Part shown: positions 1 through 64,000 of the stretch, one piece after another
Position numbering within the stretch: the stretch's first letter is position 1
How the letters are laid out: each line of letters opens with the position of its first letter
From: Oopsacas minuta
Taxonomy: Eukaryota; Animalia; Porifera
DNA length: 64,000 nt
Assembly: GCA_024704765.1 (NCBI GenBank)
Contig: JAKMXF010000177.1
Span: 496,001-560,000 of the forward strand
Reading direction: 5' to 3'
Translations under genes and position numbers: made by a program
The notes under the pieces: model-generated
Database searches by the model: none
Seen by the model: the letters and a program-made list of their open reading frames with translations, nothing else
What the model was told of the DNA's origin: nothing

Positions 1-149
1 TTGTGAATGCGATGAGTGAGTAATACAGCCTTTCATCTTTGTGCACTAGGATATCTTCAGAGAAAGAGCCATCATTACTGAGGGTATCTAAATGGTGAAA
101 TTAGTTGGCGGAGTTTCTCTGGTATTGTTGATCCGTCTTTTCAAAGGTT

Positions 150-954
150 TCAGTCTAGATCTCTTAACAAGCTGTAGGGAGTGATTCGAAGTACTTGGAC
201 AGTAGTACGGTTAACTTTAGTAACTGGATATGGACCGAACCATCTATCCTGTAATATTCTTCCTTTCTTGTTTCGATAAATATTTTCGATCAAAACATTA
301 TCTCCATTCTGAATTTTACTAAAGGCGATTGGATGTACTTTCTTGTCGTATTGTTGTTTCTTGAGAGTTTGTGAATGTGAGAGATTTTCTCCAACTTTGT
401 TACTATTAAACTCTTGGGTTTCCTGCATGAAATCAACGAGTTCTTCAATCTGGTCGTCTCCGGCCCACTCATCCAGAGGTAAGTCTTCTGGATATTGATG
501 AGTTAAGTTCTGTGCTTGAATAGGAAGTCGAGATTTCGTGAACCGTGCATTAGCTTAAAAACAGAGAAGGATGTAGTTGTTCTTGGCCAGATATTGATTA
601 CAAAGTTTATTTCTTCAAGGAAATTTGACGAGTTTTAATGTTTTTCATCCAAACATTTAACCAGAGATCCTTTGATGGCCTTGTGTGATTACTCGATTAA
701 TTCGTTTGTTTGAGGATGATAGGGCGTTGAGAGTATAAGCTTACAGTTATAATCTTCATACAATGCTTTGGATATTTTATTTGTAAATTCTGTGCCGTTG
801 TCATTAATGATTTAAACAGGTGCCCCTTGTCGACAATATATCGAGTAAATACCTTTGGAGGGTATGATTTTGAGTTGATGTAAGTGGAGATGGTTTCATA
901 TTCTACTGTATTAATTATTGTAGAAAAATAGAACGAACTTTTCGCTAACAACAT
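150..954 (-). mobile_element. Degenerate Ty3/Gypsy-type retrotransposon integrase remnant
   Basis: Manual minus-strand translation across frameshifts and stops gives STPYHPQTNELIE*SHKAIKGSLVKCLDEKH*NSSNFLEEINFVINIWPRTTTSFSVFKLMHG..KSRLP. This matches the integrase core YHPQTNG and SPFxLMxGR motifs. ORF 150-428 follows with QDRWFGPYPVTKV (GPY/F motif). In-frame stops show it is inactive; it may extend past the left edge. Confidence 0.8.
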
Positions 955-1362
955 AGGGAATAATTAAATAAAAGCCAAAATTTAGTTCTCATAAAGTTAA
1001 GGTAACAAATAAGATAAAAACCTGAAATAAATCTGAAACATAAAATGATTTGCGGATTACAGAGAAAAATAGGGAACCATTTTTGTCAAAACAGCATATC
1101 TCTTACCCTGAATTTAAGATATGAATCCTTTAGCACAATCACATAACCTATTTATCTATTTAGGAGCGATCAATTTTTGCTAGATAACGCGAAACCGATT
1201 TAAGTGCATGACGCGCACTTGAGGGTGCGTAGCGGGCACCCAGATTAAGGCATGATTATGCGCACCATCTTAACGTTGTTTCTAAATTTCGCGGACTCCT
1301 GCATGCGCCCCACGCACCAAGATAAAGGCCTGGCCGCCATCCACTGTGTACTTATACAAACT

Positions 1363-3207
1363 TTAACTAACTTTAACATCTTTAGGAGCTTCTAGAAGAT
1401 CTTTACCAATATGAGAAATAATCTTAAATTTAGTTGACAGAACTTTGACACAATTCTCCCAAGAACTAACCACATAAACAGCTCCCTCTGTTCCGACACA
1501 AATCCCACCGATTTGAGCATATTTCTCAACACTTCCGAATTTAACTCTTTGTACCACCTGGCTCACTAGATCAAACGATTGAACACTTGGTTGTATGCAG
1601 TCACTAACAATAATTCTGTTTGTGTGGGAACAAAATGAAATGGACCATGGACATAAAAATTCTCCAATTTCATGTCCATGCTGTCCGAAAGAATATTTGT
1701 ATTTGAATTCTGAGTCAAATATGTGGATCTATACGATTGATAGGTAAATAAAAATGATAAATTCAACAATTACACAAACATACCTGAGTATTGCCTCTAT
1801 CCACTGCATATATATCTCCATTTGCTCCAATAGTAGCATCCTGAATGATGGAAGATTTTAATTGATCAGGAACAGACATATATTTCAATGGGATATTTAA
1901 CGAAGAATAATCTCTATCATAAACAATAACATTTTCTGGTACCAATCTTCCTGTTAATAGTGCTGATATTGAAAGTTGATCTATCTCAAATTTATACTCA
2001 GGTACCTCTATACCTCTTAGAGACATGTTTGTGACATAGGAATGTAAGGAATGTATTGAATCAAGTGATAGGAATTGGTTCTCAAATGTGTTATTGGAGG
2101 TTAAAACCTACAATTTCAATAAAACGGTTATAATATGAGACTATTGACAGAAACATATGTATTAACACCTTGATTAAGTTAAGAATAAGAGTTCAATTTG
2201 AATAAATTGTAAAACAGCTGACATAGACTAATCCATTTATGTTCTGGATCAGAGCTCATTGAAACTGAATCAGATGGACATACATAAATATAAAGGTTCT
2301 GACATCTTCAATTAGCTTATTCTTGAACTGACTCGGATCTTATCAGGTGCAAGGAATATTTCAGCACTCTTATGTGGATGACACCGGGACACCACTCATA
2401 GCTACGTAGACAAATATAATTCACGCAATATAGGATATATGAGTGCGTGCTTCGCTTGCTCGCGCTAAGCGGTTGTGAACACTTCATGTTCAAACTCGGG
2501 TTACAGTCCTCGAGTACATAAACTCATAATCTTAACCGTACCAAACATGATACAACCATAATCTTTAAATCTGCTTACTTTATGTCCCCAAAAGTGAATT
2601 AATATTTATGATATGTTGTTACAATATCATATTCGGACACAGCATATTCGAAACAGACAGACAGACAGACAAACAACCAACCAACCAAACAAACAAACAT
2701 CAATTGAGATTCAATAATATAGATTAAAATATTTGTTGTAGGATAGTATACTATAGATAATAAGGACTGTTTACACGTAATTATATCTTCGGATAAGGAG
2801 GAGTTTCTCCAGTACCCAATATGTTAGAAAATAAATGAATACTTACTTACTTGATATTTAGATCCAGTTTCTGTTTCGTGAGAATTGAACTGAGTATCTT
2901 GTTCTACCAAGTCTAGGACTTCTCGTCTCATGTTATTTAATTCCAATTCTAAACGTGTTAATTCCGTTAGTTTAACATCAAATTCATTTGATACATATTT
3001 AACAAGTCGTGATTTTTCAAATTCAACTTTATCGAAAATAATTTGGTAACTAACTTCAATATCTGATAATATGGAACTACGATTTTCACATAGTTCCGAT
3101 TTGATTTGAGTAATAATTTCTAGATAAGAATAACATTTTGTTAGAGAAGACTTCAGAAGGTTTTTATCACTCTTTGTATAGAATTCTGGTAATTCGAATT
3201 CTAGCAT
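1363..3207 (-). CDS. Spliced coiled-coil + NHL-repeat protein 1 (no RING/B-box seen); 3' end unresolved
   Basis: ORF 2824-3207 is helical/coiled-coil-like and ends at a gtaagt donor. ORF 1763-2026 ends in an NHL blade (DATIGANGDIYAVDRGNTQ) at a gtatgt donor. A 55-nt intron (1729-1783, ..cgtatag) then joins in frame to IHIFDSEFKYKYSFGQHGHEIGEFLCPWSISF..IIVSD..GGICVGTEGAVYVVSSWENCVKV..LEAPKDVK. The middle exon (~2240-2400) and the last exon are not resolved. Confidence 0.65.
2445..2723 (-). mobile_element. Internally deleted non-autonomous Helitron-like element (family H1), intronic
   Basis: Minus strand starts A|TCTATATTATTGAATCTCAATTG followed by (TTTG/TCTG)n. The body aligns by eye with 43820-44297 (shared gagtacataaactcataatcttaaccgta and ctgcttactt.atgtccccaaaagtgaa). 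The terminal CTAG is not retained. Confidence 0.6.
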
Positions 3208-3452
3208 TCTAAATAAGATAGAAAGATGTGATTTATGAAATTCAAAAACAGGTTATAGAATATTTTCAAACTTAGTTTGACGAAAATGACCAAATGCTGT
3301 AGTATATTTGAGAAGTATTACAGTCGCTAACTGAATATTCCCTATACTCAATCAGTACATTAGGAGACCTCCAAGGAAGAACTCTAACATATTAAAATTA
3401 AGAATTAAATAAAAGAATTAATGTCATAATATTCATATTCAAAATAAGAACT

Positions 3453-4265
3453 TCAGATAATGATCCCATCAAAATAACAATCGCATCTTTGTTGAAATGT
3501 ATGATGAGATTTTAAAATGGCCTTTAAATCAACTCTTCTAACTCGATAACAAGAAGAATCAATACACAATTTACTTAAATGAGAACATTTACTAAATTTA
3601 GTAATACATTGTGAGCCTAACTTAGGGCAATGAAAGAAAGATAAAGTTTTGAGACAAGGAAATAATCGATCTAAACTAAATCTACTAAAGAAGTTTATAT
3701 CGAAAATAATACTAGAAAATCGTAGATTTAGTATTTTGGGAAAGATAGCATCAGAAAAAAATTCTTCTCTAAGGTCAAAATGATAAGAATCCAGTATCAA
3801 AGAACACAGATTTGGCATAGATGATAGAAACTCAAATAAGGATGCCAACTGTATTCCTAGTGGTATGTGTCTAGCCGAACCCGATATTTGATTCCCAGAT
3901 AATTGAAGGACTTGAATATTTGAAGAATATGAGAAAAATATGGAAGAATTAAGCCATGTCTTTAGAAATGACAAATTCAAAGAAGGAATACAGAGTGATA
4001 TAGTTTTCCACAGAAATTTGTGTGACAGCAAATAGTAAACTCTAAAACAAGTTCTTGAGAAAAGAATAACAGACTTAACGTCTAAATTATTCATGATAAG
4101 GAGAAGGATGTCATCTGAAAGAGGAAATAGATTGGTAGAAATAATGTCCATAGAAACGAAAGAATCCGCCTGATAATCAATAGAACTCTTCAGTACTTTT
4201 GAAATACTTTTGGTAGAATCATTTCTTTTTCGTTTCCTCCACAAAGGCACATTCTTAGAAGTCAT
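3453..4265 (-). CDS. F-box / leucine-rich-repeat protein, intronless
   Basis: F-box motif LSDDILLLIMNNLDVKSVILFSRTCFRVYYLLSHKFLWKTI, then LRR-like segments (IQVLQLSGN, LCSLILDSY, LKTLSFFHCPKL, LSKLCIDSS). Basic N-terminal RKRKR is NLS-like. Confidence 0.8.
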   Translation of the reverse strand: MTSKNVPLWRKRKRNDSTKSISKVLKSSIDYQADSFVSMDIISTNLFPLSDDILLLIMNNLDVKSVILFSRTCFRVYYLLSHKFLWKTISLCIPSLNLSFLKTWLNSSIFFSYSSNIQVLQLSGNQISGSARHIPLGIQLASLFEFLSSMPNLCSLILDSYHFDLREEFFSDAIFPKILNLRFSSIIFDINFFSRFSLDRLFPCLKTLSFFHCPKLGSQCITKFSKCSHLSKLCIDSSCYRVRRVDLKAILKSHHTFQQRCDCYFDGIII

Positions 4266-6005
4266 AGCAAGTATTCAGAGATAACCTTACACAAAAATTA
4301 TCCTAATACGTAATACGTTACTCAGAGTAAAATATATATGATTATCGGAGAATATCCTAAGAAACGAAAGTGGCTCAGAAGTAGGGTACAATCACGAAAA
4401 TATTTTTCAATCCAGAGTTTTTGGGAATCAGGAATTGATTTGTTTCATAATCCCGGAATTACTGAATTGAACAAATCTGGGATTAGAAAACCACATCAAA
4501 TTGTGAAATTTTTCATATAAAAGTAACTAATATTTAACCTCTGTGCGCATTAGGATCAGCGTGTACTGTGCAGGACCTCGTTACGGGGGATAGGAGGTAT
4601 TGCCCCCCTGGTAAACTGGTGCCTGGGGCACGCCCACCCCCTAGCAGGATAATCACACATGACATAGATTGATTCTGGCATTGAAGCACTATTTTAATAC
4701 TGTACATTGAAATATTTAGCTCAAACTGCAAACTGTAATATTTCGCCTTCATTGCTCGCATCTGTCCCTATAGGGCGTGCCTAATTTACGAGAAGTGACG
4801 TTGTGGTAACCTCCCAAATTCATCTCCCAAAGTGTATTACTATATTCCTCATGTATTCTGTGGTATCACTAGTTGCCTACTGTCCCGGGATCTTAGAGCC
4901 AGTACGTGAAATATTCTGAGGCGGTGTAAGCGTTAGGGTAGCCTGAAAACCAGTACAGTAAAAAAGTTGGGCAACTAGCAATCTATGGCGTATGATAGGA
5001 TTTCTAGCTAGTGTGAGAAATTTATAAGGGGTCCCTATTTAATCATAAACGGTGTGGGCTGCAGAGTGGATACGGTGTCAGAGGGTGAGCTTTCCCCCCG
5101 GACATCTGATCCTATGTTAAGGAGTCCCTTGGACATCTGCCGCTAGAGCGAGATGTTCCCCTTTGGGGACTCTTTCTATTAACACAAAAAGACTCCGCTT
5201 AATCGGGATACATGGACAAGGCGTATTTAGGTGCGTGGCGGGCAACTTGTAGTGCTATTTCAGCCAGCCATAAAGGATACAAAGTGCCGATCTTTCAAAT
5301 TCGTACAGGATCAATAAATTCTCGTACAATCAAGCATACCCAGATTCCTAGTGAGACACTTACATATGAAGAAGTGCTTCTCAACCGACTTTCGCGATTA
5401 TTTGGCCTTGAGGCAAATCAGTAATACTTAGAATATCGGAATAAAATAGAATATTTCAGGATTAAAGGCTCACGAGGCATATTAATACCATTGAAATCGG
5501 GATAACATCCGACGGTACTTGCTATGGGAGTCTGGATAAATGAAATGAAATCACGAGGTCACGAGGGCCTCGTGATATACTGTCCAACTCTCTAGGGTTG
5601 GACAGTATGTATACATTGGCCCACTGAAATTGAACACATTGTTTCCCACCACAAGTGCAAGTAGTATATTAGTATTATACATAGGCGAAGAACCCGAGGG
5701 CCAGGGGCCACGAGAAGAGAGGTGAGTCCAGTACCAAAGTACCATGGCCCGATAGCAATGTGCCTGAGAGCAGTAATAATTTAGGTTAGAGAGAGAAAGG
5801 AGTAAAGTTTAAGTGATGAATTCGAATATAACAGTTAACTGGAAAGATAAGGCCTGATTGAATGATACCTATGATTGTTTTGCTGCTAATCATGTACATG
5901 TATTTTTATATGACTACTGGGTAAGATAACAAAGTAAATCAAGGCATAGCCAATAATATGTAAATATATAATGCGATTTCTTATTTGAAACGTTTAGAAA
6001 TGTAA

Positions 6006-6650
6006 TTGTCCCTAAAATCTTTTCTCACCCTCGTTACACGGACTCAGCCAACTGACATAATAATGGACTTCGAAATAGGCGCTATCAATAGCTTTCGGTC
6101 TATAATGCCCATCTACAAAAGTAAGAGGATGCTTTTCAACTTCTCAAGAAACATTTGTCGTAAAGTACAGGAGCTTGGATTGCAGGCTGACTACATTCAG
6201 AATGAAGGCTTACACTTCGCATTCCACTCTTGACAACTCTTGCTTTGGCTTCACCATTTGATGTTCAGGAATTTCTCCCTCAGGTTATCGCGCAACTTGA
6301 TATTCCTCAAGCTCAGAAACTCGCTCTCTATTTGAGAAAACTTATGTTGGACGATCGCTCCTGGACGGATGTTTGTGTAACTAATGAGGTTGAAGCGTGG
6401 CACCGCTAATATAATGTTATGATTGGCTGTCACCACTCGAATATCTGGAAATTCTTTGTTACACTTCAACGTGAGCAGGGCTTAGTTGAGTCAAGGAAAG
6501 CAAAGTTCTTAAGTGGAGAAAGCCTACAAAAAGATCAAAGAATAGGGCTAATTAAGACGCTTTGAAGACATTAATTCTTAGCTATTTCCATAGAGCCTTC
6601 GTTAGAATTTCTAAAGGGAGTTGCTCATCGGTTTAGCATGGAGTCCAGTT
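6006..6650 (+). mobile_element. Degenerate MULE (Mutator-like) transposase remnant
   Basis: PTDIIMDFEIGAINSF..FNFSRNICRKVQELGLQADY matches the MULE D(F/Y)E..CxFHF.Q..WRK region. Broken frames downstream give TNEVEAWHR..IGCHHSNIWKF and LEFLKGVAH, typical of the MULE C-terminus. Multiple frameshifts and stops. Confidence 0.75.
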
Positions 6651-6874
6651 AGCCCTACTGTCAGCACAATAAAAGTGTATCGAAGTGTCCGTATCCCATA
6701 CAAAATACACGAATTACGTAAATCATTGTTGGTAACTTGGTAAAGAAACCACATTCAAATTCACATTGTAAATAACAATAATTTTGAGTGCGTACCTAAT
6801 CTACTTTGCTGAGTACTTTTTAATATATGAATTATTGATATATTTATTCTGAAGTCTCTTATTCTAATATTCTA

Positions 6875-8257
6875 GTGATGGAAGATCCTAGCTTAGACCG
6901 TAACTTCAAAGGCCATAAAGATGCTGTTACTTGTGTATCTTTCTCCCCAAATCTGAAACAATTGGCCAGTGGCTCATTTGACTCGTGTCTGATGGTCTGG
7001 CATCTCAAGCCTCAGACACGAGCTTATAGGTTTGTAGGCCACACAGATGCAATTCTCTCAATCGCGTTTTCCCCGACTGGCAACCTGATCGCTTCTGGCA
7101 GCAGAGATAGGACTGTCCGTCTCTGGCTACCAACCATAAAAGGGGAGAGCACCGTGTTCAGAGCCCACGCAGGGACTGTGAGGTCTGTGGATTTCTCCTC
7201 AGACGGACAGTCTATCCTAACAGCTTCAGATGACAAATCTATTAAAATTTGGACAGTACACAGACAGAAGTTCCTGTACAGCCTATGTGGACACACAAAC
7301 TGGATACGCAAGGCTTGCTTCTCACCAGACGGAAGACTGATCGTGTCAGCAAGTGATGATAAGACAGTTTGTATCTGGGACAGAGATAGTAAGGAAGTGG
7401 TGCAGACATTCTCGGAGCATAGTGGGTTCTCTAACTCTGTGGCTTTCCATCCGGACGGCAATTGCATAGCTGCTGGGACTACTGAGAATGTAGTAAAACT
7501 CTGGGATCTCAGGACTGGTAAGATTCTCCAGCACTACCAAGTACACTCAGCCCCAGTAAACTCCGTCTCCTTCCACCCATGTGGCTCCTACCTCCTCTCT
7601 GCTTCCACTGACTCTACCATAAAGATACTGGACTTGTTAGAAGGCAGACCCTTCTACACTCTGCACGGACATAAGGGCTCTGTACTAGACGCAGCCTTTT
7701 CTCCCACCGGGGATTACTTCGCCAGCGCCGGACAAGATGAACATGTTCTACTTTGGAGGACAAACTTTGATTCGAGAGACTTCAGTGAGGTCTTACAACA
7801 CCCACGGACTTCATCCCCTCCCAAATACTTCCACGATCCAATTCCTGACCAAATTGACACACACTCACCCTCTAAGGTGTATCCTTCTTGTACTCCTAAA
7901 GATATGACACGTGACCAACCAACAACAGTCTCTAATGTAGGTCCTGTTATGTTCTACTCTGATCCAGCATACGGACACACTGTTGATCATCCTCATACAA
8001 ACGGAACAACAGGTCCTACTAGGAGAGAGGGTCCTGTTCCTTCTGAGTACTCTACCAAACCCACCACCACACCCCTGGAGCAATGGGATATGCCCCCTCA
8101 GCTGGTTGGTACACTCGAGCGACTAGCGGGACAGATGGACATTCTCACTCAGACCGTGTCTATCTTGGAGCAGAGACTGACTATGGTAGAAGATAAGCTG
8201 AAGGAGTGTCTTGATAATCAACAGATGTTATCTCTCAATATCAGACCTCAGCCTTAG
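6875..8257 (+). CDS. POC1: Centriolar protein POC1 (7 WD40 repeats + C-terminal Poc1 coiled coil), intronless
   Basis: N-terminus [38 protein letters not shown] and the following WD40s match POC1A/B. The C-terminal [34 protein letters not shown] is the characteristic POC1 coiled coil. Confidence 0.95.
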
Positions 8258-8925
8258 CTCTGTGTACAGTGTGTGTTAGACATTCTTAATAGATTCCTTA
8301 TAACCGAGGAAATTTATATGAAATCTAACTCTACATTGATTATTAAATTGCTACTTACCTACGTAACATTATGAGCTATTTACTTCCTGGACATATTACT
8401 GTACTGGTTGTAATTACTAATTGTGAAATATTGAATTCATAATTAATTCTATTATACAGTTTTAACGCCAATTAGCAGTGTTCGCCTAATTACAAGTTTA
8501 TCAGGGACTTAAGAGTCGTGCAAATAAATTCGTGTAAATAAGATACGAATTGCTGTTAGGGGAGCTCCACTGTAATTTCAATCCCAAAGTTAAGAATTTC
8601 GAGCTCGAACTGCACAACCCGCATGTCAACGTTTTTGGAATGGTTTAACTTTGAAATTATGTCTGAATCTACTTGCTATATGAGATATTGATGGGATTAG
8701 TTAAGAATATGGCCTATGATATATCTCAACCATAATTAATCCGCATCGTACCATATGTACCAATTATCCCCAGGGATAACCAGTTATGGTACTCTGACCA
8801 TTCACTTGTTTCATCTCTTCGACCCGACAATGTTTCTATTTATGCAACATTATGATACTTTTCGTTATTTTAAAACAAATAGTTTCTTTTTGTCATAATT
8901 ACAACAATTCCTTCTTGTTAATAGA

Positions 8926-9705
8926 ATGCTAAAGTTTGCTGTTAACTTCAGCTTCCTGTTCCAAGAAGTCGATTTCCTTCAGAGATTCTCTCTCGCAGGT
9001 AAAGCTGGTTTCAAGGCAGTAGAGACTAACTGGGCTATATTAGACTATGACGTAGAAACTCTGCTCAAGACTATGTCAGATGCTGGAGTGGAGTTAATTC
9101 ATTTCGTAGCAGAGAGAAGTACTACAAAGGACGAGGAAGGGATTATCGGAGTACCAGGTAGAGAAGCAGACTTCTTAGTAACAGCTGAGAGAGCCTTCAA
9201 ACATGCCAAAGCTCTCAATTGTCACAAAATACTATTTTCTCATGGATTTGCTCCTGAGAACCCAGCTGATATCCCTAAGCACGAACATACAATCGTTGAG
9301 AATTTGAAGAAAGCAGGAGAGCTAGCTAAATACAGTGACATCACTGTATTACTGGAGCCACTAAGCAGACCAGGAGTGTTCGTTAATTCTCTCAAATTTG
9401 GTATGTCTATCTTGAAGCAAGTGAACCTCCCAAATGTCAAATTACAGTTTGACTTCTATCACGTACAGAAGACAGATGGAAATTTAACAGAGTTCTTAAG
9501 GGAGAACTTTGACTATGTCGACCATATCCAATTCGGGCAAGTCCCAGACAGACACGAGCCTGATAGCCCAGGAGAATTAAATTTTGATTTCCTCTTTGGT
9601 GTGCTTGAAGAACTAAAGTATAATGGATGGGTTTCAGCTGAGTACTTCCCTATAGGAAAGACAGAGGAGGGATTGGGTTGGCTACAAAAGTACCTTAAGA
9701 AATAA
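8926..9705 (+). CDS. HYI: Hydroxypyruvate isomerase, intronless
   Basis: MLKFAVNFSFLFQE..RFSLAGKAGFKAVE, LLEPL, VKLQFDFYHVQ, HIQFGQVPDRHEPDSPGELNF, GWVSAEYFP..TEEGLGWL: the AP-endonuclease-2/xylose-isomerase-like TIM barrel of the Hyi family. Confidence 0.93.
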   Translation: MLKFAVNFSFLFQEVDFLQRFSLAGKAGFKAVETNWAILDYDVETLLKTMSDAGVELIHFVAERSTTKDEEGIIGVPGREADFLVTAERAFKHAKALNCHKILFSHGFAPENPADIPKHEHTIVENLKKAGELAKYSDITVLLEPLSRPGVFVNSLKFGMSILKQVNLPNVKLQFDFYHVQKTDGNLTEFLRENFDYVDHIQFGQVPDRHEPDSPGELNFDFLFGVLEELKYNGWVSAEYFPIGKTEEGLGWLQKYLKK

Positions 9706-11096
9706 ATTGCTCTTTTACATCGAAACAACTAATCACTTCTATTTCATTTATTATTTTTATTATTATTATTATTATTTATTTTATCATATCATGCTCTTTT
9801 AGGATTTATATTTAATTTCTACCAAACTATCATCATTGCTTGACTCTCCGTGAGGGTTTATGTAACTAGTCGTTCCTATTAATAATTATATTTATACAAT
9901 CTTAGTTATGACCATGTAGAATAAATTACTTGTTTTTCAATCCGGATTTCTTCGTAATCTGGGACGGTGAGCGGTATTTATTTTATTTTTTGGCTAGTTA
10001 ATGTGTAAATAAGATGACCCTTCAATTATCTCATCACATACTTTCTGGGGGATGAAGATATTTAATTACTTTACATTGTCTAGTTAATGTAAGGTGGTGG
10101 TTAGGTGACCACTCTGGTTTGGGAGGTGCCCCGGTTTGCGAGCTTCCACTATACGTGTTTTATGAGTGGGGCATTCCTTGTCAATTCACCAACGAAAAAT
10201 ACACCCCTCCAGAATGGTTTTGATTTTGGAAGATTCAGACCTCTCTATGATAAAAGATTGAACTTAAATTTTAGTCAAGAATACCTCAAGGAAGCTATAA
10301 TGTTACATTTGAAAATTTCTACTTTTTCCTATTTAATATCCCTTTCTCGTCACGAAACCGAAGGAATAATGCGAATACTTTAATAACTAAATACTATATG
10401 TTTTATTTTTTGACTTTCTGTGTATAATCCATTGCGTATAGTTCGATTTCATCATCAGATAAGCTCTAAACTGACTGAATACTGGTGAAATATTGCTTTA
10501 AAAGAAAATTACGGACTGTTTCAGTCCAAAAATTATTTGACATGAAAATAAAATCTTTCTAGCTTTAGTGGTCTCTAACTTACACAATGCATACCAAATG
10601 AATTGATGTATGATATATATTAAAACTGGAAGGGTGTTTTTTTGTTATTGTTCGATTCGAACCTTTTTAGAGTTTCTTGATCAGTCTTTTAGTTTAGAAG
10701 CTATAATAAGTCAAATTTGTCGACATGGTGACAGGCGACACTATAAGGCCACAGGTCCCCAAATGCGATTTTTTCCGAATGTCATTATTTGCGATAGATT
10801 ACCAATCCATTAGCTATTTTCATGGTTACTATAGCTATATGGTGTCGGACGAGGAGAGGATATTAACATAGAGAACTAAGTCCAAATTTTCAAAATGTAA
10901 TATTATAGCTCCTTAAGGTTTTCTTGGCTAAAAATTTCAGTTTGATCTTATATCATAGAGAGGTTTGAATCTTCCAAAAATAGATTTAAACCTTTCTCTA
11001 TGATATAAGATTAAACTGAAAAAACTATTCTGGAGAGATATATTTTTTCGATCTGTGAACTGACGTGGAATGCCTCACCCATAAATTTTACGTTAA

Positions 11097-11153
11097 GTAC
11101 GAGCCTTGGCTCGTCGCTTCCCAGGTGAACTCGGCGTTTTATACCTCGAGGTA
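11097..11153 (-). repeat. Isolated Helitron-like 3' end (GC-rich hairpin + CTCGT), same as 56630-56687
   Basis: gtacgagccttggctcgtcgcttcccaggtgaactcggcgttttatacctcgagg is the approximate reverse complement of tacctcgaggcgcaatgcgccgagttcatcgcgaggcggcgagccaagggctcgtac at ~56630-56687. Confidence 0.5.
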
Positions 11154-12611
11154 TGCTATAGCCCTACTACAAGTCTACAACTCAACGGCGCCTTTTGTGT
11201 TATAATTATGTAGATAGTTTAATATTTGGGCAAATTCATTATATTTATACAACAAATATTATACCTGAGAATCTTGAAAATACTAATTAGCGATTCAATA
11301 TCCTAGACTCCCCGATAGAACTGTTGAGAGCAAATCTCTAAAATTCTTTTTGCAATTCATCGATATGTTTACTTTTAACTCATAAAACAGATAATGTTGA
11401 TTTGAATCATATTTTCTTATAATAGTAGTCCATTATAATTAGACATGGAGCCTTGACATTTTAGATAAAAAGCAAGTTTTGGTTTCAAAAGCTTCTAATA
11501 CATGTCTAATTCATATCAAATTTTTTTAACTAGCTGATTCGTACTCAGCATAAAATTTCCAGAAATTGATGTTGAGTACGAATCTTGTGGTTAAAACTTT
11601 ATCCGATACGATTTGAAGACTTTACAGTTTGGGGATGTGCCAGCGAATAGCTGACCCGCCGTATTTGAAACTGCCAGAAAATCAAGTTTCCCTATTGTTG
11701 AATTCTGTTGAATGTTTGATTTTCATTTCTTATCAACTTTTCTCTTTCTTTATTTCCCTCAAGTAGTGAGTGACCGAAACCGAAATTAGGTCGAAATTCC
11801 AATATCCCAACGGGTTTCTCTAAACCGTATTTCGGCCACAATTAGGAGAGAATAAATATTATTTATATTTTCATCATCACTTAACAAAATCAAGTTTCTT
11901 TTCGGATTCTTAGAGCTTTGATAATTTTCTAAATTACAACATTTGCAAATAACAAATTTCTTATCAATTCCATTGGTTCAGAAGATTTGCATAAGTGAAT
12001 AACGTTTACTGGACATACTATATACGTATTTATAGCAATTTTGTCAATTCGTTGATTTTGCAAATTTGACAATAAAACTGTCGATTTTGTAAAATGGTAA
12101 AAAATCCGAACCTCTCTATTGGGTCCTGTACGTAACTAATCAACATAAAGCAGATCCCCACACATCTATAGGCCTCTAAAATGCCCTAACAAATTTCAAA
12201 TACAAATTTCAGAGACACTGGTTCTATCTATAGAGTCCTACAATAAGAGAATCTTAGATGTTGCATGTTGATTTTAACATTCGACAAAATCCACCTAATA
12301 TATATATATTGCTAATTAAGAATCTGACTATCACAGATGATTATAATTTATACATACCTTTCCAAGAATCATGTTTGTACAAAGGCTGTTATATCCCATC
12401 CCAATTGAATGACTATGTACTTTGTGTGTATTTAATCTTTCTTTATCACTTCTGATAAGTATTATTTCTTTCTCAGTAGTATTAAAGTATTAGTATGATT
12501 TCGGTTACACGACTGTTGCCGAAATTCGCATTAATCAATCTATAGTATAATCAAGGTTATATATTGAATTGAGTATAAGAATATTTTGTTCCAATTTAGA
12601 ATTATATTGAG

Positions 12612-13988
12612 TTAAGCATTATTATATAGAACTGGAATGTTGAGGTTATTGATAAGATTGCTGATTCTTTGTAATGGCTGATTTGGATAGTGTTTGAAAT
12701 GGTTGTAATATGGAATCCATACATTCTCATTAACACCATTCCTAATCCCTAACCTGTCTCTAACATTCCCTTCTGCCTCATTCATCCAGTAATAGAGTGA
12801 CATCATACGAGGACACTTGGACAGCTGTCTCAGAGTACAGACACTCATCAGACACTCTGTATTCTCATCTCTCTCTGTTTGCAGTACTCTTAAGCTAGAG
12901 AGGGAGTGAGAGAGGAAGTAGTAGAGTTCTGTAGTATTCCCAACACGTAATATCTCCAGCATGTGTACAGAAGCTACTAAAGCTATATTATTGTGAGTAG
13001 AGTAGTGTTGAGGTTGTAGAGAGTTTATGAGAGATGTCACAGCTGTTAGAATATTGTGAGTTGGTTTACCTGTAGCATATCCTACTGTAGAGTCTATGTA
13101 GAGGATATTGTAGGAGGTAAGTAAACTGTTTGAGTTTAGAGAGATTGGAATATTAATGAACAGCTGTTGTAACATCTTAATTGTATTATCTCGGCTAATT
13201 CTGCTGACTGTGGGGAAAGGAGGCAAGGGAGTTGAGGTTGTGTGAGGTGGAGGAGGTCTAGGTGTGGTCGAGATTACTGGGACAGGAGTTGGTGCTGAAG
13301 TAGTAGGTGTTGTAGTGGTAGGCGTTGTAGTGGTAGGTGTAGTAGTAGTAGGTGTTGTAGTGGTAGGCGTTGTAGTTGTAGGTGTTGTAGTGGTAGGTGT
13401 TGTAGTGGTAGGTGTTGTAGTGGTAGGCGTTGTAGTTGTAGGTGTTGTAGTGGTAGGTGTTGTAGTTGTAGGTGTTGTTGTTTGCTTGGTACTGGTAACC
13501 TTTATAGTTACCTGTCTTGTTGTAGTTCTGCAATGATAATGATTCTTGTGATGTCCTCTGCAACGTTTCAGAAAGGAATATTCATTTCCTTCCTCTTCTT
13601 CTTCATCTTGTGATGATTTGACCTCTCTGGTGTTTATTTTCTTAATTTCGCAATTGGAGAATGGAAATGCTAATTCTTTCAAATTCTGACTTATGAATTC
13701 TTCAATCTGATCAGCTGTATTCTGTTGTATAATTATGGAGAATGGTCCATCCTTTCCAAACACATCCTTCATTATACTAACCTGACCATCTCCTAGCCAC
13801 AGTAAGAGAGGAGCATCTTCATCGCGAGGACTGAGTGTCGGTATGTACCAGTAGAAGAGAGAGGAATTATCAGAGCTCAGAGGATATAATCCACTCTCAG
13901 TACGAGATAGCACATATTCAACATCTCTTCTAATATTAACACTGTGTGCTACAGTGATTATACATATGATTAGCCACACAAATAGCAT
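12612..13988 (-). CDS. Secreted S10 serine-carboxypeptidase-derived pseudoenzyme A with His-rich and (PTTTT)11 mucin-like insert
   Basis: Signal peptide, then [42 protein letters not shown] (cf. S10 SGY....LFFWF.P..DAPLVLWLQGGPG.SS..GLF.E.GPF). After the insert comes [25 protein letters not shown] (cf. LNPYSW....NLLYIDxPVGTGFS). GESYAG is absent, and the ORF stops at VLYNNA*, where S10 enzymes have VYNGxLD. Intronless. Confidence 0.8.
   Translation of the reverse strand: MLFVWLIICIITVAHSVNIRRDVEYVLSRTESGLYPLSSDNSSLFYWYIPTLSPRDEDAPLLLWLGDGQVSIMKDVFGKDGPFSIIIQQNTADQIEEFISQNLKELAFPFSNCEIKKINTREVKSSQDEEEEEGNEYSFLKRCRGHHKNHYHCRTTTRQVTIKVTSTKQTTTPTTTTPTTTTPTTTTPTTTTPTTTTPTTTTPTTTTPTTTTPTTTTPTTTTPTTTTPTTSAPTPVPVISTTPRPPPPHTTSTPLPPFPTVSRISRDNTIKMLQQLFINIPISLNSNSLLTSYNILYIDSTVGYATGKPTHNILTAVTSLINSLQPQHYSTHNNIALVASVHMLEILRVGNTTELYYFLSHSLSSLRVLQTERDENTECLMSVCTLRQLSKCPRMMSLYYWMNEAEGNVRDRLGIRNGVNENVWIPYYNHFKHYPNQPLQRISNLINNLNIPVLYNNA
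13306..13482 (-). repeat. Coding 15-bp tandem repeat, 11 full units plus a partial, encoding (PTTTT)n
   Basis: Plus-strand unit ggtgttgtagtggta (variants ggcgttgtagttgta etc.), counted directly from 13306 to 13470 plus a partial unit. Confidence 0.95.
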
Positions 13989-14410
13989 TATTTAATTCTA
14001 CAGATCTCCAATACGTTATCAAGGAGCTCTCTTCAAATGCTTTATATACACATCTCGTCAGGAGTTATATGGGTGCTGTACTTACTCTAATGTATAGTTT
14101 TTAGCAATGGAAATGGTGAGCTATTTCGTTCTTTTACTCTATTTGGCGTAGACAATTTCAAAGAAATTCTGTTTCCTCTGTGTAGCGCCATCTGCCATAT
14201 CCTTAAACCCTTAACCCTATCTGGATTGTAAGTAGTCCATTCAGTCTGCATGCATGTAATTACGTGGCAAATGTATGCGTATTGTATTGTTTTGATAATA
14301 AATTACATTAATTAGTAGTCAATTTCCACAAAGCGACAATAGTGAAATGTATTGTAAGAAGATTCAGTTTGTTAGTTTCAATTTCCCTTTTTGCATTTTG
14401 TGCATATAGT

Positions 14411-14830
14411 GCGCTAGTATAGGGAGATGGCGAAACGACATGTCTAGCTGTCCGATAAATGATAATTGGTATCATATACATATTGGGTCGGATATTTGCA
14501 CCATGATTTTTTTTTTTAACATATATCCTTGTAAAATTCAAAAGCATGCTAGAGATTTGATTTCAACTTGTTGTAAGGGTAATTGGGCGCGTAGAGTCCG
14601 ATTGTTAGAGTTTCAGAGCCTGAAAGTTACAAATTCACAGATTAACCATAAGATTTCACAACTTTTTGCCACTAATTCAAAATGTTTCGAGAGAGTTCAT
14701 TTCAGATGTCGCTATAAATCCCGGGGTAATCCGTAATCGAGTATGTAGATTACATTTTGATAATTTAAACCTACATCTAAATGATTTATCACATGATTAA
14801 TCAAATTTTCATACTTATAGGTATCTATTT
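14411..14830 (+). repeat. Dispersed repeat family R2 (head gctcc.atagggagatgcc + GTCC motif; possibly Helentron/DINE-1-like)
   Basis: Shares tagggagatg..., aattggta..cat..gggtc and gctagagatttgatttcaac..gggtaattggg..gtagagtccg with 18412-19080, 22880-23514 (minus) and 44881-45000. The class assignment is inference from the short stem-loop head and GTCC microsatellite. Confidence 0.5.
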
Positions 14831-15381
14831 CAAAATGTTACTGGAAATTTCGTTGGCCTAATCCGGTGTTGGGTTCCAATTTTGACATTTCAAATGTACA
14901 TACCTTGTAGCTATGATAATCATATTCTCACAACTTGAACTTACACTTCGACTGATATTAACAATTATGTTTGAACAACTTATGATTTGTCCAATGGTGA
15001 TAAGAACATGACCCAGAACCCCGAGCTGCATTCCATTCTGTCGGCTGAACAATTTTCTTATAAAATGTGATATAGCAGATTCTAATACACAGTGATCAGA
15101 ATTAATTAAGATTACAGAACTTAGAAGTCAGGTCCCGGCCTGGTATAAAAAGAGGTGCTTAAGTAATACATTCATAACACCTTTGAGAATTTTCACTATT
15201 CGAGTCCCGATTACCTAAGATAACTAAACTGTCAAATTCCCCACAACTTGAAACTTTGATTCACAAATGAATCTAATGATATATATAATATGAGACTATG
15301 CAAATTCCAGACCTTAGTTAAGATTTATTCTACCTAATTAATCACAAATATTTATTACACGTTAATTCAATAAGTCTAGAA

Positions 15382-16716
15382 ATGGCAGAATGTTGTGAAG
15401 GTAAGAATATTCAGGCTACAGACCTCGGAAATATGAAAATAGATAATTTTGATGAAAGTTGTATATTAACTCTTAAACAAAAGATTAACCAAACCAAAGC
15501 TGATGTGAATTTGAGATTTGCTGATATCCACAACCTTCTTAACATCAAAGAGAATTCAATTATTACAAAAATAAATGAATTGTGTGAACAATTCGAGACG
15601 AGATTTGAGTTAAATTGCCAAGAATTGAAACAGTTACAAAGAGCTAGAGAGGAGAGTATTCAAATAGTTAATTTGAATACTTTAAGTGGCTCTTTAGAAG
15701 AAGTACTATCAACCATCGATTCTAATATAAATGAGATAAATAAGAGCGTCATAGTTCCTTCAGAAGTTAAAGTTTTGTGGCGAGATGAAGGACTTATTGA
15801 TTTGATTGATAATCTTTGTTCTATCCAAAAGATTGAACCTGTGACTAAGCCAGACTACGAGCAGAGGAAGAAACCATTCTGGTCTGGATGTAACAGGGGG
15901 ACAGGTACTGGTGAAATAGGAACAAGTGACATATTCAGATATGGTCTGGGATTGGATGTTGACAGGGATAAACGCGTCTACATTAGTGATCTCTGGAACC
16001 ATAGGATACTCGTATTCTCCAATGAGGGTGTGTATGAGAGAGAGATTGGTAGAGATATCCTCAGCAAGCCATACTCCGTCCATGTAAATAATGATTTTGT
16101 TTATGTAACTGAATGGGGAAATGATTGCGTTACAGAATTCAATTTGTTGGGTAATAAAATGCAGAGAGTTGGTACACATGGTAACTCACACGGGAAGTTT
16201 AACCGGCCTGCAGGTATCACAACAGATGAACGTAATGTTGTATATGTGTGTGATCGTAACAATAACCGCGTGCAGAAGTTTAACAAGCAGCTAGAATGGG
16301 TGGAAACTGTTCGACATCAGTTAATGCAAGATCCTTCAGATGTTAAAGTAAAGAATAGAGAGATATTCGTACTGGCTACCTCTAAATCGAGCAAATCTTG
16401 GTTCTTTGACTGCTGTAATACTATATTTGTGTTATCTATTGAAGATGGAGAACTATTGAGGACAATATCTAGTAAGCATGTGACTAGTGGTCGCTTCTTC
16501 TGTTTAGATAACAGCAATAATATTCTTATTAGTGACAGTCAGGTGGGTTGTGTAGTGGTGTTGTCACAAGAAGGAGAACTAGTAGCAGTGCTAGGAGACG
16601 AGGTAGAGGAGGTAACTGGTAGATCTTATTGTTACCAATCTAAAGGAATAGCATTTAATCAAGATGTTATCGTCAATGTTTGTGACAAGAATATTAACTG
16701 CCTGCTAATGTTTTGA
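15382..16716 (+). CDS. Coiled-coil + NHL-repeat (six-bladed propeller) protein 2, intronless, no RING/B-box
   Basis: N-terminal ~130 aa heptad-rich region, then NHL blades GLDVDRDKRVYISDLWNHRILVF, KPYSVHV..VYVTEW, KFNRPAGITTDERNVVYVCDRNNNRVQKF, DPSDVKV and FCLDNSNNILISDS. Confidence 0.88.
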   Translation: MAECCEGKNIQATDLGNMKIDNFDESCILTLKQKINQTKADVNLRFADIHNLLNIKENSIITKINELCEQFETRFELNCQELKQLQRAREESIQIVNLNTLSGSLEEVLSTIDSNINEINKSVIVPSEVKVLWRDEGLIDLIDNLCSIQKIEPVTKPDYEQRKKPFWSGCNRGTGTGEIGTSDIFRYGLGLDVDRDKRVYISDLWNHRILVFSNEGVYEREIGRDILSKPYSVHVNNDFVYVTEWGNDCVTEFNLLGNKMQRVGTHGNSHGKFNRPAGITTDERNVVYVCDRNNNRVQKFNKQLEWVETVRHQLMQDPSDVKVKNREIFVLATSKSSKSWFFDCCNTIFVLSIEDGELLRTISSKHVTSGRFFCLDNSNNILISDSQVGCVVVLSQEGELVAVLGDEVEEVTGRSYCYQSKGIAFNQDVIVNVCDKNINCLLMF

Positions 16717-18411
16717 GTAGTTTGTAATACAGCATGTAGTATATTTACGTATATTGTTTTGTAATATTATATACGTTTTGATTTTAACAGGAAGGTATGG
16801 AGTGGAGTATCCCAATAACGGATACATTGAGGGTTGGCTCAATTCGTTCTAGAGAGATGTCCACTTCTCTGATGTTGATAAGAATTACCTACATGTACAA
16901 GTACATTGGTGTTCGCCATTTTGCAATTCGCCTAATAGCAATGTTATTCAGAGTCTTAGAATCCATTTTGTATTTGAATGGCTTCCTCTAATAGCAAGTT
17001 TGCTTTTGAGCAAGCAAACTCCACTGATAGTAATTTGATTTCGTTTCACGAACTTGTCCGTTGTAGAGGTGTTATCTGCTTTTCGGATTATCCGTTTTGG
17101 GAGACTTCACCGTTGTACTGTACACAATCCTTTACTCCCCTGAATGCGGCCAAATATTTTGTGATTGTTTAGAGTTTAATTCAATCCAAAAAATATTAGT
17201 CATAAATTCAAAAGAAATTTCATGATTTCTAATATTGTTGTATGACGAGTATTTTATTATAGAATTTGGCCTCTAGAGCCAGCCGATAGGTTGCAGAACA
17301 CCACTATAGTCAATTCTGTAAATTATCATCAAAATATATATAGGATACTGCCAAAAAGCACTAAGTTGCGATAATTATCACCTTATCAGGTATGTATGTA
17401 GGTAATTTATGTCTATCTAAGAAAGCCATGGCCTGCTTAATTAAAGTATTAGTATACGTGTATGTCCCCGAGGATGCCTGAAGAAGAAGGCCAGCTTTAT
17501 TATTCTCATTTTGGAGATACAAAGCCTATTATTAATTGCGAATTTGATTTTCTTAAGGAATTATGTAATTTTTATTTCAATAAGCTAATTTTGAACTTTT
17601 TGACAAATTTCTAGCTCACGTAAACTAAACGTAATGAAGGAAGGCCGTTGAATTTATTAACTGGATAATTGATTCATATCTACTCTAAGTTAGTCAAATT
17701 TACAATTAATAAGAGTTATAAAAGGTTTATTTTTTTCCAAAATGAGAAGAATAAACTGATCTTATTTCTCGTATATTTTCAATCTAGAATCCTAGATCTT
17801 TCCGTCCTGTACCCTTGTTACAACTTACAAGCTATGAGCTATTAATCATAATGAACATTGAATATCTTAAGAATTACTAGTATGGTTTGCTCGTTCTCCC
17901 CGACACATATATTGTGTCCTTGATTGGAATTAATCAATACTGATAAGGTTATTAAGTTAGTAACTGCTAAACAATATGTTACTTCTTTGAAGGCTGTTTT
18001 ACCTTGGCTTATCTAATGTCATTTCATGGACTGAAATCTATTGACAACTGACATGCCTGACTCTGTGACTTCTTGTCAAATTCCACTGGTATGATTCGCG
18101 AAGTTTCGTCGAATGAAATTCATTTACAGAAATTTGGTAGAAATTTTGCTCTAATGCAATATTCGTCGGACAGAAATTATCGAAAACGGAAAAATTGGTC
18201 AAGTTGAACCTAATAATCCAAATTCTCTGTCTAAGTTGAGTTGCATTGTAATATACTCTTTATGTTTCAAAAGTAGGCACTAGCTAAAACTTTGAACCAA
18301 TAAGGCATTCTACGAATATTCCCTTTAACTTACATCTACGAATCTTCGTCAGCCCATTTAATTGGTACAGTAGGGGAATTTTGAAATATATTGGCCTAAT
18401 GTGATTTTAGT

Positions 18412-19080
18412 GCAGCTCCCATAGGGAGATGCCCTAATCTAATGACATGGGCGATGTGCGATGTCCGTACGTCCATTTGTCTCCGCTGCCGTGCGAATTC
18501 TAGCAGTCAGTTTAACATTAAAATTGGTATACATATGCATTTATGGTCGGTATTATTTTTTTCTAAAATGAATATTTCACACCTTTCTATGTAAAATTCA
18601 AAAGCAAACCAGAGATCTGTTTCAACATGTTGTCAGGGGTAATTGGGTGTGTAGAGTCCGAATTTGAGATTTTCAGAGTCTGAAAGTTACAAATTCAAAG
18701 ATTTATCACATGATTAATCATATTTTCACAACTTTTTGCAAATATTTCTGTAATGATGCTAGTGATTTCGTTTCACCTGCTAGTTAGTGGTAATCGAGTA
18801 TGTGGAATTGTAGATATCAAATTCCACATTCTCAAATCTATATCCACATGATTTATCATATGATTAATCAAATTTCGCAACTTTTTGCATATTAATTATT
18901 GAAAAGGATGTAGCGCTTTCTTTTTAACTGTTACTAAGGGGTAATCCAGCATGTAGATACGAATTTTGAAATGTTTGCATCTCTCACTCAATAATGAATC
19001 GTATGAATAATTATATTTTCACATCTTTTTGTACATAATTCAAATGGATGCTAGAGATTTTGTTTCAATAGTTAGACAGA
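18412..19080 (+). repeat. Longest copy of dispersed repeat family R2, with internal subrepeats (gatttatcacatgattaatca)
   Basis: Head gcagctcccatagggagatgccctaatctaatgacatgggcgatgtgcgatgtccgtacgtcc. The internal units gatttatca.atgattaatca..tttt..caactttttgc recur about three times and also occur at 14640-14810. Confidence 0.55.
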
Positions 19081-20012
19081 GGGTAATTGTAGGATTATTG
19101 TTCGGAATTTTATCCATAGGATTTGAGGATAGAACATGAAGTACATTAGAGGACGAATAATACTGAATATCCTGAAATATTTATCATATCCAGGAGCCCA
19201 AAATCAGTCGAGTCCGGTGCATTGCGGCATTTACACGGGGGGTTAGGAAGGGCGTGTCCCCTCTGAAAAGAACACAACCAAATAATTTTCACGGCGTTTT
19301 TGGAACTACAAATATTTGTGACGTAGACTAACGTAAATACGTAGATACAGTTTATAAGGATTTATCTTAATTAATTTACTAATTAACAGAGTTTATACTA
19401 CTTTCAATTTCTGAGATTATTTATCTTTCACTCTAACTAATAACTTACAATATCAACCTCTGTATCAATGGATTGACGTGTGTTGTGATCTTTTAATTGA
19501 GTTTTTTACTGAATTATGACCTGTAAGTAATCAGAATATTCTAACCCTGACCTAACCCTAAGATTCCTTAGATACCGCCTATCTATTATCATAATCAGCT
19601 GATAACATTCTTAACCATTTACGGTTAGGCTTGCATATTAATTGGCTATTATATCTACTACGGGATTTCTCCATAAAATATTTTGGTTCGGATGATCTCA
19701 TCGAGTATAGATTCAAATCACTTTATAATTTATGATTCTGCTCAGAATCCTTAATATATATTATTAGTATGATGTGTGACCTTGTCTCGGCTGGTCACAC
19801 TATTACTCAATTAATTCTAATGTTTCTCTCAGAATTAGTATTGTAATTATTATATTACTTTATTTGCCAGTTCTTCGATAATTTTCAACAGAACTATTAC
19901 CTCAACTAAAGATCCCTGTCCACTATATATATATTCCACGAGTTGAGGCCATACAGTACATATCACATATATATATTTATTGTAACGAATTTAATCACAT
20001 ATAATATATACA

Positions 20013-21473
20013 ATGTTGGTTACTGAGGCTTTTTGTGTTATTTACTTAATCATATGTATAATCACTGTAGCACACAGTGTTAATATTAGAAGAGATGTTG
20101 AATATGTGCTATCTCGTACTGAGAGTGGGTTCTATCCTCTGAGCTCTGATAATTCCTCTCTCTTCTACTGGTACATACCGACACTCAGTCCTCGCGATGA
20201 AGATGCTCCTCTCTTACTGTGGCTAGGAGATGGTCAGGTTAGTATAATGAAGGATGTGTTTGGAAAGGATGGACCATTCTCCATAATTATACAACAGGAT
20301 ACAGCTGATCAGATAAATAAAGCCTTAGATTTGATAGAATCATCTGAAACCTTTCAGTTTAACGACATTTCATTTGGATTCCCTAACTGTTTGAAGAATA
20401 CTGAATCTAGCGTAGTTAATAGGAAATACAACTCCGGTCACAATATAGAAACAGATGTTAGAGTGAGGGAGGATAGGAGCCACAGCTCTAGTCCTCAGAA
20501 TAGCCGCAAGCACCATCATCATCTACACAGACCTGAATCCAATAACAACTCAACTAATAAACACAAACATAGGACACATGTCCATCACCACGGTTATTTC
20601 CCCGGACCTCCTGGACTGAGAGGACCCCCGGGTCCTCCAGGTCCTCCAGGAGATTCCTCCGGTATTCCAGGTCCTCAGGGTCCAGCAGGTATTCCTGCTA
20701 TCCAAGGACCTCCTGGGCCAGCTGGTAATAACGGTGTTGATGGAATTCCAGGGGATATCGGTCCACCTGGAATAGGCGTGCCTGGTTCTCCAGGAGTATC
20801 CGGAGCACCAGGACTCCCAGGTCCACCTGGAGCTACTGGTCTCCCTGGTCCTCCAGGAACTCTTGAAACAACACAAGAGCCTGTTTTCTCTGCAACCACG
20901 CCTTTACCTCCTCCCTCTCCAGAACCTGCAGCTAGTGATATAAACGATAGAAATAGGAGAGACAGTTTTATATATTTACACGATATTCTGACTAATATTC
21001 CAATCTCTCTAAACTCAAACAGTTTACTTACCTCCTACAATATCCTCTACATAGACTCTACAGTAGGATATGCTACAGGTAAACCAACTCACAATATTCT
21101 AACAGCTGTGACATCTCTCATAAACTCTCTACAACCTCAATACTACTCTGCTCACAATAATATAGCTTTAGTAGCTTCTGTACACATGCTGGAGATATTA
21201 CGTGTTAGGAATACTACAGAACTCTACTACTTCCTCTCTCACTCCCTCTCTAGCTTAAGAGTACTGCAAACAGAGAGAGATGAGGATACAGAGTGTCTGA
21301 TGAGTGTTTGTACTCTGAGACAGCTGTCCAAGTGTCCTCGTATGATGTCACTCTATTACTGGATGAATGAGTCAGAAGGGAATGTTAGAGACAGGCTAGG
21401 GATTAGGAATGTTGTAGTTGACAAGAATCAATGGATTCCTTATGACAACCAATTCACTCAATTATTTAATTAA
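20013..21473 (+). CDS. Secreted S10 serine-carboxypeptidase-derived pseudoenzyme B with His-rich + collagen (Gly-X-Y) insert
   Basis: Same N-terminal and C-terminal S10-like blocks as gene A (2 and 5 amino-acid differences by direct comparison). The insert contains [21 protein letters not shown] followed by ~85 aa of interrupted Gly-X-Y rich in GPP (20604-20858). No GESYAG and no C-terminal Asp/His region. Intronless. Confidence 0.8.
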
Positions 21474-22295
21474 AACACCAGTGTGCCTTAAAATACATTT
21501 CACTTCCGCCCTCTACTTATCATATACAGGAATTATAATTTTTCAATAAAATATTATACTATTATAGTTCTGCAATCCTTCTTTAGATGTTTTATCACTC
21601 TTGAAATATGTACTATTGGTTTACTTATAAGTAAGTTTACAATTTGAATTGTTTCCATATCTGCTAACTCTTGTCTGTCGAATCCCTTACATATGCCAGT
21701 ATTTTCCTGGGCTTTCTATAATTTGCCTGAATACTTTTCGCTAGTCCCGCTCATAGTTATATATTCTTATATCCCATATGTTTTTTACCCCTTGACTTAC
21801 ACCTAATTTTCTTAGATCCGAGAGCGAAACCTACTGTACGTATATTTGTAACTGTATTTGTTCCTTGTGTAAAAAACCCATAATTATTCCATGATTTCGA
21901 TCTGCCGCATAGTCCCACTGTCCCAGGAATCAAATTGAACCTGTTCTCTTTATGGCATCCCAACAAAACCAGTCCAAAAATCCTAGCAATGATCCTCGTC
22001 ACCAAATAGATTGCTGGAAGGCACAGTCAATCTATGTGTTTGCTGGAAATTTCTATGTAGCAAGCTAGGTTGCTGGGAAGGAGGTTAGAAAGACCCTGTA
22101 ATTAACCAAATATATAATAAATAATCTGCCGAAGAAGATGTGCAAAAATATAATTTGAAAACGTAAATTTCAGGGTGCGTATTTTTTCTGGACTTACTGG
22201 AACCATTATTTTTTCAAAGAATCTTATTTTTTAGAATTTGCCCTATGGCCCCAATAGCTAAAATTAGTGTATACGCGTATTAATAATTCTATAAA

Positions 22296-22616
22296 TAGTA
22301 GAACGTCAGTTATTCAACACGATGGGACCGATGGGGGTTCGGATAACTGAAATTCTATTGCATAGGCGCCAAGTTGGAATATCTAGACCCCCAAGGTTTG
22401 GAGGCGGAGAATGTATTTATGCGAAATTTATATGGTAGCAACAATTTCGCCTGATGGACCCTCCTCAATTTTGCACTTAATTCCCTAAAACTTGACGCAA
22501 ATGTATATATATATTAGTAGTCAAATTTAGTGGTTTTCGGGTTAGAGAAAGAAATTAAAACCATTCGATTAACCGACCTGCGGATAACTGAATTCTGGAT
22601 TTCTGACGTTCTACTG
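22296..22616. mobile_element. Tc1/mariner (pogo/Tigger-like) MITE with an internal insertion
   Basis: Ends tagtagaacgtcag / ctgacgttctactg|ta are inverted repeats, with internal cggataactgaa at both ends. The left TSD is imperfect. Confidence 0.55.
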
Positions 22617-23031
22617 TATGTATTTTAAAGTGACCTGGGAACAGGATGCAGAGGAAAGAGGCCATATTCACCAAAGATTTCCTATACTATTTTATTTTTC
22701 ATTTAGTTGATTTCTTACTTAAATATATTACATCATCTTGTTCAGACTGAAAATCTTAATGCGGTTCATCGTATTATACGGGAGCCTTGTACCCACTCAC
22801 TTCCCAGGATCCTAGATAATGCGTATACTGGTCTATTGGAATAGCTTGCTTTTGTATTTCGCATAGGAAGGTGTGAAAATATTACTAATCGCCAAAAATG
22901 TGTGAAATATTCACTTTAGAAAAAATTCATATCCGACTTGCAAATCTCTGACCCAAAATGTATATATCTTCCAATTTTCACGTTAATTGGACAGCTTTTT
23001 GCATGGCCTCGCGGACGGACGTCGTACATCG

Positions 23032-23470
23032 CAGAGTTGCACGCGGGCCAAATTTTGTAACACAGGCGCGCCCCGCGGCCCGCAAGAAGCCCGCACAAAT
23101 CTTTTCGTCCCGCAAAAAACATCTCAAGAAACTATCTATGTAAATACTTAAATATTATAATGAAAGTTAGCTATTTACTTGTATTAATATATAATTCGTC
23201 CAAATGATATATACTAAATTTTATTTGTTTGTATTTAATTGTCAGTGGAGGGTCTAATTAGGAATCCTTACCAGGAACTGAGTTTCTGAAAACTGATGCA
23301 TAAATGTGAACACTTTACTAAATTTCATTTACTTATATAATCCCTAATTGGTATTCATAGTCCTGACAATAAAAAACAGTTCAGATCGGTCGTAATCATG
23401 GTGTGTTGTGCCCGGCTCACAAGGCCCGCGAAAGTTTTGGCTTGACCCGCACAGCCCGCGTGCAACTCTG
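23032..23470. mobile_element. hAT-type MITE, 439 bp, inserted in an R2 repeat
   Basis: Perfect 17-bp TIR cagagttgcacgcgggc / gcccgcgtgcaactctg with 8-bp TSD gtacatcg / gtacattg (7/8). The flanks rejoin into an R2 head on the minus strand. Confidence 0.85.
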
Positions 23471-23840
23471 GTACATTGTCCATGCCATTAGTGCATCTTC
23501 CTATATTAGCTGCACTAAAATTTGAGCCACCAAAGTTTGGTCCGGTTGACTAATATTATACTATCTATATTGCCAGTCCAAATGTTGGTCTGGTTGAAAC
23601 CTGACGACCCGATCGTCTCCAATAGCCATAAGATAGATAGACTAATAGAAATTATATTAAATATTATCTGTTAACAGCCACAATTTTTACATTAGCTATA
23701 CTAAGCCTAGTCAAGTTTATTGAATTCTATTTACCGCCTTGATAAACACGATAAATAGATGCGAAGTATACAATGTCTCGGAATCCACAAATAATCCTGG
23801 ACGAACACACATAAACAGATAAATCATTGAGCTTTAATTA

Positions 23841-24253
23841 CTGTCAAATCTGCTTAACGGCCACTTCTGTATAACGATCACCTGCCCATAGCGGCCACCT
23901 AAAACAGTCCCTTCCGATTTTCCATTATTATGACCTCTGTATAGCGGTCACCTGCTCAACCCTGCCAGCAGCCACCATTTTTGATCCCTTGCTGGCGCTA
24001 AACATGTCTATAACGGCCAATATAGTGCAGTGGTTGCCTCCATAGGTCTACATTTGACAAGTCCCTTTGTTGTCCATCAGTAACTACTTCCACTGTATTA
24101 GCTCATAAATGGGTTACTTGTCTTAAATGCCAACTTCTCTATATCACCACCATTAACATAATGTTACTTCCACACTAATGTAAAACTGTCTACTTCTCTA
24201 TACGGTCACTTTTGGCCAGTCCCTTCGGTAGCCGTTATAGACTAGTTAGACTG
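23841..24253. mobile_element. Tc1/mariner (Tigger-like) MITE just upstream of RNF213
   Basis: ta|ctgtcaaatctgcttaacggcc ... gccgttatagactagttagactg|ta: imperfect TIRs with TA flanks and repeated internal tatagcgg.cac motifs. Confidence 0.6.
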
Positions 24254-24395
24254 TATATAGATACACTCAACATCCGTTAACTCGAACCCTCGCTATCTCG
24301 AACAGATTTTTATTCTCCTGAGGGTTCGAATTCCCCGATGTTAATTGTATTATTATTCTCAATCGTTAGCTTGAGACGGATTTGTAAATTTAGAA

Positions 24396-27300
24396 ATGCC
24401 GAAGAAATGTGAAAATAAATGTGAAGAATCTCATGGATGGTCATTTCCAGACAAAGCATCATTTTGCATGTTCTGTAATGGTCCTCTCATATTGGATACC
24501 GGCCAGGTCGTTATTACACATGTTGAATCTCACGAGGGGAGTAATGTAGATCAACTGCATGAGACTCATGAAAACCAAACATCTGCTACAAGTACTGCTG
24601 AACGACCATCTGCTAAGGCCAATGCCAAAGATCTTTTTGAACCAAAACCTTCCGAACTTGATTCTGACCCTAATCATACCAAGTGTACTGCTGAACCTGC
24701 ATCTGCCAAAGGTACTGCTGAACAAACATCTACCAAAGGTACTGCTGAACCTACATCTGTCAAAGGTACTGCTGAACAAACATCTGCCAAAGGTACTGCT
24801 GAACCTACATCTTCCATAGGTACTGCTGAACCTACATCTGTCAAAGGTACTGCTGAACAAACATCTGCCAAAGGTACTGCTGAACCTACATCTTCCATAG
24901 GTACTGCTGAACAAACATCTGCCAAAGGTACTGCTGAACCTACATCTTCCATAGGTACTGCTGAACAAACATCTGCCAAAGGTACTGCTGAACAAACATC
25001 TGTCAAAGGTACTGTTGAACCTACATCTGTCAAGGGTACTGCTGAACCTACATCTACCAAAGGTACAGCTGAACAAACATCTGCCAAAGGTACTGCTGAA
25101 CAAACATCTGTCAAAGGTACTGTTGAACCTACATCTGCCAAAGGTACTGCTGAACAAACATCTACCAAAGGTACTGCTGAATCTACATCTACCAAAGGTA
25201 CAGCTGAACAAACATCTGCCAAAGGTACTGTTGAACAAACATCTGTCATAGGTACTGCTGAACAAACATCTGCCAAAGGTACTGCTGAACAAACATCTAC
25301 CAAAGGTACTGCTGAACCTACATCTGTCAAAGGTACTGCTGAACAAACATCTGTCAAAGGTACTGTTGAACCTACATCTGTCAAGGGTACTGCTGAACTT
25401 ACATCTACCAAAGGTACTGCTGAATCTACATCTACCAAAGGTACAGCTGAACAAACATCTGCCAAAGGTACTGCTGAACAAACATCTGTCAAAGGTACTG
25501 TTGAACCTACATCTGCCAAAGGTACTGCTGAACAAACATCTACCAAAGGTACTGCTGAACCTACATCTGTCAAAGGTACTGCTGAACAAACATCTGTCAA
25601 AGGTACTGCTGAACCTACATCTGTCAAGGGTACTGCTGAACTTACATCTACCAAAGGTACTGCTGAATCTACATCTACCAAAGGTACAGCTGAACAAACA
25701 TCTGCCAAAGGTACTGCTGAACAAACATCTGTCAAAGGTACTGTTGAACCTACATCTGTCAAGGGTACTGCTGAACCTACATCTACCAAAGGTACAGCTG
25801 AACAAACATCTGCCAAAGGTACTGCTGAACAAACATCTGTCAAAGGTACTGTTGAACCTACATCTGTCAAGGGTACTACTGAACCTACATCTACCAAAGG
25901 TACTGCTGAACCTACATCTTCCATAGGTACAGCTGAACAAACATCTGCCAAAGGTATTGCTGAACAAACATCTGTCAAGGGTGCTGCTGAACCTACATCT
26001 GTCAAAGGTACTGCTGAACAGACATCTGCCAAAGGTACTGCTGAACCTACATCTTCCATAGGTACAGCTGAACAAACATCTGCCAAAGGTATTGCTGAAC
26101 AAACATCTGTCAAGGATACTGCTGAACCTACATCTGTCAAAGGTACTGCTGAACAAACATCTGCCAAAGGTACTGCTGAACCTACATCTTCCATAGGTAC
26201 AGCTGAACAAACATCTGCCAAAGGTATTGCTGAACAAACATCTGTCAAAGGTACTGCTGAACCTACATCTGCCATGGGTACTGGAAATCCTGGGAGACAA
26301 ACTACTAAACCTAATTCTAACAGGCACACTTCCAAGAAAAATCCTGACCAACAAATTGTCAATAGAGATCCAGAAGTACGAATTTCTCCCATTGATTTAA
26401 CTAACCAAGTGCTACCTTTGAATCTTAGAATTTCAGACATTGAACCAAATAACCCAGATTGTATAACAGTACAGTTTTATACAATTATCCTTTGGGATCT
26501 TTGGGAAGAAACTGATGCCATATGTTTAATAACTGGAATTGATAATTTTTCCCATTTTCATTGTCAATTCGATCTCATAGATAGGATAACTATTCAGGAA
26601 ACTGACATAGCTCTTATTACAGGTTGTTTGAGGGTACCGCTGGATAGGATTAAGGCACATACTCTGAAATTTCCTTATAAATATGTCTTTAATGTGAGAG
26701 ACGGAGAGGTGTATGAAGATCTCAATCATTATACAAAAATTAATTTTAACCGCCATTATATGCAAGTATTTCCTCAAAATGACTCAGGTTTGAAGAAAAA
26801 AGTCTATAGACAGTTTGATATGATGATTTTGCCAGAACATCAACAGAAGGAAGAATCAAAAATATCTTTCAAAGGTTTATATTCTTACTTATTCAGCAAA
26901 AAAGACAAACTTATTCCTTACAAAGATGTAAATTATCGTAGATTCTTATCTCTAATAGCATTCCTACCTAAATTTATAGGTCTAGGTTGTTTTCAGGAAC
27001 CTTTAGGTTGTGAGAAGTTGGATAACTTCTTGCAAGCTTTTGAGGAGAGAATTCATAATTTAGTATTTATTTCTATTTCACCTCTTGATACAAATTCTCC
27101 CAGAAATTGGGACTTAGGGGACTATCATTGTGACAAAGCTAGAGAATATATGCTTCATCACTATATACAAAATATCTTTCAAAAGGGTTCACAGTTTATT
27201 CTCAAAGAAAGATTGCTATGTATCTATTTGACAGTTATCTTAATTCACAAATATAAACTAACAGATGATCATTATTTTAGTCAGGTTACAGATGAAATCG

Positions 27301-30300
27301 AGAAACATATACAAGACATAATTTATTCAAACCAATTTGCTTTAGAATACATTAATGATAGATCAGAACTTCAAACAGCTTTTTGTGAATTTATCTTCAA
27401 TTATTTTCCATCTTCTACCAAGTATCATACGAAATATTTTCCACTGATAATATTCTATCACCGTTTATTCAACTTAGCTAAGTGTCAGGCTAACCTTTTA
27501 AAACAGTTAGATTATTCTAACAATGAATATTGGGGATTTCCTGCAAACAGAAAAATATCCAAAAAAACTACACTTTCTAATGAAGTTATCAAGAACGCCA
27601 TCAAGTTATCACATCTAGATACAATCCTACCATACAGCATAATGTATTATTCCTTGGAAAGTCATAATTTCAATTTATTTCAAGAATTTCATATTTCAAA
27701 CCCCACAGTTTTACCTCTATCTGCATTTCTTAGTATACTGTTAGTACGTTTGCCTAAAGGAAATATTGATGTAAATTTATTTAGGAATATCATGAAGTTT
27801 ATACACTCTAGATTATCAGAACCCAATATTCTGAAGTTCTATCTTCCCCTTGAATTTGAACACCTTTTCAAACTAACAATGGATTTATCTTCTCAATTAC
27901 CGACCCCCAGGGTGGGTGAAACTATGTTCTATCTAATTCTTGAACTATTTGCTCTCTTATGCACAGCTATTGATAATATTGCTGATAATAAAAGCACTCC
28001 AGAAAACATGCAATCTATATTCCAGTTTATTAAAAGATGGTATAATGATAAATTTTTTAATATTCATCTAAATATAACCGACTTAAAACGAGAAATGGAT
28101 TTTTGGGATAAAGTCATCACTCAAAATTTCCCTGCTCATCTCCAATGGCCTCTAATTACTATGGATTTTGTAGAGTTGTGTTTGAAGAATACTAATTTGC
28201 TATTACCTCTTTATACCGATTTATTCATCTATGTTCATAACAAACTGGGAGACTGCCTGAAGAATTTATTCCGTAAAGAAATGATTGATAGATTAAAATT
28301 ATCAGATACAAATTCAAGGAATAAGGTGGTGAATCAAATCAAGGTTTTGGATCATGTACAATTACGACATATTGATACTATTTTCAGTTCTATCCTACTG
28401 GATGAACGAGAACATTTTCTCAAAAACAAAATTAAACACTTGTTTGAATGGCCTTCTTGGGTACATTATTTTGAACTCTTTTCTACCACATCTGAATTAT
28501 TTGAACACATGAGTGAGGAGACGAAAAGTTTGCTTGATACAGCAATAAGCACATTTCAAAATCTCATAAAGTCATTCTGTACCCATCAGGTACGAATATG
28601 TGATGTAACACTCATCAGCAGCGAACAACAGCATTTTCTTACGCTTGCAAAGCTTGTCCTACACAAAGGATCTGATTATGATTACTCTCTACAAGATGTA
28701 GAAATAGCCTTTAAATATTGTGTTTCTGCTGCAAACTGGATTCAATCTCACTTCAGTCATTTGGAAAATCTAGGAAAATTATTTTTCTTTATTCAAAATT
28801 TTAAGGCTGATATTATCCAAGAAATTTTAACCGTGAAAATACACTTCGATCTTACACTTGCTGAAATAGCCGAAATAAATGATGAAAATTTCCAATTTAT
28901 AATCTTTCCAGAAGTTAATAATGTTATACAATCTCTCCATTTCCTACCGATATCTAATTCTATTCGCTATTTACAAGATTCTGCTATTTTTAAAAGTACC
29001 ATCAATGATGTATATCGTCATTCATTGTGTTCTCAAAAAACAGAATTCAATTTCGATCTCTTCTGTACTCATGTTTGGTTACCAGCCGTAAACACAATTG
29101 GAGAAATATTAAATACTACTTGTGACCAATCAATACTCCTATCTAGTGTGGATAAACTTTTTGGAAAACTAAATGAACATGGTGAGATACTCAACGAATT
29201 TGAATCTTTATCTTTTGGTTATCAGAAAACACAGAACAAATCAATAAAAGAAATACCAGAACTCCCCCAATCTTGTAATAGTATAGCTCTATACTATACT
29301 CTAAATAAGTGTTGCGATGCAGCAGCCAAGTTACTTGAACTAAGAACTGCTTTTTCTATCAAGAGCGATTTTCGTTTAATTAATGATCTTAATAATGTCA
29401 AAAGTAATCTCGGAAATAAACCTCTCTCTATTATTGATGATAACTTCTCCCATACAGCTCTGTCTCTGAAAGAATTCACTAAAGAGAATATACATTTATT
29501 GAATAAAATATTAAGCAAGATTGAATTCATTAAATGGGTTAAGAACAACATGAATGATCTGAATGATCTGAAAACCTTCGTGGAAATAGCTCTAACTACA
29601 TCAAGTGGAGACGGTGCTGAAACAGATCGCATCATGATTCTACACTCAGTCTGCACTAACTTTGCTCCAATAATATTCTCTATAAACAGAGATACCACAT
29701 ATGATTATCTCATTGAGAGATGTAAAGAAGTATTCACTATCGTAAACATTAACAATCAGTTAATTGGAATGCTCGAGTACGCCTCTGAAAATATCTGTTT
29801 CTGGGAAGAATTGAAAAGATCTCAGGGATCCTTGGAAGAAGGAGCACTCATGCAACTTGAAAAGATTGTTTCATCTGGAATATTCAATATTTCTACAATT
29901 CATTCATTCATTCCTATGCAGATGATATCTCTAACTATTCGGAAAGTAGGAAAAGAGCGAAAAGAGAAGTGTTATGATATGGAACAGTTGAAAGATCTTA
30001 GAAGCAAGCTTACTCTTGTAGTAGGAAAACATGACATAAATCCTCAAACTGCTATTATTGCAGAGAGCTATCAGAATGCTACCAAGTTCAACAACATTTT
30101 TGACCTCATTTCTGACCTGGCTAGCATAATTAGCGAATTAGCTGAGACTGGGAATATGCGATACTTTGATTATACATTCTCTTGTAACTTACAGGGAGCT
30201 TACAAGGTTGAAACCGAAATACAACGTACAAGAGATAATCTAACTCAATGTAAAATCAGGTTAGAAGAAGTAAGAAGAGATTGCTACTTCCTGAATTTCT

Positions 30301-33300
30301 ATACTATTGCACAACTTGTCTTACTTCAAAAAGGAATACGTGCTTTCATTGAAAGGTCTGATCAAAATAGCCAGGAACAACTTTATCATTTGCTCAGTTT
30401 ACTTAACCCAGACATCAACAGACAAGATATACAATCAGCTCTTAAGGAATCGGATATTAGCTCTTCTACAAAATCAGTTAATCATATCAATGCTGGTACT
30501 CATATCAATGCTGGTACTCATTCCAAAACTACTCGCTTTCATTCCTTAGCCAGAACAAGTAATTATTCATTTATTAAGACTACTAGTCATATGCCTGTTA
30601 TACCTAAAGAAATATCTGGTGAAGATAAAGAAGTACATTTCCCTCAACACTTCTCTCACAGTGAGATAGAGATTGCAGAGAAGTTAAGCACTTTTTGTGA
30701 TTTTCCTCTCTTACTAGTCATTGAAGGGATTACGGCAATAAAGAGTAAAACAGATGTAGTGACAGAACAAGCACTCATAGGATGGTGTATGCAGAAACCC
30801 ACTTCGGATAATGTGGATGAAGATAGTGACGTCAGTTCTGGAGAAGAATCTATTGAACTTATCTCAGCGGAGAGAGATGACAGGTCAATCCATATACACA
30901 CTCCAACTCCATCAACAGAGGAGACTGTTAGTAGTGAAGTCGAGTATATTGATATGCTTAAATTGGGTAACTTCCTCGAATTAATTAATCGCAATTCGAA
31001 TAATCAGATTCGAGGAAATAGACAATTTAATAAAATTTTCAAATTCCAAGAGCCAAATCTTATATTTGTTCCAAATAGTCTTATCTATGAATCCATCCTG
31101 CTGTTATACCAGATATCTCATAAACTGCCTCTGCCTTATCCTAGTGAAGTGCTGCTCTGTTCTGATAGCACAAAGGTTGAAGAGATAGACATATTCTGGA
31201 GAAGAGTAATTTCTAAGTCAGAGTACAACCACTATTACCTGTTCTGTTTAGTCTGCATAGAGAATCTACAATACGAAGTAGCAGTGCAAGCTGTTAGCTT
31301 ACTGAGGAAATATTTACAGATAGAAAAGAAGTCCAATTACAAACTGGTCATTATATGTTCTGAGGAGAAAGAAGAACAATCTTACATGGCAGCGGCCTTA
31401 GAGAACTACAGAAGAACTAGTCATATCGTTAGTACTAGTATCAGTCAGGATATCAGTAAGTATGTGCAGAACAAACTCTCTCAGAGACTTTCTTATAATA
31501 TCACAGAATCAGCTTGGGTTGTTGACAGAGAAAGGTCTCGAGTTAGATTAGTAGTATCAAATAGTGTAGGAGCAGGTAAGTCCCTATATATAAGCAATCT
31601 CAAATCAGAACTGTTGAATAAAGATGGCCTGAGTCGGGATGAGATAGAGCGGGCTGTAGTGACTGTAGCTATTCACGGGAAGCAATTTTCTGAAGAACAT
31701 CTAGCTAAACAGCTGTTGAATCGATGTGTTTATGATCTTGAACACGGAGTTTTGTTTCATTTGGACATTTCTTCTACTGTCCAGTTAGGTCTAGAACCGA
31801 TTCTATTCAAACTTCTAATATTAGGCTGGATAAGTGAGAGATCAGGGAAGTTATGGCATTGTAGAGGGAAAGATTATTTCGTCATCGAGACAACAGTTAA
31901 TACTCAAATGAAGAAATTTGACCGATTCATTCAAATGTTTCCGACTATACAATGCATTCAGCCTATCCAAGCAATGAATACTCGTTTAATAACCGAAAAG
32001 AAACAGATCCAAGCATTCGATTTGCTTGAATTAAACAAGGAGGAATTTCAAAGAACATTTGCTTACTTGAAACACATGGAATCGGGTCAGAACCTTGATG
32101 TATTCAATTATGAAAGCGCTGTATTCCAAAGGAGAAATCCTTCAGAGATATTGCAGGTTTTACTGAAGTATTGTGGAATCCAGCAACCATCCTGGACAGA
32201 GATTAAAAACTTTGTAACATTCCTAAGTAAGCAATTATCAGACTGTGATAACTCATATTACTGTTTAACCGGAATGATGGGCTCGGAATGGGTTGGTTTC
32301 AAATCATTTGTTGTGAAGTTCTTGATTTATATGTCTAGGGATTTTGCCACCCCTTCTCTACGAGACGATGTGGATAACTTGACAAAAGATCTATTAGAAG
32401 TTTATGAAATTGTAAAGAGAAGAAAATGGGAAAACAGCTCCCATCCTTACATATTCTTCAATCCAGACAGACAAACAATGACATTCTTAGGTTTCCAAGT
32501 TTCCAATCAAGGACATCTATACTACTCTGAAGATCCAACTGTTATCGTAGAAGCTAACATACTTGAACCCAAGTTGTTGAAAATGCTGGAACTCAACAAA
32601 GTGAATCTTAATGAAAATTATCAGCTGTTGGACAAATCTCAAAAGATTGAGAAACTCGCTAAGGTCATGGATTTGGAATGGGTGTTAGATCCAGATCCTG
32701 GTTATGTGTTAACTCTTGACAATATGAGAAAGATATTAGCCATTTTAATGCGATTCAGATGTAACATTCCAGTTGTTGTAATGGGAGAGACAGGTTGTGG
32801 AAAGACAAGACTAATTCAGTTTATGTGTGCATTACAAGTCGGAGCTACTAACATGTTAATACTGAAAGTACATGGTGGTACTACCGAGAAGGATGTAATG
32901 TCTAAAGTAGAAGAAGCTGAGGCGTTAGCTATGAAGAATTTTCATGACCACAATATCGATACAGTATTGTTTTTTGATGAAGCTAACACTAGTCCAGCCA
33001 TTGGTCTAATCAAAGAGATTATGTGTGACAGGAGAATGTACGGTAGACATATCAGTAGCAACATTAGGCTACAGTTCATTGCAGCTTGTAATCCTTATCG
33101 TAGACACACGAAGGAGATGTTGAACAAGCTGAGTACTGCTGGTCTTGGATTCTTCACCAAAGCAAGTGAGACCACAGATAGGCTGGGAGACATTCCTCTC
33201 CGTGAGTTAGTATACAGGGTTATGGAGCTTCCTGCTAGTCTGCGTCCACTGGTGTGGGATTTCGGTCAACTTAGTAACAACATAGAGAAAACTTACACAC

Positions 33301-36300
33301 GTGAGATAGTAGCAAAACACCTCCGAGATCACAACAGTCCAATTGAAGCAAGTGAAGCTATAGTAGTTGTAATAAGTAATGTACTTGCTGATGCTCAAAA
33401 CTTTATGAGGGAGGGGAGGGATGAGTGTAGCTTTGTGAGTTTGCGAGATATAGAGAGAGCTATGCGGGTTATGCTTTGGTTCTATAAAATGCTCGAATTC
33501 TTAGCTCCCGATTATTCGAAGGAGCCCTCTCATACTTCTACTGATGATTCATCCTCTGTAATAACCTCTATCTCCTCCTTCATTACCACTCGTGATACTC
33601 CGACCCTGGCTCCTGTTCCATCAGCTATACCTCCATTCCAACCCTTGAGAAATTATAGTGTCCCTGTGGCCGCCGAAAGAACAATTTTTTCCACCGTAGA
33701 ATCTAATACAAGATCTCCTGAAAGAGTTCGCCCTCCAGTTTATCGTATTGAAGAAATTACTCCAAACACCATTAATGGTATTGATAAAATCAGTTATAGC
33801 TTAATCTTAACATTGGCTGTGTGCTACAGAGCTCGGCTACAAAAACGAACTGCCTTTGACAGGCGAATAGCTAACCACTTCCAAAATCCTCTCACTCCTA
33901 TCCCAAATTATACAGTGATTGATAGAGAAATTGACAGATGTCAACAGAATATATTAGACCAGATGAAAGTAGGCGAACATATTGCAAAGAACAAAGCACT
34001 TAAAGAAAATGTTTTTATGATGTTTGTGTGCATCGAGCTAAAAATTCCTCTTTTCGTAATCGGTAAGCCAGGAAGTTCAAAATCCCTGGCTAAAACTATA
34101 ATATCAAACAATATGCAAGGAAATAAATGTGATGATAAATCTCTTCTTAGGAACTTCAAACAGGTACACATAATGTCATACCAGTGTAGTCAGCTGTCTA
34201 CAGCTGAAGGCATCATTGGAGTATTTAAGAACTGTAGGAACATGCAAAAAAAGACCCAGAGTAGTAAGTTTGTGTCTTGTGTTGTATTGGATGAAGTGGG
34301 GTTGGCAGAAGACTCTCCGCTCTTGCCATTGAAGGTACTCCACCCCCTACTAGAGGACTGCAGATACGGGTCAGATGGAAATAACGAACATAATGAGGAA
34401 TTCTCTTCGGTTAGTTACAAGCCTGATGGTTATCATGAAGAAATGGACAGGGAATCTGATGATTCTGTAGATCAGGTAGCATTCATTGGTATATCCAACT
34501 GGTCTCTTGATCCGGCTAAGATGAATCGAGGGATTATGGTAGCGAGAGGAGATCCAAATCATGAGGAATTGTTGTCAAGTGCTTATGAAATTTGTCAATC
34601 CAGCCCAGTCGACCCAGAATTTCTAAAGAGCATAGATGAATGCATCCCTAGCCTAGCCAAAGCGTATCTGAAGTTGGTGGAAACTACTCATACAACAAGG
34701 GAGTATTATGGGCTACGAGATTTCTACAGTCTAATCAAGATGTTGGTATTTCTCTGCAATGAATATAAAGTACCATTAACACTATCCATACTTAAGCATT
34801 GTGTGTATAGGAACTTTGGGGGAGCTACTGACAATAAAGCATTACAGCTATTCTTACAATTAGTAAAGTTACCTGATAATCCAGGAGGTCCAGATAGCTC
34901 TCCTTTGGGATTAATCCGAGCTAACTTATCAAGCTTTTCCACATCTTTCTATGGTGAAACACGTTACCTCCTACTTCTCACAGAGAACTATTCAGCTCTT
35001 AATATCCTATTGAAGTCCTCCGACATGTGGCCTGATAATAAATTTGATGACATTCGTGTTATATTTGGTTCTAACTTCCCAAGAGACCAAGAGTACTCTA
35101 CGGTATGTAGAAACATTAATAAAATCAAAGTGTGCATGGAATCAGGTAAAACTGTAATCCTACTCAATCTAGAAAATCTATATGAGAGTTTGTATGACGC
35201 TCTCAACCAGTACTATATGAAGATATATGATCAGAGATATGTAGATCTTGGGTTAGGCACACATCGAATGAAGTGCAGAGTTCATGGAAACTTCAAGCTT
35301 ATTGTAATTGCAGATACAGATACTGTGTATACTACGTTTCCAACTCCGCTGATAAATCGTCTTGAGAAACATTTCTTAACTATGTCTACTGTACTATCTG
35401 ATACTGGTACATTGATGTCGAAACAACTAGCAAAATGGGCTATTGAATTCTCTACTATAGATAAGAATACATCTATAGGATTTCAAAGGAGAGGCGATTT
35501 CACTGTGGGAGACTGTTTTATTGGTTATCATGAGGACACTCCTTCTTCCATTGTATTTCACGTGATGAAGGAGATGTATCCAGATGATACAACTACTGAT
35601 TCAGAAATTGATAGGAATGCAGTGTTTGAAAGAAGTCAAACACTGTTGTTAAGAATGGCTACTACAGATGCTGTATTACGGGTAAAGAACAGTTTTCTCT
35701 CCAATCAGTCAGAGATTATTATAGCAGAATATTTCAGACTTCAGTTAGGTAGTCTTGTTGAGTACCTGAGACAGGCATTGAATGGTATATGTAGACATCA
35801 GGCAGGAGCACACCTCACCCTAGCTACAACTCATTCAAGACTCTTGACAGACAGAGATGTAGATCAGTTGAAACAGGGTCTCTCCACAGATTCAGACACA
35901 GATACGATTGAAATAACTAGTCTCTCTCTACAACAGTTCCAGACAGAGCAGCAATACACCCGTGAGATTCAGAAGTTCTTGAGAGGGGAAACAGAGATTG
36001 AAACAAAGGAAGGTATACACAAAAAGATATTGCTTGTTCAGTGTGAGAGAGGGGCAGACAATGCTAAACTGATTGCTTGTGCTCGTCATAAGGCAGTAGA
36101 TGAGTTGAAGGATTGGAGAGAAGAGAAACGAGAATATGCGTTTGAAGTATGTTTGGTATTCTTGATTCAGCTGAGTAGAGAAGCACATGGGAGTAAATTC
36201 GTAAGTTTCTGTGGAGGAGACTGGAACACAGTACACATTGATGATATACGTTCCCTTAACTACACAGAACTGCCTCCTATTACTCATCTAATTCAGACAC

Positions 36301-39300
36301 AAATTTATCAACTGTTTGAATACCAAGAGGTTCGTATATTTAAGGAGATGCCTTGGTGGCATTGCCGAACTAGGCTCCCGAGTCAGGGTGGGCGAAGATG
36401 ACGTATGCCCACCCGACCTATAAATTTTGTATTACGGTGGAGCTGTATCTTGGGTGGGCAGGTGTCCACAGAGTTGTACGCGGGCCAAAAATTATTACCG
36501 CGATTAGAAATTTCGGCCCACGTGCAACTCTGGGTGACCACTCAAAATGGCTCTAGTTGGGCCTTTGCGCTGATAGCATGAACTTATGTACCACGTTTGT
36601 AAGGCCGATATGCCGATCCTGTACAATATATCAGCCCAATTAACATGAAAATTGATATGCGAATTATGATTTTCATATTTTGATGCATTGAAGCGAGTAT
36701 TGGAACGTTCAAATAATCCTTGGTTTGTTTCAAAGGCTAAACCATTTATTTGTATTCTATTTAGGAAGTTGAAGTCTTTCCAGCTGCCTTTTGTCGGACT
36801 ACCAGATTGCAACAATGCGTCCAATCTGCAATCTCAAGACTGGTAGATATGAATGGGAGCGAGAAGAGAACATTGACAAGGATGCAGCAGTTTATTGAAC
36901 TAATAGACGGCAGTGGTAACAATAGTAAGTACTATACGAACACAGTTAATACAAATTTACCGGATAATATGTACAAATATTTATATTTACACAAAATCAG
37001 GTCCCCACAATGGTTTTTCAATTGATATTGCTCTGATTAATACGTACTGCGGACAAGAAGTACAATTTCGAATCGTGTTCGTATTAACGAGGTTCTACTT
37101 TTGTATAAACAAAATACGTTGTGTATCATATTACCCATAGAATGAAAGATACAATGACACATTTGCACTGATAATGACGCCATTACTGAAGTAAACTTCC
37201 GTTATAACGAACTGGTTCTTTATCCCTTTTACCCTGAAAGAAATATATTTTCTCCTCTTAGAACGAAGGTCCGCTTATAACAAATGCACCCTAAAGTCCT
37301 GATCACTTTCACTTTTATTATAACGAGAGTTTCCTATTTGTAATTTCGCATTTTTAGGATTGTCAGATGTTAATATTATGTTATCTCTCAAATGAGTACC
37401 TCCTTGTGATAATGGCCATATATGTTATGGGCAGTTTGCAAGATGCTCACTTTTAGCTAAAATTATAAATTTTTAGACCAACCCTACAGAACTAGTAAGT
37501 CATGTTATTTCTAATACCAAAAAATAGGAATGGCTGTAACAACTTGCTTACTAAAAATGGTTAAGTCAACAACCTGATGAAGTTTTGTACCATATATTTA
37601 CGAATAACCTGAGGATCCTGTCATCCTAAGATAAATTACTTATACTCTATGATGATTGATTATTGATTATTTTCTGAAATATTGATTGATATCCAAATAT
37701 TTTCAGATTTAATCTGGAAATCATTTGGATTCTACCTATTGAATTTTATGGAGAAGCATACCTGTTTTGATACCTCATTTTATAACAAGATTGTTTCAAA
37801 CCTCAATGACGTTTACGACTCCGTACAAAGATATATGATGAATATTATCAGTTGAGTAATATCAGGATAATGTAGACTCATGGGTTCCTCTGAATAAGAT
37901 TATAACAAATGGAAACTACGTAAATATGTACGTACCTATATTTATTGTTGTCAGTAGTGACCCCATGAGTACTCACTATTGTACTTATTCCTACCTGTGA
38001 CATGAAGCTAGTTAGCTACAAGTATAAGTACACTAATGAATAATATCCTAATTCTTATATTTGTAAAATGGTAGCATCAGGACAATCTCTTAAGTACCGA
38101 CCTAAAAGTTGGTACAGAAGGTTAACTTCCTTCTGGATAATACACGAATTCATTATCATCAACAAGCTAGCTTGGCCTAGTGTGATATCTGCTTTTGGCA
38201 TACAAGTAATTCCATTTACAAGTGTAGTATTTTCTGGTCACATTGGCGTTGGCACGTATTTCGACGGAGCATCACTGGCGTTGTCATTTGCTAATGTTAC
38301 AGGTACCTCCATTGTAGTAGGACTTAGTTCAGGTATGGATACACTCTGTTCTCAAGCTTACGGAGGTAAGAACTACCGTCTTGTGGGCGTATATTTCCAG
38401 CGCGCTATCATGCTTTGCTTACTTGTGTGTTTCCCAATTTGGGCATTGTGGTTGAACGCTGAATCCATTCTGATTCTGTTGCATCAAGATAAAGATGTAG
38501 CTGCTGTGGCTGGTAAATACCTCAGGATATTATGTGTTGCTAAGCCAGCTGTGGTAATATTCACTCTATCTACAAAGTTTCTACAGACACAGAATGTAGT
38601 CAATCCTACTATATTCCTAACTATCATAGGAAATGTAGTGAGTATTGGCTGTCAATATCTCTTTGTAGTATATTTAAGATTTGGTGTAGAAGGTTCTGCT
38701 ATCTCTGTCTCGATAGCATATTGGTCTTTAGCTATTTTGTATATCATCTACATCCGTTGTTCTTCTCTCTATCATACTTCTTGGCCGGGTTGGACTTGTG
38801 ATGCCTTCACAGGTTGGTTACATTATTGTAAGTATGGAATTCCTGGTCTCATAATGGTGGATCTTGAATGGTGGACATATGAAATCGGTTTTTTGGTAGT
38901 TGGAGGTACTAGTCCTTATCCCAAGGTTGACGTTGGTATTTATTCAATTATGTTTGGCATAGCTTCCCAAATATTTATGGTACCACTCGGTTTTTCAGTA
39001 GCTACAATTGTTCGAGTAGGAAATCTATTAGGAGCAAATAATCCTGCTTTAGCTCGTAAGGTAGCATGCTTGTGTATTGGAAATATTATATTTATTGGAA
39101 TTCTATTCTCTGTTGGACTATTCATACTCAGATCTCACTTGCCTTTCTTGTTTACAACAGATCCTTGTATCATTACTGGAGGTATCCAAGCTATCTTCGT
39201 TCTAAATATTTTCCAGAATTTCGATGGATTGCAGTCAGTTGTAGCTGGAGTATTGAAGGGGTGTGGTCGTCAAGGTGTCGCTTCTATCACTAATTTGATT

Positions 39301-42300
39301 GTATTTCAGTTAATCGGTACACCTCTGGCAGTAATCTTCTCTGTCGTATTGAAGCTGGCTAGCAAAGGCTATTGGTTAGGAATGATAGTAGCAGCGTTCT
39401 TGCAAGCTTCCATATACCTAATACTTCTGCTCTTCACTAATTGGAAGAAAGTAACAGAGATAGCACAAGAGAATATACACATTTCTAGAATCACAAAAGA
39501 TGAAGAGATATCTCTTCTTAATTCTCCGTTAACTTTGGATAAAAGTATTTCTAAAGTTAACAAAAGGTATACATTTAGTTATAGAAATATAATCAAATGC
39601 GTGATTATTTTCATTTTAATCTTATCTTTCTTGGTTGGCTTAGGCTTTTCTATCAAACACTATCCTCAGCAGTCCAATATAACTCCATCTAGTAATTCAT
39701 CTCTCAGAATTAATACTACTGAACCGATATGCCCCTATTAGAACAGCTGTTACTTGTGTTATACTATTTATTATTGTAGTGATCATAGCATATAGTCATA
39801 ATATATTTACTGTGATATTAATTTCATTGTTATTAATTGGAATTGGATTCTGTGAATTTCGGGTCGTTTCAGGATCTGATATTGAAAGGGAGTACTATAA
39901 GTTCTATCCCTAACATGTAAATACTTTTGATCTTTCCTTCCCTCAGTGGCCATACCTATAAATTCTTTAGCTCCATATTATCCTAGGAACGAATATGAAA
40001 AATTCTATCACTTCTAGCACAATATACTGAAATTATCTAAAATATGTACTGTGCATGTAGTTATTCTAAAAGTCAAGGTAACTCCGGTTAAAACCAAGTC
40101 GAATATAACAGAACTCTTGTTATAACGAAGTGATTAGATCCCCAATAGCTTGAAACTAATTACTTCGCTTACAGCGAATCAGAGGCCCAAGTACTTGTTA
40201 TAACAAGATTGTACTGTAAATTTTCGTATTAATATAGTTAGTTCACACATGGACCTCTAAACTACCCGGACAGTCAACGCAGACTGAATCTATAAAAGTT
40301 AGGCCAGTATGTGTGTAATTCATATCTCGAAAACCGTTAGTTCTATTGGTATTAAGTATATTATTGAATAGGAAGTCATGTAAGATAATTTCGTTGGTCG
40401 TATTGGCATACTTGAAATTGTTTGTGGTTTGTGAATTTTTTGCGGTTTCCACACCTTTTGTCATTATAAACATAGAAATTTATTAGTAGCGACAATATTT
40501 AAATGGTGCCCTATGGACTGAATACATTTGTTATTGATAAATAATAATGTACATAATATATCTCTACAAACTATTATCAAGGCGAAAGACGTTATCTGAT
40601 TGCTTACTTAGCAAATTTGTCAACAAATGCTCATATTAATTAAATATTTATCGACTCTGTCAATAGTCAATTAATACATTTACGATTGCATAATGTATTC
40701 AATAGGATCTAGGACATTTTCATTCAAAATTTCATCATTTGTTTTGATAATGTTTGCACGTTACAGAGATATAGTTACAACCATGGATGCCACATTATTG
40801 CTGATATTCATCTATAACTTGACAATCTTTAATGTTATGTTCAATTCGTCATGGAAACATGTATTATATACCCGATTTACCATATCCTGATAATACATTT
40901 TGAAACGATATCTCCAAAGAATATTGCGGAGTCATGAATAATACCATATATGGGCTTTCTTATATTTTCCCTATGCTTATAATGACCAAAGGTGTGAAAA
41001 CCGAAAAAACTCACAAACCACAAACTTTTTAAGTAATCCAATATGACCAACGGAAATCCTCATAAATGACTTCCTATTCAACAATAATCTATATCATTAA
41101 ATCTGAATTGTTGTCCGTTTGTTTGTTTGTTTGTTTGTTTGTTTGTTTGTTTGTTTGTTTGTCCGTTGTCAAGGAAAGGATTTACGGTATGCAATTTTGA
41201 AATTGTTGCATAACTATGTATTTATCGCGTTTATCAAGGAAGTAAATAGAATTCAAGAAAACTTGACAAAATATATCGAACATGCTGAATCCGATTTTCA
41301 CACTTTTGGATTAATCATATGTAAATTTATTGTTGTTTATATGAATATAAAGTAATCAAAGCCAAATTTCAAAATATGCCTGCAGGCTTGCTCTCAATGG
41401 TTACCCAGGGGTAACTAAGTGCTCTAAATACGAATTTCGCATTTTCAAGTTTCTCATATGCAATTTATTGTTGTTTTATGAATATAAAGTAAACAAATTT
41501 CAAAATTGAGGTAGAATCATACTTTCAACGACTATACTGGGGTAGTCGAGTATACTGAGCCCAAATATGATATTGTAACCAACATCTATATTATTAAATC
41601 TCAATTGTTTTTGTTTGTTTGTTTGTCCTTTGATATGTAAATATATTGTTGTTTTTATGAATATAAAGTAAACAAATTAGCAAAATCTGAAATTTTATCT
41701 AGATACTTGCTCTCAACGGCTACAAAGGGGGTTGATCTTACAAATTAATTCAATAATATATATGACAGTTACGTATATTTGTGAATTACATTGTTCTAAA
41801 CATATCTATATTATAATACTCAAAGGGGCCGTCAATTTGGAGAATAACGGACACCTCGAAGCGAGGGGCTAGAATATTTAATACTAATAGAACTAACGGT
41901 TTTCGAGATATGAATTGTACAACACTGGCCTAACTTGGTATAGATTCACTCTGAGTTGACTGTCCAGATATTTTAGAAGTCCATGGTTCACACTATACTC
42001 TCGTTTAAATATTTTTCCAACTTTACAGGAATCTTCTTCAAAACATTATGTCAAAGATTAACCATTCTTTTGAGAGATCAGTGTGAATCAATTGATACTA
42101 ACACTGACTGGTTACTACAGACAGCTAATTGCGGAGAAGACATACAATCATCAGGAACATTCCGTAAAGCTGTAAACCTCCGTATTAACAATACTATTAC
42201 TCCTCTAATAGCAGAGTTGATTGCTTGTCTAGATAGAAATGGAAATCTAGAGCTAGCTCTCTATAATGAAGAAGAACCAGAATGTTTGTTTAATCTATGG

Positions 42301-45300
42301 CATGATATATTCAGAGATGAGCGTCTGCTTGTGTTACAATACAAAGACACAATCTCTCCAAACACACTACAACCTAGAAGGAGAGTTCCTGTGTTAAGTG
42401 ATGGAGCTGGTGGGCAGTACTTTGAATGTAGTTTTCCCTTTTCATTCTTTATCAAGGATTTCGTACTAGATCTATGGAAACAGTTTATAATCAGAAAACG
42501 TTAGTCAACAATTATTCAATATTTAGTATTATATTTTGTCTCGCTTCACATGTTCAAATTAGAATGTTGTTATTCTAAGGTTGTTATTTGTTTGACTAAT
42601 ATTTAGTCGAACTAATGACAACATGCTATTCGGACAAATGCAGCGCTCCTTTTTTTTATAGAAGTTATTAATTTTTCTTTAGCTGACACATCCATATCTC
42701 TTTGGGGTCAATTCGAATCAATTTTCAACCAAACTACGTTAGGACAGTTGGTTAATCTTAATCTGATGTCAGATGAGAAAGGTTATGATTCTATTCTTCA
42801 TTATTTAATGGACTTTATTCATATGCACACACATGCCTCCACTCAAGATCAATATAATGTAAGCTTAATTCAGTACTTGTCCATCTATTTATAATTTCAA
42901 TCCAAGTTGGAACAGTATTAATATCTAAGTACGTAGCAATCAACCATTAAGCTGGGTTCCACTGTATATAATATTTGTGTCTTAGGTGTATGAATCTGTA
43001 ATCCTGTTGCGTATTGAGTTATTCTCAGATCACCAGGCCTCTGAAGAAGAAGAGCAAAGCGAAATTACACCTAACCGTACTCTTACAATTCCTAAAATAC
43101 ATTGTGCGTATGAAGAATCCAAACAATTGTTAGATCTCTTGCAACAAGCATTTATTCTTGAGAAGGATTTGGAACGGAAGTTATTTAGAATTATAAAAGA
43201 AATGAATGAGAATAAAGACAGTAGATTGAGTTGCTTAGAACTTATATTGCTAGAAGAGATAATAGCATCTTGTCATCATACTAGAGAGCGTACAGCTTGT
43301 AAGGAGCAAGCTGAGAAGTATGTGACTGAAATCAGGCAGTGGCAATCTGTTGTTGAGAGAGGATTGAGTTTTAACAGACCTGATTATCCTGGCTACAACA
43401 CTACTGTTAATTCAATCAGGTATTGTATTGCTAAATGTTGTAGCCTAAGATAATTGTATACTTATTCAAGTACAGTATAACCTCTATAAGGGGGGGAGAT
43501 CGGGCCGGCGTATCTCCTGATAACCCCCAAACCCCATTTATTATAATATCCCCTAAGGATGTTGGTTGAATATAAAAATTTCAATTCATTAAAGCGATAA
43601 ATATGTGTTGTGTTTTTTCAAATTTAGCACATAAATTGATTTATTCAAGAAATTTATAATAGAATTCCCCACTTATAGAAGTAAATTTCAATGGTGTGAG
43701 GCATAATTATCACTAAAGTATGCCTCATGCCCCACTCCCGTTTATGAAGGTTCCCCATTTATAGAGACCCAGGTTGCACTGTATTTAGAATTGTATCTGC
43801 ATTGCTATTTACAGACATACTAGCACGCTTCGCTTACTCGCCTACGCGGTTGTGGACACTTCGTGTCCGCACTCGAGTACATAAACTCATAATCTTAACC
43901 GTAGCAAACATAATACTGCCATAACCTTAAAATCTGCTTACTTTATGTCCCCAAAAGTGAACTAATATTTATGGAATATAGTTTACATTATCATATTCGA
44001 TTACCTCAGTATAACCATTGAAAGCATGTTTCTACTACAATTTTGAAATTAGTTTACTATAGTCATAAATAAAAACAACAATAAATTTACATATGATTAA
44101 TCCAAAAGTGTGAAAATCGGATTCAGCATGTTCGATATATTTAGTGAAGTTTTCTTGAATTCTAATTACTTCCTTGATAATCACGATAAATACATAGTTA
44201 TGCGACAATTTCAAAATTGCATACCGTAAATCCTTTCCTTGACAACGGACAAACCAACAGACAGACAAACAACAATTGAGATTTAATAATGTATAGATTT
44301 TTGACAGAGTGGTGATGTATTTTGGTGTCCTCTTCTGCAAAGTCCAAAATTGTCCGTTGGAATCTAATCTCGATTAAGTTCCTTTTGAATTATATAATTA
44401 TACGCAAAATGTCTGAAAAACGAATTTAAGGTTAGATATTTATTATGTACAGTCTAGTCGAACCTCCAAGATCCGAACACCATTTTCCAAAAAGTCTTGA
44501 ATTTGTTTGAATATTTTCAGCTAATTTCTTATAATAGAGTTATCTTTAGTTTTACTTCTTGTTTTACACGTAGCTTAGTAACCACTCAATGTCAAACATC
44601 TACTCAATATTTTATGTTGTGTAACAATTAGATCTTCGTAGAGTTATTGTCATTTCTGAGATTCGGGTACGCTCCGGAGTACGGACGAGACTGCCCGGAT
44701 CTCACATGTTCTATTGAAGAAAACAATTAATTAAAGTATTCCTTATATCTTTAGAGCCAAGTGGAACAGAATACTTGCTGTACAACTATTCGTATCTAAC
44801 TGTACTCTAGCTGTGCAACATAGCTGTACAGAGAGCAGCACCAATAGACTATTTATGGTAAACTATTAATATAATTTGTGCCGCTCCTATTGGGAGATGC
44901 CATAATTACATGGATGATGTGCAGTGCGAAATCAAGTAGTCCGATAATGATGAAAATTGGGACACATTTGGGTCTGAGATGAGTCTAAAATTTTCACGCC
45001 TTTTATATTATTGCTGTAACTTTTATCCACTATAGATTCTAACAGAGACTCCAGATTTTACATCAGTCCAAACAATCAAAGATACACTAGATATTCTGTC
45101 TGATTGTTTGTCACGATTACCTGGAGGACAAAGGTTAGTGTTAATTAGATAGAAAGTATAACAGAAATACTTTTTACTAATTTTAGATATTTCATCTATC
45201 TCAAGTTAATCAGGTCCATTACATTGGTGCGTTTAGAGGCATATTTATCGAGTAATTTAGATACCAGTCTTATCTGACCAATTATAGTAGATATAATTAG

Positions 45301-47056
45301 TACACCCAGATCCAGAGTCCCAGACATATTATGGTTGCCCTTTCTTGTCTCTTCGGACCACTTAGTTGGCCGCCAATCACTAGTCTATGAAATCCACCTA
45401 CACTACATCTTCTTGAGCACGTTTAAAGACGGTGGTCCAGGTCATAACAGTATTAGCGACCATTACCGGTTTGACCAATTGAAGCTTGACATATCAATAA
45501 TTTATTTATATTTTTTGTTAGAGGTTTAATGAAACTTAAACAAAAGTTCCGAGAATGTGCAACCAGATTCTTCATCAGTCTCCTGACTAGCTTAACATTC
45601 AAATCTCTACCATCAAGCCAACCTAATGCTGAGCTTATCGAGCTATTAATGGAATTTGTGATATTAGATAAAGGTAATATGGAGGAGTTAGAGAGGAACG
45701 AGAAGAGTTCTATCAACTTGTTTAAGAAGAATGGTCTTAACCCATCTCTCTCTTTCAAAACTTTTCTTTTGCAATTAATGATTAAACATAGGTTAGTATA
45801 ACCATCAGGTCTGATCATAATCAAGTTATTATACCATTTAATGGGAACATTTTCCTAACCCTCTTCCGAATACCCAGGGGCCGGCCCTTCCGCTAGGCGA
45901 ACTAGGCAGTATAATTTGGATTTAGAGAACTTTTCTTTTTCAAGCCTGAAAATTGAGTCGCCATCCATAGTTGCCTTGGGTTTAAATTTTCAAACCGCCT
46001 CAAGGACTGGCACTGCGAATACCCACCATAAATCACTACATAAACATATTTCATATGACCGGTTACACAAATCCTTACTCTGATAATCAGAATTCACCAT
46101 TAGCAGGGATATTCTTGTTTAGTGATAGATATAAATGATTCATAGAAAAGTGTCCTTATATTAACCAGAATCTTTTGTATCTGATCATGTTGTATCATAT
46201 TTATTTAGGAGAGATGTCTTTGAAGACATCTTGTCTCACTACCTTTCCCATTCTCTTCTTGACTTAGAGAATATACAGGCTAAACAGGAACTGTATATGA
46301 TTATTATACACTCTATTGAGGTAATATATTATACCATTATATAATTAACCTACATATTAACATGCAGTCTTATACATTTACCTTCAGGATTCACGTCATC
46401 AATTCTTTAAACAGCAAAGCATAGAAGAACAGATATTTCTAATCGACTTTACATTGAGAAATGATTCTCCTAGGATATATGGTCTTGCTAATCATTCCTA
46501 TATACAATATGCGACGCTAGAGATGATAGCTACATTAAGATATATCTGTATTCACATATCTCACTGGATTATCGAATGCTTTAAACTGAAAACACTACTA
46601 GACTCACAACTACCTGGATATATAGTGGCTGAGAGAAGGAGATTAATATTTAACTTCAAAAACATATGTCTAATGCATGGTAATGAAAATCTCCATGTAT
46701 TCCTGCTGAAGAATATCTACCATCAGTTAGGAAGTGATACACTGCATCTAATTACTAATAATCGTGATTGTTCTTGGATTATACCAGAAAATGTTATAGA
46801 GAGGATGATGGAGGTGAATTAGTGTGTATTTACTCAAAGCTTGGCACCGATAATTCGATATACGTAATGGATGACTTTAGGGATATGAAAATGCTGCAAA
46901 CAGCCTATTAGGCTGTTTGCTGTTAACAGCTACAATTCCAAACGATTACAGGTTAACTCACAGTTATTTGAGCTTTTAAACCAAATTGTTGCAGTAACAG
47001 CATAATTCTAACCGCTAACAACCTATTTTTGCTCTCAATGTAGATAATATATATAT

Positions 47057-47087
<31 letters not shown>

Positions 47088-50000
47088 CAGGGCGTAACAA
47101 GTAGTTTTCAATTTGACCCACAAATTATGTGAGCCACCAATCTTGCTCTGGTTGACTAATATTATCTGTATTCCCAGTCCTAATGTGGTCCGGTTGACAA
47201 CTGAACAACCTGATCATCCCCTATGGCTATAAGATAGACAAATAGAAATATAATCTATCATAGCTGTTAACATCTTAGCTTACTAGGTTTTAGGCCCGAA
47301 TTTTCAAATATCCTGAAATTCCTAATTTTATATAATTGTGTATAACCTGTTTTATATTTTCGAAATATCGACCGATGATATTGAGGGATTTATACCCTCT
47401 CCTATTTGCCAAACCTTTATTGTGTATACTAGTATCTATCTATTTCTGGTTTATTATAGAGTAGAACTCAGATAAGACATATTCCCTCGGGAAATCAAAA
47501 GTAATACATACTAACCAAATTACGTCTTATCCGAATATTCCTCCTATACAGTTAGTACAATAATTGATCATTCGTTCAGGAGAAAAGTAGGTACTAACCG
47601 AGTCCTACTGTATACCTATACATTCTGTTAACATTATATCATTTATATTAATATATTATAGTCACAATACCAGTCACCTGATTATTTCATGATCTACGGA
47701 GACAATTATGCTAAATTGAAATATTCTGCTGAGCAAGCCAATGTCAGCCAGAGTAAGGACTCACTGCTGCAATATTTTGATGCTGGGGAAAATAATGCAC
47801 AGGTTTGTTTGTAGATGTAGTACGTATAATTATTTTAAGATTGGAGCTTGGTGAATATTGTAAATTTCAAAAACTGGATTGAATATTCTAATCCTATCCC
47901 AAATGACTGTATTTATCCACCTCGCGAAATTTCATTCAAAAATTGCTATTTCGCCGTTTTAGCCAGGAATATTAGCACAAGTTGGAAAAAAATTCGAAAT
48001 CTCCTAACTTTGGTTATTGTCTTCCCAAATCGGCCCTCATTTGGCCTTCTTAACCGATCAGGGGAAAGAGAATTGTTTGAGCTATCGAATGCAACTATTC
48101 CCTGTAGCACACAAATTGACGGAGATATTCACGTTTAAAGCTCGACAAAACTAAAGTACAGTTTGTGAGAGTTTATTTTTCAAACGTGAATAACTCAATC
48201 AACATTTGAAATTTCCAATATTCCCCATGCTCTAACCTTGATTAAAAGCTTTTCTAAAATACCATCCTAGTAATTCTACACGTGTAATATTTAATAGGAG
48301 ATTCAAACCAACATAGAATATTTTCTATATTCTATATTCCAAATCAAAACAGAATCTTTGAGGAGAAGAAATAATACTGATGAATCGGAGGTATGTAATA
48401 TTTCTTACTTAGAGAATGGTCAGAGTAATTTATTTTACAGTAGACTCTTGCAAACTGGGGCCAGGGCACTTTAAAAATCCGCCCGTCGCGCAGGGACCTA
48501 GCAAGCAAAGCTCACTAGTAATTATTAACTTAAATTAAAATATACTATCACATCAATATTGACTAAATATGGTAAGAGAGTGTCCAGTGCAGTTTGCGAG
48601 AGTTTACTATATTCACAAATATCCTCTTTTAGGGCTTCATTGCTTTGAGAGATTTATTCAATACCAATCTGAGTACAATACAGGTTGAGTTATTGCAAAT
48701 TGGTATTCAGATGTTATCGGATACTAGGATTGGATCTCTACATTTCTCTTCTAATTCCAACAACAACCAGATATCTCTCTCTAGAGTTATATACCACATG
48801 GCTATAATGCTGTCGTCTAATGTGTACCCTAAGCTATTCTCTCCAATATCTCTCCTGTATGAGAATCCTCATCTTCTCACAAACACTCTATTCCCTACAA
48901 TGATGGATGATCATCTGCTGACTGTTAAACAAGCTATGCTAGGGAAGGAAGGGACAGGACAGTGGTATACCTGTGTTAATGGACATGCATACTTTGTTGG
49001 AGAGGTAGGTTCTTTTGAATTGAAAGAGGAGTAAATATTTCGAAATTTAATGGCACGTCTATTAAACACCCTAAAGTATAGGCCTGAAGTCCGGAATGAC
49101 CCGACGATCACAGGCCCAAGCCCACCCAAGGCTTGCGACCTCTAGTCTTTTGTCTATTTACTCAACAAAATTATAGTGAAGGCAGTTTTGTAATTTCGCG
49201 GAATTACTTTAGTAGAAGGGAGTGTTATACCTTTTATGCCATGTGGAAACTGAAAAAATATGTTAAAAATTTTTACCTATTAGCTGGTTAATTACGGATT
49301 ATTTGAAGTGAATCCAAAATTTGAGATTTTGAGTGACTATGACTGGTAAATTTGTACCACTTTTGGTCGCACAACCAAAAGTTTCAATAAATTCTTTCTT
49401 CTATGATATTTGATCATTTCACAAGGTCTAAAAAGCAAAACTGTGGCTCACGGCGTCCTCTTTCAGAGAAAATGGGTTTGAAAGGAATCAGTACCTTACA
49501 TTCAACAAATGGGTCCATTATCTCTACCGAAGCCACAAATCGTGCCTCCTGCTGCCATCTTACTCCATTTAATTCCCAAACTATTTTTTCAGTATCCACA
49601 TGGCATAAACTTTCCAAAGGTAAACACTCCCTTCTGATAAATATCATGCGCGGGACTCCTATTTTGCTACAATTCTGCCCACACTATTAATTCATATGGT
49701 TATTCAATATTTCCCAATGTATAATAATTATGTCATAAATATTACCTTTCTTCGTAGTACGTAATTCTTCCTATATTTATTTATTTTCTGGCTTTTAGTG
49801 TGGACAACCGAGACAGGCTCAGACATGTCCAGACTGTGGCTTATGGGTAGGACAAGATCATAGAGTTAGACAAGCAGGCACAAAACTCAATACTACAGCT
49901 GATTCTACCAAACATGGCTATGTGTTGGGTAGAGTTGATCAGAGACAGAAAATACCAAGTTCTGAAAGGTAACGTCTGTCTTATTTAATAGTAGTATAAA

Positions 50001-52576
50001 CTGAAATTATTTCTATTCAATTAATGCAATCACAGATCTCTTTCCCCTGCTTCTGTATCATTAATCCGTGCTTTAATGGACATCTCCTTCATCTGGTCAT
50101 CTTGCTCCAAACACCCTACAGACAGTAGTCATGTACTTCGCTCTCTTGTGAGAGGAGGATTGGATGATCCCCGAGATCTTACAAACTTCTTCTATCTACA
50201 TTTAGAGAGAGACGTATTGGATATAACACAGCTCACAGGCAAGAACTTTGAAGAAACTACGTTTCTTCTACATCTCATAATCAGGTCTCTCATGGATAGA
50301 GCAGGGGAACCATGTAAGTGTGTTAAAATAGTTCCTGAATATTATTACGGAATAAGTTTATATAAAATATAGATTTTTCGCATCGGTTATTACAGTTAAC
50401 ATAATACCTGTAGATATACAAGTAACATGTATAGCTCTATACTAGCTGGACATTTAATATTATTTCTAGGTCTTATTCATACTGAGTTATCGACGCGTGA
50501 ATTGAGAGAGCAGTGGGAGAAGGAATTTGATATGAAATTCATTCAACCTATACTCACCTCTCTAAACACAGATGTACAGAAACAGATGGAGCAGGTGCTG
50601 AGTGAGAAGAGGATAGCTAACAATCCTTTACTCAGGTTAATACAGAGATTAGTATATTAGTTGAATTATCTATGAATTGTACCAAATATTTAGAATTGTA
50701 TACGAGAGAGATCAATCAGAACCAAACAACCCGTTACCTCATTTATGGCGCTACAGAACTATTGTGAGTCTAGAGCATTTCTCTCAGAGCTTCAGTACAG
50801 CTGATTTGAATACCAAAAACAAGTGTCCGTTAGTAGACAAGTTCTTGAAAGAAGAAAACAAATTATTTGTGACTCGTTACCTCCCAGACATTGTACAGCT
50901 ACAGAGACGAGTAGGAGATAAATTCCTACACAGATTGGATAGGAGAGAAGCTGCTAATACTTCTATTAAAGATTTCTTAGATAGAATGAAAACTGGTAAA
51001 TAGTTTATAGTTATACTCTATTCTCTTTTTGAGATGAGTTTACTATTTTGAATTAAATCCTTAGAGAACAAACAAGAATCAGAAGAATTAGCTAAACTAG
51101 TGGAGAGTCTTGCTACGGCATGGAGTATAATTGGAGAAGATGTGAAGAAGAATGGACGTCTTAAAATGGAAGAAGCTCTAGAACAACAAGAAATAACTCC
51201 TGCTACTTCTCTAGCTTACCTGCTCCCCTCCTCAACAGGAGATGGAGTGCTGATCACCTCACTCACAGACTATCTAGTGCTGATACACAATTCATTTGTA
51301 CACGTCTACAGAGACAGAGTGAAGGGGTATGTATCATTCTATTAAATGATATGTCTATAGACATGTCTCATATCATTCTCATTGTATTAGGTCCCGTAGT
51401 GACAAGATACCACTCCGTGAATTGAATATGAGTTATGTGATTGAGTACGAGGAACATCTGCAGCCTCTACTACTGTCACATGCTCACTACTCACTAGCTC
51501 TTGGACAAGGAAGTCAAGTGACTTATGACTTTGAGGGAGTAGAACAGCAATTAATGGAACAATTCATTCAGAACAAACCTCTTATTCTAGCAGAACATCT
51601 CCGCTTTGAATATATTCGTGAGGCTTACAACTTGGGTGTGTTTGAGCAGGTCCGACACAAAGTTCAGCAGGTGAGTAACTTATATTTAATTCCAAGACAA
51701 TAATCTCAGTTTCATACTATTTCCTTTAATAATATCTCTTTTTTCTCTGATAGACTGAACTGAAGGAGAATTTGTGGAGACTAATACGAGAAGAGTTAGA
51801 CTCTCTTGAAGCAGTTAGTGATGTTCTCCTAGTACTGGATGTAGTGATTGGATTCTTATCATCAGCAGGAGGAGATCCAGAACAAAAATTGTCTACTTAT
51901 CTTTATGATGTTCTAAAATACTCTCATGCATCCCATGGAGCTGGTCCTCTACAGAGCAGACGTGTATGTATACGTCATAAGTAATGAATAATTTATAAAT
52001 ATTTCATTCCTATCTATTCAACAGGCAGAGGGAAATGTATCTCTGAAACACATCCTCAGCTTCTGGAGATTTTTGTCTATTGAGAAAGCTAGTAAGCTCT
52101 CTATAATCGGTCAGGTAAGTTATAAACTTTAGCAGTTTACTTTTTAATTCTATTATAATTTATATGTATTACGTATATCCAGATACCTTTCTCTTCTCTG
52201 AGAGATGAGTTTAGAGAAGTCGTGAGTAAGGAAGAGAAAGAACAAATACAAAGTAGCTGTGATCATTTTCCAGTAGATAAGATACTAGTGTTCCTCCATG
52301 ATTTTATTCTCTTCTTTGTGCGAGAGAGAGATGCAGAAGAGAGCAATTATGGGTTTGTTGTTCTCACAATATATACGCCTTGACACTTAATCTTCATTAA
52401 TATTATTTTCTTATAGAATGAGGGAGAGTATACAAGAATACGATCCAGATTGGAAACTGCTTGAACTATTCCATCATTTCCCAGAAGGAATAAAGCTATC
52501 TCAATGTGCCTCTGCTTGGGCTGTGTTAGCACAACAAGAACACATAATTTCTAACCAGCTGAATAATAGCGTATAA
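24396..52576 (+). CDS. RNF213: RNF213 (mysterin)-like giant AAA+ ATPase / E3 ligase, ~5,625 aa, 23 exons
   Basis: Manually joined GT-AG exons, all phase-consistent, CDS length divisible by 3: 24396-36329, 36765-36924, 42029-42499, 42683-42858, 42986-43419, 44755-44857, 45036-45133, 45522-45791, 46209-46320, 46388-46813, 47662-47802, 48298-48390, 48633-49004, 49799-49968, 50036-50313, 50470-50635, 50694-50995, 51065-51326, 51391-51670, 51754-51963, 52025-52114, 52183-52352, 52417-52576 (TAA). Motifs: N-terminal Zn ribbon (CENKC..FCMFC), GAGKS, VVMGETGCGKT, LFFDEANT, GKPGSSKS, VVLDEVGLAE, TTRLQQCVQSA, GTFRK, RZ finger CVNGHAYFVGE/CGQP..CPDC..H, and C-terminal FPEGIKLSQCASAW. Confidence 0.9.
24687..26279 (+). 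repeat. Coding minisatellite: 59 x 27 bp encoding TAE(Q/P)TS(A/V/T/S)KG nonapeptides
   Basis: Unit ggtactgctgaacaaacatctgccaaa and variants. 59 units counted from the translation, 59 x 27 = 1593 bp, with no indels breaking the period. Confidence 0.95.
36469..36532. mobile_element. 64-bp minimal hAT-type MITE in RNF213 intron 1
   Basis: TIRs cagagttgtacgcgggcc / ggcccacgtgcaactctg, same family as 23032-23470. 8-bp TSD ggtgtcca / ggtgacca (7/8). Confidence 0.8.
38068..39741 (+). CDS. SLC47A: MATE-family (SLC47-like) multidrug/toxin extrusion transporter, intronless, nested in RNF213 intron 2
   Basis: LALSFANVTGTSIVVGLSSGMDTLCSQAYG, QRAIMLCLLVCFPIWALWLNAESIL, EWWTYEIG, VRVGNLLGA, FDGLQSVVAGVLKGCGRQ and GYWLGM are eukaryotic MATE signatures. 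A 13th C-terminal TM segment is present, as in vertebrate MATE1. Confidence 0.93.
   Translation: MVASGQSLKYRPKSWYRRLTSFWIIHEFIIINKLAWPSVISAFGIQVIPFTSVVFSGHIGVGTYFDGASLALSFANVTGTSIVVGLSSGMDTLCSQAYGGKNYRLVGVYFQRAIMLCLLVCFPIWALWLNAESILILLHQDKDVAAVAGKYLRILCVAKPAVVIFTLSTKFLQTQNVVNPTIFLTIIGNVVSIGCQYLFVVYLRFGVEGSAISVSIAYWSLAILYIIYIRCSSLYHTSWPGWTCDAFTGWLHYCKYGIPGLIMVDLEWWTYEIGFLVVGGTSPYPKVDVGIYSIMFGIASQIFMVPLGFSVATIVRVGNLLGANNPALARKVACLCIGNIIFIGILFSVGLFILRSHLPFLFTTDPCIITGGIQAIFVLNIFQNFDGLQSVVAGVLKGCGRQGVASITNLIVFQLIGTPLAVIFSVVLKLASKGYWLGMIVAAFLQASIYLILLLFTNWKKVTEIAQENIHISRITKDEEISLLNSPLTLDKSISKVNKRYTFSYRNIIKCVIIFILILSFLVGLGFSIKHYPQQSNITPSSNSSLRINTTEPICPY
41088..41720 (+). mobile_element. Helitron-like family H1, composite copy with two 5' heads (41088 and 41585)
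   Basis: A|TCTATATCATTAAATCTGAATTG + (TTTG)n, body shared with 43820-44297 and 56121-56579, then a second head A|TCTATATTATTAAATCTCAATTG at 41585. Confidence 0.65.
43473..43781. mobile_element. Tc1/mariner-type MITE in RNF213 intron 5
   Basis: ta|cagtataacctctataag ... tttatagagacccaggttgcactg|ta: TA TSD with imperfect CAGT-starting TIRs. Confidence 0.6.
43820..44297 (-). mobile_element. Complete 478-bp non-autonomous Helitron-like element (family H1)
   Basis: Minus strand reads A|TCTATACATTATTAAATCTC..(TGTC/TTTG)n ... GC-rich gcgtaggcgagtaagcgaagcgtgCTAG|T. It has 5' TC, 3' CTAG, insertion between A and T, and no TSD, which are Helitron hallmarks. Confidence 0.75.
47045..47088. repeat. (AT)n(AG)n microsatellite in RNF213 intron 10
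   Basis: atatatatatagagagagagagagagagatagagagagat read directly. Confidence 0.8.
48957..49865 (+). other. RZ finger of RNF213 split across exons 13 and 14
   Basis: GQWYTCVNGHAYFVGE | CGQPRQAQTCPDCGLWVGQDH. All six RZ residues (C, H, catalytic C, C, C, H) are present, matching the human WYTCPNGHPCSVGECGRPMEQSICIDC..GGIDH pattern with one residue fewer before the last His. Confidence 0.85.
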
Positions 52577-53134
52577 CGTGGCATATAATGCCTCGATGTG
52601 GAAAGATTATATAATTAAAGAATTATTATAGATTCTTAAAGCGTTAACTCAAAGTTGACAATATTAGTAATGTTGGAGAGTTCGTATATTTCTTCATATA
52701 CTCCTATTTTCTTAATCATTATTTATACATTTATTAATATAGTTTTCTCTCATTTATCCTTTTAAACAGTTCTAATTTGTCTGTATTGGATATTTTTAAT
52801 AATGGTAAAATATTGCTCAAATTAGCAAATTCACTTATTAGCAAGGAGAATCATGCAAATACGATCCTGTTATACGCGCTCCACTATATTATCAATAATA
52901 TTTCCAACTAACGAGAGACCGTAATGCTATTGTAATAATTATTCTATGGAGAATATTACTAAGGTCAGATACTTCATGTACGGGCTTTATTACTTAAGTA
53001 CACTTTCTATGATGGAATATCTGACACTAAAGATAAGCTGTAAATCCAATATTATTTATTCATAAAACATTGCATAAAGATTAGCAAACAATATAGCATA
53101 AACAAACATATTAAATATCAAGTACATACATCTA

Positions 53135-54454
53135 TCAAGTATGAAATATATTAACAGCTGATTCATTCACATTAACCCATACCACAGTATTATCTCTGGT
53201 AACAGCTACTCCGGTTGGTCCATATTTATACGCCGTCTTATTGACAAGAACTCCTTCCTTTGTGTATACATATAGTGCCTTACCACTATTGTCACTTATC
53301 AGAATATTATCGAAACGATCAAAACACAAAAAGTTCCAAAAAGGCTCTCCTTCAAGGCTAATTAAGCTCTTTATATGTTCCCCTATTTTCGAGAACACAT
53401 GTACATTGTATGGCTTACCGTTATCTACCACGTATAATTGATGGAAACGTAGTTTAACGTCGCTCGGCTTATGAAGCGCCCCTCTGCCAATTTCACGAGT
53501 ATAATGTAATTTCGAATCGTACACTGCGATTCGATTGTTCTTGCTATCAGCAATGTACAGATTGCAACCTTTGGAGACTGTGATTCCATTGGGATCACGT
53601 AATTCTCCTTCAGGGGATTGTCCAATAAACTCGTATTTTGGATGTTCGTATTTGAAAATGACACCTTTTCCGCTGTCGCTAACGAAAATACTGTGTTCAT
53701 ATATTCCTACACAATATGGCCTATGTAGTTCTTTCCTACCAAACTCAGAAATATACTCCCCTTCTATATTGAACACTTGTATTCTACTGTTATAACAGTC
53801 AGCTACGTAGACCAATTGTTTCCTGTCTATTGTTATGCCTAAGGGACCATTTAATTCGCCAGATTTGTTACCTTTGTAGGCAAAGGATTTCTTAGGCAGA
53901 ATCTCAGTTGGATAAAGCTTTGTCGCATCTTCTTTCGACATGGTTTTGTTTCTCGGTTTGCTAAGAGTTTTCACGAAATTCGGAATAAGTTTCTCAGATT
54001 GCTTAGCTACAGAGTCATGCTTGTCACTAATAAGTTTGTCAGCTACTATTAGGTTAATTTCGTTCTGGGTAGATTTCAAGTTGTTTTGGAAACTTTGAAT
54101 TCCTTCTGTGATCAAAGATAAAGCTTCTTGATCATCTATCAAAGTATCTTCTTCTTCTTCTGAGGCTAGGTATTCCAGCTCCCTCTCTATATTGTCTATT
54201 AGCTCCAATTTTAGTGCGTCCAAATCAGGATGGATTAGACTGGACTCTATTTCTAATTTAGTCAGATTTAATTCCTCAATTTTTGACGCCTTTTTCGAAG
54301 TTTGCTTATAAATTCTCTTTCGTAGCCCGCTGTATAAATTCAATAAATTGGCTTCTTCTTTGTCCAACCGTTCGCGTATTTCTTTAAAGGCGTTTTTAAT
54401 AGGTTCTATGAACTCATTGAGCTCCGTATCAATTGATTCATTTAGTTCAGTCAT
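53135..54454 (-). CDS. Coiled-coil + NHL-repeat protein 3, intronless, no RING/B-box
   Basis: N-terminal acidic heptad region, then GELNGPLGITIDRKQLVYVADCYNSRIQVF, LHRPYCV, LRDPNGITV..LYIADSKNNRIAVYD, LHKPSDV and GPTGVAV. Confidence 0.88.
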   Translation of the reverse strand: MTELNESIDTELNEFIEPIKNAFKEIRERLDKEEANLLNLYSGLRKRIYKQTSKKASKIEELNLTKLEIESSLIHPDLDALKLELIDNIERELEYLASEEEEDTLIDDQEALSLITEGIQSFQNNLKSTQNEINLIVADKLISDKHDSVAKQSEKLIPNFVKTLSKPRNKTMSKEDATKLYPTEILPKKSFAYKGNKSGELNGPLGITIDRKQLVYVADCYNSRIQVFNIEGEYISEFGRKELHRPYCVGIYEHSIFVSDSGKGVIFKYEHPKYEFIGQSPEGELRDPNGITVSKGCNLYIADSKNNRIAVYDSKLHYTREIGRGALHKPSDVKLRFHQLYVVDNGKPYNVHVFSKIGEHIKSLISLEGEPFWNFLCFDRFDNILISDNSGKALYVYTKEGVLVNKTAYKYGPTGVAVTRDNTVVWVNVNESAVNIFHT

Positions 54455-56120
54455 ATTTGTTATAATTATTTAAATATTAAGACTATTTATATTTAATCAT
54501 AGATTACCAACTCGCTGTTTATATTAATTCAAACTGAAATTATTAGTAAATCCGCTATATTAACAATTCAGCTATTTTTGCTATAAATGAATAAACTGTA
54601 ACTTAGGTCACTTATCTGTTAATTATCTCAACCATGCTATAAGCTGTACACCTTGAAAGAATTAACAATAGTACATAATAGAGTAACAGGAATATCGAAA
54701 ATGATTAGGAATCCTGATTATTTCTGGAAATATGATAAGATTGTTACATATGTGAAATGAGAGATAATAATAACATTAACAGGGTGTATACATTTACCTT
54801 TCATTTATTATAATTACTAGCCAAAGGCTCGTTGTTTCGCGATGAATTGCGCCTTGAGGTATACTTTATCTTCAGGTTCCGAATTGACTGCTTGGCCAAG
54901 TATATTGTAACTCTTCTGCAACCAATTCTCTGGCTTGTTCTGATAATTGTCTACTATAGGCTGTTTTATTGTTGAAGTGTTGACTTGAAAGTGTTCCTCT
55001 GACATTAACTGTAACAATTAGATTTTCAACTGCAAAATTGGGTAGACATTCTGTGGCGATTCTAAGTCTGATACAACCTGCAAATTTGCATTTGACTTCG
55101 GCGACAAAATATAAGGACATTTCTTTCGAGTGGAATTGAGGTTGATGCGATGATACCAAATATCAAGGATACAATATTGGAAACAAGTCGACAAATTTGT
55201 GTTAAAACATTTGTCCATTCACTATGTAGTGAAACTGCCTTATCTTATGAGCAGAGAAGTAACCATTCGCTTTGGGTTAAACTAAATTGATATGACTCAC
55301 GATTGTCTGAAGAATCTATTTTTGTGAGTTTGTGGTGATAAGTCTGGGTAATTGTTTGGACTAAATTTGCAGTCACAAAATGAATCAATTCCATTCTCTG
55401 CATTTATCAACGAAACAGATTCTATATGGAAATTTGAGGTTGAAGGCAGTTCTTCAGGATTAATGCTGACGGGTAGACTAATATCTGAGTAGTTACGGAT
55501 AGGTTATGTTTGTAGACTAAGAAATCTTTGCCAGATAACCGGAAAGTTTGGCCTCCATAGTTGCATAATTTTTGCTCTCATTTGTGCTCGGTTTCTATAA
55601 TAGATACTCTTTACCAATTTACTCACAAACGATTAGGACAACACCAATTTGTATTTTGTTGTAGTAATACTTCTATTTTAGTCCATTCAATTCGTGTTGT
55701 AAGCGATATAGGTGTCAGATTTGGATGAAATTAAAATGACAGAACTACCTAGACTAGTATTGGTATCCTCCAAATAGCACTTCTCTACGCCTCATGGTAA
55801 CAGAATTATAGCGATTCAAAGTGTGTTCGATTTTTCGCTTTAGCTCGCTGCAAACTTCACACTCGTACGAAAATGTATGTACTAATTTTCACGGAAATCG
55901 GTAAATTTCGCATGGCCGCGAGCGTTCGAACGGATGGATGATCGTGATCCTGATCGCATTCATAAATTTGGTGATCGACTAATGACCTAAAAGTGTATAT
56001 TATTGTATGGATACTTTCTTTGTATACCGTATTATAGGAAATGAACGTGATTTGATGCATAGAATTGTATAATACATTAAACTAAAGATATGAAGGGGGA
56101 GAAAATTGTAAATAGTCAAA

Positions 56121-56690
56121 TCTATACTATTAAATCTCAATTGTTATCTGTTTGTTTGTCCGTTGTTAAGGAACGGATTTGCGGTATGCAATTTTGAATT
56201 TGTCACATAACTATGTACTATCGTGATTATCAAGGAAGTAAATAGAATTCAATAAAACTTTACTAAATCTATCGAACATGCTGAATCCGATTTTCACACT
56301 TTTGGATTAATCATATGTAAATTCATTGTTGTTTTTATGGACACAAAGTAACAAATTTTTCAAATCTCAAAATATAAGTACAAGCTTGCTCTAAACGGCT
56401 ACACAGAGGTAACACAATACGCCGAACTAGAATTTCGCATTTTCAAGTTTCCCACATGTAAATATATTGTTGTTTGTATGAATATAAAGTAAACAAATTT
56501 CAAAATTGAGTTAGAATCATACTTTCAATGACTATACTGGGGTAATCGAGTATACTGAGTATAAATATTGTAAACAACATCAATATTATTAAATCTCAAT
56601 TGTTGTTCGTCTGTTTGTTTGACCGTTGGATACCTCGAGGCGCAATGCGCCGAGTTCATCGCGAGGCGGCGAGCCAAGGGCTCGTACATA
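56121..56690 (+). mobile_element. Helitron-like family H1, composite copy with second head at ~56580 and a hairpin/CTCGT end
   Basis: A|TCTATACTATTAAATCTCAATTG + (TTTG/TCTG), body collinear with 41088-41580, second head tcaatattattaaatctcaattg, ending gagccaagggctcgt. Confidence 0.65.
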
Positions 56691-57745
56691 TATAGTGGAA
56701 ATCGCTTCTTAGCAATTCGTCTAATAGCAAAGTCTACCTATTAGCAAGGATAATTGATACGAAATATGATTTGCTAATAGGCGGTTTCCACTCTATGCAA
56801 AATGTAGTTCTCCTAAACCAACCATTCTGCATCCAATGGAATAAATCTATTATTATTATTATTCTCATTATCAAATAACTTATATGTAGCTCAGCTATAC
56901 TATAGTACCGTTTTTGTGTATTATCTTTTCTATCTTCGAGGAAAGCTCATTTTTTCAGATTAATGAAAGTCATCTTTTCGAATGAGGGTATGGGGTTTTG
57001 TATTTCAAAAAACTGTACTATACTAAAGCTCAGCTATACATTAGGAATCTCTATTATTATTATTCTATCAAATGCGTAATTGAATTGATTTTTGTATCTT
57101 TACCAATTCCTTATAAATAAGTGAATTTCCAGCAATTTATTTGCTAAATTCCGATATTTTATAAATATTCAATGCATTTCCAAGTTTTACATTTATTTGT
57201 AGCAGTTTCAGGCTATTATTTGGAAAAGATTTCAAATATTTTCAAATATTCTCAATTTCTTCTTTGCATTTTTTGTCAAATCCCGGATAATCTAGAACCT
57301 CAAAACTTGGGAAGGTAGGGAAATATCCAGGGGCGTAACTCGGATTGCGAATTGGGGCCCTTAGAAGTATGATAACAAGGTTGGTAGGGCCATGCAACGA
57401 TTTTTCCATTACTCTCTATCGAGAGTCTATAATTATCAGGAAATCTATAGCCTCACCAAACCTACTAGAGCATACGCTCATAATACGTGGATATATTATC
57501 AAATGACATTGGTACCAATCACACTCATGTTAAATTATTAATATCCCAAAGATAATAAATATGCTGTAATAATATAATTATCAAAAATAGGAAAAATAAC
57601 CATTTTTATTAATGAGATTTCATATTGATTATCCCTGATATATCTAATTACTCAAGCTGTACAAAGTAATCTCGTAAAATGATATGAATAAGCCCACGCA
57701 CGAGTATATAAAGTCTCCCAAATTTATATATTCTTGCAAATCAAC

Positions 57746-59155
57746 ATGGCTGACACATACATAGAGCTCAACAATAAATGCGAAAGTGAAGATACGAAGG
57801 TACAAAACTTTCTCGAAAAGAAACAACATAAAGAATGGAAGCATAGTATCTTTGTTAGGATATGTCTAACAGTCTTGCTCGTTATTTGCATCTCAATAGT
57901 TTGGCTCAGCCTAATGTCTCCACTAGTAGTGGGATATCTAACACAATACTCTACTGCCAACATTTCTAGGCCTTACTTCGATCTCCTAAACAAAAACAAC
58001 TTAAATAAATACAACAAGTGCAATGTATCAAACACGACAATAGTTTGCCCGTCTAACTTCGTTTACAATTACAACTCGTGTGTCCCAATTTGTGGGAAGT
58101 GGCATCCGTTCGGGGATACTTACTTTAAAGCGTATAGATATAGCGTTACTACAATTAGTCTACTGAGCCTAATATTCTCTGTTCTCGGTTTGATAGTTCT
58201 GATCCCTGTGAAGAATAGTTTCTACTTTCCTAAATTCTTCTATTTCGTAATGTTTTCTACGCTGATAGCTCTGAGCTGTGTGCTAACAGGGGCAGCCTTA
58301 GCTGGACCACATAGCCTGTTCTGTGGTGGTAGAAATGAAGATTTTAACCTAGTTGCAAATGATCCACCCATAGCCGTTACTCTTCTCGGAATAATTTCAC
58401 ATTATTCATATATAGCATTCCAACTAAGCTTTTGTGTCGCGGTATTTAACATTTTTGTTGTCATATATTTTCCGGCGATAATGTTTTCTGTGAGGAAGAA
58501 AAGATGTCTGATTATAACTGAATTAATAGTATGTCTAGGAGTACCAGCATTTTTCCCTATAATTAACATAGCTGTGTATCGTCAATACTCTTTCATACGC
58601 TTACCAATACTTCCATTCCCTCTCGCTGATCGTATCGCTCCGTTTGCATTAGCATTAGGCCCCCTGCTTATCCTAACAGGAATTATGTCTACGCTTATTC
58701 TCCTGTCTATATACCGTGTCCAGGTATTGAAGTATATGATATATAAAGAAATAGTGAAGTTTAAGAGCTATGAAATCAGAATGATAATATTTGGAATAGA
58801 GAGTCTCCTAACTGTTCTATTTATATTCATAGAATTAGCATTAACAATCTCTACAGATGAAATCGTTACTTACTTACAAGAGGAATACTTCGCATGTACG
58901 ACACTACAGCATAACTCAATGATATTGAGTAACTCTACCCTCACTCCAACTCAATGTCCTGCTTTATACCAACCTTACATGCATCCTATAGTGTCTATAA
59001 TAGCTGATATGCTGACTGGCATAGCAGCAGTACAGATGTGGGTTATTCTGTGTACCCATGAGACTGGAAAGCCATGGAAATTGTGTCTAGTAGGTATATG
59101 GGCTTTTGTTAAAAGGTTAGCAAGTGTACTGGAAGATATGCATGTAAATTGGTAA
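57746..59155 (+). CDS. Frizzled/Smoothened-like (class F-type) 7TM receptor lacking the CRD, with an extra N-terminal TM segment; intronless
   Basis: First ATG is at 57746 (the ORF track opens at TTG 57734). The pre-TM1 linker CPSNF..SCVPICGKWHPF, ICL1 FYFP, ECL1 LFC, the ECL3 Cys pair (YFAC..TQCP) and post-TM7 ETGKPW (position of KTxxxW) resemble FZD/SMO. Seven hydrophobic segments follow an additional hydrophobic stretch (IFVRICLTVLLVICISIVWLSLMSPLVVGYL). Confidence 0.65.
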   Translation: MADTYIELNNKCESEDTKVQNFLEKKQHKEWKHSIFVRICLTVLLVICISIVWLSLMSPLVVGYLTQYSTANISRPYFDLLNKNNLNKYNKCNVSNTTIVCPSNFVYNYNSCVPICGKWHPFGDTYFKAYRYSVTTISLLSLIFSVLGLIVLIPVKNSFYFPKFFYFVMFSTLIALSCVLTGAALAGPHSLFCGGRNEDFNLVANDPPIAVTLLGIISHYSYIAFQLSFCVAVFNIFVVIYFPAIMFSVRKKRCLIITELIVCLGVPAFFPIINIAVYRQYSFIRLPILPFPLADRIAPFALALGPLLILTGIMSTLILLSIYRVQVLKYMIYKEIVKFKSYEIRMIIFGIESLLTVLFIFIELALTISTDEIVTYLQEEYFACTTLQHNSMILSNSTLTPTQCPALYQPYMHPIVSIIADMLTGIAAVQMWVILCTHETGKPWKLCLVGIWAFVKRLASVLEDMHVNW

Positions 59156-61340
59156 ATTACAGTGTGCTTGCTAAGTGTTAATAACTTGTTATAATTATAT
59201 GTTATTATTGTTGTTTACTTGTAAACTGATTATGCATACGTATTTCCCTGACTAAGCTCCCGGTCTCTTTCCGTGGACCTTTTTCGTATGAATATTTTAC
59301 TATTTTTGGAATTATAAAGATTTGGAGAAATTAGTACTCTAATTGGTTAAATAGTCCAATGAAGCGTAAATTTCACCAAAAAGCTCTTCTAGAGGGTAGT
59401 GATGGATATTTATTCACAAGTCTCGGAGCATTTTTCTATCTCGGCGCTTATTTAGGGAAATATGGAATTATTACTAATTAGATGACTCAAATATTTAGTG
59501 GCTATATCTAATTTCATTGAGTATTTTAAGGAAGAGTCCAATATCAGCTTTTCAATTCATCTATTAACGAATTTCTTACACCTATTTTCGGTAATTAATC
59601 ATAACTTTACAATTTCTATGCAAAATTCACAAACATGTTAGAGATTGAGTTTCTGGTAAAGCTTTTAAATTATTAAGGCGAACCAAAGCAATTATTTTGG
59701 TAACAGGTATATTATGTAATTTCGAACACTGTATCAAAGTTGAAGATGGGAGTGAGAAATTTCTACAGCTTAGTAAGACATTTGTCCACAGAGGTTATTT
59801 GTACAGTTTGGATGTTGTTTTAGGCCTTTCGGGGACTCTTCGCTTTGTTGGAGTGGGAATTTACCCTGAATTAGTAGTGGCTATACCTGCTTATATGTTG
59901 TGCTACGTCATTCTATAATACATACTCTGGGTTAACTAACTCAGATCGCTTAATTATATTACAAATATGAAGAGATAATTATACAGCAATTTATGTAGAA
60001 ATTTTTAGAATCATAGTTAGGATAGTGTTCTTGACCTTTCATAGCCTCTTCCTCCCTATATGACCCCTCAGTTGCCATTCCTCCCATCCAAAATCATTTT
60101 AGATAATTTGTAGTAAATTTGTCGGGTAAGACTTAGTAAGTAACAAGTGCTTATTAGTGCGAAACTTATGCTTGCATATATTTGATAAGATCATAAAGAG
60201 CTCAATAATGTTTACTTTTATATTCGATAGCGAAAAGTAGAAATTGGCAAAATATATTCCTCCCCAATATAAACGTATGAATTCCTCCCTGTTAAGAACC
60301 ACTAGTTAAGACAAATTCCGAACTCATCATTTACTGTAGGGACAAATTCCAAAAGTAGTTATAACAATGAGTTATGACAAATTCCTATTTCCTCTACAAT
60401 ATTACTTAGAAATTATTATAGGAAATATATTTCGTATACCGTTAGTGTTAGAAATTACATTACATATGTACTTGTTAGAATAATAGCTTTATTCACACGT
60501 GGATTTAGTAATTTTCCTCTGGATCATAGGTCAAATCCCGGATAATCCAGAGATCCCTGAGTGGTTGGCAAGTATGTATATTCATTATTCTCAAGTTCGA
60601 ATGACAAGCAAATAATATTGAATGTCATCCGTCCACCATCCTAATGATGAGAGTTCTCGTGTTATTTACTGAATCGAAACCAGAACAATTTTTTAATGTT
60701 ACCATAATTCTTACATTCCGTAAGTCTAGTCTGTTTTTGAGATAAATAGTTACTAATTTCATAGGAATATTGAGAAAATTACCACTTGTGTATGAATTTC
60801 AATATCACACCGAATATCCCCGAATTGTTATCATCGTAACAACTCGCCAGTGGCCAGCTTTAAGCTAGAATATCTCTACATTCCACCAAAATCCGGTTAA
60901 TTTGAAGGTCAGTTTTTGAAATAATTCAACAGAAAATGGCCAAATGTATAAACGAATTACTGTATTTCCCCGAATAAGCGCCGGTCTATTATAAGTGCCC
61001 GTTTCAATAAACGTTAGGGATTGAAATTCATTGATCAGTAAAGGTATACGTACATGTTATATCACAAGTTTGAATGAATGAACAATGTTTACATTGTGAT
61101 TCTATCGATTAAAAAACTGAAAGTAGGCGTAATAAACCTGTTAGTGTGATCTGATCACGCGATGTGAAAAACATTCTAATTAGTATATAGCTCGATTAAT
61201 AGAGGTTGGATTACAAATTGTATTGTATTGAGTTTATATGTTTGATTTTTCAAATCGGATAAATAGTAATTTGTGTACAGGTACTAGCTATTATTAGTTA
61301 CACAATACTGTCTTCCCTTTCATATTAGCAATAGTAAATA

Positions 61341-61423
61341 CCGTATTTCCCCGAATAAGCGCTGGGGGCTTGAATTACCGCCGGTTTGAATAAGCGCCGG
61401 GGCGCTTATTCGGAGAAATATGG
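61341..61423. mobile_element. 83-bp Tc2/pogo-type MITE
   Basis: ta|ccgtatttccccgaataagcgc ... gcgcttattcggagaaatatgg|ta: 22-bp TIR (20/22) with TA TSD. A partial sibling is at ~60960-61000. Confidence 0.75.
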
Positions 61424-61764
61424 TAGTAACATTATTCAATCCTAACGAGCAGTAGTTAAGAGCATCCTATGCCACCCCCTCCTAGCTACGCCACTGGCTA
61501 TGATAATACCTAATTATCATTATCTTAATTATCATTATCTTAATTATCATTAGGATAATTTAAATTATATAATTTTCATCAAATATTGCAAAGAAGTGTA
61601 GAATGCTTAGTCATCAAAACAAAAGGAAACTTCGTTCGTTATGGTTTCGAATATTCCTTATCAGTCCTAGAATCAACTGACAAATACAAGCTGAAATATA
61701 TATTTGGCTACCTACGACTGAGTTATAGAGTCCTATTTCGGCTTTGAGAATTTAGTATTTGGTT

Positions 61765-63776
61765 CTTAAGTATGTTTATTTGGTACTTACTTATGAATTC
61801 TTGTTTGGTTATCAAAGTTTATTGAAAGTCAATACCCCATCAGTATGGCATAGTTATTGCCCTAACAACACATTTTGTTGTTTACCAAACTATATATTCG
61901 CCTGATCATTTTAGTACTAAAATGATTTATCATTCGTTATTAACAATTTCCCACAAAGCTATAGCTATATACTTAGTATCTAAGTTGTATAATACGTATT
62001 AAACGTATAAAACGTTACACGTGATTAATCTCAAAATAAGAGATTTTAGACTTGTTTATATCACATTATTATCAAGTATTATATAATTTGGCCAACTATG
62101 CTGAGATTTCCCATTGATATTTCGAGAACTTCTGTTATCATGCAAATATTTAGTGCAGAAATCAGACCAATAGAAGTTACGTCACCAAAAATTGTAGATT
62201 CAACGTAAAATACTTAAGATACAATACATTTTATATGTAATACATCTTCATTAAAAGACGAATTAACTAGTATAAATTGCTGAATGTAGTACTGTAACTT
62301 CTCTCAAAATACATTCAAAAGGAAAGAAGAGAAAGATAGACAGCGAAACAGAAACTTTATCAATAGAATCAATTAAACTCAATGAGCCCCAAGAAAAGAT
62401 CATGATTTCCGAGGAGCTGTGTCTTTTACCTGAGCCAGGTTTTGAATGTTTTGAATGTAAAATATTTGGAACCACGTAAACGACTGTAAAGGCTATCAAA
62501 ATATGTAAATATAGCTAGAATTCTATAAATAATATTATAATCCAGATTATTGGTAATATATTGTAATATCAATACTCACAATACTACGTTTACATTCCAA
62601 ACCTGGTTCAGGGAAAAACACAACACCTCCTCGGACATCGTGATCTTTTCTTGAGGCTCATTGAGTGTAATTGATTCTATTGATAAAGTTGCTATTTCGC
62701 TGTCTATCTTTCTCTTCTTTCCTTTTGAATGTATTTTGAGAGATGTTACTTTCAGCCATATATACTAAGTATATAGCTATGGCTATGTGGCAAATTGTAA
62801 ATACCGAATGATAAATCATTTTAGTACTAAAAAATCAAGCAAATATATAGTTTGGTAAAGAACAAAATGCGTTGTTCCGTTATTGATGGAACTGGATCAA
62901 TGGCCAATGATATTGATAGGGCCAGAATCTCGGTCAGACTATAAATTAGTAGCACAAAAAGGTGATAAATCTGTGTTTGCGATAGTGATTTATCGTGATC
63001 ATTGTGATGGTGATGATCTAATAGAGATGTTCCCAGTCGATTCCAGATTTACAATAAACCACCAGAGTGTACAAAATTTTCTTGAAGGCGTAAAGATATT
63101 TGGTGGAGGAGATGGTCCAGAGGCAGTGTTGGATGGACTAGCTATAGCAATCAACAAATTTACCCACTCAGATAACATATGACTCAGAAATATGATCATT
63201 CACATCTTCGACTCTCCCCCACATGGGGATTTCCCCAATTATAAATCACACAGCGCTGGTAGTGATAAACAAAACTGTTGTTGCTGTAACAAAGGTGGAT
63301 TGTGTGAATTTGAATGGGAAAGCGATGTCTGGGATACTATGCGAGAGTTGAAGATTGAATATAATGGGATAAATACAGGAATAATTAATTACTTGCGATG
63401 ATTACAGAGGATCTACTGAAGTTAAGATACCAGGTAAATATGAAATGGAGTGTTTTCAAAGAGCAAACTGGGAATGAATAGGATTGGAATAAAGTTTAAT
63501 CAGATTGAAGACTACAGAATCCTACAAGAAAATAACCGTGAAAAAATGATGAGGATTTGGAGCAAATTTTGGAGAGGAATATTAAATTATCATGCAAAAA
63601 CGGCAACCGAAATTACCCACATTCCCTATATCTTTTTAGAAAGTATTGAAATAGTTGGAATATTCTATTTTCGTATTTGTTAGGGTAATAGCTATGCCAT
63701 ATTGATGCAGTATTGACTTTCAATAAACCTTTATAACCAAACAAGCATTCATAAGTAAATACCAATTAAGCGCTTA
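61765..63776. repeat. Imperfect inverted duplication (left arm ~61765-62460, right arm ~62590-63776)
   Basis: 62290-62457 is the approximate reverse complement of 62590-62755. Likewise 61862-61980 pairs with 62760-62876, and 61765-61868 pairs with 63677-63776. Confidence 0.8.
62867..63401 (+). pseudogene. Frameshifted von Willebrand factor A (vWA) domain gene (VwkA/alpha-kinase-associated type)
   Basis: MRCSVIDGTGSMANDID (MIDAS DxTxS) then a stop, followed by other frames carrying VIYRDH, FLEGVKIFGGGDGPEAVLDGL and IIHIFDSPPHG. These are typical of DxTGSM/YRDH/GGGDxPE vWA domains, interrupted by two frameshift/stop breaks. Confidence 0.7.
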
Positions 63777-64000
63777 AAGTGCATTTAATTATTTGATGCA
63801 AATAATACAACCCGGAATCTTAAAAGTGGAGGAAGTAGAGGGTACACAATTTATTTAGTTTAGACCACTAATGTATGTTCGAAAATTCGGACAAATCCCA
63901 AATATTGCCCGTACTTTTATGCCCAAGTGTTTTGCAATACTATCTTTAGTGAATTACAAGGATGGGTTCGGTTAGCCGGTTAAGCGCGCTCTATCCAGTT

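Follow-up and report, generated by a model that had tools for sequence, protein, structure and literature searches.

What two neighbouring genes encode when their ends are nearly identical, their middles are strikingly different, and the ends resemble a carboxypeptidase that has lost its active site is the question raised by this locus. We analysed the window (the whole stretch of 64,000 nucleotides) and its relatives, and we put at about 0.6 the probability of the following explanation as a whole: genes A and B (Table 1) would be transcribed, intronless genes for secreted, non-catalytic structural matrix proteins descended from peptidase S10.

An earlier note, made from the letters alone, had described A (minus strand) and B (plus strand) as sharing a signal peptide, an N block and a C block. 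The results confirmed this layout, with both ORFs intact at the positions in Table 1 and two pairs of inverted-repeat DNA arms coextensive with the blocks (N block: 268 nt, 99% identity; C block: 449 nt, 96% identity). The two proteins matched each other with E = 7e-165 (BLASTP), and their resemblance in the blocks was far above chance. The common N block (~89 aa) begins within the signal peptide, the tract of B starting at 20047, and the common C block comprises ~150 aa; the middles (177 aa in A, 220 aa in B) showed a DNA identity of ~38%, which is the random level. In the predicted signal peptide of A, the 12-aa hydrophobic core averaged 3.1 on the Kyte-Doolittle scale, and both proteins would be secreted. 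An NHL-repeat gene is kept as a neighbour between the two genes.

Table 1. Positions of genes A and B, their parts and the intervening gene in the window
Feature	Position	Strand	Basis or remark
Gene A, Thr/Pro (mucin-like) type, 458 aa, single exon	12612..13988	-	uninterrupted ORF
Type-specific C-terminal tail of A (...NLNIPVLYNNA*)	12612..12723	-	longer in all Thr types than in Col types
C block of A, conversion tract shared with B	12724..13172	-	96% to 20976-21424; first ~25 aa alone continue the S10 alignment
Type-specific middle of A	13173..13704	-	alignments and tandem-repeat analysis
RISR, candidate proprotein-convertase site of A	13191..13202	-	conserved RxxR
N block of A, S10-derived, conversion tract shared with B	13705..13972	-	99% to 20047-20314; PF00450; hhalign
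Predicted signal peptide of A (16 residues)	13941..13988	-	hydrophobic core; A-H-S meets the -3/-1 rule
NHL-repeat gene between A and B	15382..16716	+	Pfam NHL 1.6e-16; conserved neighbour
Gene B, His-rich collagen type, 486 aa, single exon	20013..21473	+	uninterrupted ORF
Predicted signal peptide of B	20013..20078	+	hydrophobic core
N block of B, S10-derived, conversion tract	20047..20314	+	PF00450; hhalign
His-rich cluster directly 5' of the B collagen	20499..20600	+	H167, H170, H172 invariant across both types
Collagen domain of B, 27 GXY triplets, four runs	20604..20864	+	Pfam Collagen 2e-10
RNRR, furin-type RxRR site of B	20949..20960	+	between Pro-rich neck and C block
C block of B, conversion tract, three invariant Cys	20976..21424	+	repeat arms, family alignment

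We then compared the blocks with peptidase S10. PF00450 matched the N block in 7/7 members (best E 1.1e-5), scoring 22.3-24.3 bits in B against a gathering threshold of 21.9 and 17.3 bits in A, and the N block of B scanned alone gave 24.3 bits; the match spanned only profile positions 9-68 of 420 (9-67 in A). Aligned with 24 real S10 ORFs, the N block reached a probability of 96% (E 2e-9, hhalign). The start of the C block also aligned to S10, collinear with the N block (P = 0.0035, hhalign), and when columns were shuffled as a control, ~1/100 shuffles reached the observed score. The first ~25 C-block residues resumed the S10 alignment exactly at the end of the N block, and the alignment crossed the junction unbroken, its score being 58 before the blocks were joined and 77 afterwards, which bears out the proposal that the insert sits in the short GPF...NPYSW loop. 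These alignments show, at the level of sequence, S10 descent for the N block and for the opening residues of the C block. The remaining ~130 C-block residues resembled neither S10 nor any other entry in PDB, Pfam and 1.84 billion representatives, and sliding-window hhalign returned nothing significant or collinear past ~residue 35 of the block, so the original assignment of both flanks to S10 holds for the N block and those ~25 residues only.

At the structural level, S10 chains were the top matches of the PDB profile search, though weak. As leads, 97 of 100 named Atlas feature matches were PF00450, and the structural neighbours of the Atlas model were all alpha/beta hydrolases, S10 first, and spanned both blocks, in a low-confidence model (pLDDT 0.42) with TM of 0.28-0.35 by query and 0.21-0.49 by matched model. 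Because both AF2 predictions were of low confidence (pLDDT 36.5 for full B and 37.9 for the C block), no fold is established, and it may be that the two blocks do not fold together as a single domain. Of the suggested reuse of a hydrolase fold, the S10 ancestry of the N block is thus retained, and a stable fold is unproven.

The GxSxG motif was absent from the N and C blocks of all nine family proteins. The proteins ended 152-180 aa past the NPYSW equivalent, compared with a median of 349 aa in 14 real S10 ORFs, and the Ser-to-His distance in S10 enzymes is ~255 aa, leaving the C block at half the needed length. RNA-like contigs joined no downstream exons to the ORFs, and no S10 relics were found downstream of the A and B stops. 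With GxSxG absent and the part that should bear Asp and His lost, A and B are not enzymes, in agreement with the earlier note. Two of its finer assignments were not supported: the equation of GESYAG with a 10-residue segment and that of VLYNNA with the Asp motif VLiYnGD both lacked statistical backing at residue level, and the final six residues of the A tail (VLYNNA) were found in this species only. The invariant Ser in LVASxHM may be a remnant of the nucleophile, on an alignment without statistical support.

The middle of A contains, in order, a Cys linker, an acidic patch, a Cys-flanked His cluster (13527-13568), TTTTP repeats (13291-13478) and a Pro-rich TTPRPPPP segment. The repeat has a 15-nt period in 12.5 copies and encodes TTTTP, present ~14 times in the protein; Thr-rich tracts occurred in every Thr-type ortholog. 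The middle of A thus has the Thr/Ser/Pro-rich tandem repeats of mucin-like stalk proteins, and it may be O-glycosylated. In B, the triplet runs cover residues 198-215, 217-228, 232-252 and 255-284, and two of the three breaks between them (GxSSG and GIG) are conserved in orthologs. Across the collagen types we found 27-29 triplets in 3-4 runs, as expected of Collagen (PF01391), with breaks conserved in four species, and B would be predicted to form trimers. B has 19 His overall, and family proteins have 10-26 each. The inserts had been called unrelated; this is true of the repeat module (collagen or Thr-rich) and the linkers, which are type-specific, but a Cys, the acidic patch, an HxHGHH-type His cluster and a TTPxPPP motif align in the middles of both types. 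An RxxR sequence lies 12-13 residues ahead of (T/I)NIP, preceding the C block, in 9/9 family proteins, and 4/4 collagen types carry RxRR at the same aligned position. The family therefore has a sequence of the convertase-site type, at which cleavage would be expected. Cys counts were even, with 6 in Thr types and 4 in Col types.

To place the pair among its relatives, we compared Thr-type orthologs (P0003, P0006, the L004 ORF 2611-4065 and the L006 ORF) and Col-type orthologs (P0004, P0005 and P0007). Four species had an intact Thr and Col pair with conserved neighbouring genes, and an intact Thr-type ORF was found in a fifth assembly (L006). The gene order Thr(-)/NHL(+)/Col(+) recurred in L001 and L004, and in one species the Thr and Col genes lay on different contigs. 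The family is undescribed and restricted to a narrow clade. Within species, the N and C blocks of the paralogs were 96-99.6% identical, compared with 73-91% between species. The tree of the N and C blocks clustered by species (99-100% support), whereas that of the middles clustered by type (100/100), and the tract edges coincided in four species. These two opposite groupings indicate that repeated gene conversion homogenises the N and C blocks while the middles stay orthologous lineages; recent duplication in each species is unlikely because the type-specific middles are orthologous. The idea of swappable cargo is accordingly misleading, the two types being old orthologous lineages in four species whose identical flanks come from conversion and not from recent swapping.

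The dN/dS values were 0.09-0.23 in N blocks, 0.21-0.39 in C blocks and 0.12-0.36 in middles (middle of A versus Thr-type orthologs: 0.25-0.29; C block of B between species: 0.24-0.35), a codon-level pattern in which every part is under purifying selection. In run X4, which is RNA-like by its coverage pattern only, depth over the B ORF was 550-2200, falling to 0 past 21455, no joints were seen, and the run held 90% of the words of A's unique middle. Coverage by the DNA-like runs X1-X3 was continuous across the locus, and no joints occurred within the ORF or beyond it. The RNA-like coverage points to transcription of both A and B.

Taken together, what A and B would have retained from the enzyme is strands 1-3 (N block) plus the NPYSW/LFLDxPVG strand that opens the C block. 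A module of ~180-220 aa would have entered the short loop that follows GPF, with loss of the nucleophile elbow and of the Asp/His part. In both types the module would start with the Cys linker, the acidic patch and the His cluster, continue as a rod of O-glycosylation-type Thr/Pro sequence (A) or as a collagen segment of ~27 triplets (B), and end in a Pro-rich neck and the convertase-type site (RxxR; RxRR in B) before the C block. A small enzyme-derived head would thereby carry a His-decorated module shaped like a rod, which convertase cleavage would probably open or release, and a role in the extracellular matrix is likely. Against this reading, a rigid collagen rod within a loop would be topologically awkward unless RxxR is cut. 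A bolder version, which we regard as a long shot, is that the head is split: its N and C halves, flanking the rod and kept matched by conversion, would be separated by cleavage, and the collagen and mucin paralogs would pair these halves and assemble together, end to end or laterally, into a His-decorated scaffold of the glass-sponge skeleton, B being the long-sought gene of the GPP-rich spicule collagen.

The ancestry of the C block allows another account, in which the N block alone comes from S10 and the C block past its first strand is an unrelated, lineage-specific domain, making the proteins chimeras in which an N-terminal S10 fragment, the repeat module and a novel domain are joined, and no split hydrolase scaffold. 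The failure of the C-block profile to find S10 in any of the databases searched, the empty sliding-window alignments past ~residue 35 and the low confidence of both AF2 runs would fit this account. However, the C block opens with an alignment to the S10 element that comes directly after the N block, the predicted strand-helix-strand-helix order corresponds (at low confidence) to beta4-alphaA-beta5-alphaC, and the hydrolase neighbours of the Atlas model span both blocks; we consider the chimera doubtful while allowing it some weight. The lost catalytic motifs, the truncation relative to S10 and the low-complexity middle might suggest that A and B are copies of an S10 gene, either pseudogenes in decay or duplicates arising in the assembly, whose middles are filled with low-complexity junk, but the data already contradict this idea, which is scarcely credible: ORFs of both types are intact in four species and that of the Thr type in L006, dN/dS is well under 1 throughout, the GXY interruptions, RxxR and Cys counts are conserved, RNA-like coverage is confined to the ORF, and the DNA-like coverage of X1-X3 is continuous and free of joints.

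Two further readings give the proteins a more specific function. A matrix of biosilica, in which the His cluster and the GPP-rich collagen or Thr/Pro rod would bind or template spicule silica like the His-rich tails of glassin and perisilin, draws on the way hexactinellid silica proteins join a folded, often enzyme-derived or Cys-rich domain to a His-rich disordered part, perisilin being CAP-like with a His tail and hexaxilin derived from an MBL fold (PMC10772126). Hydroxylated collagen with Gly-3Hyp-4Hyp has been reported in glass-sponge spicules (PMC5867623), B keeps the same 16-residue segment in all four species, and the narrow clade also fits. Against this, the three glass-sponge silica proteins identified so far (hexaxilin, glassin and perisilin) are unrelated to the A/B family, and each family protein has a single short His cluster and neither HD repeats nor a tandem three-domain unit, where glassin is defined by tandem His/Asp-rich, Pro-rich and His/Thr-rich domains (PMC10772126); we regard this reading as unlikely. 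Soluble recognition or adhesion molecules resembling the defence collagens (C1q, collectins, ficolins) would likewise have a Cys-containing N-terminal region, a kinked collagen stalk, a neck and a C-terminal globular head, here with a mucin-stalk partner, and the triplets with conserved breaks, Pro-rich neck, ~160-aa C-terminal block with three invariant Cys and high ORF coverage in the RNA-like run agree with such a layout. Yet the conserved RxxR would sever head from stalk, unlike in collectins, the C block resembles no lectin, C1q or fibrinogen domain, and Atlas feature matches of COLFI type reach only ~0.70, the chance level, which leaves this reading improbable.

New here are the four-species pair with its neighbours, the gene conversion, the purifying selection, RxxR in 9/9 proteins and the RNA-like coverage of the ORFs. 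We know of no earlier case of an S10 carboxypeptidase pared down to a non-catalytic remnant that bears a collagen or mucin rod in a loop. The pair also offers an unusually clean natural case of mosaic evolution, with two coding tracts homogenised in four lineages and the type-defining middle orthologous. If the organism is a glass sponge, the abundant-looking, secreted, His-rich A and B would be candidates for the organic spicule matrix, and also for the reported spicule collagen, for which the literature examined names no gene. A role in skeleton or silica is suspected, and A and B make the spicule-matrix question directly testable by proteomics and silica precipitation.

Compared with S10 enzymes (cathepsin A, CPY, CPVL/SCPEP1 and plant SCPL), the N block of A and B aligns to the N-terminal strands up to GPF and the start of the C block to the NPYSW...LFLDxPVG strand. 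Entry into the secretory pathway is common to both, as a prediction for A and B, and many S10 enzymes are also cleaved into two chains. Unlike the enzymes, A and B have GGPGCSS degenerated to GDG(Q/R)VS, lack the GESYAG elbow and roughly half of the domain, catalytic Asp and His included, so that no peptidase activity is possible, and carry a module of 180-220 aa where the enzymes have a loop of ~10 residues.

The hexactinellid silica proteins (glassin, perisilin and the TIL-His protein of Aphrocallistes) resemble A and B in being secreted, often single-exon, restricted to one sponge clade and made of His-rich disordered sequence joined to a folded or enzyme-derived domain (PMC10772126, PMC10282587). 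A and B have no detectable sequence relationship to them, carry collagen or mucin rods, and have a short, internal His cluster in place of a tail or tandem HD/P/HT repeat; their own association with silica is hypothetical. Among short non-fibrillar collagens (sponge short-chain, C1q/collectin-type and mussel byssal preCols), B shares the short triple-helix segment, the conserved breaks and the non-collagenous flanks. His-rich sequence also adjoins collagen in the mussel byssal preCols. The ends of B are the two halves of an S10 remnant, whereas those of short collagens are C4, C1q, lectin or silk-like domains, and, unlike them, B has a paralog with identical ends that bears a mucin-like rod. 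Finally, inverted paralog pairs under conversion, such as palindrome arms and duplicated globin or opsin genes, show the same near-identity within species and divergence between species, with tracts ending where homology ends; in A and B, by contrast, conversion is limited to two coding tracts around a non-homologous, type-defining middle, with the same edges in four lineages.

The window had the base composition of AT-rich eukaryotic DNA (GC 31-44%) and held numerous long single-exon ORFs, including an AAA-type giant of 4001 aa; genes of single-exon style have been described for glass-sponge genomes. Gene A, of the Thr/Pro (mucin-like) type, and gene B, of the His-rich collagen type, were divergently oriented on either side of an NHL-repeat gene and were linked by two inverted DNA arms (268 nt, 99% identical; 449 nt, 96% identical), between which A and B were ~38% identical in DNA, the random level. 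The pair of ORFs with shared ends (the N and C blocks) and differing middles described in the earlier note was therefore real and robust. The middle of A carried TTTTP repeats with a 15-nt period (12.5 copies); in that of B, 27 Gly-X-Y triplets (Pfam Collagen 2e-10) came after a His cluster. Both middles also had, at aligned positions, a Cys, an acidic patch, an HxHGHH-type cluster and a TTPxPPP motif, indicating that the whole A and B proteins are homologous. The inserts, taken earlier to be unrelated, are so in the repeat module and its linkers and not elsewhere; only this module with its linkers defines the type of each protein.

The A/B protein family is tiny, and literature searches found no paper describing it. 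When 5.8 billion proteins were searched by a word index, five relatives besides A and B were recovered, and an N-block word search returned these 7 proteins again, without bridging forms. The C-block profile, run as a full HMM search against 1.84 billion representatives, yielded only the known relatives, some fragments and P0012, which was rejected as a spurious repeat protein. The relatives of A and B derived from four further samples, each assembled from long reads. Both types were present in three of these (P0006 with P0004; P0003 with P0005; an uncalled intact ORF of locus L004 with P0007), and the gene order Thr type (minus), NHL (plus), collagen type (plus) was kept in two of the three. 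In the related species S2, the pair was divided between two contigs, the Thr type on L003 and the collagen type on L002, with transposon genes at both break points, and the N and C blocks of the separated paralogs were still 97-98% identical. A fifth assembly (L006) held a Thr-type ORF with TTTTP x 17, in a multicopy layout explained either by a palindrome made in assembly or by a genuine inverted array; here the gene callers chose an antisense (GVVVV) ORF, equivalent to that opposite the TTTTP repeat of A, over the real Thr-type gene. A C block fused to a retroelement sequence (P0008) lay on a contig of 3x coverage (L005) from the S2 sample, and represents either a copy disrupted by a transposon or the DNA of a second, rare organism.

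We compared the blocks and middles within and between species. Within every species, the paralogs were 98-99.6% identical in DNA over the N block and 96-98.5% over the C block, and between species these blocks were 73-91% identical. Orthologous middles shared 54-81% identity, and paralogous ones were at the random level. In a maximum-likelihood tree of N+C codons, the paralogs paired by species with 99-100% support in 4/4 pairs, and the tree of middles was split by type (100/100). The inner edges of the identical tracts coincided within one or two codons across four species. On these sequence comparisons, A and B evolve in concert: gene conversion acts on two coding tracts, and the core that they flank is non-homologous. 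The "swappable cargo" of the earlier note is better read as two old paralog types, with gene conversion maintaining the likeness of their shared ends. The dN/dS between species was 0.09-0.23 for the N block, 0.21-0.39 for the C block and 0.12-0.36 for same-type middles, indicating that all parts encode selected protein. With these values and the coverage of the locus by sequencing runs, the readings of A and B as pseudogenes or as an assembly artefact were rejected.

The descent of the blocks from S10 serine carboxypeptidases was assessed with profile searches. PF00450 matched 7/7 N blocks (best E 1.1e-5, profile positions 9-68), and S10 chains were the top, though weak, matches of the N block in a PDB profile search. 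As a comparison set, S10 genes were found on metagenome contigs by the WLNGGPGCSS motif, and 24 full-length ORFs with GESYAG were kept; the same scan of viral contigs gave 0 matches. In profile-profile comparison with the 24 S10 ORFs, the N block reached a probability of 96% (E 2e-9) and the C block alone a P of 0.0035. The C-block segment [22 protein letters not shown] aligned to NPYSWN..ANvLFLEsPvGVG, the S10 element immediately following the N-block match. With the N and C blocks joined, the score rose from 58 to 77 and the alignment was continuous across the junction, and column-shuffled controls equalled the C-block score in ~1/100 trials. The collinear alignment, the gain in joined score and the shuffle controls together support the proposal that the module sits in the GPF...NPYSW loop.

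The rest of the C block (~130 residues) showed nothing significant or collinear against S10, a Pfam scan of C blocks gave no match, and the C-block profile against the PDB gave chance matches only (myosin Vb, E about 0.9). The resemblance of C-block LYYWMNE to S10 LFYWFFES was judged coincidental, the alignment being non-collinear, and a fibrillar-collagen NC1 domain for the C block (Atlas feature matches, score about 0.70) was treated as chance. AF2 gave a pLDDT of 36.5 for full-length B (7-row alignment) and 37.9 for the C block (11 rows). The protein-language-model and structure neighbours of A were almost all S10 or alpha/beta hydrolases, at lead-only scores. In our estimate, descent of the whole C block from S10 is favoured by odds of about 3 to 1. 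The S10 remnant proposed earlier was thus largely right for the N block and the insertion point and is unproven for most of the C block. The same applies to the suggested equivalents of GESYAG and of the strand before the catalytic Asp, as nothing beyond the C-block start was significant or collinear; the VLYNNA tail, read as that strand, was confined to this species.

The loss of catalytic parts was confirmed. GxSxG was absent from the blocks of 9/9 proteins, and 152-180 residues followed the NPYSW-equivalent position, where real S10 ORFs have a median of 349. Parts that might restore catalysis were sought downstream, and a three-frame reading of 900 nt after the stops of all eight genes revealed no S10 relics, nor did sequencing run X4 show joints in or after the B ORF. 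By these sequence features, the A/B-family proteins are not enzymes, whether or not the C block is S10-derived.

The locus was present in four runs of one sample. Three runs covered it evenly, like DNA, while X4 reached a depth of 550-2200 over the B ORF and near zero on either side (0 downstream from 21455, about 10 upstream). X4 also reached the unique middle of A: its loose ends ran into this middle, and of the words sampled from it the run contained 90%. By this coverage pattern X4 behaves like RNA, supporting single-exon transcripts of both genes. In B's middle, X4 differed from the assembly by 2-3% (7 non-synonymous and 5 synonymous changes). At window position 20698 (codon 229 of B), X4 had G and the assembly C, which changes Ala to Gly and the 'AIQ' break to a regular 'GIQ' triplet; this collagen interruption is therefore polymorphic.

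A hydrophobic signal-type segment opened 9/9 proteins, the called start of P0005 falling inside it, and A-H-S stood at the predicted signal cut in A and B. Mature Cys counts were even and constant by type (6 in Thr types, 4 in collagen types), and the collagen breaks GxSSG and GIG were kept in 4/4 collagen types. RxxR occurred 12-13 residues ahead of (T/I)NIP in 9/9 proteins, as RxRR in 4/4 collagen types, and is a conserved candidate site of convertase type between the Pro-rich neck and the C block. By our own estimate, a loop containing a rigid rod of about 25 nm would be hard to close; cleavage at RxxR would free the C-terminal end of the rod, with the N block staying attached.

The neighbourhood of the pair was partly shared among species. 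An NHL gene of 443-447 aa lay directly upstream of the collagen-type gene in 3/3 related species, and is a conserved neighbour by position. The same giant AAA gene followed the collagen-type gene in S2 (L002) and the related species S3 (L004); the antisense ORFs inside it are probably by-products of base composition. In S2 (L003), the Thr-type ortholog was preceded by an AP_endonuc_2 gene and then, in the WD40 slot, by a 459-aa gene lacking annotation; synteny of the flank thus appears to be conserved. The high-depth stretches flanking gene B are probably dispersed repeats or transposon fragments.

Coordinates of features in the window and in loci of related assemblies
Sequence	Positions	Strand	Feature
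Window	6875-9705	plus	WD40 gene and xylose-isomerase-like TIM-barrel (AP_endonuc_2) gene, ahead of A
Window	12612-13988	minus	A, uninterrupted ORF, 458 aa
Window	13264-13536	plus	Antisense 90-aa ORF with GVVVV repeats, opposite the TTTTP repeat of A
Window	15382-16716	plus	NHL-repeat protein, no signal peptide
Window	18500-19290 and 22830-23430		Depth in all four runs far above that of adjoining sequence; numerous loose ends and joints
Window	20013-21473	plus	B, uninterrupted ORF, 486 aa
Window	24396-36401	plus	Single-exon ORF, 4001 aa, dynein-type AAA domains
Window	24459-26354 and 24674-26440	minus	Long antisense ORFs inside the giant AAA gene
Window	53135-54454	minus	NHL-repeat protein, no signal peptide
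L002 and L003 (S2)	4508-5110 and 8052-8921		Break-point transposon genes: DDE_3 transposase and reverse transcriptase
L005	4044-4733		C block (78% identical to the window's) in frame with retroelement integrase-like N-terminus, P0008
L006 (15-kb contig)	1-14427		Four identical intact copies of a 462-aa Thr-type ORF in alternating orientation; also one broken copy and copies cut by locus ends

Our best inference for A and B is a structural extracellular role; a role in silica is a testable hypothesis. Hydroxylated Gly-3Hyp-4Hyp collagen has been reported in hexactinellid spicules (PMC5867623), and B retains [16 protein letters not shown] across four species, which makes it a candidate gene, and only that, for spicule collagen. 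S10 peptidases are defined by the Ser elbow together with Asp and His, and the A/B family has neither feature. The tandem HD/P/HT layout of glassin is likewise absent from the family. Perisilin, hexaxilin and the TIL-His protein combine a folded, often enzyme-derived domain with a His-rich disordered part (PMC10772126, PMC10282587); A and B have no sequence relationship to them, but are alike in theme to these glass-sponge silica proteins, a folded or enzyme-derived domain joined to a His-rich disordered part.
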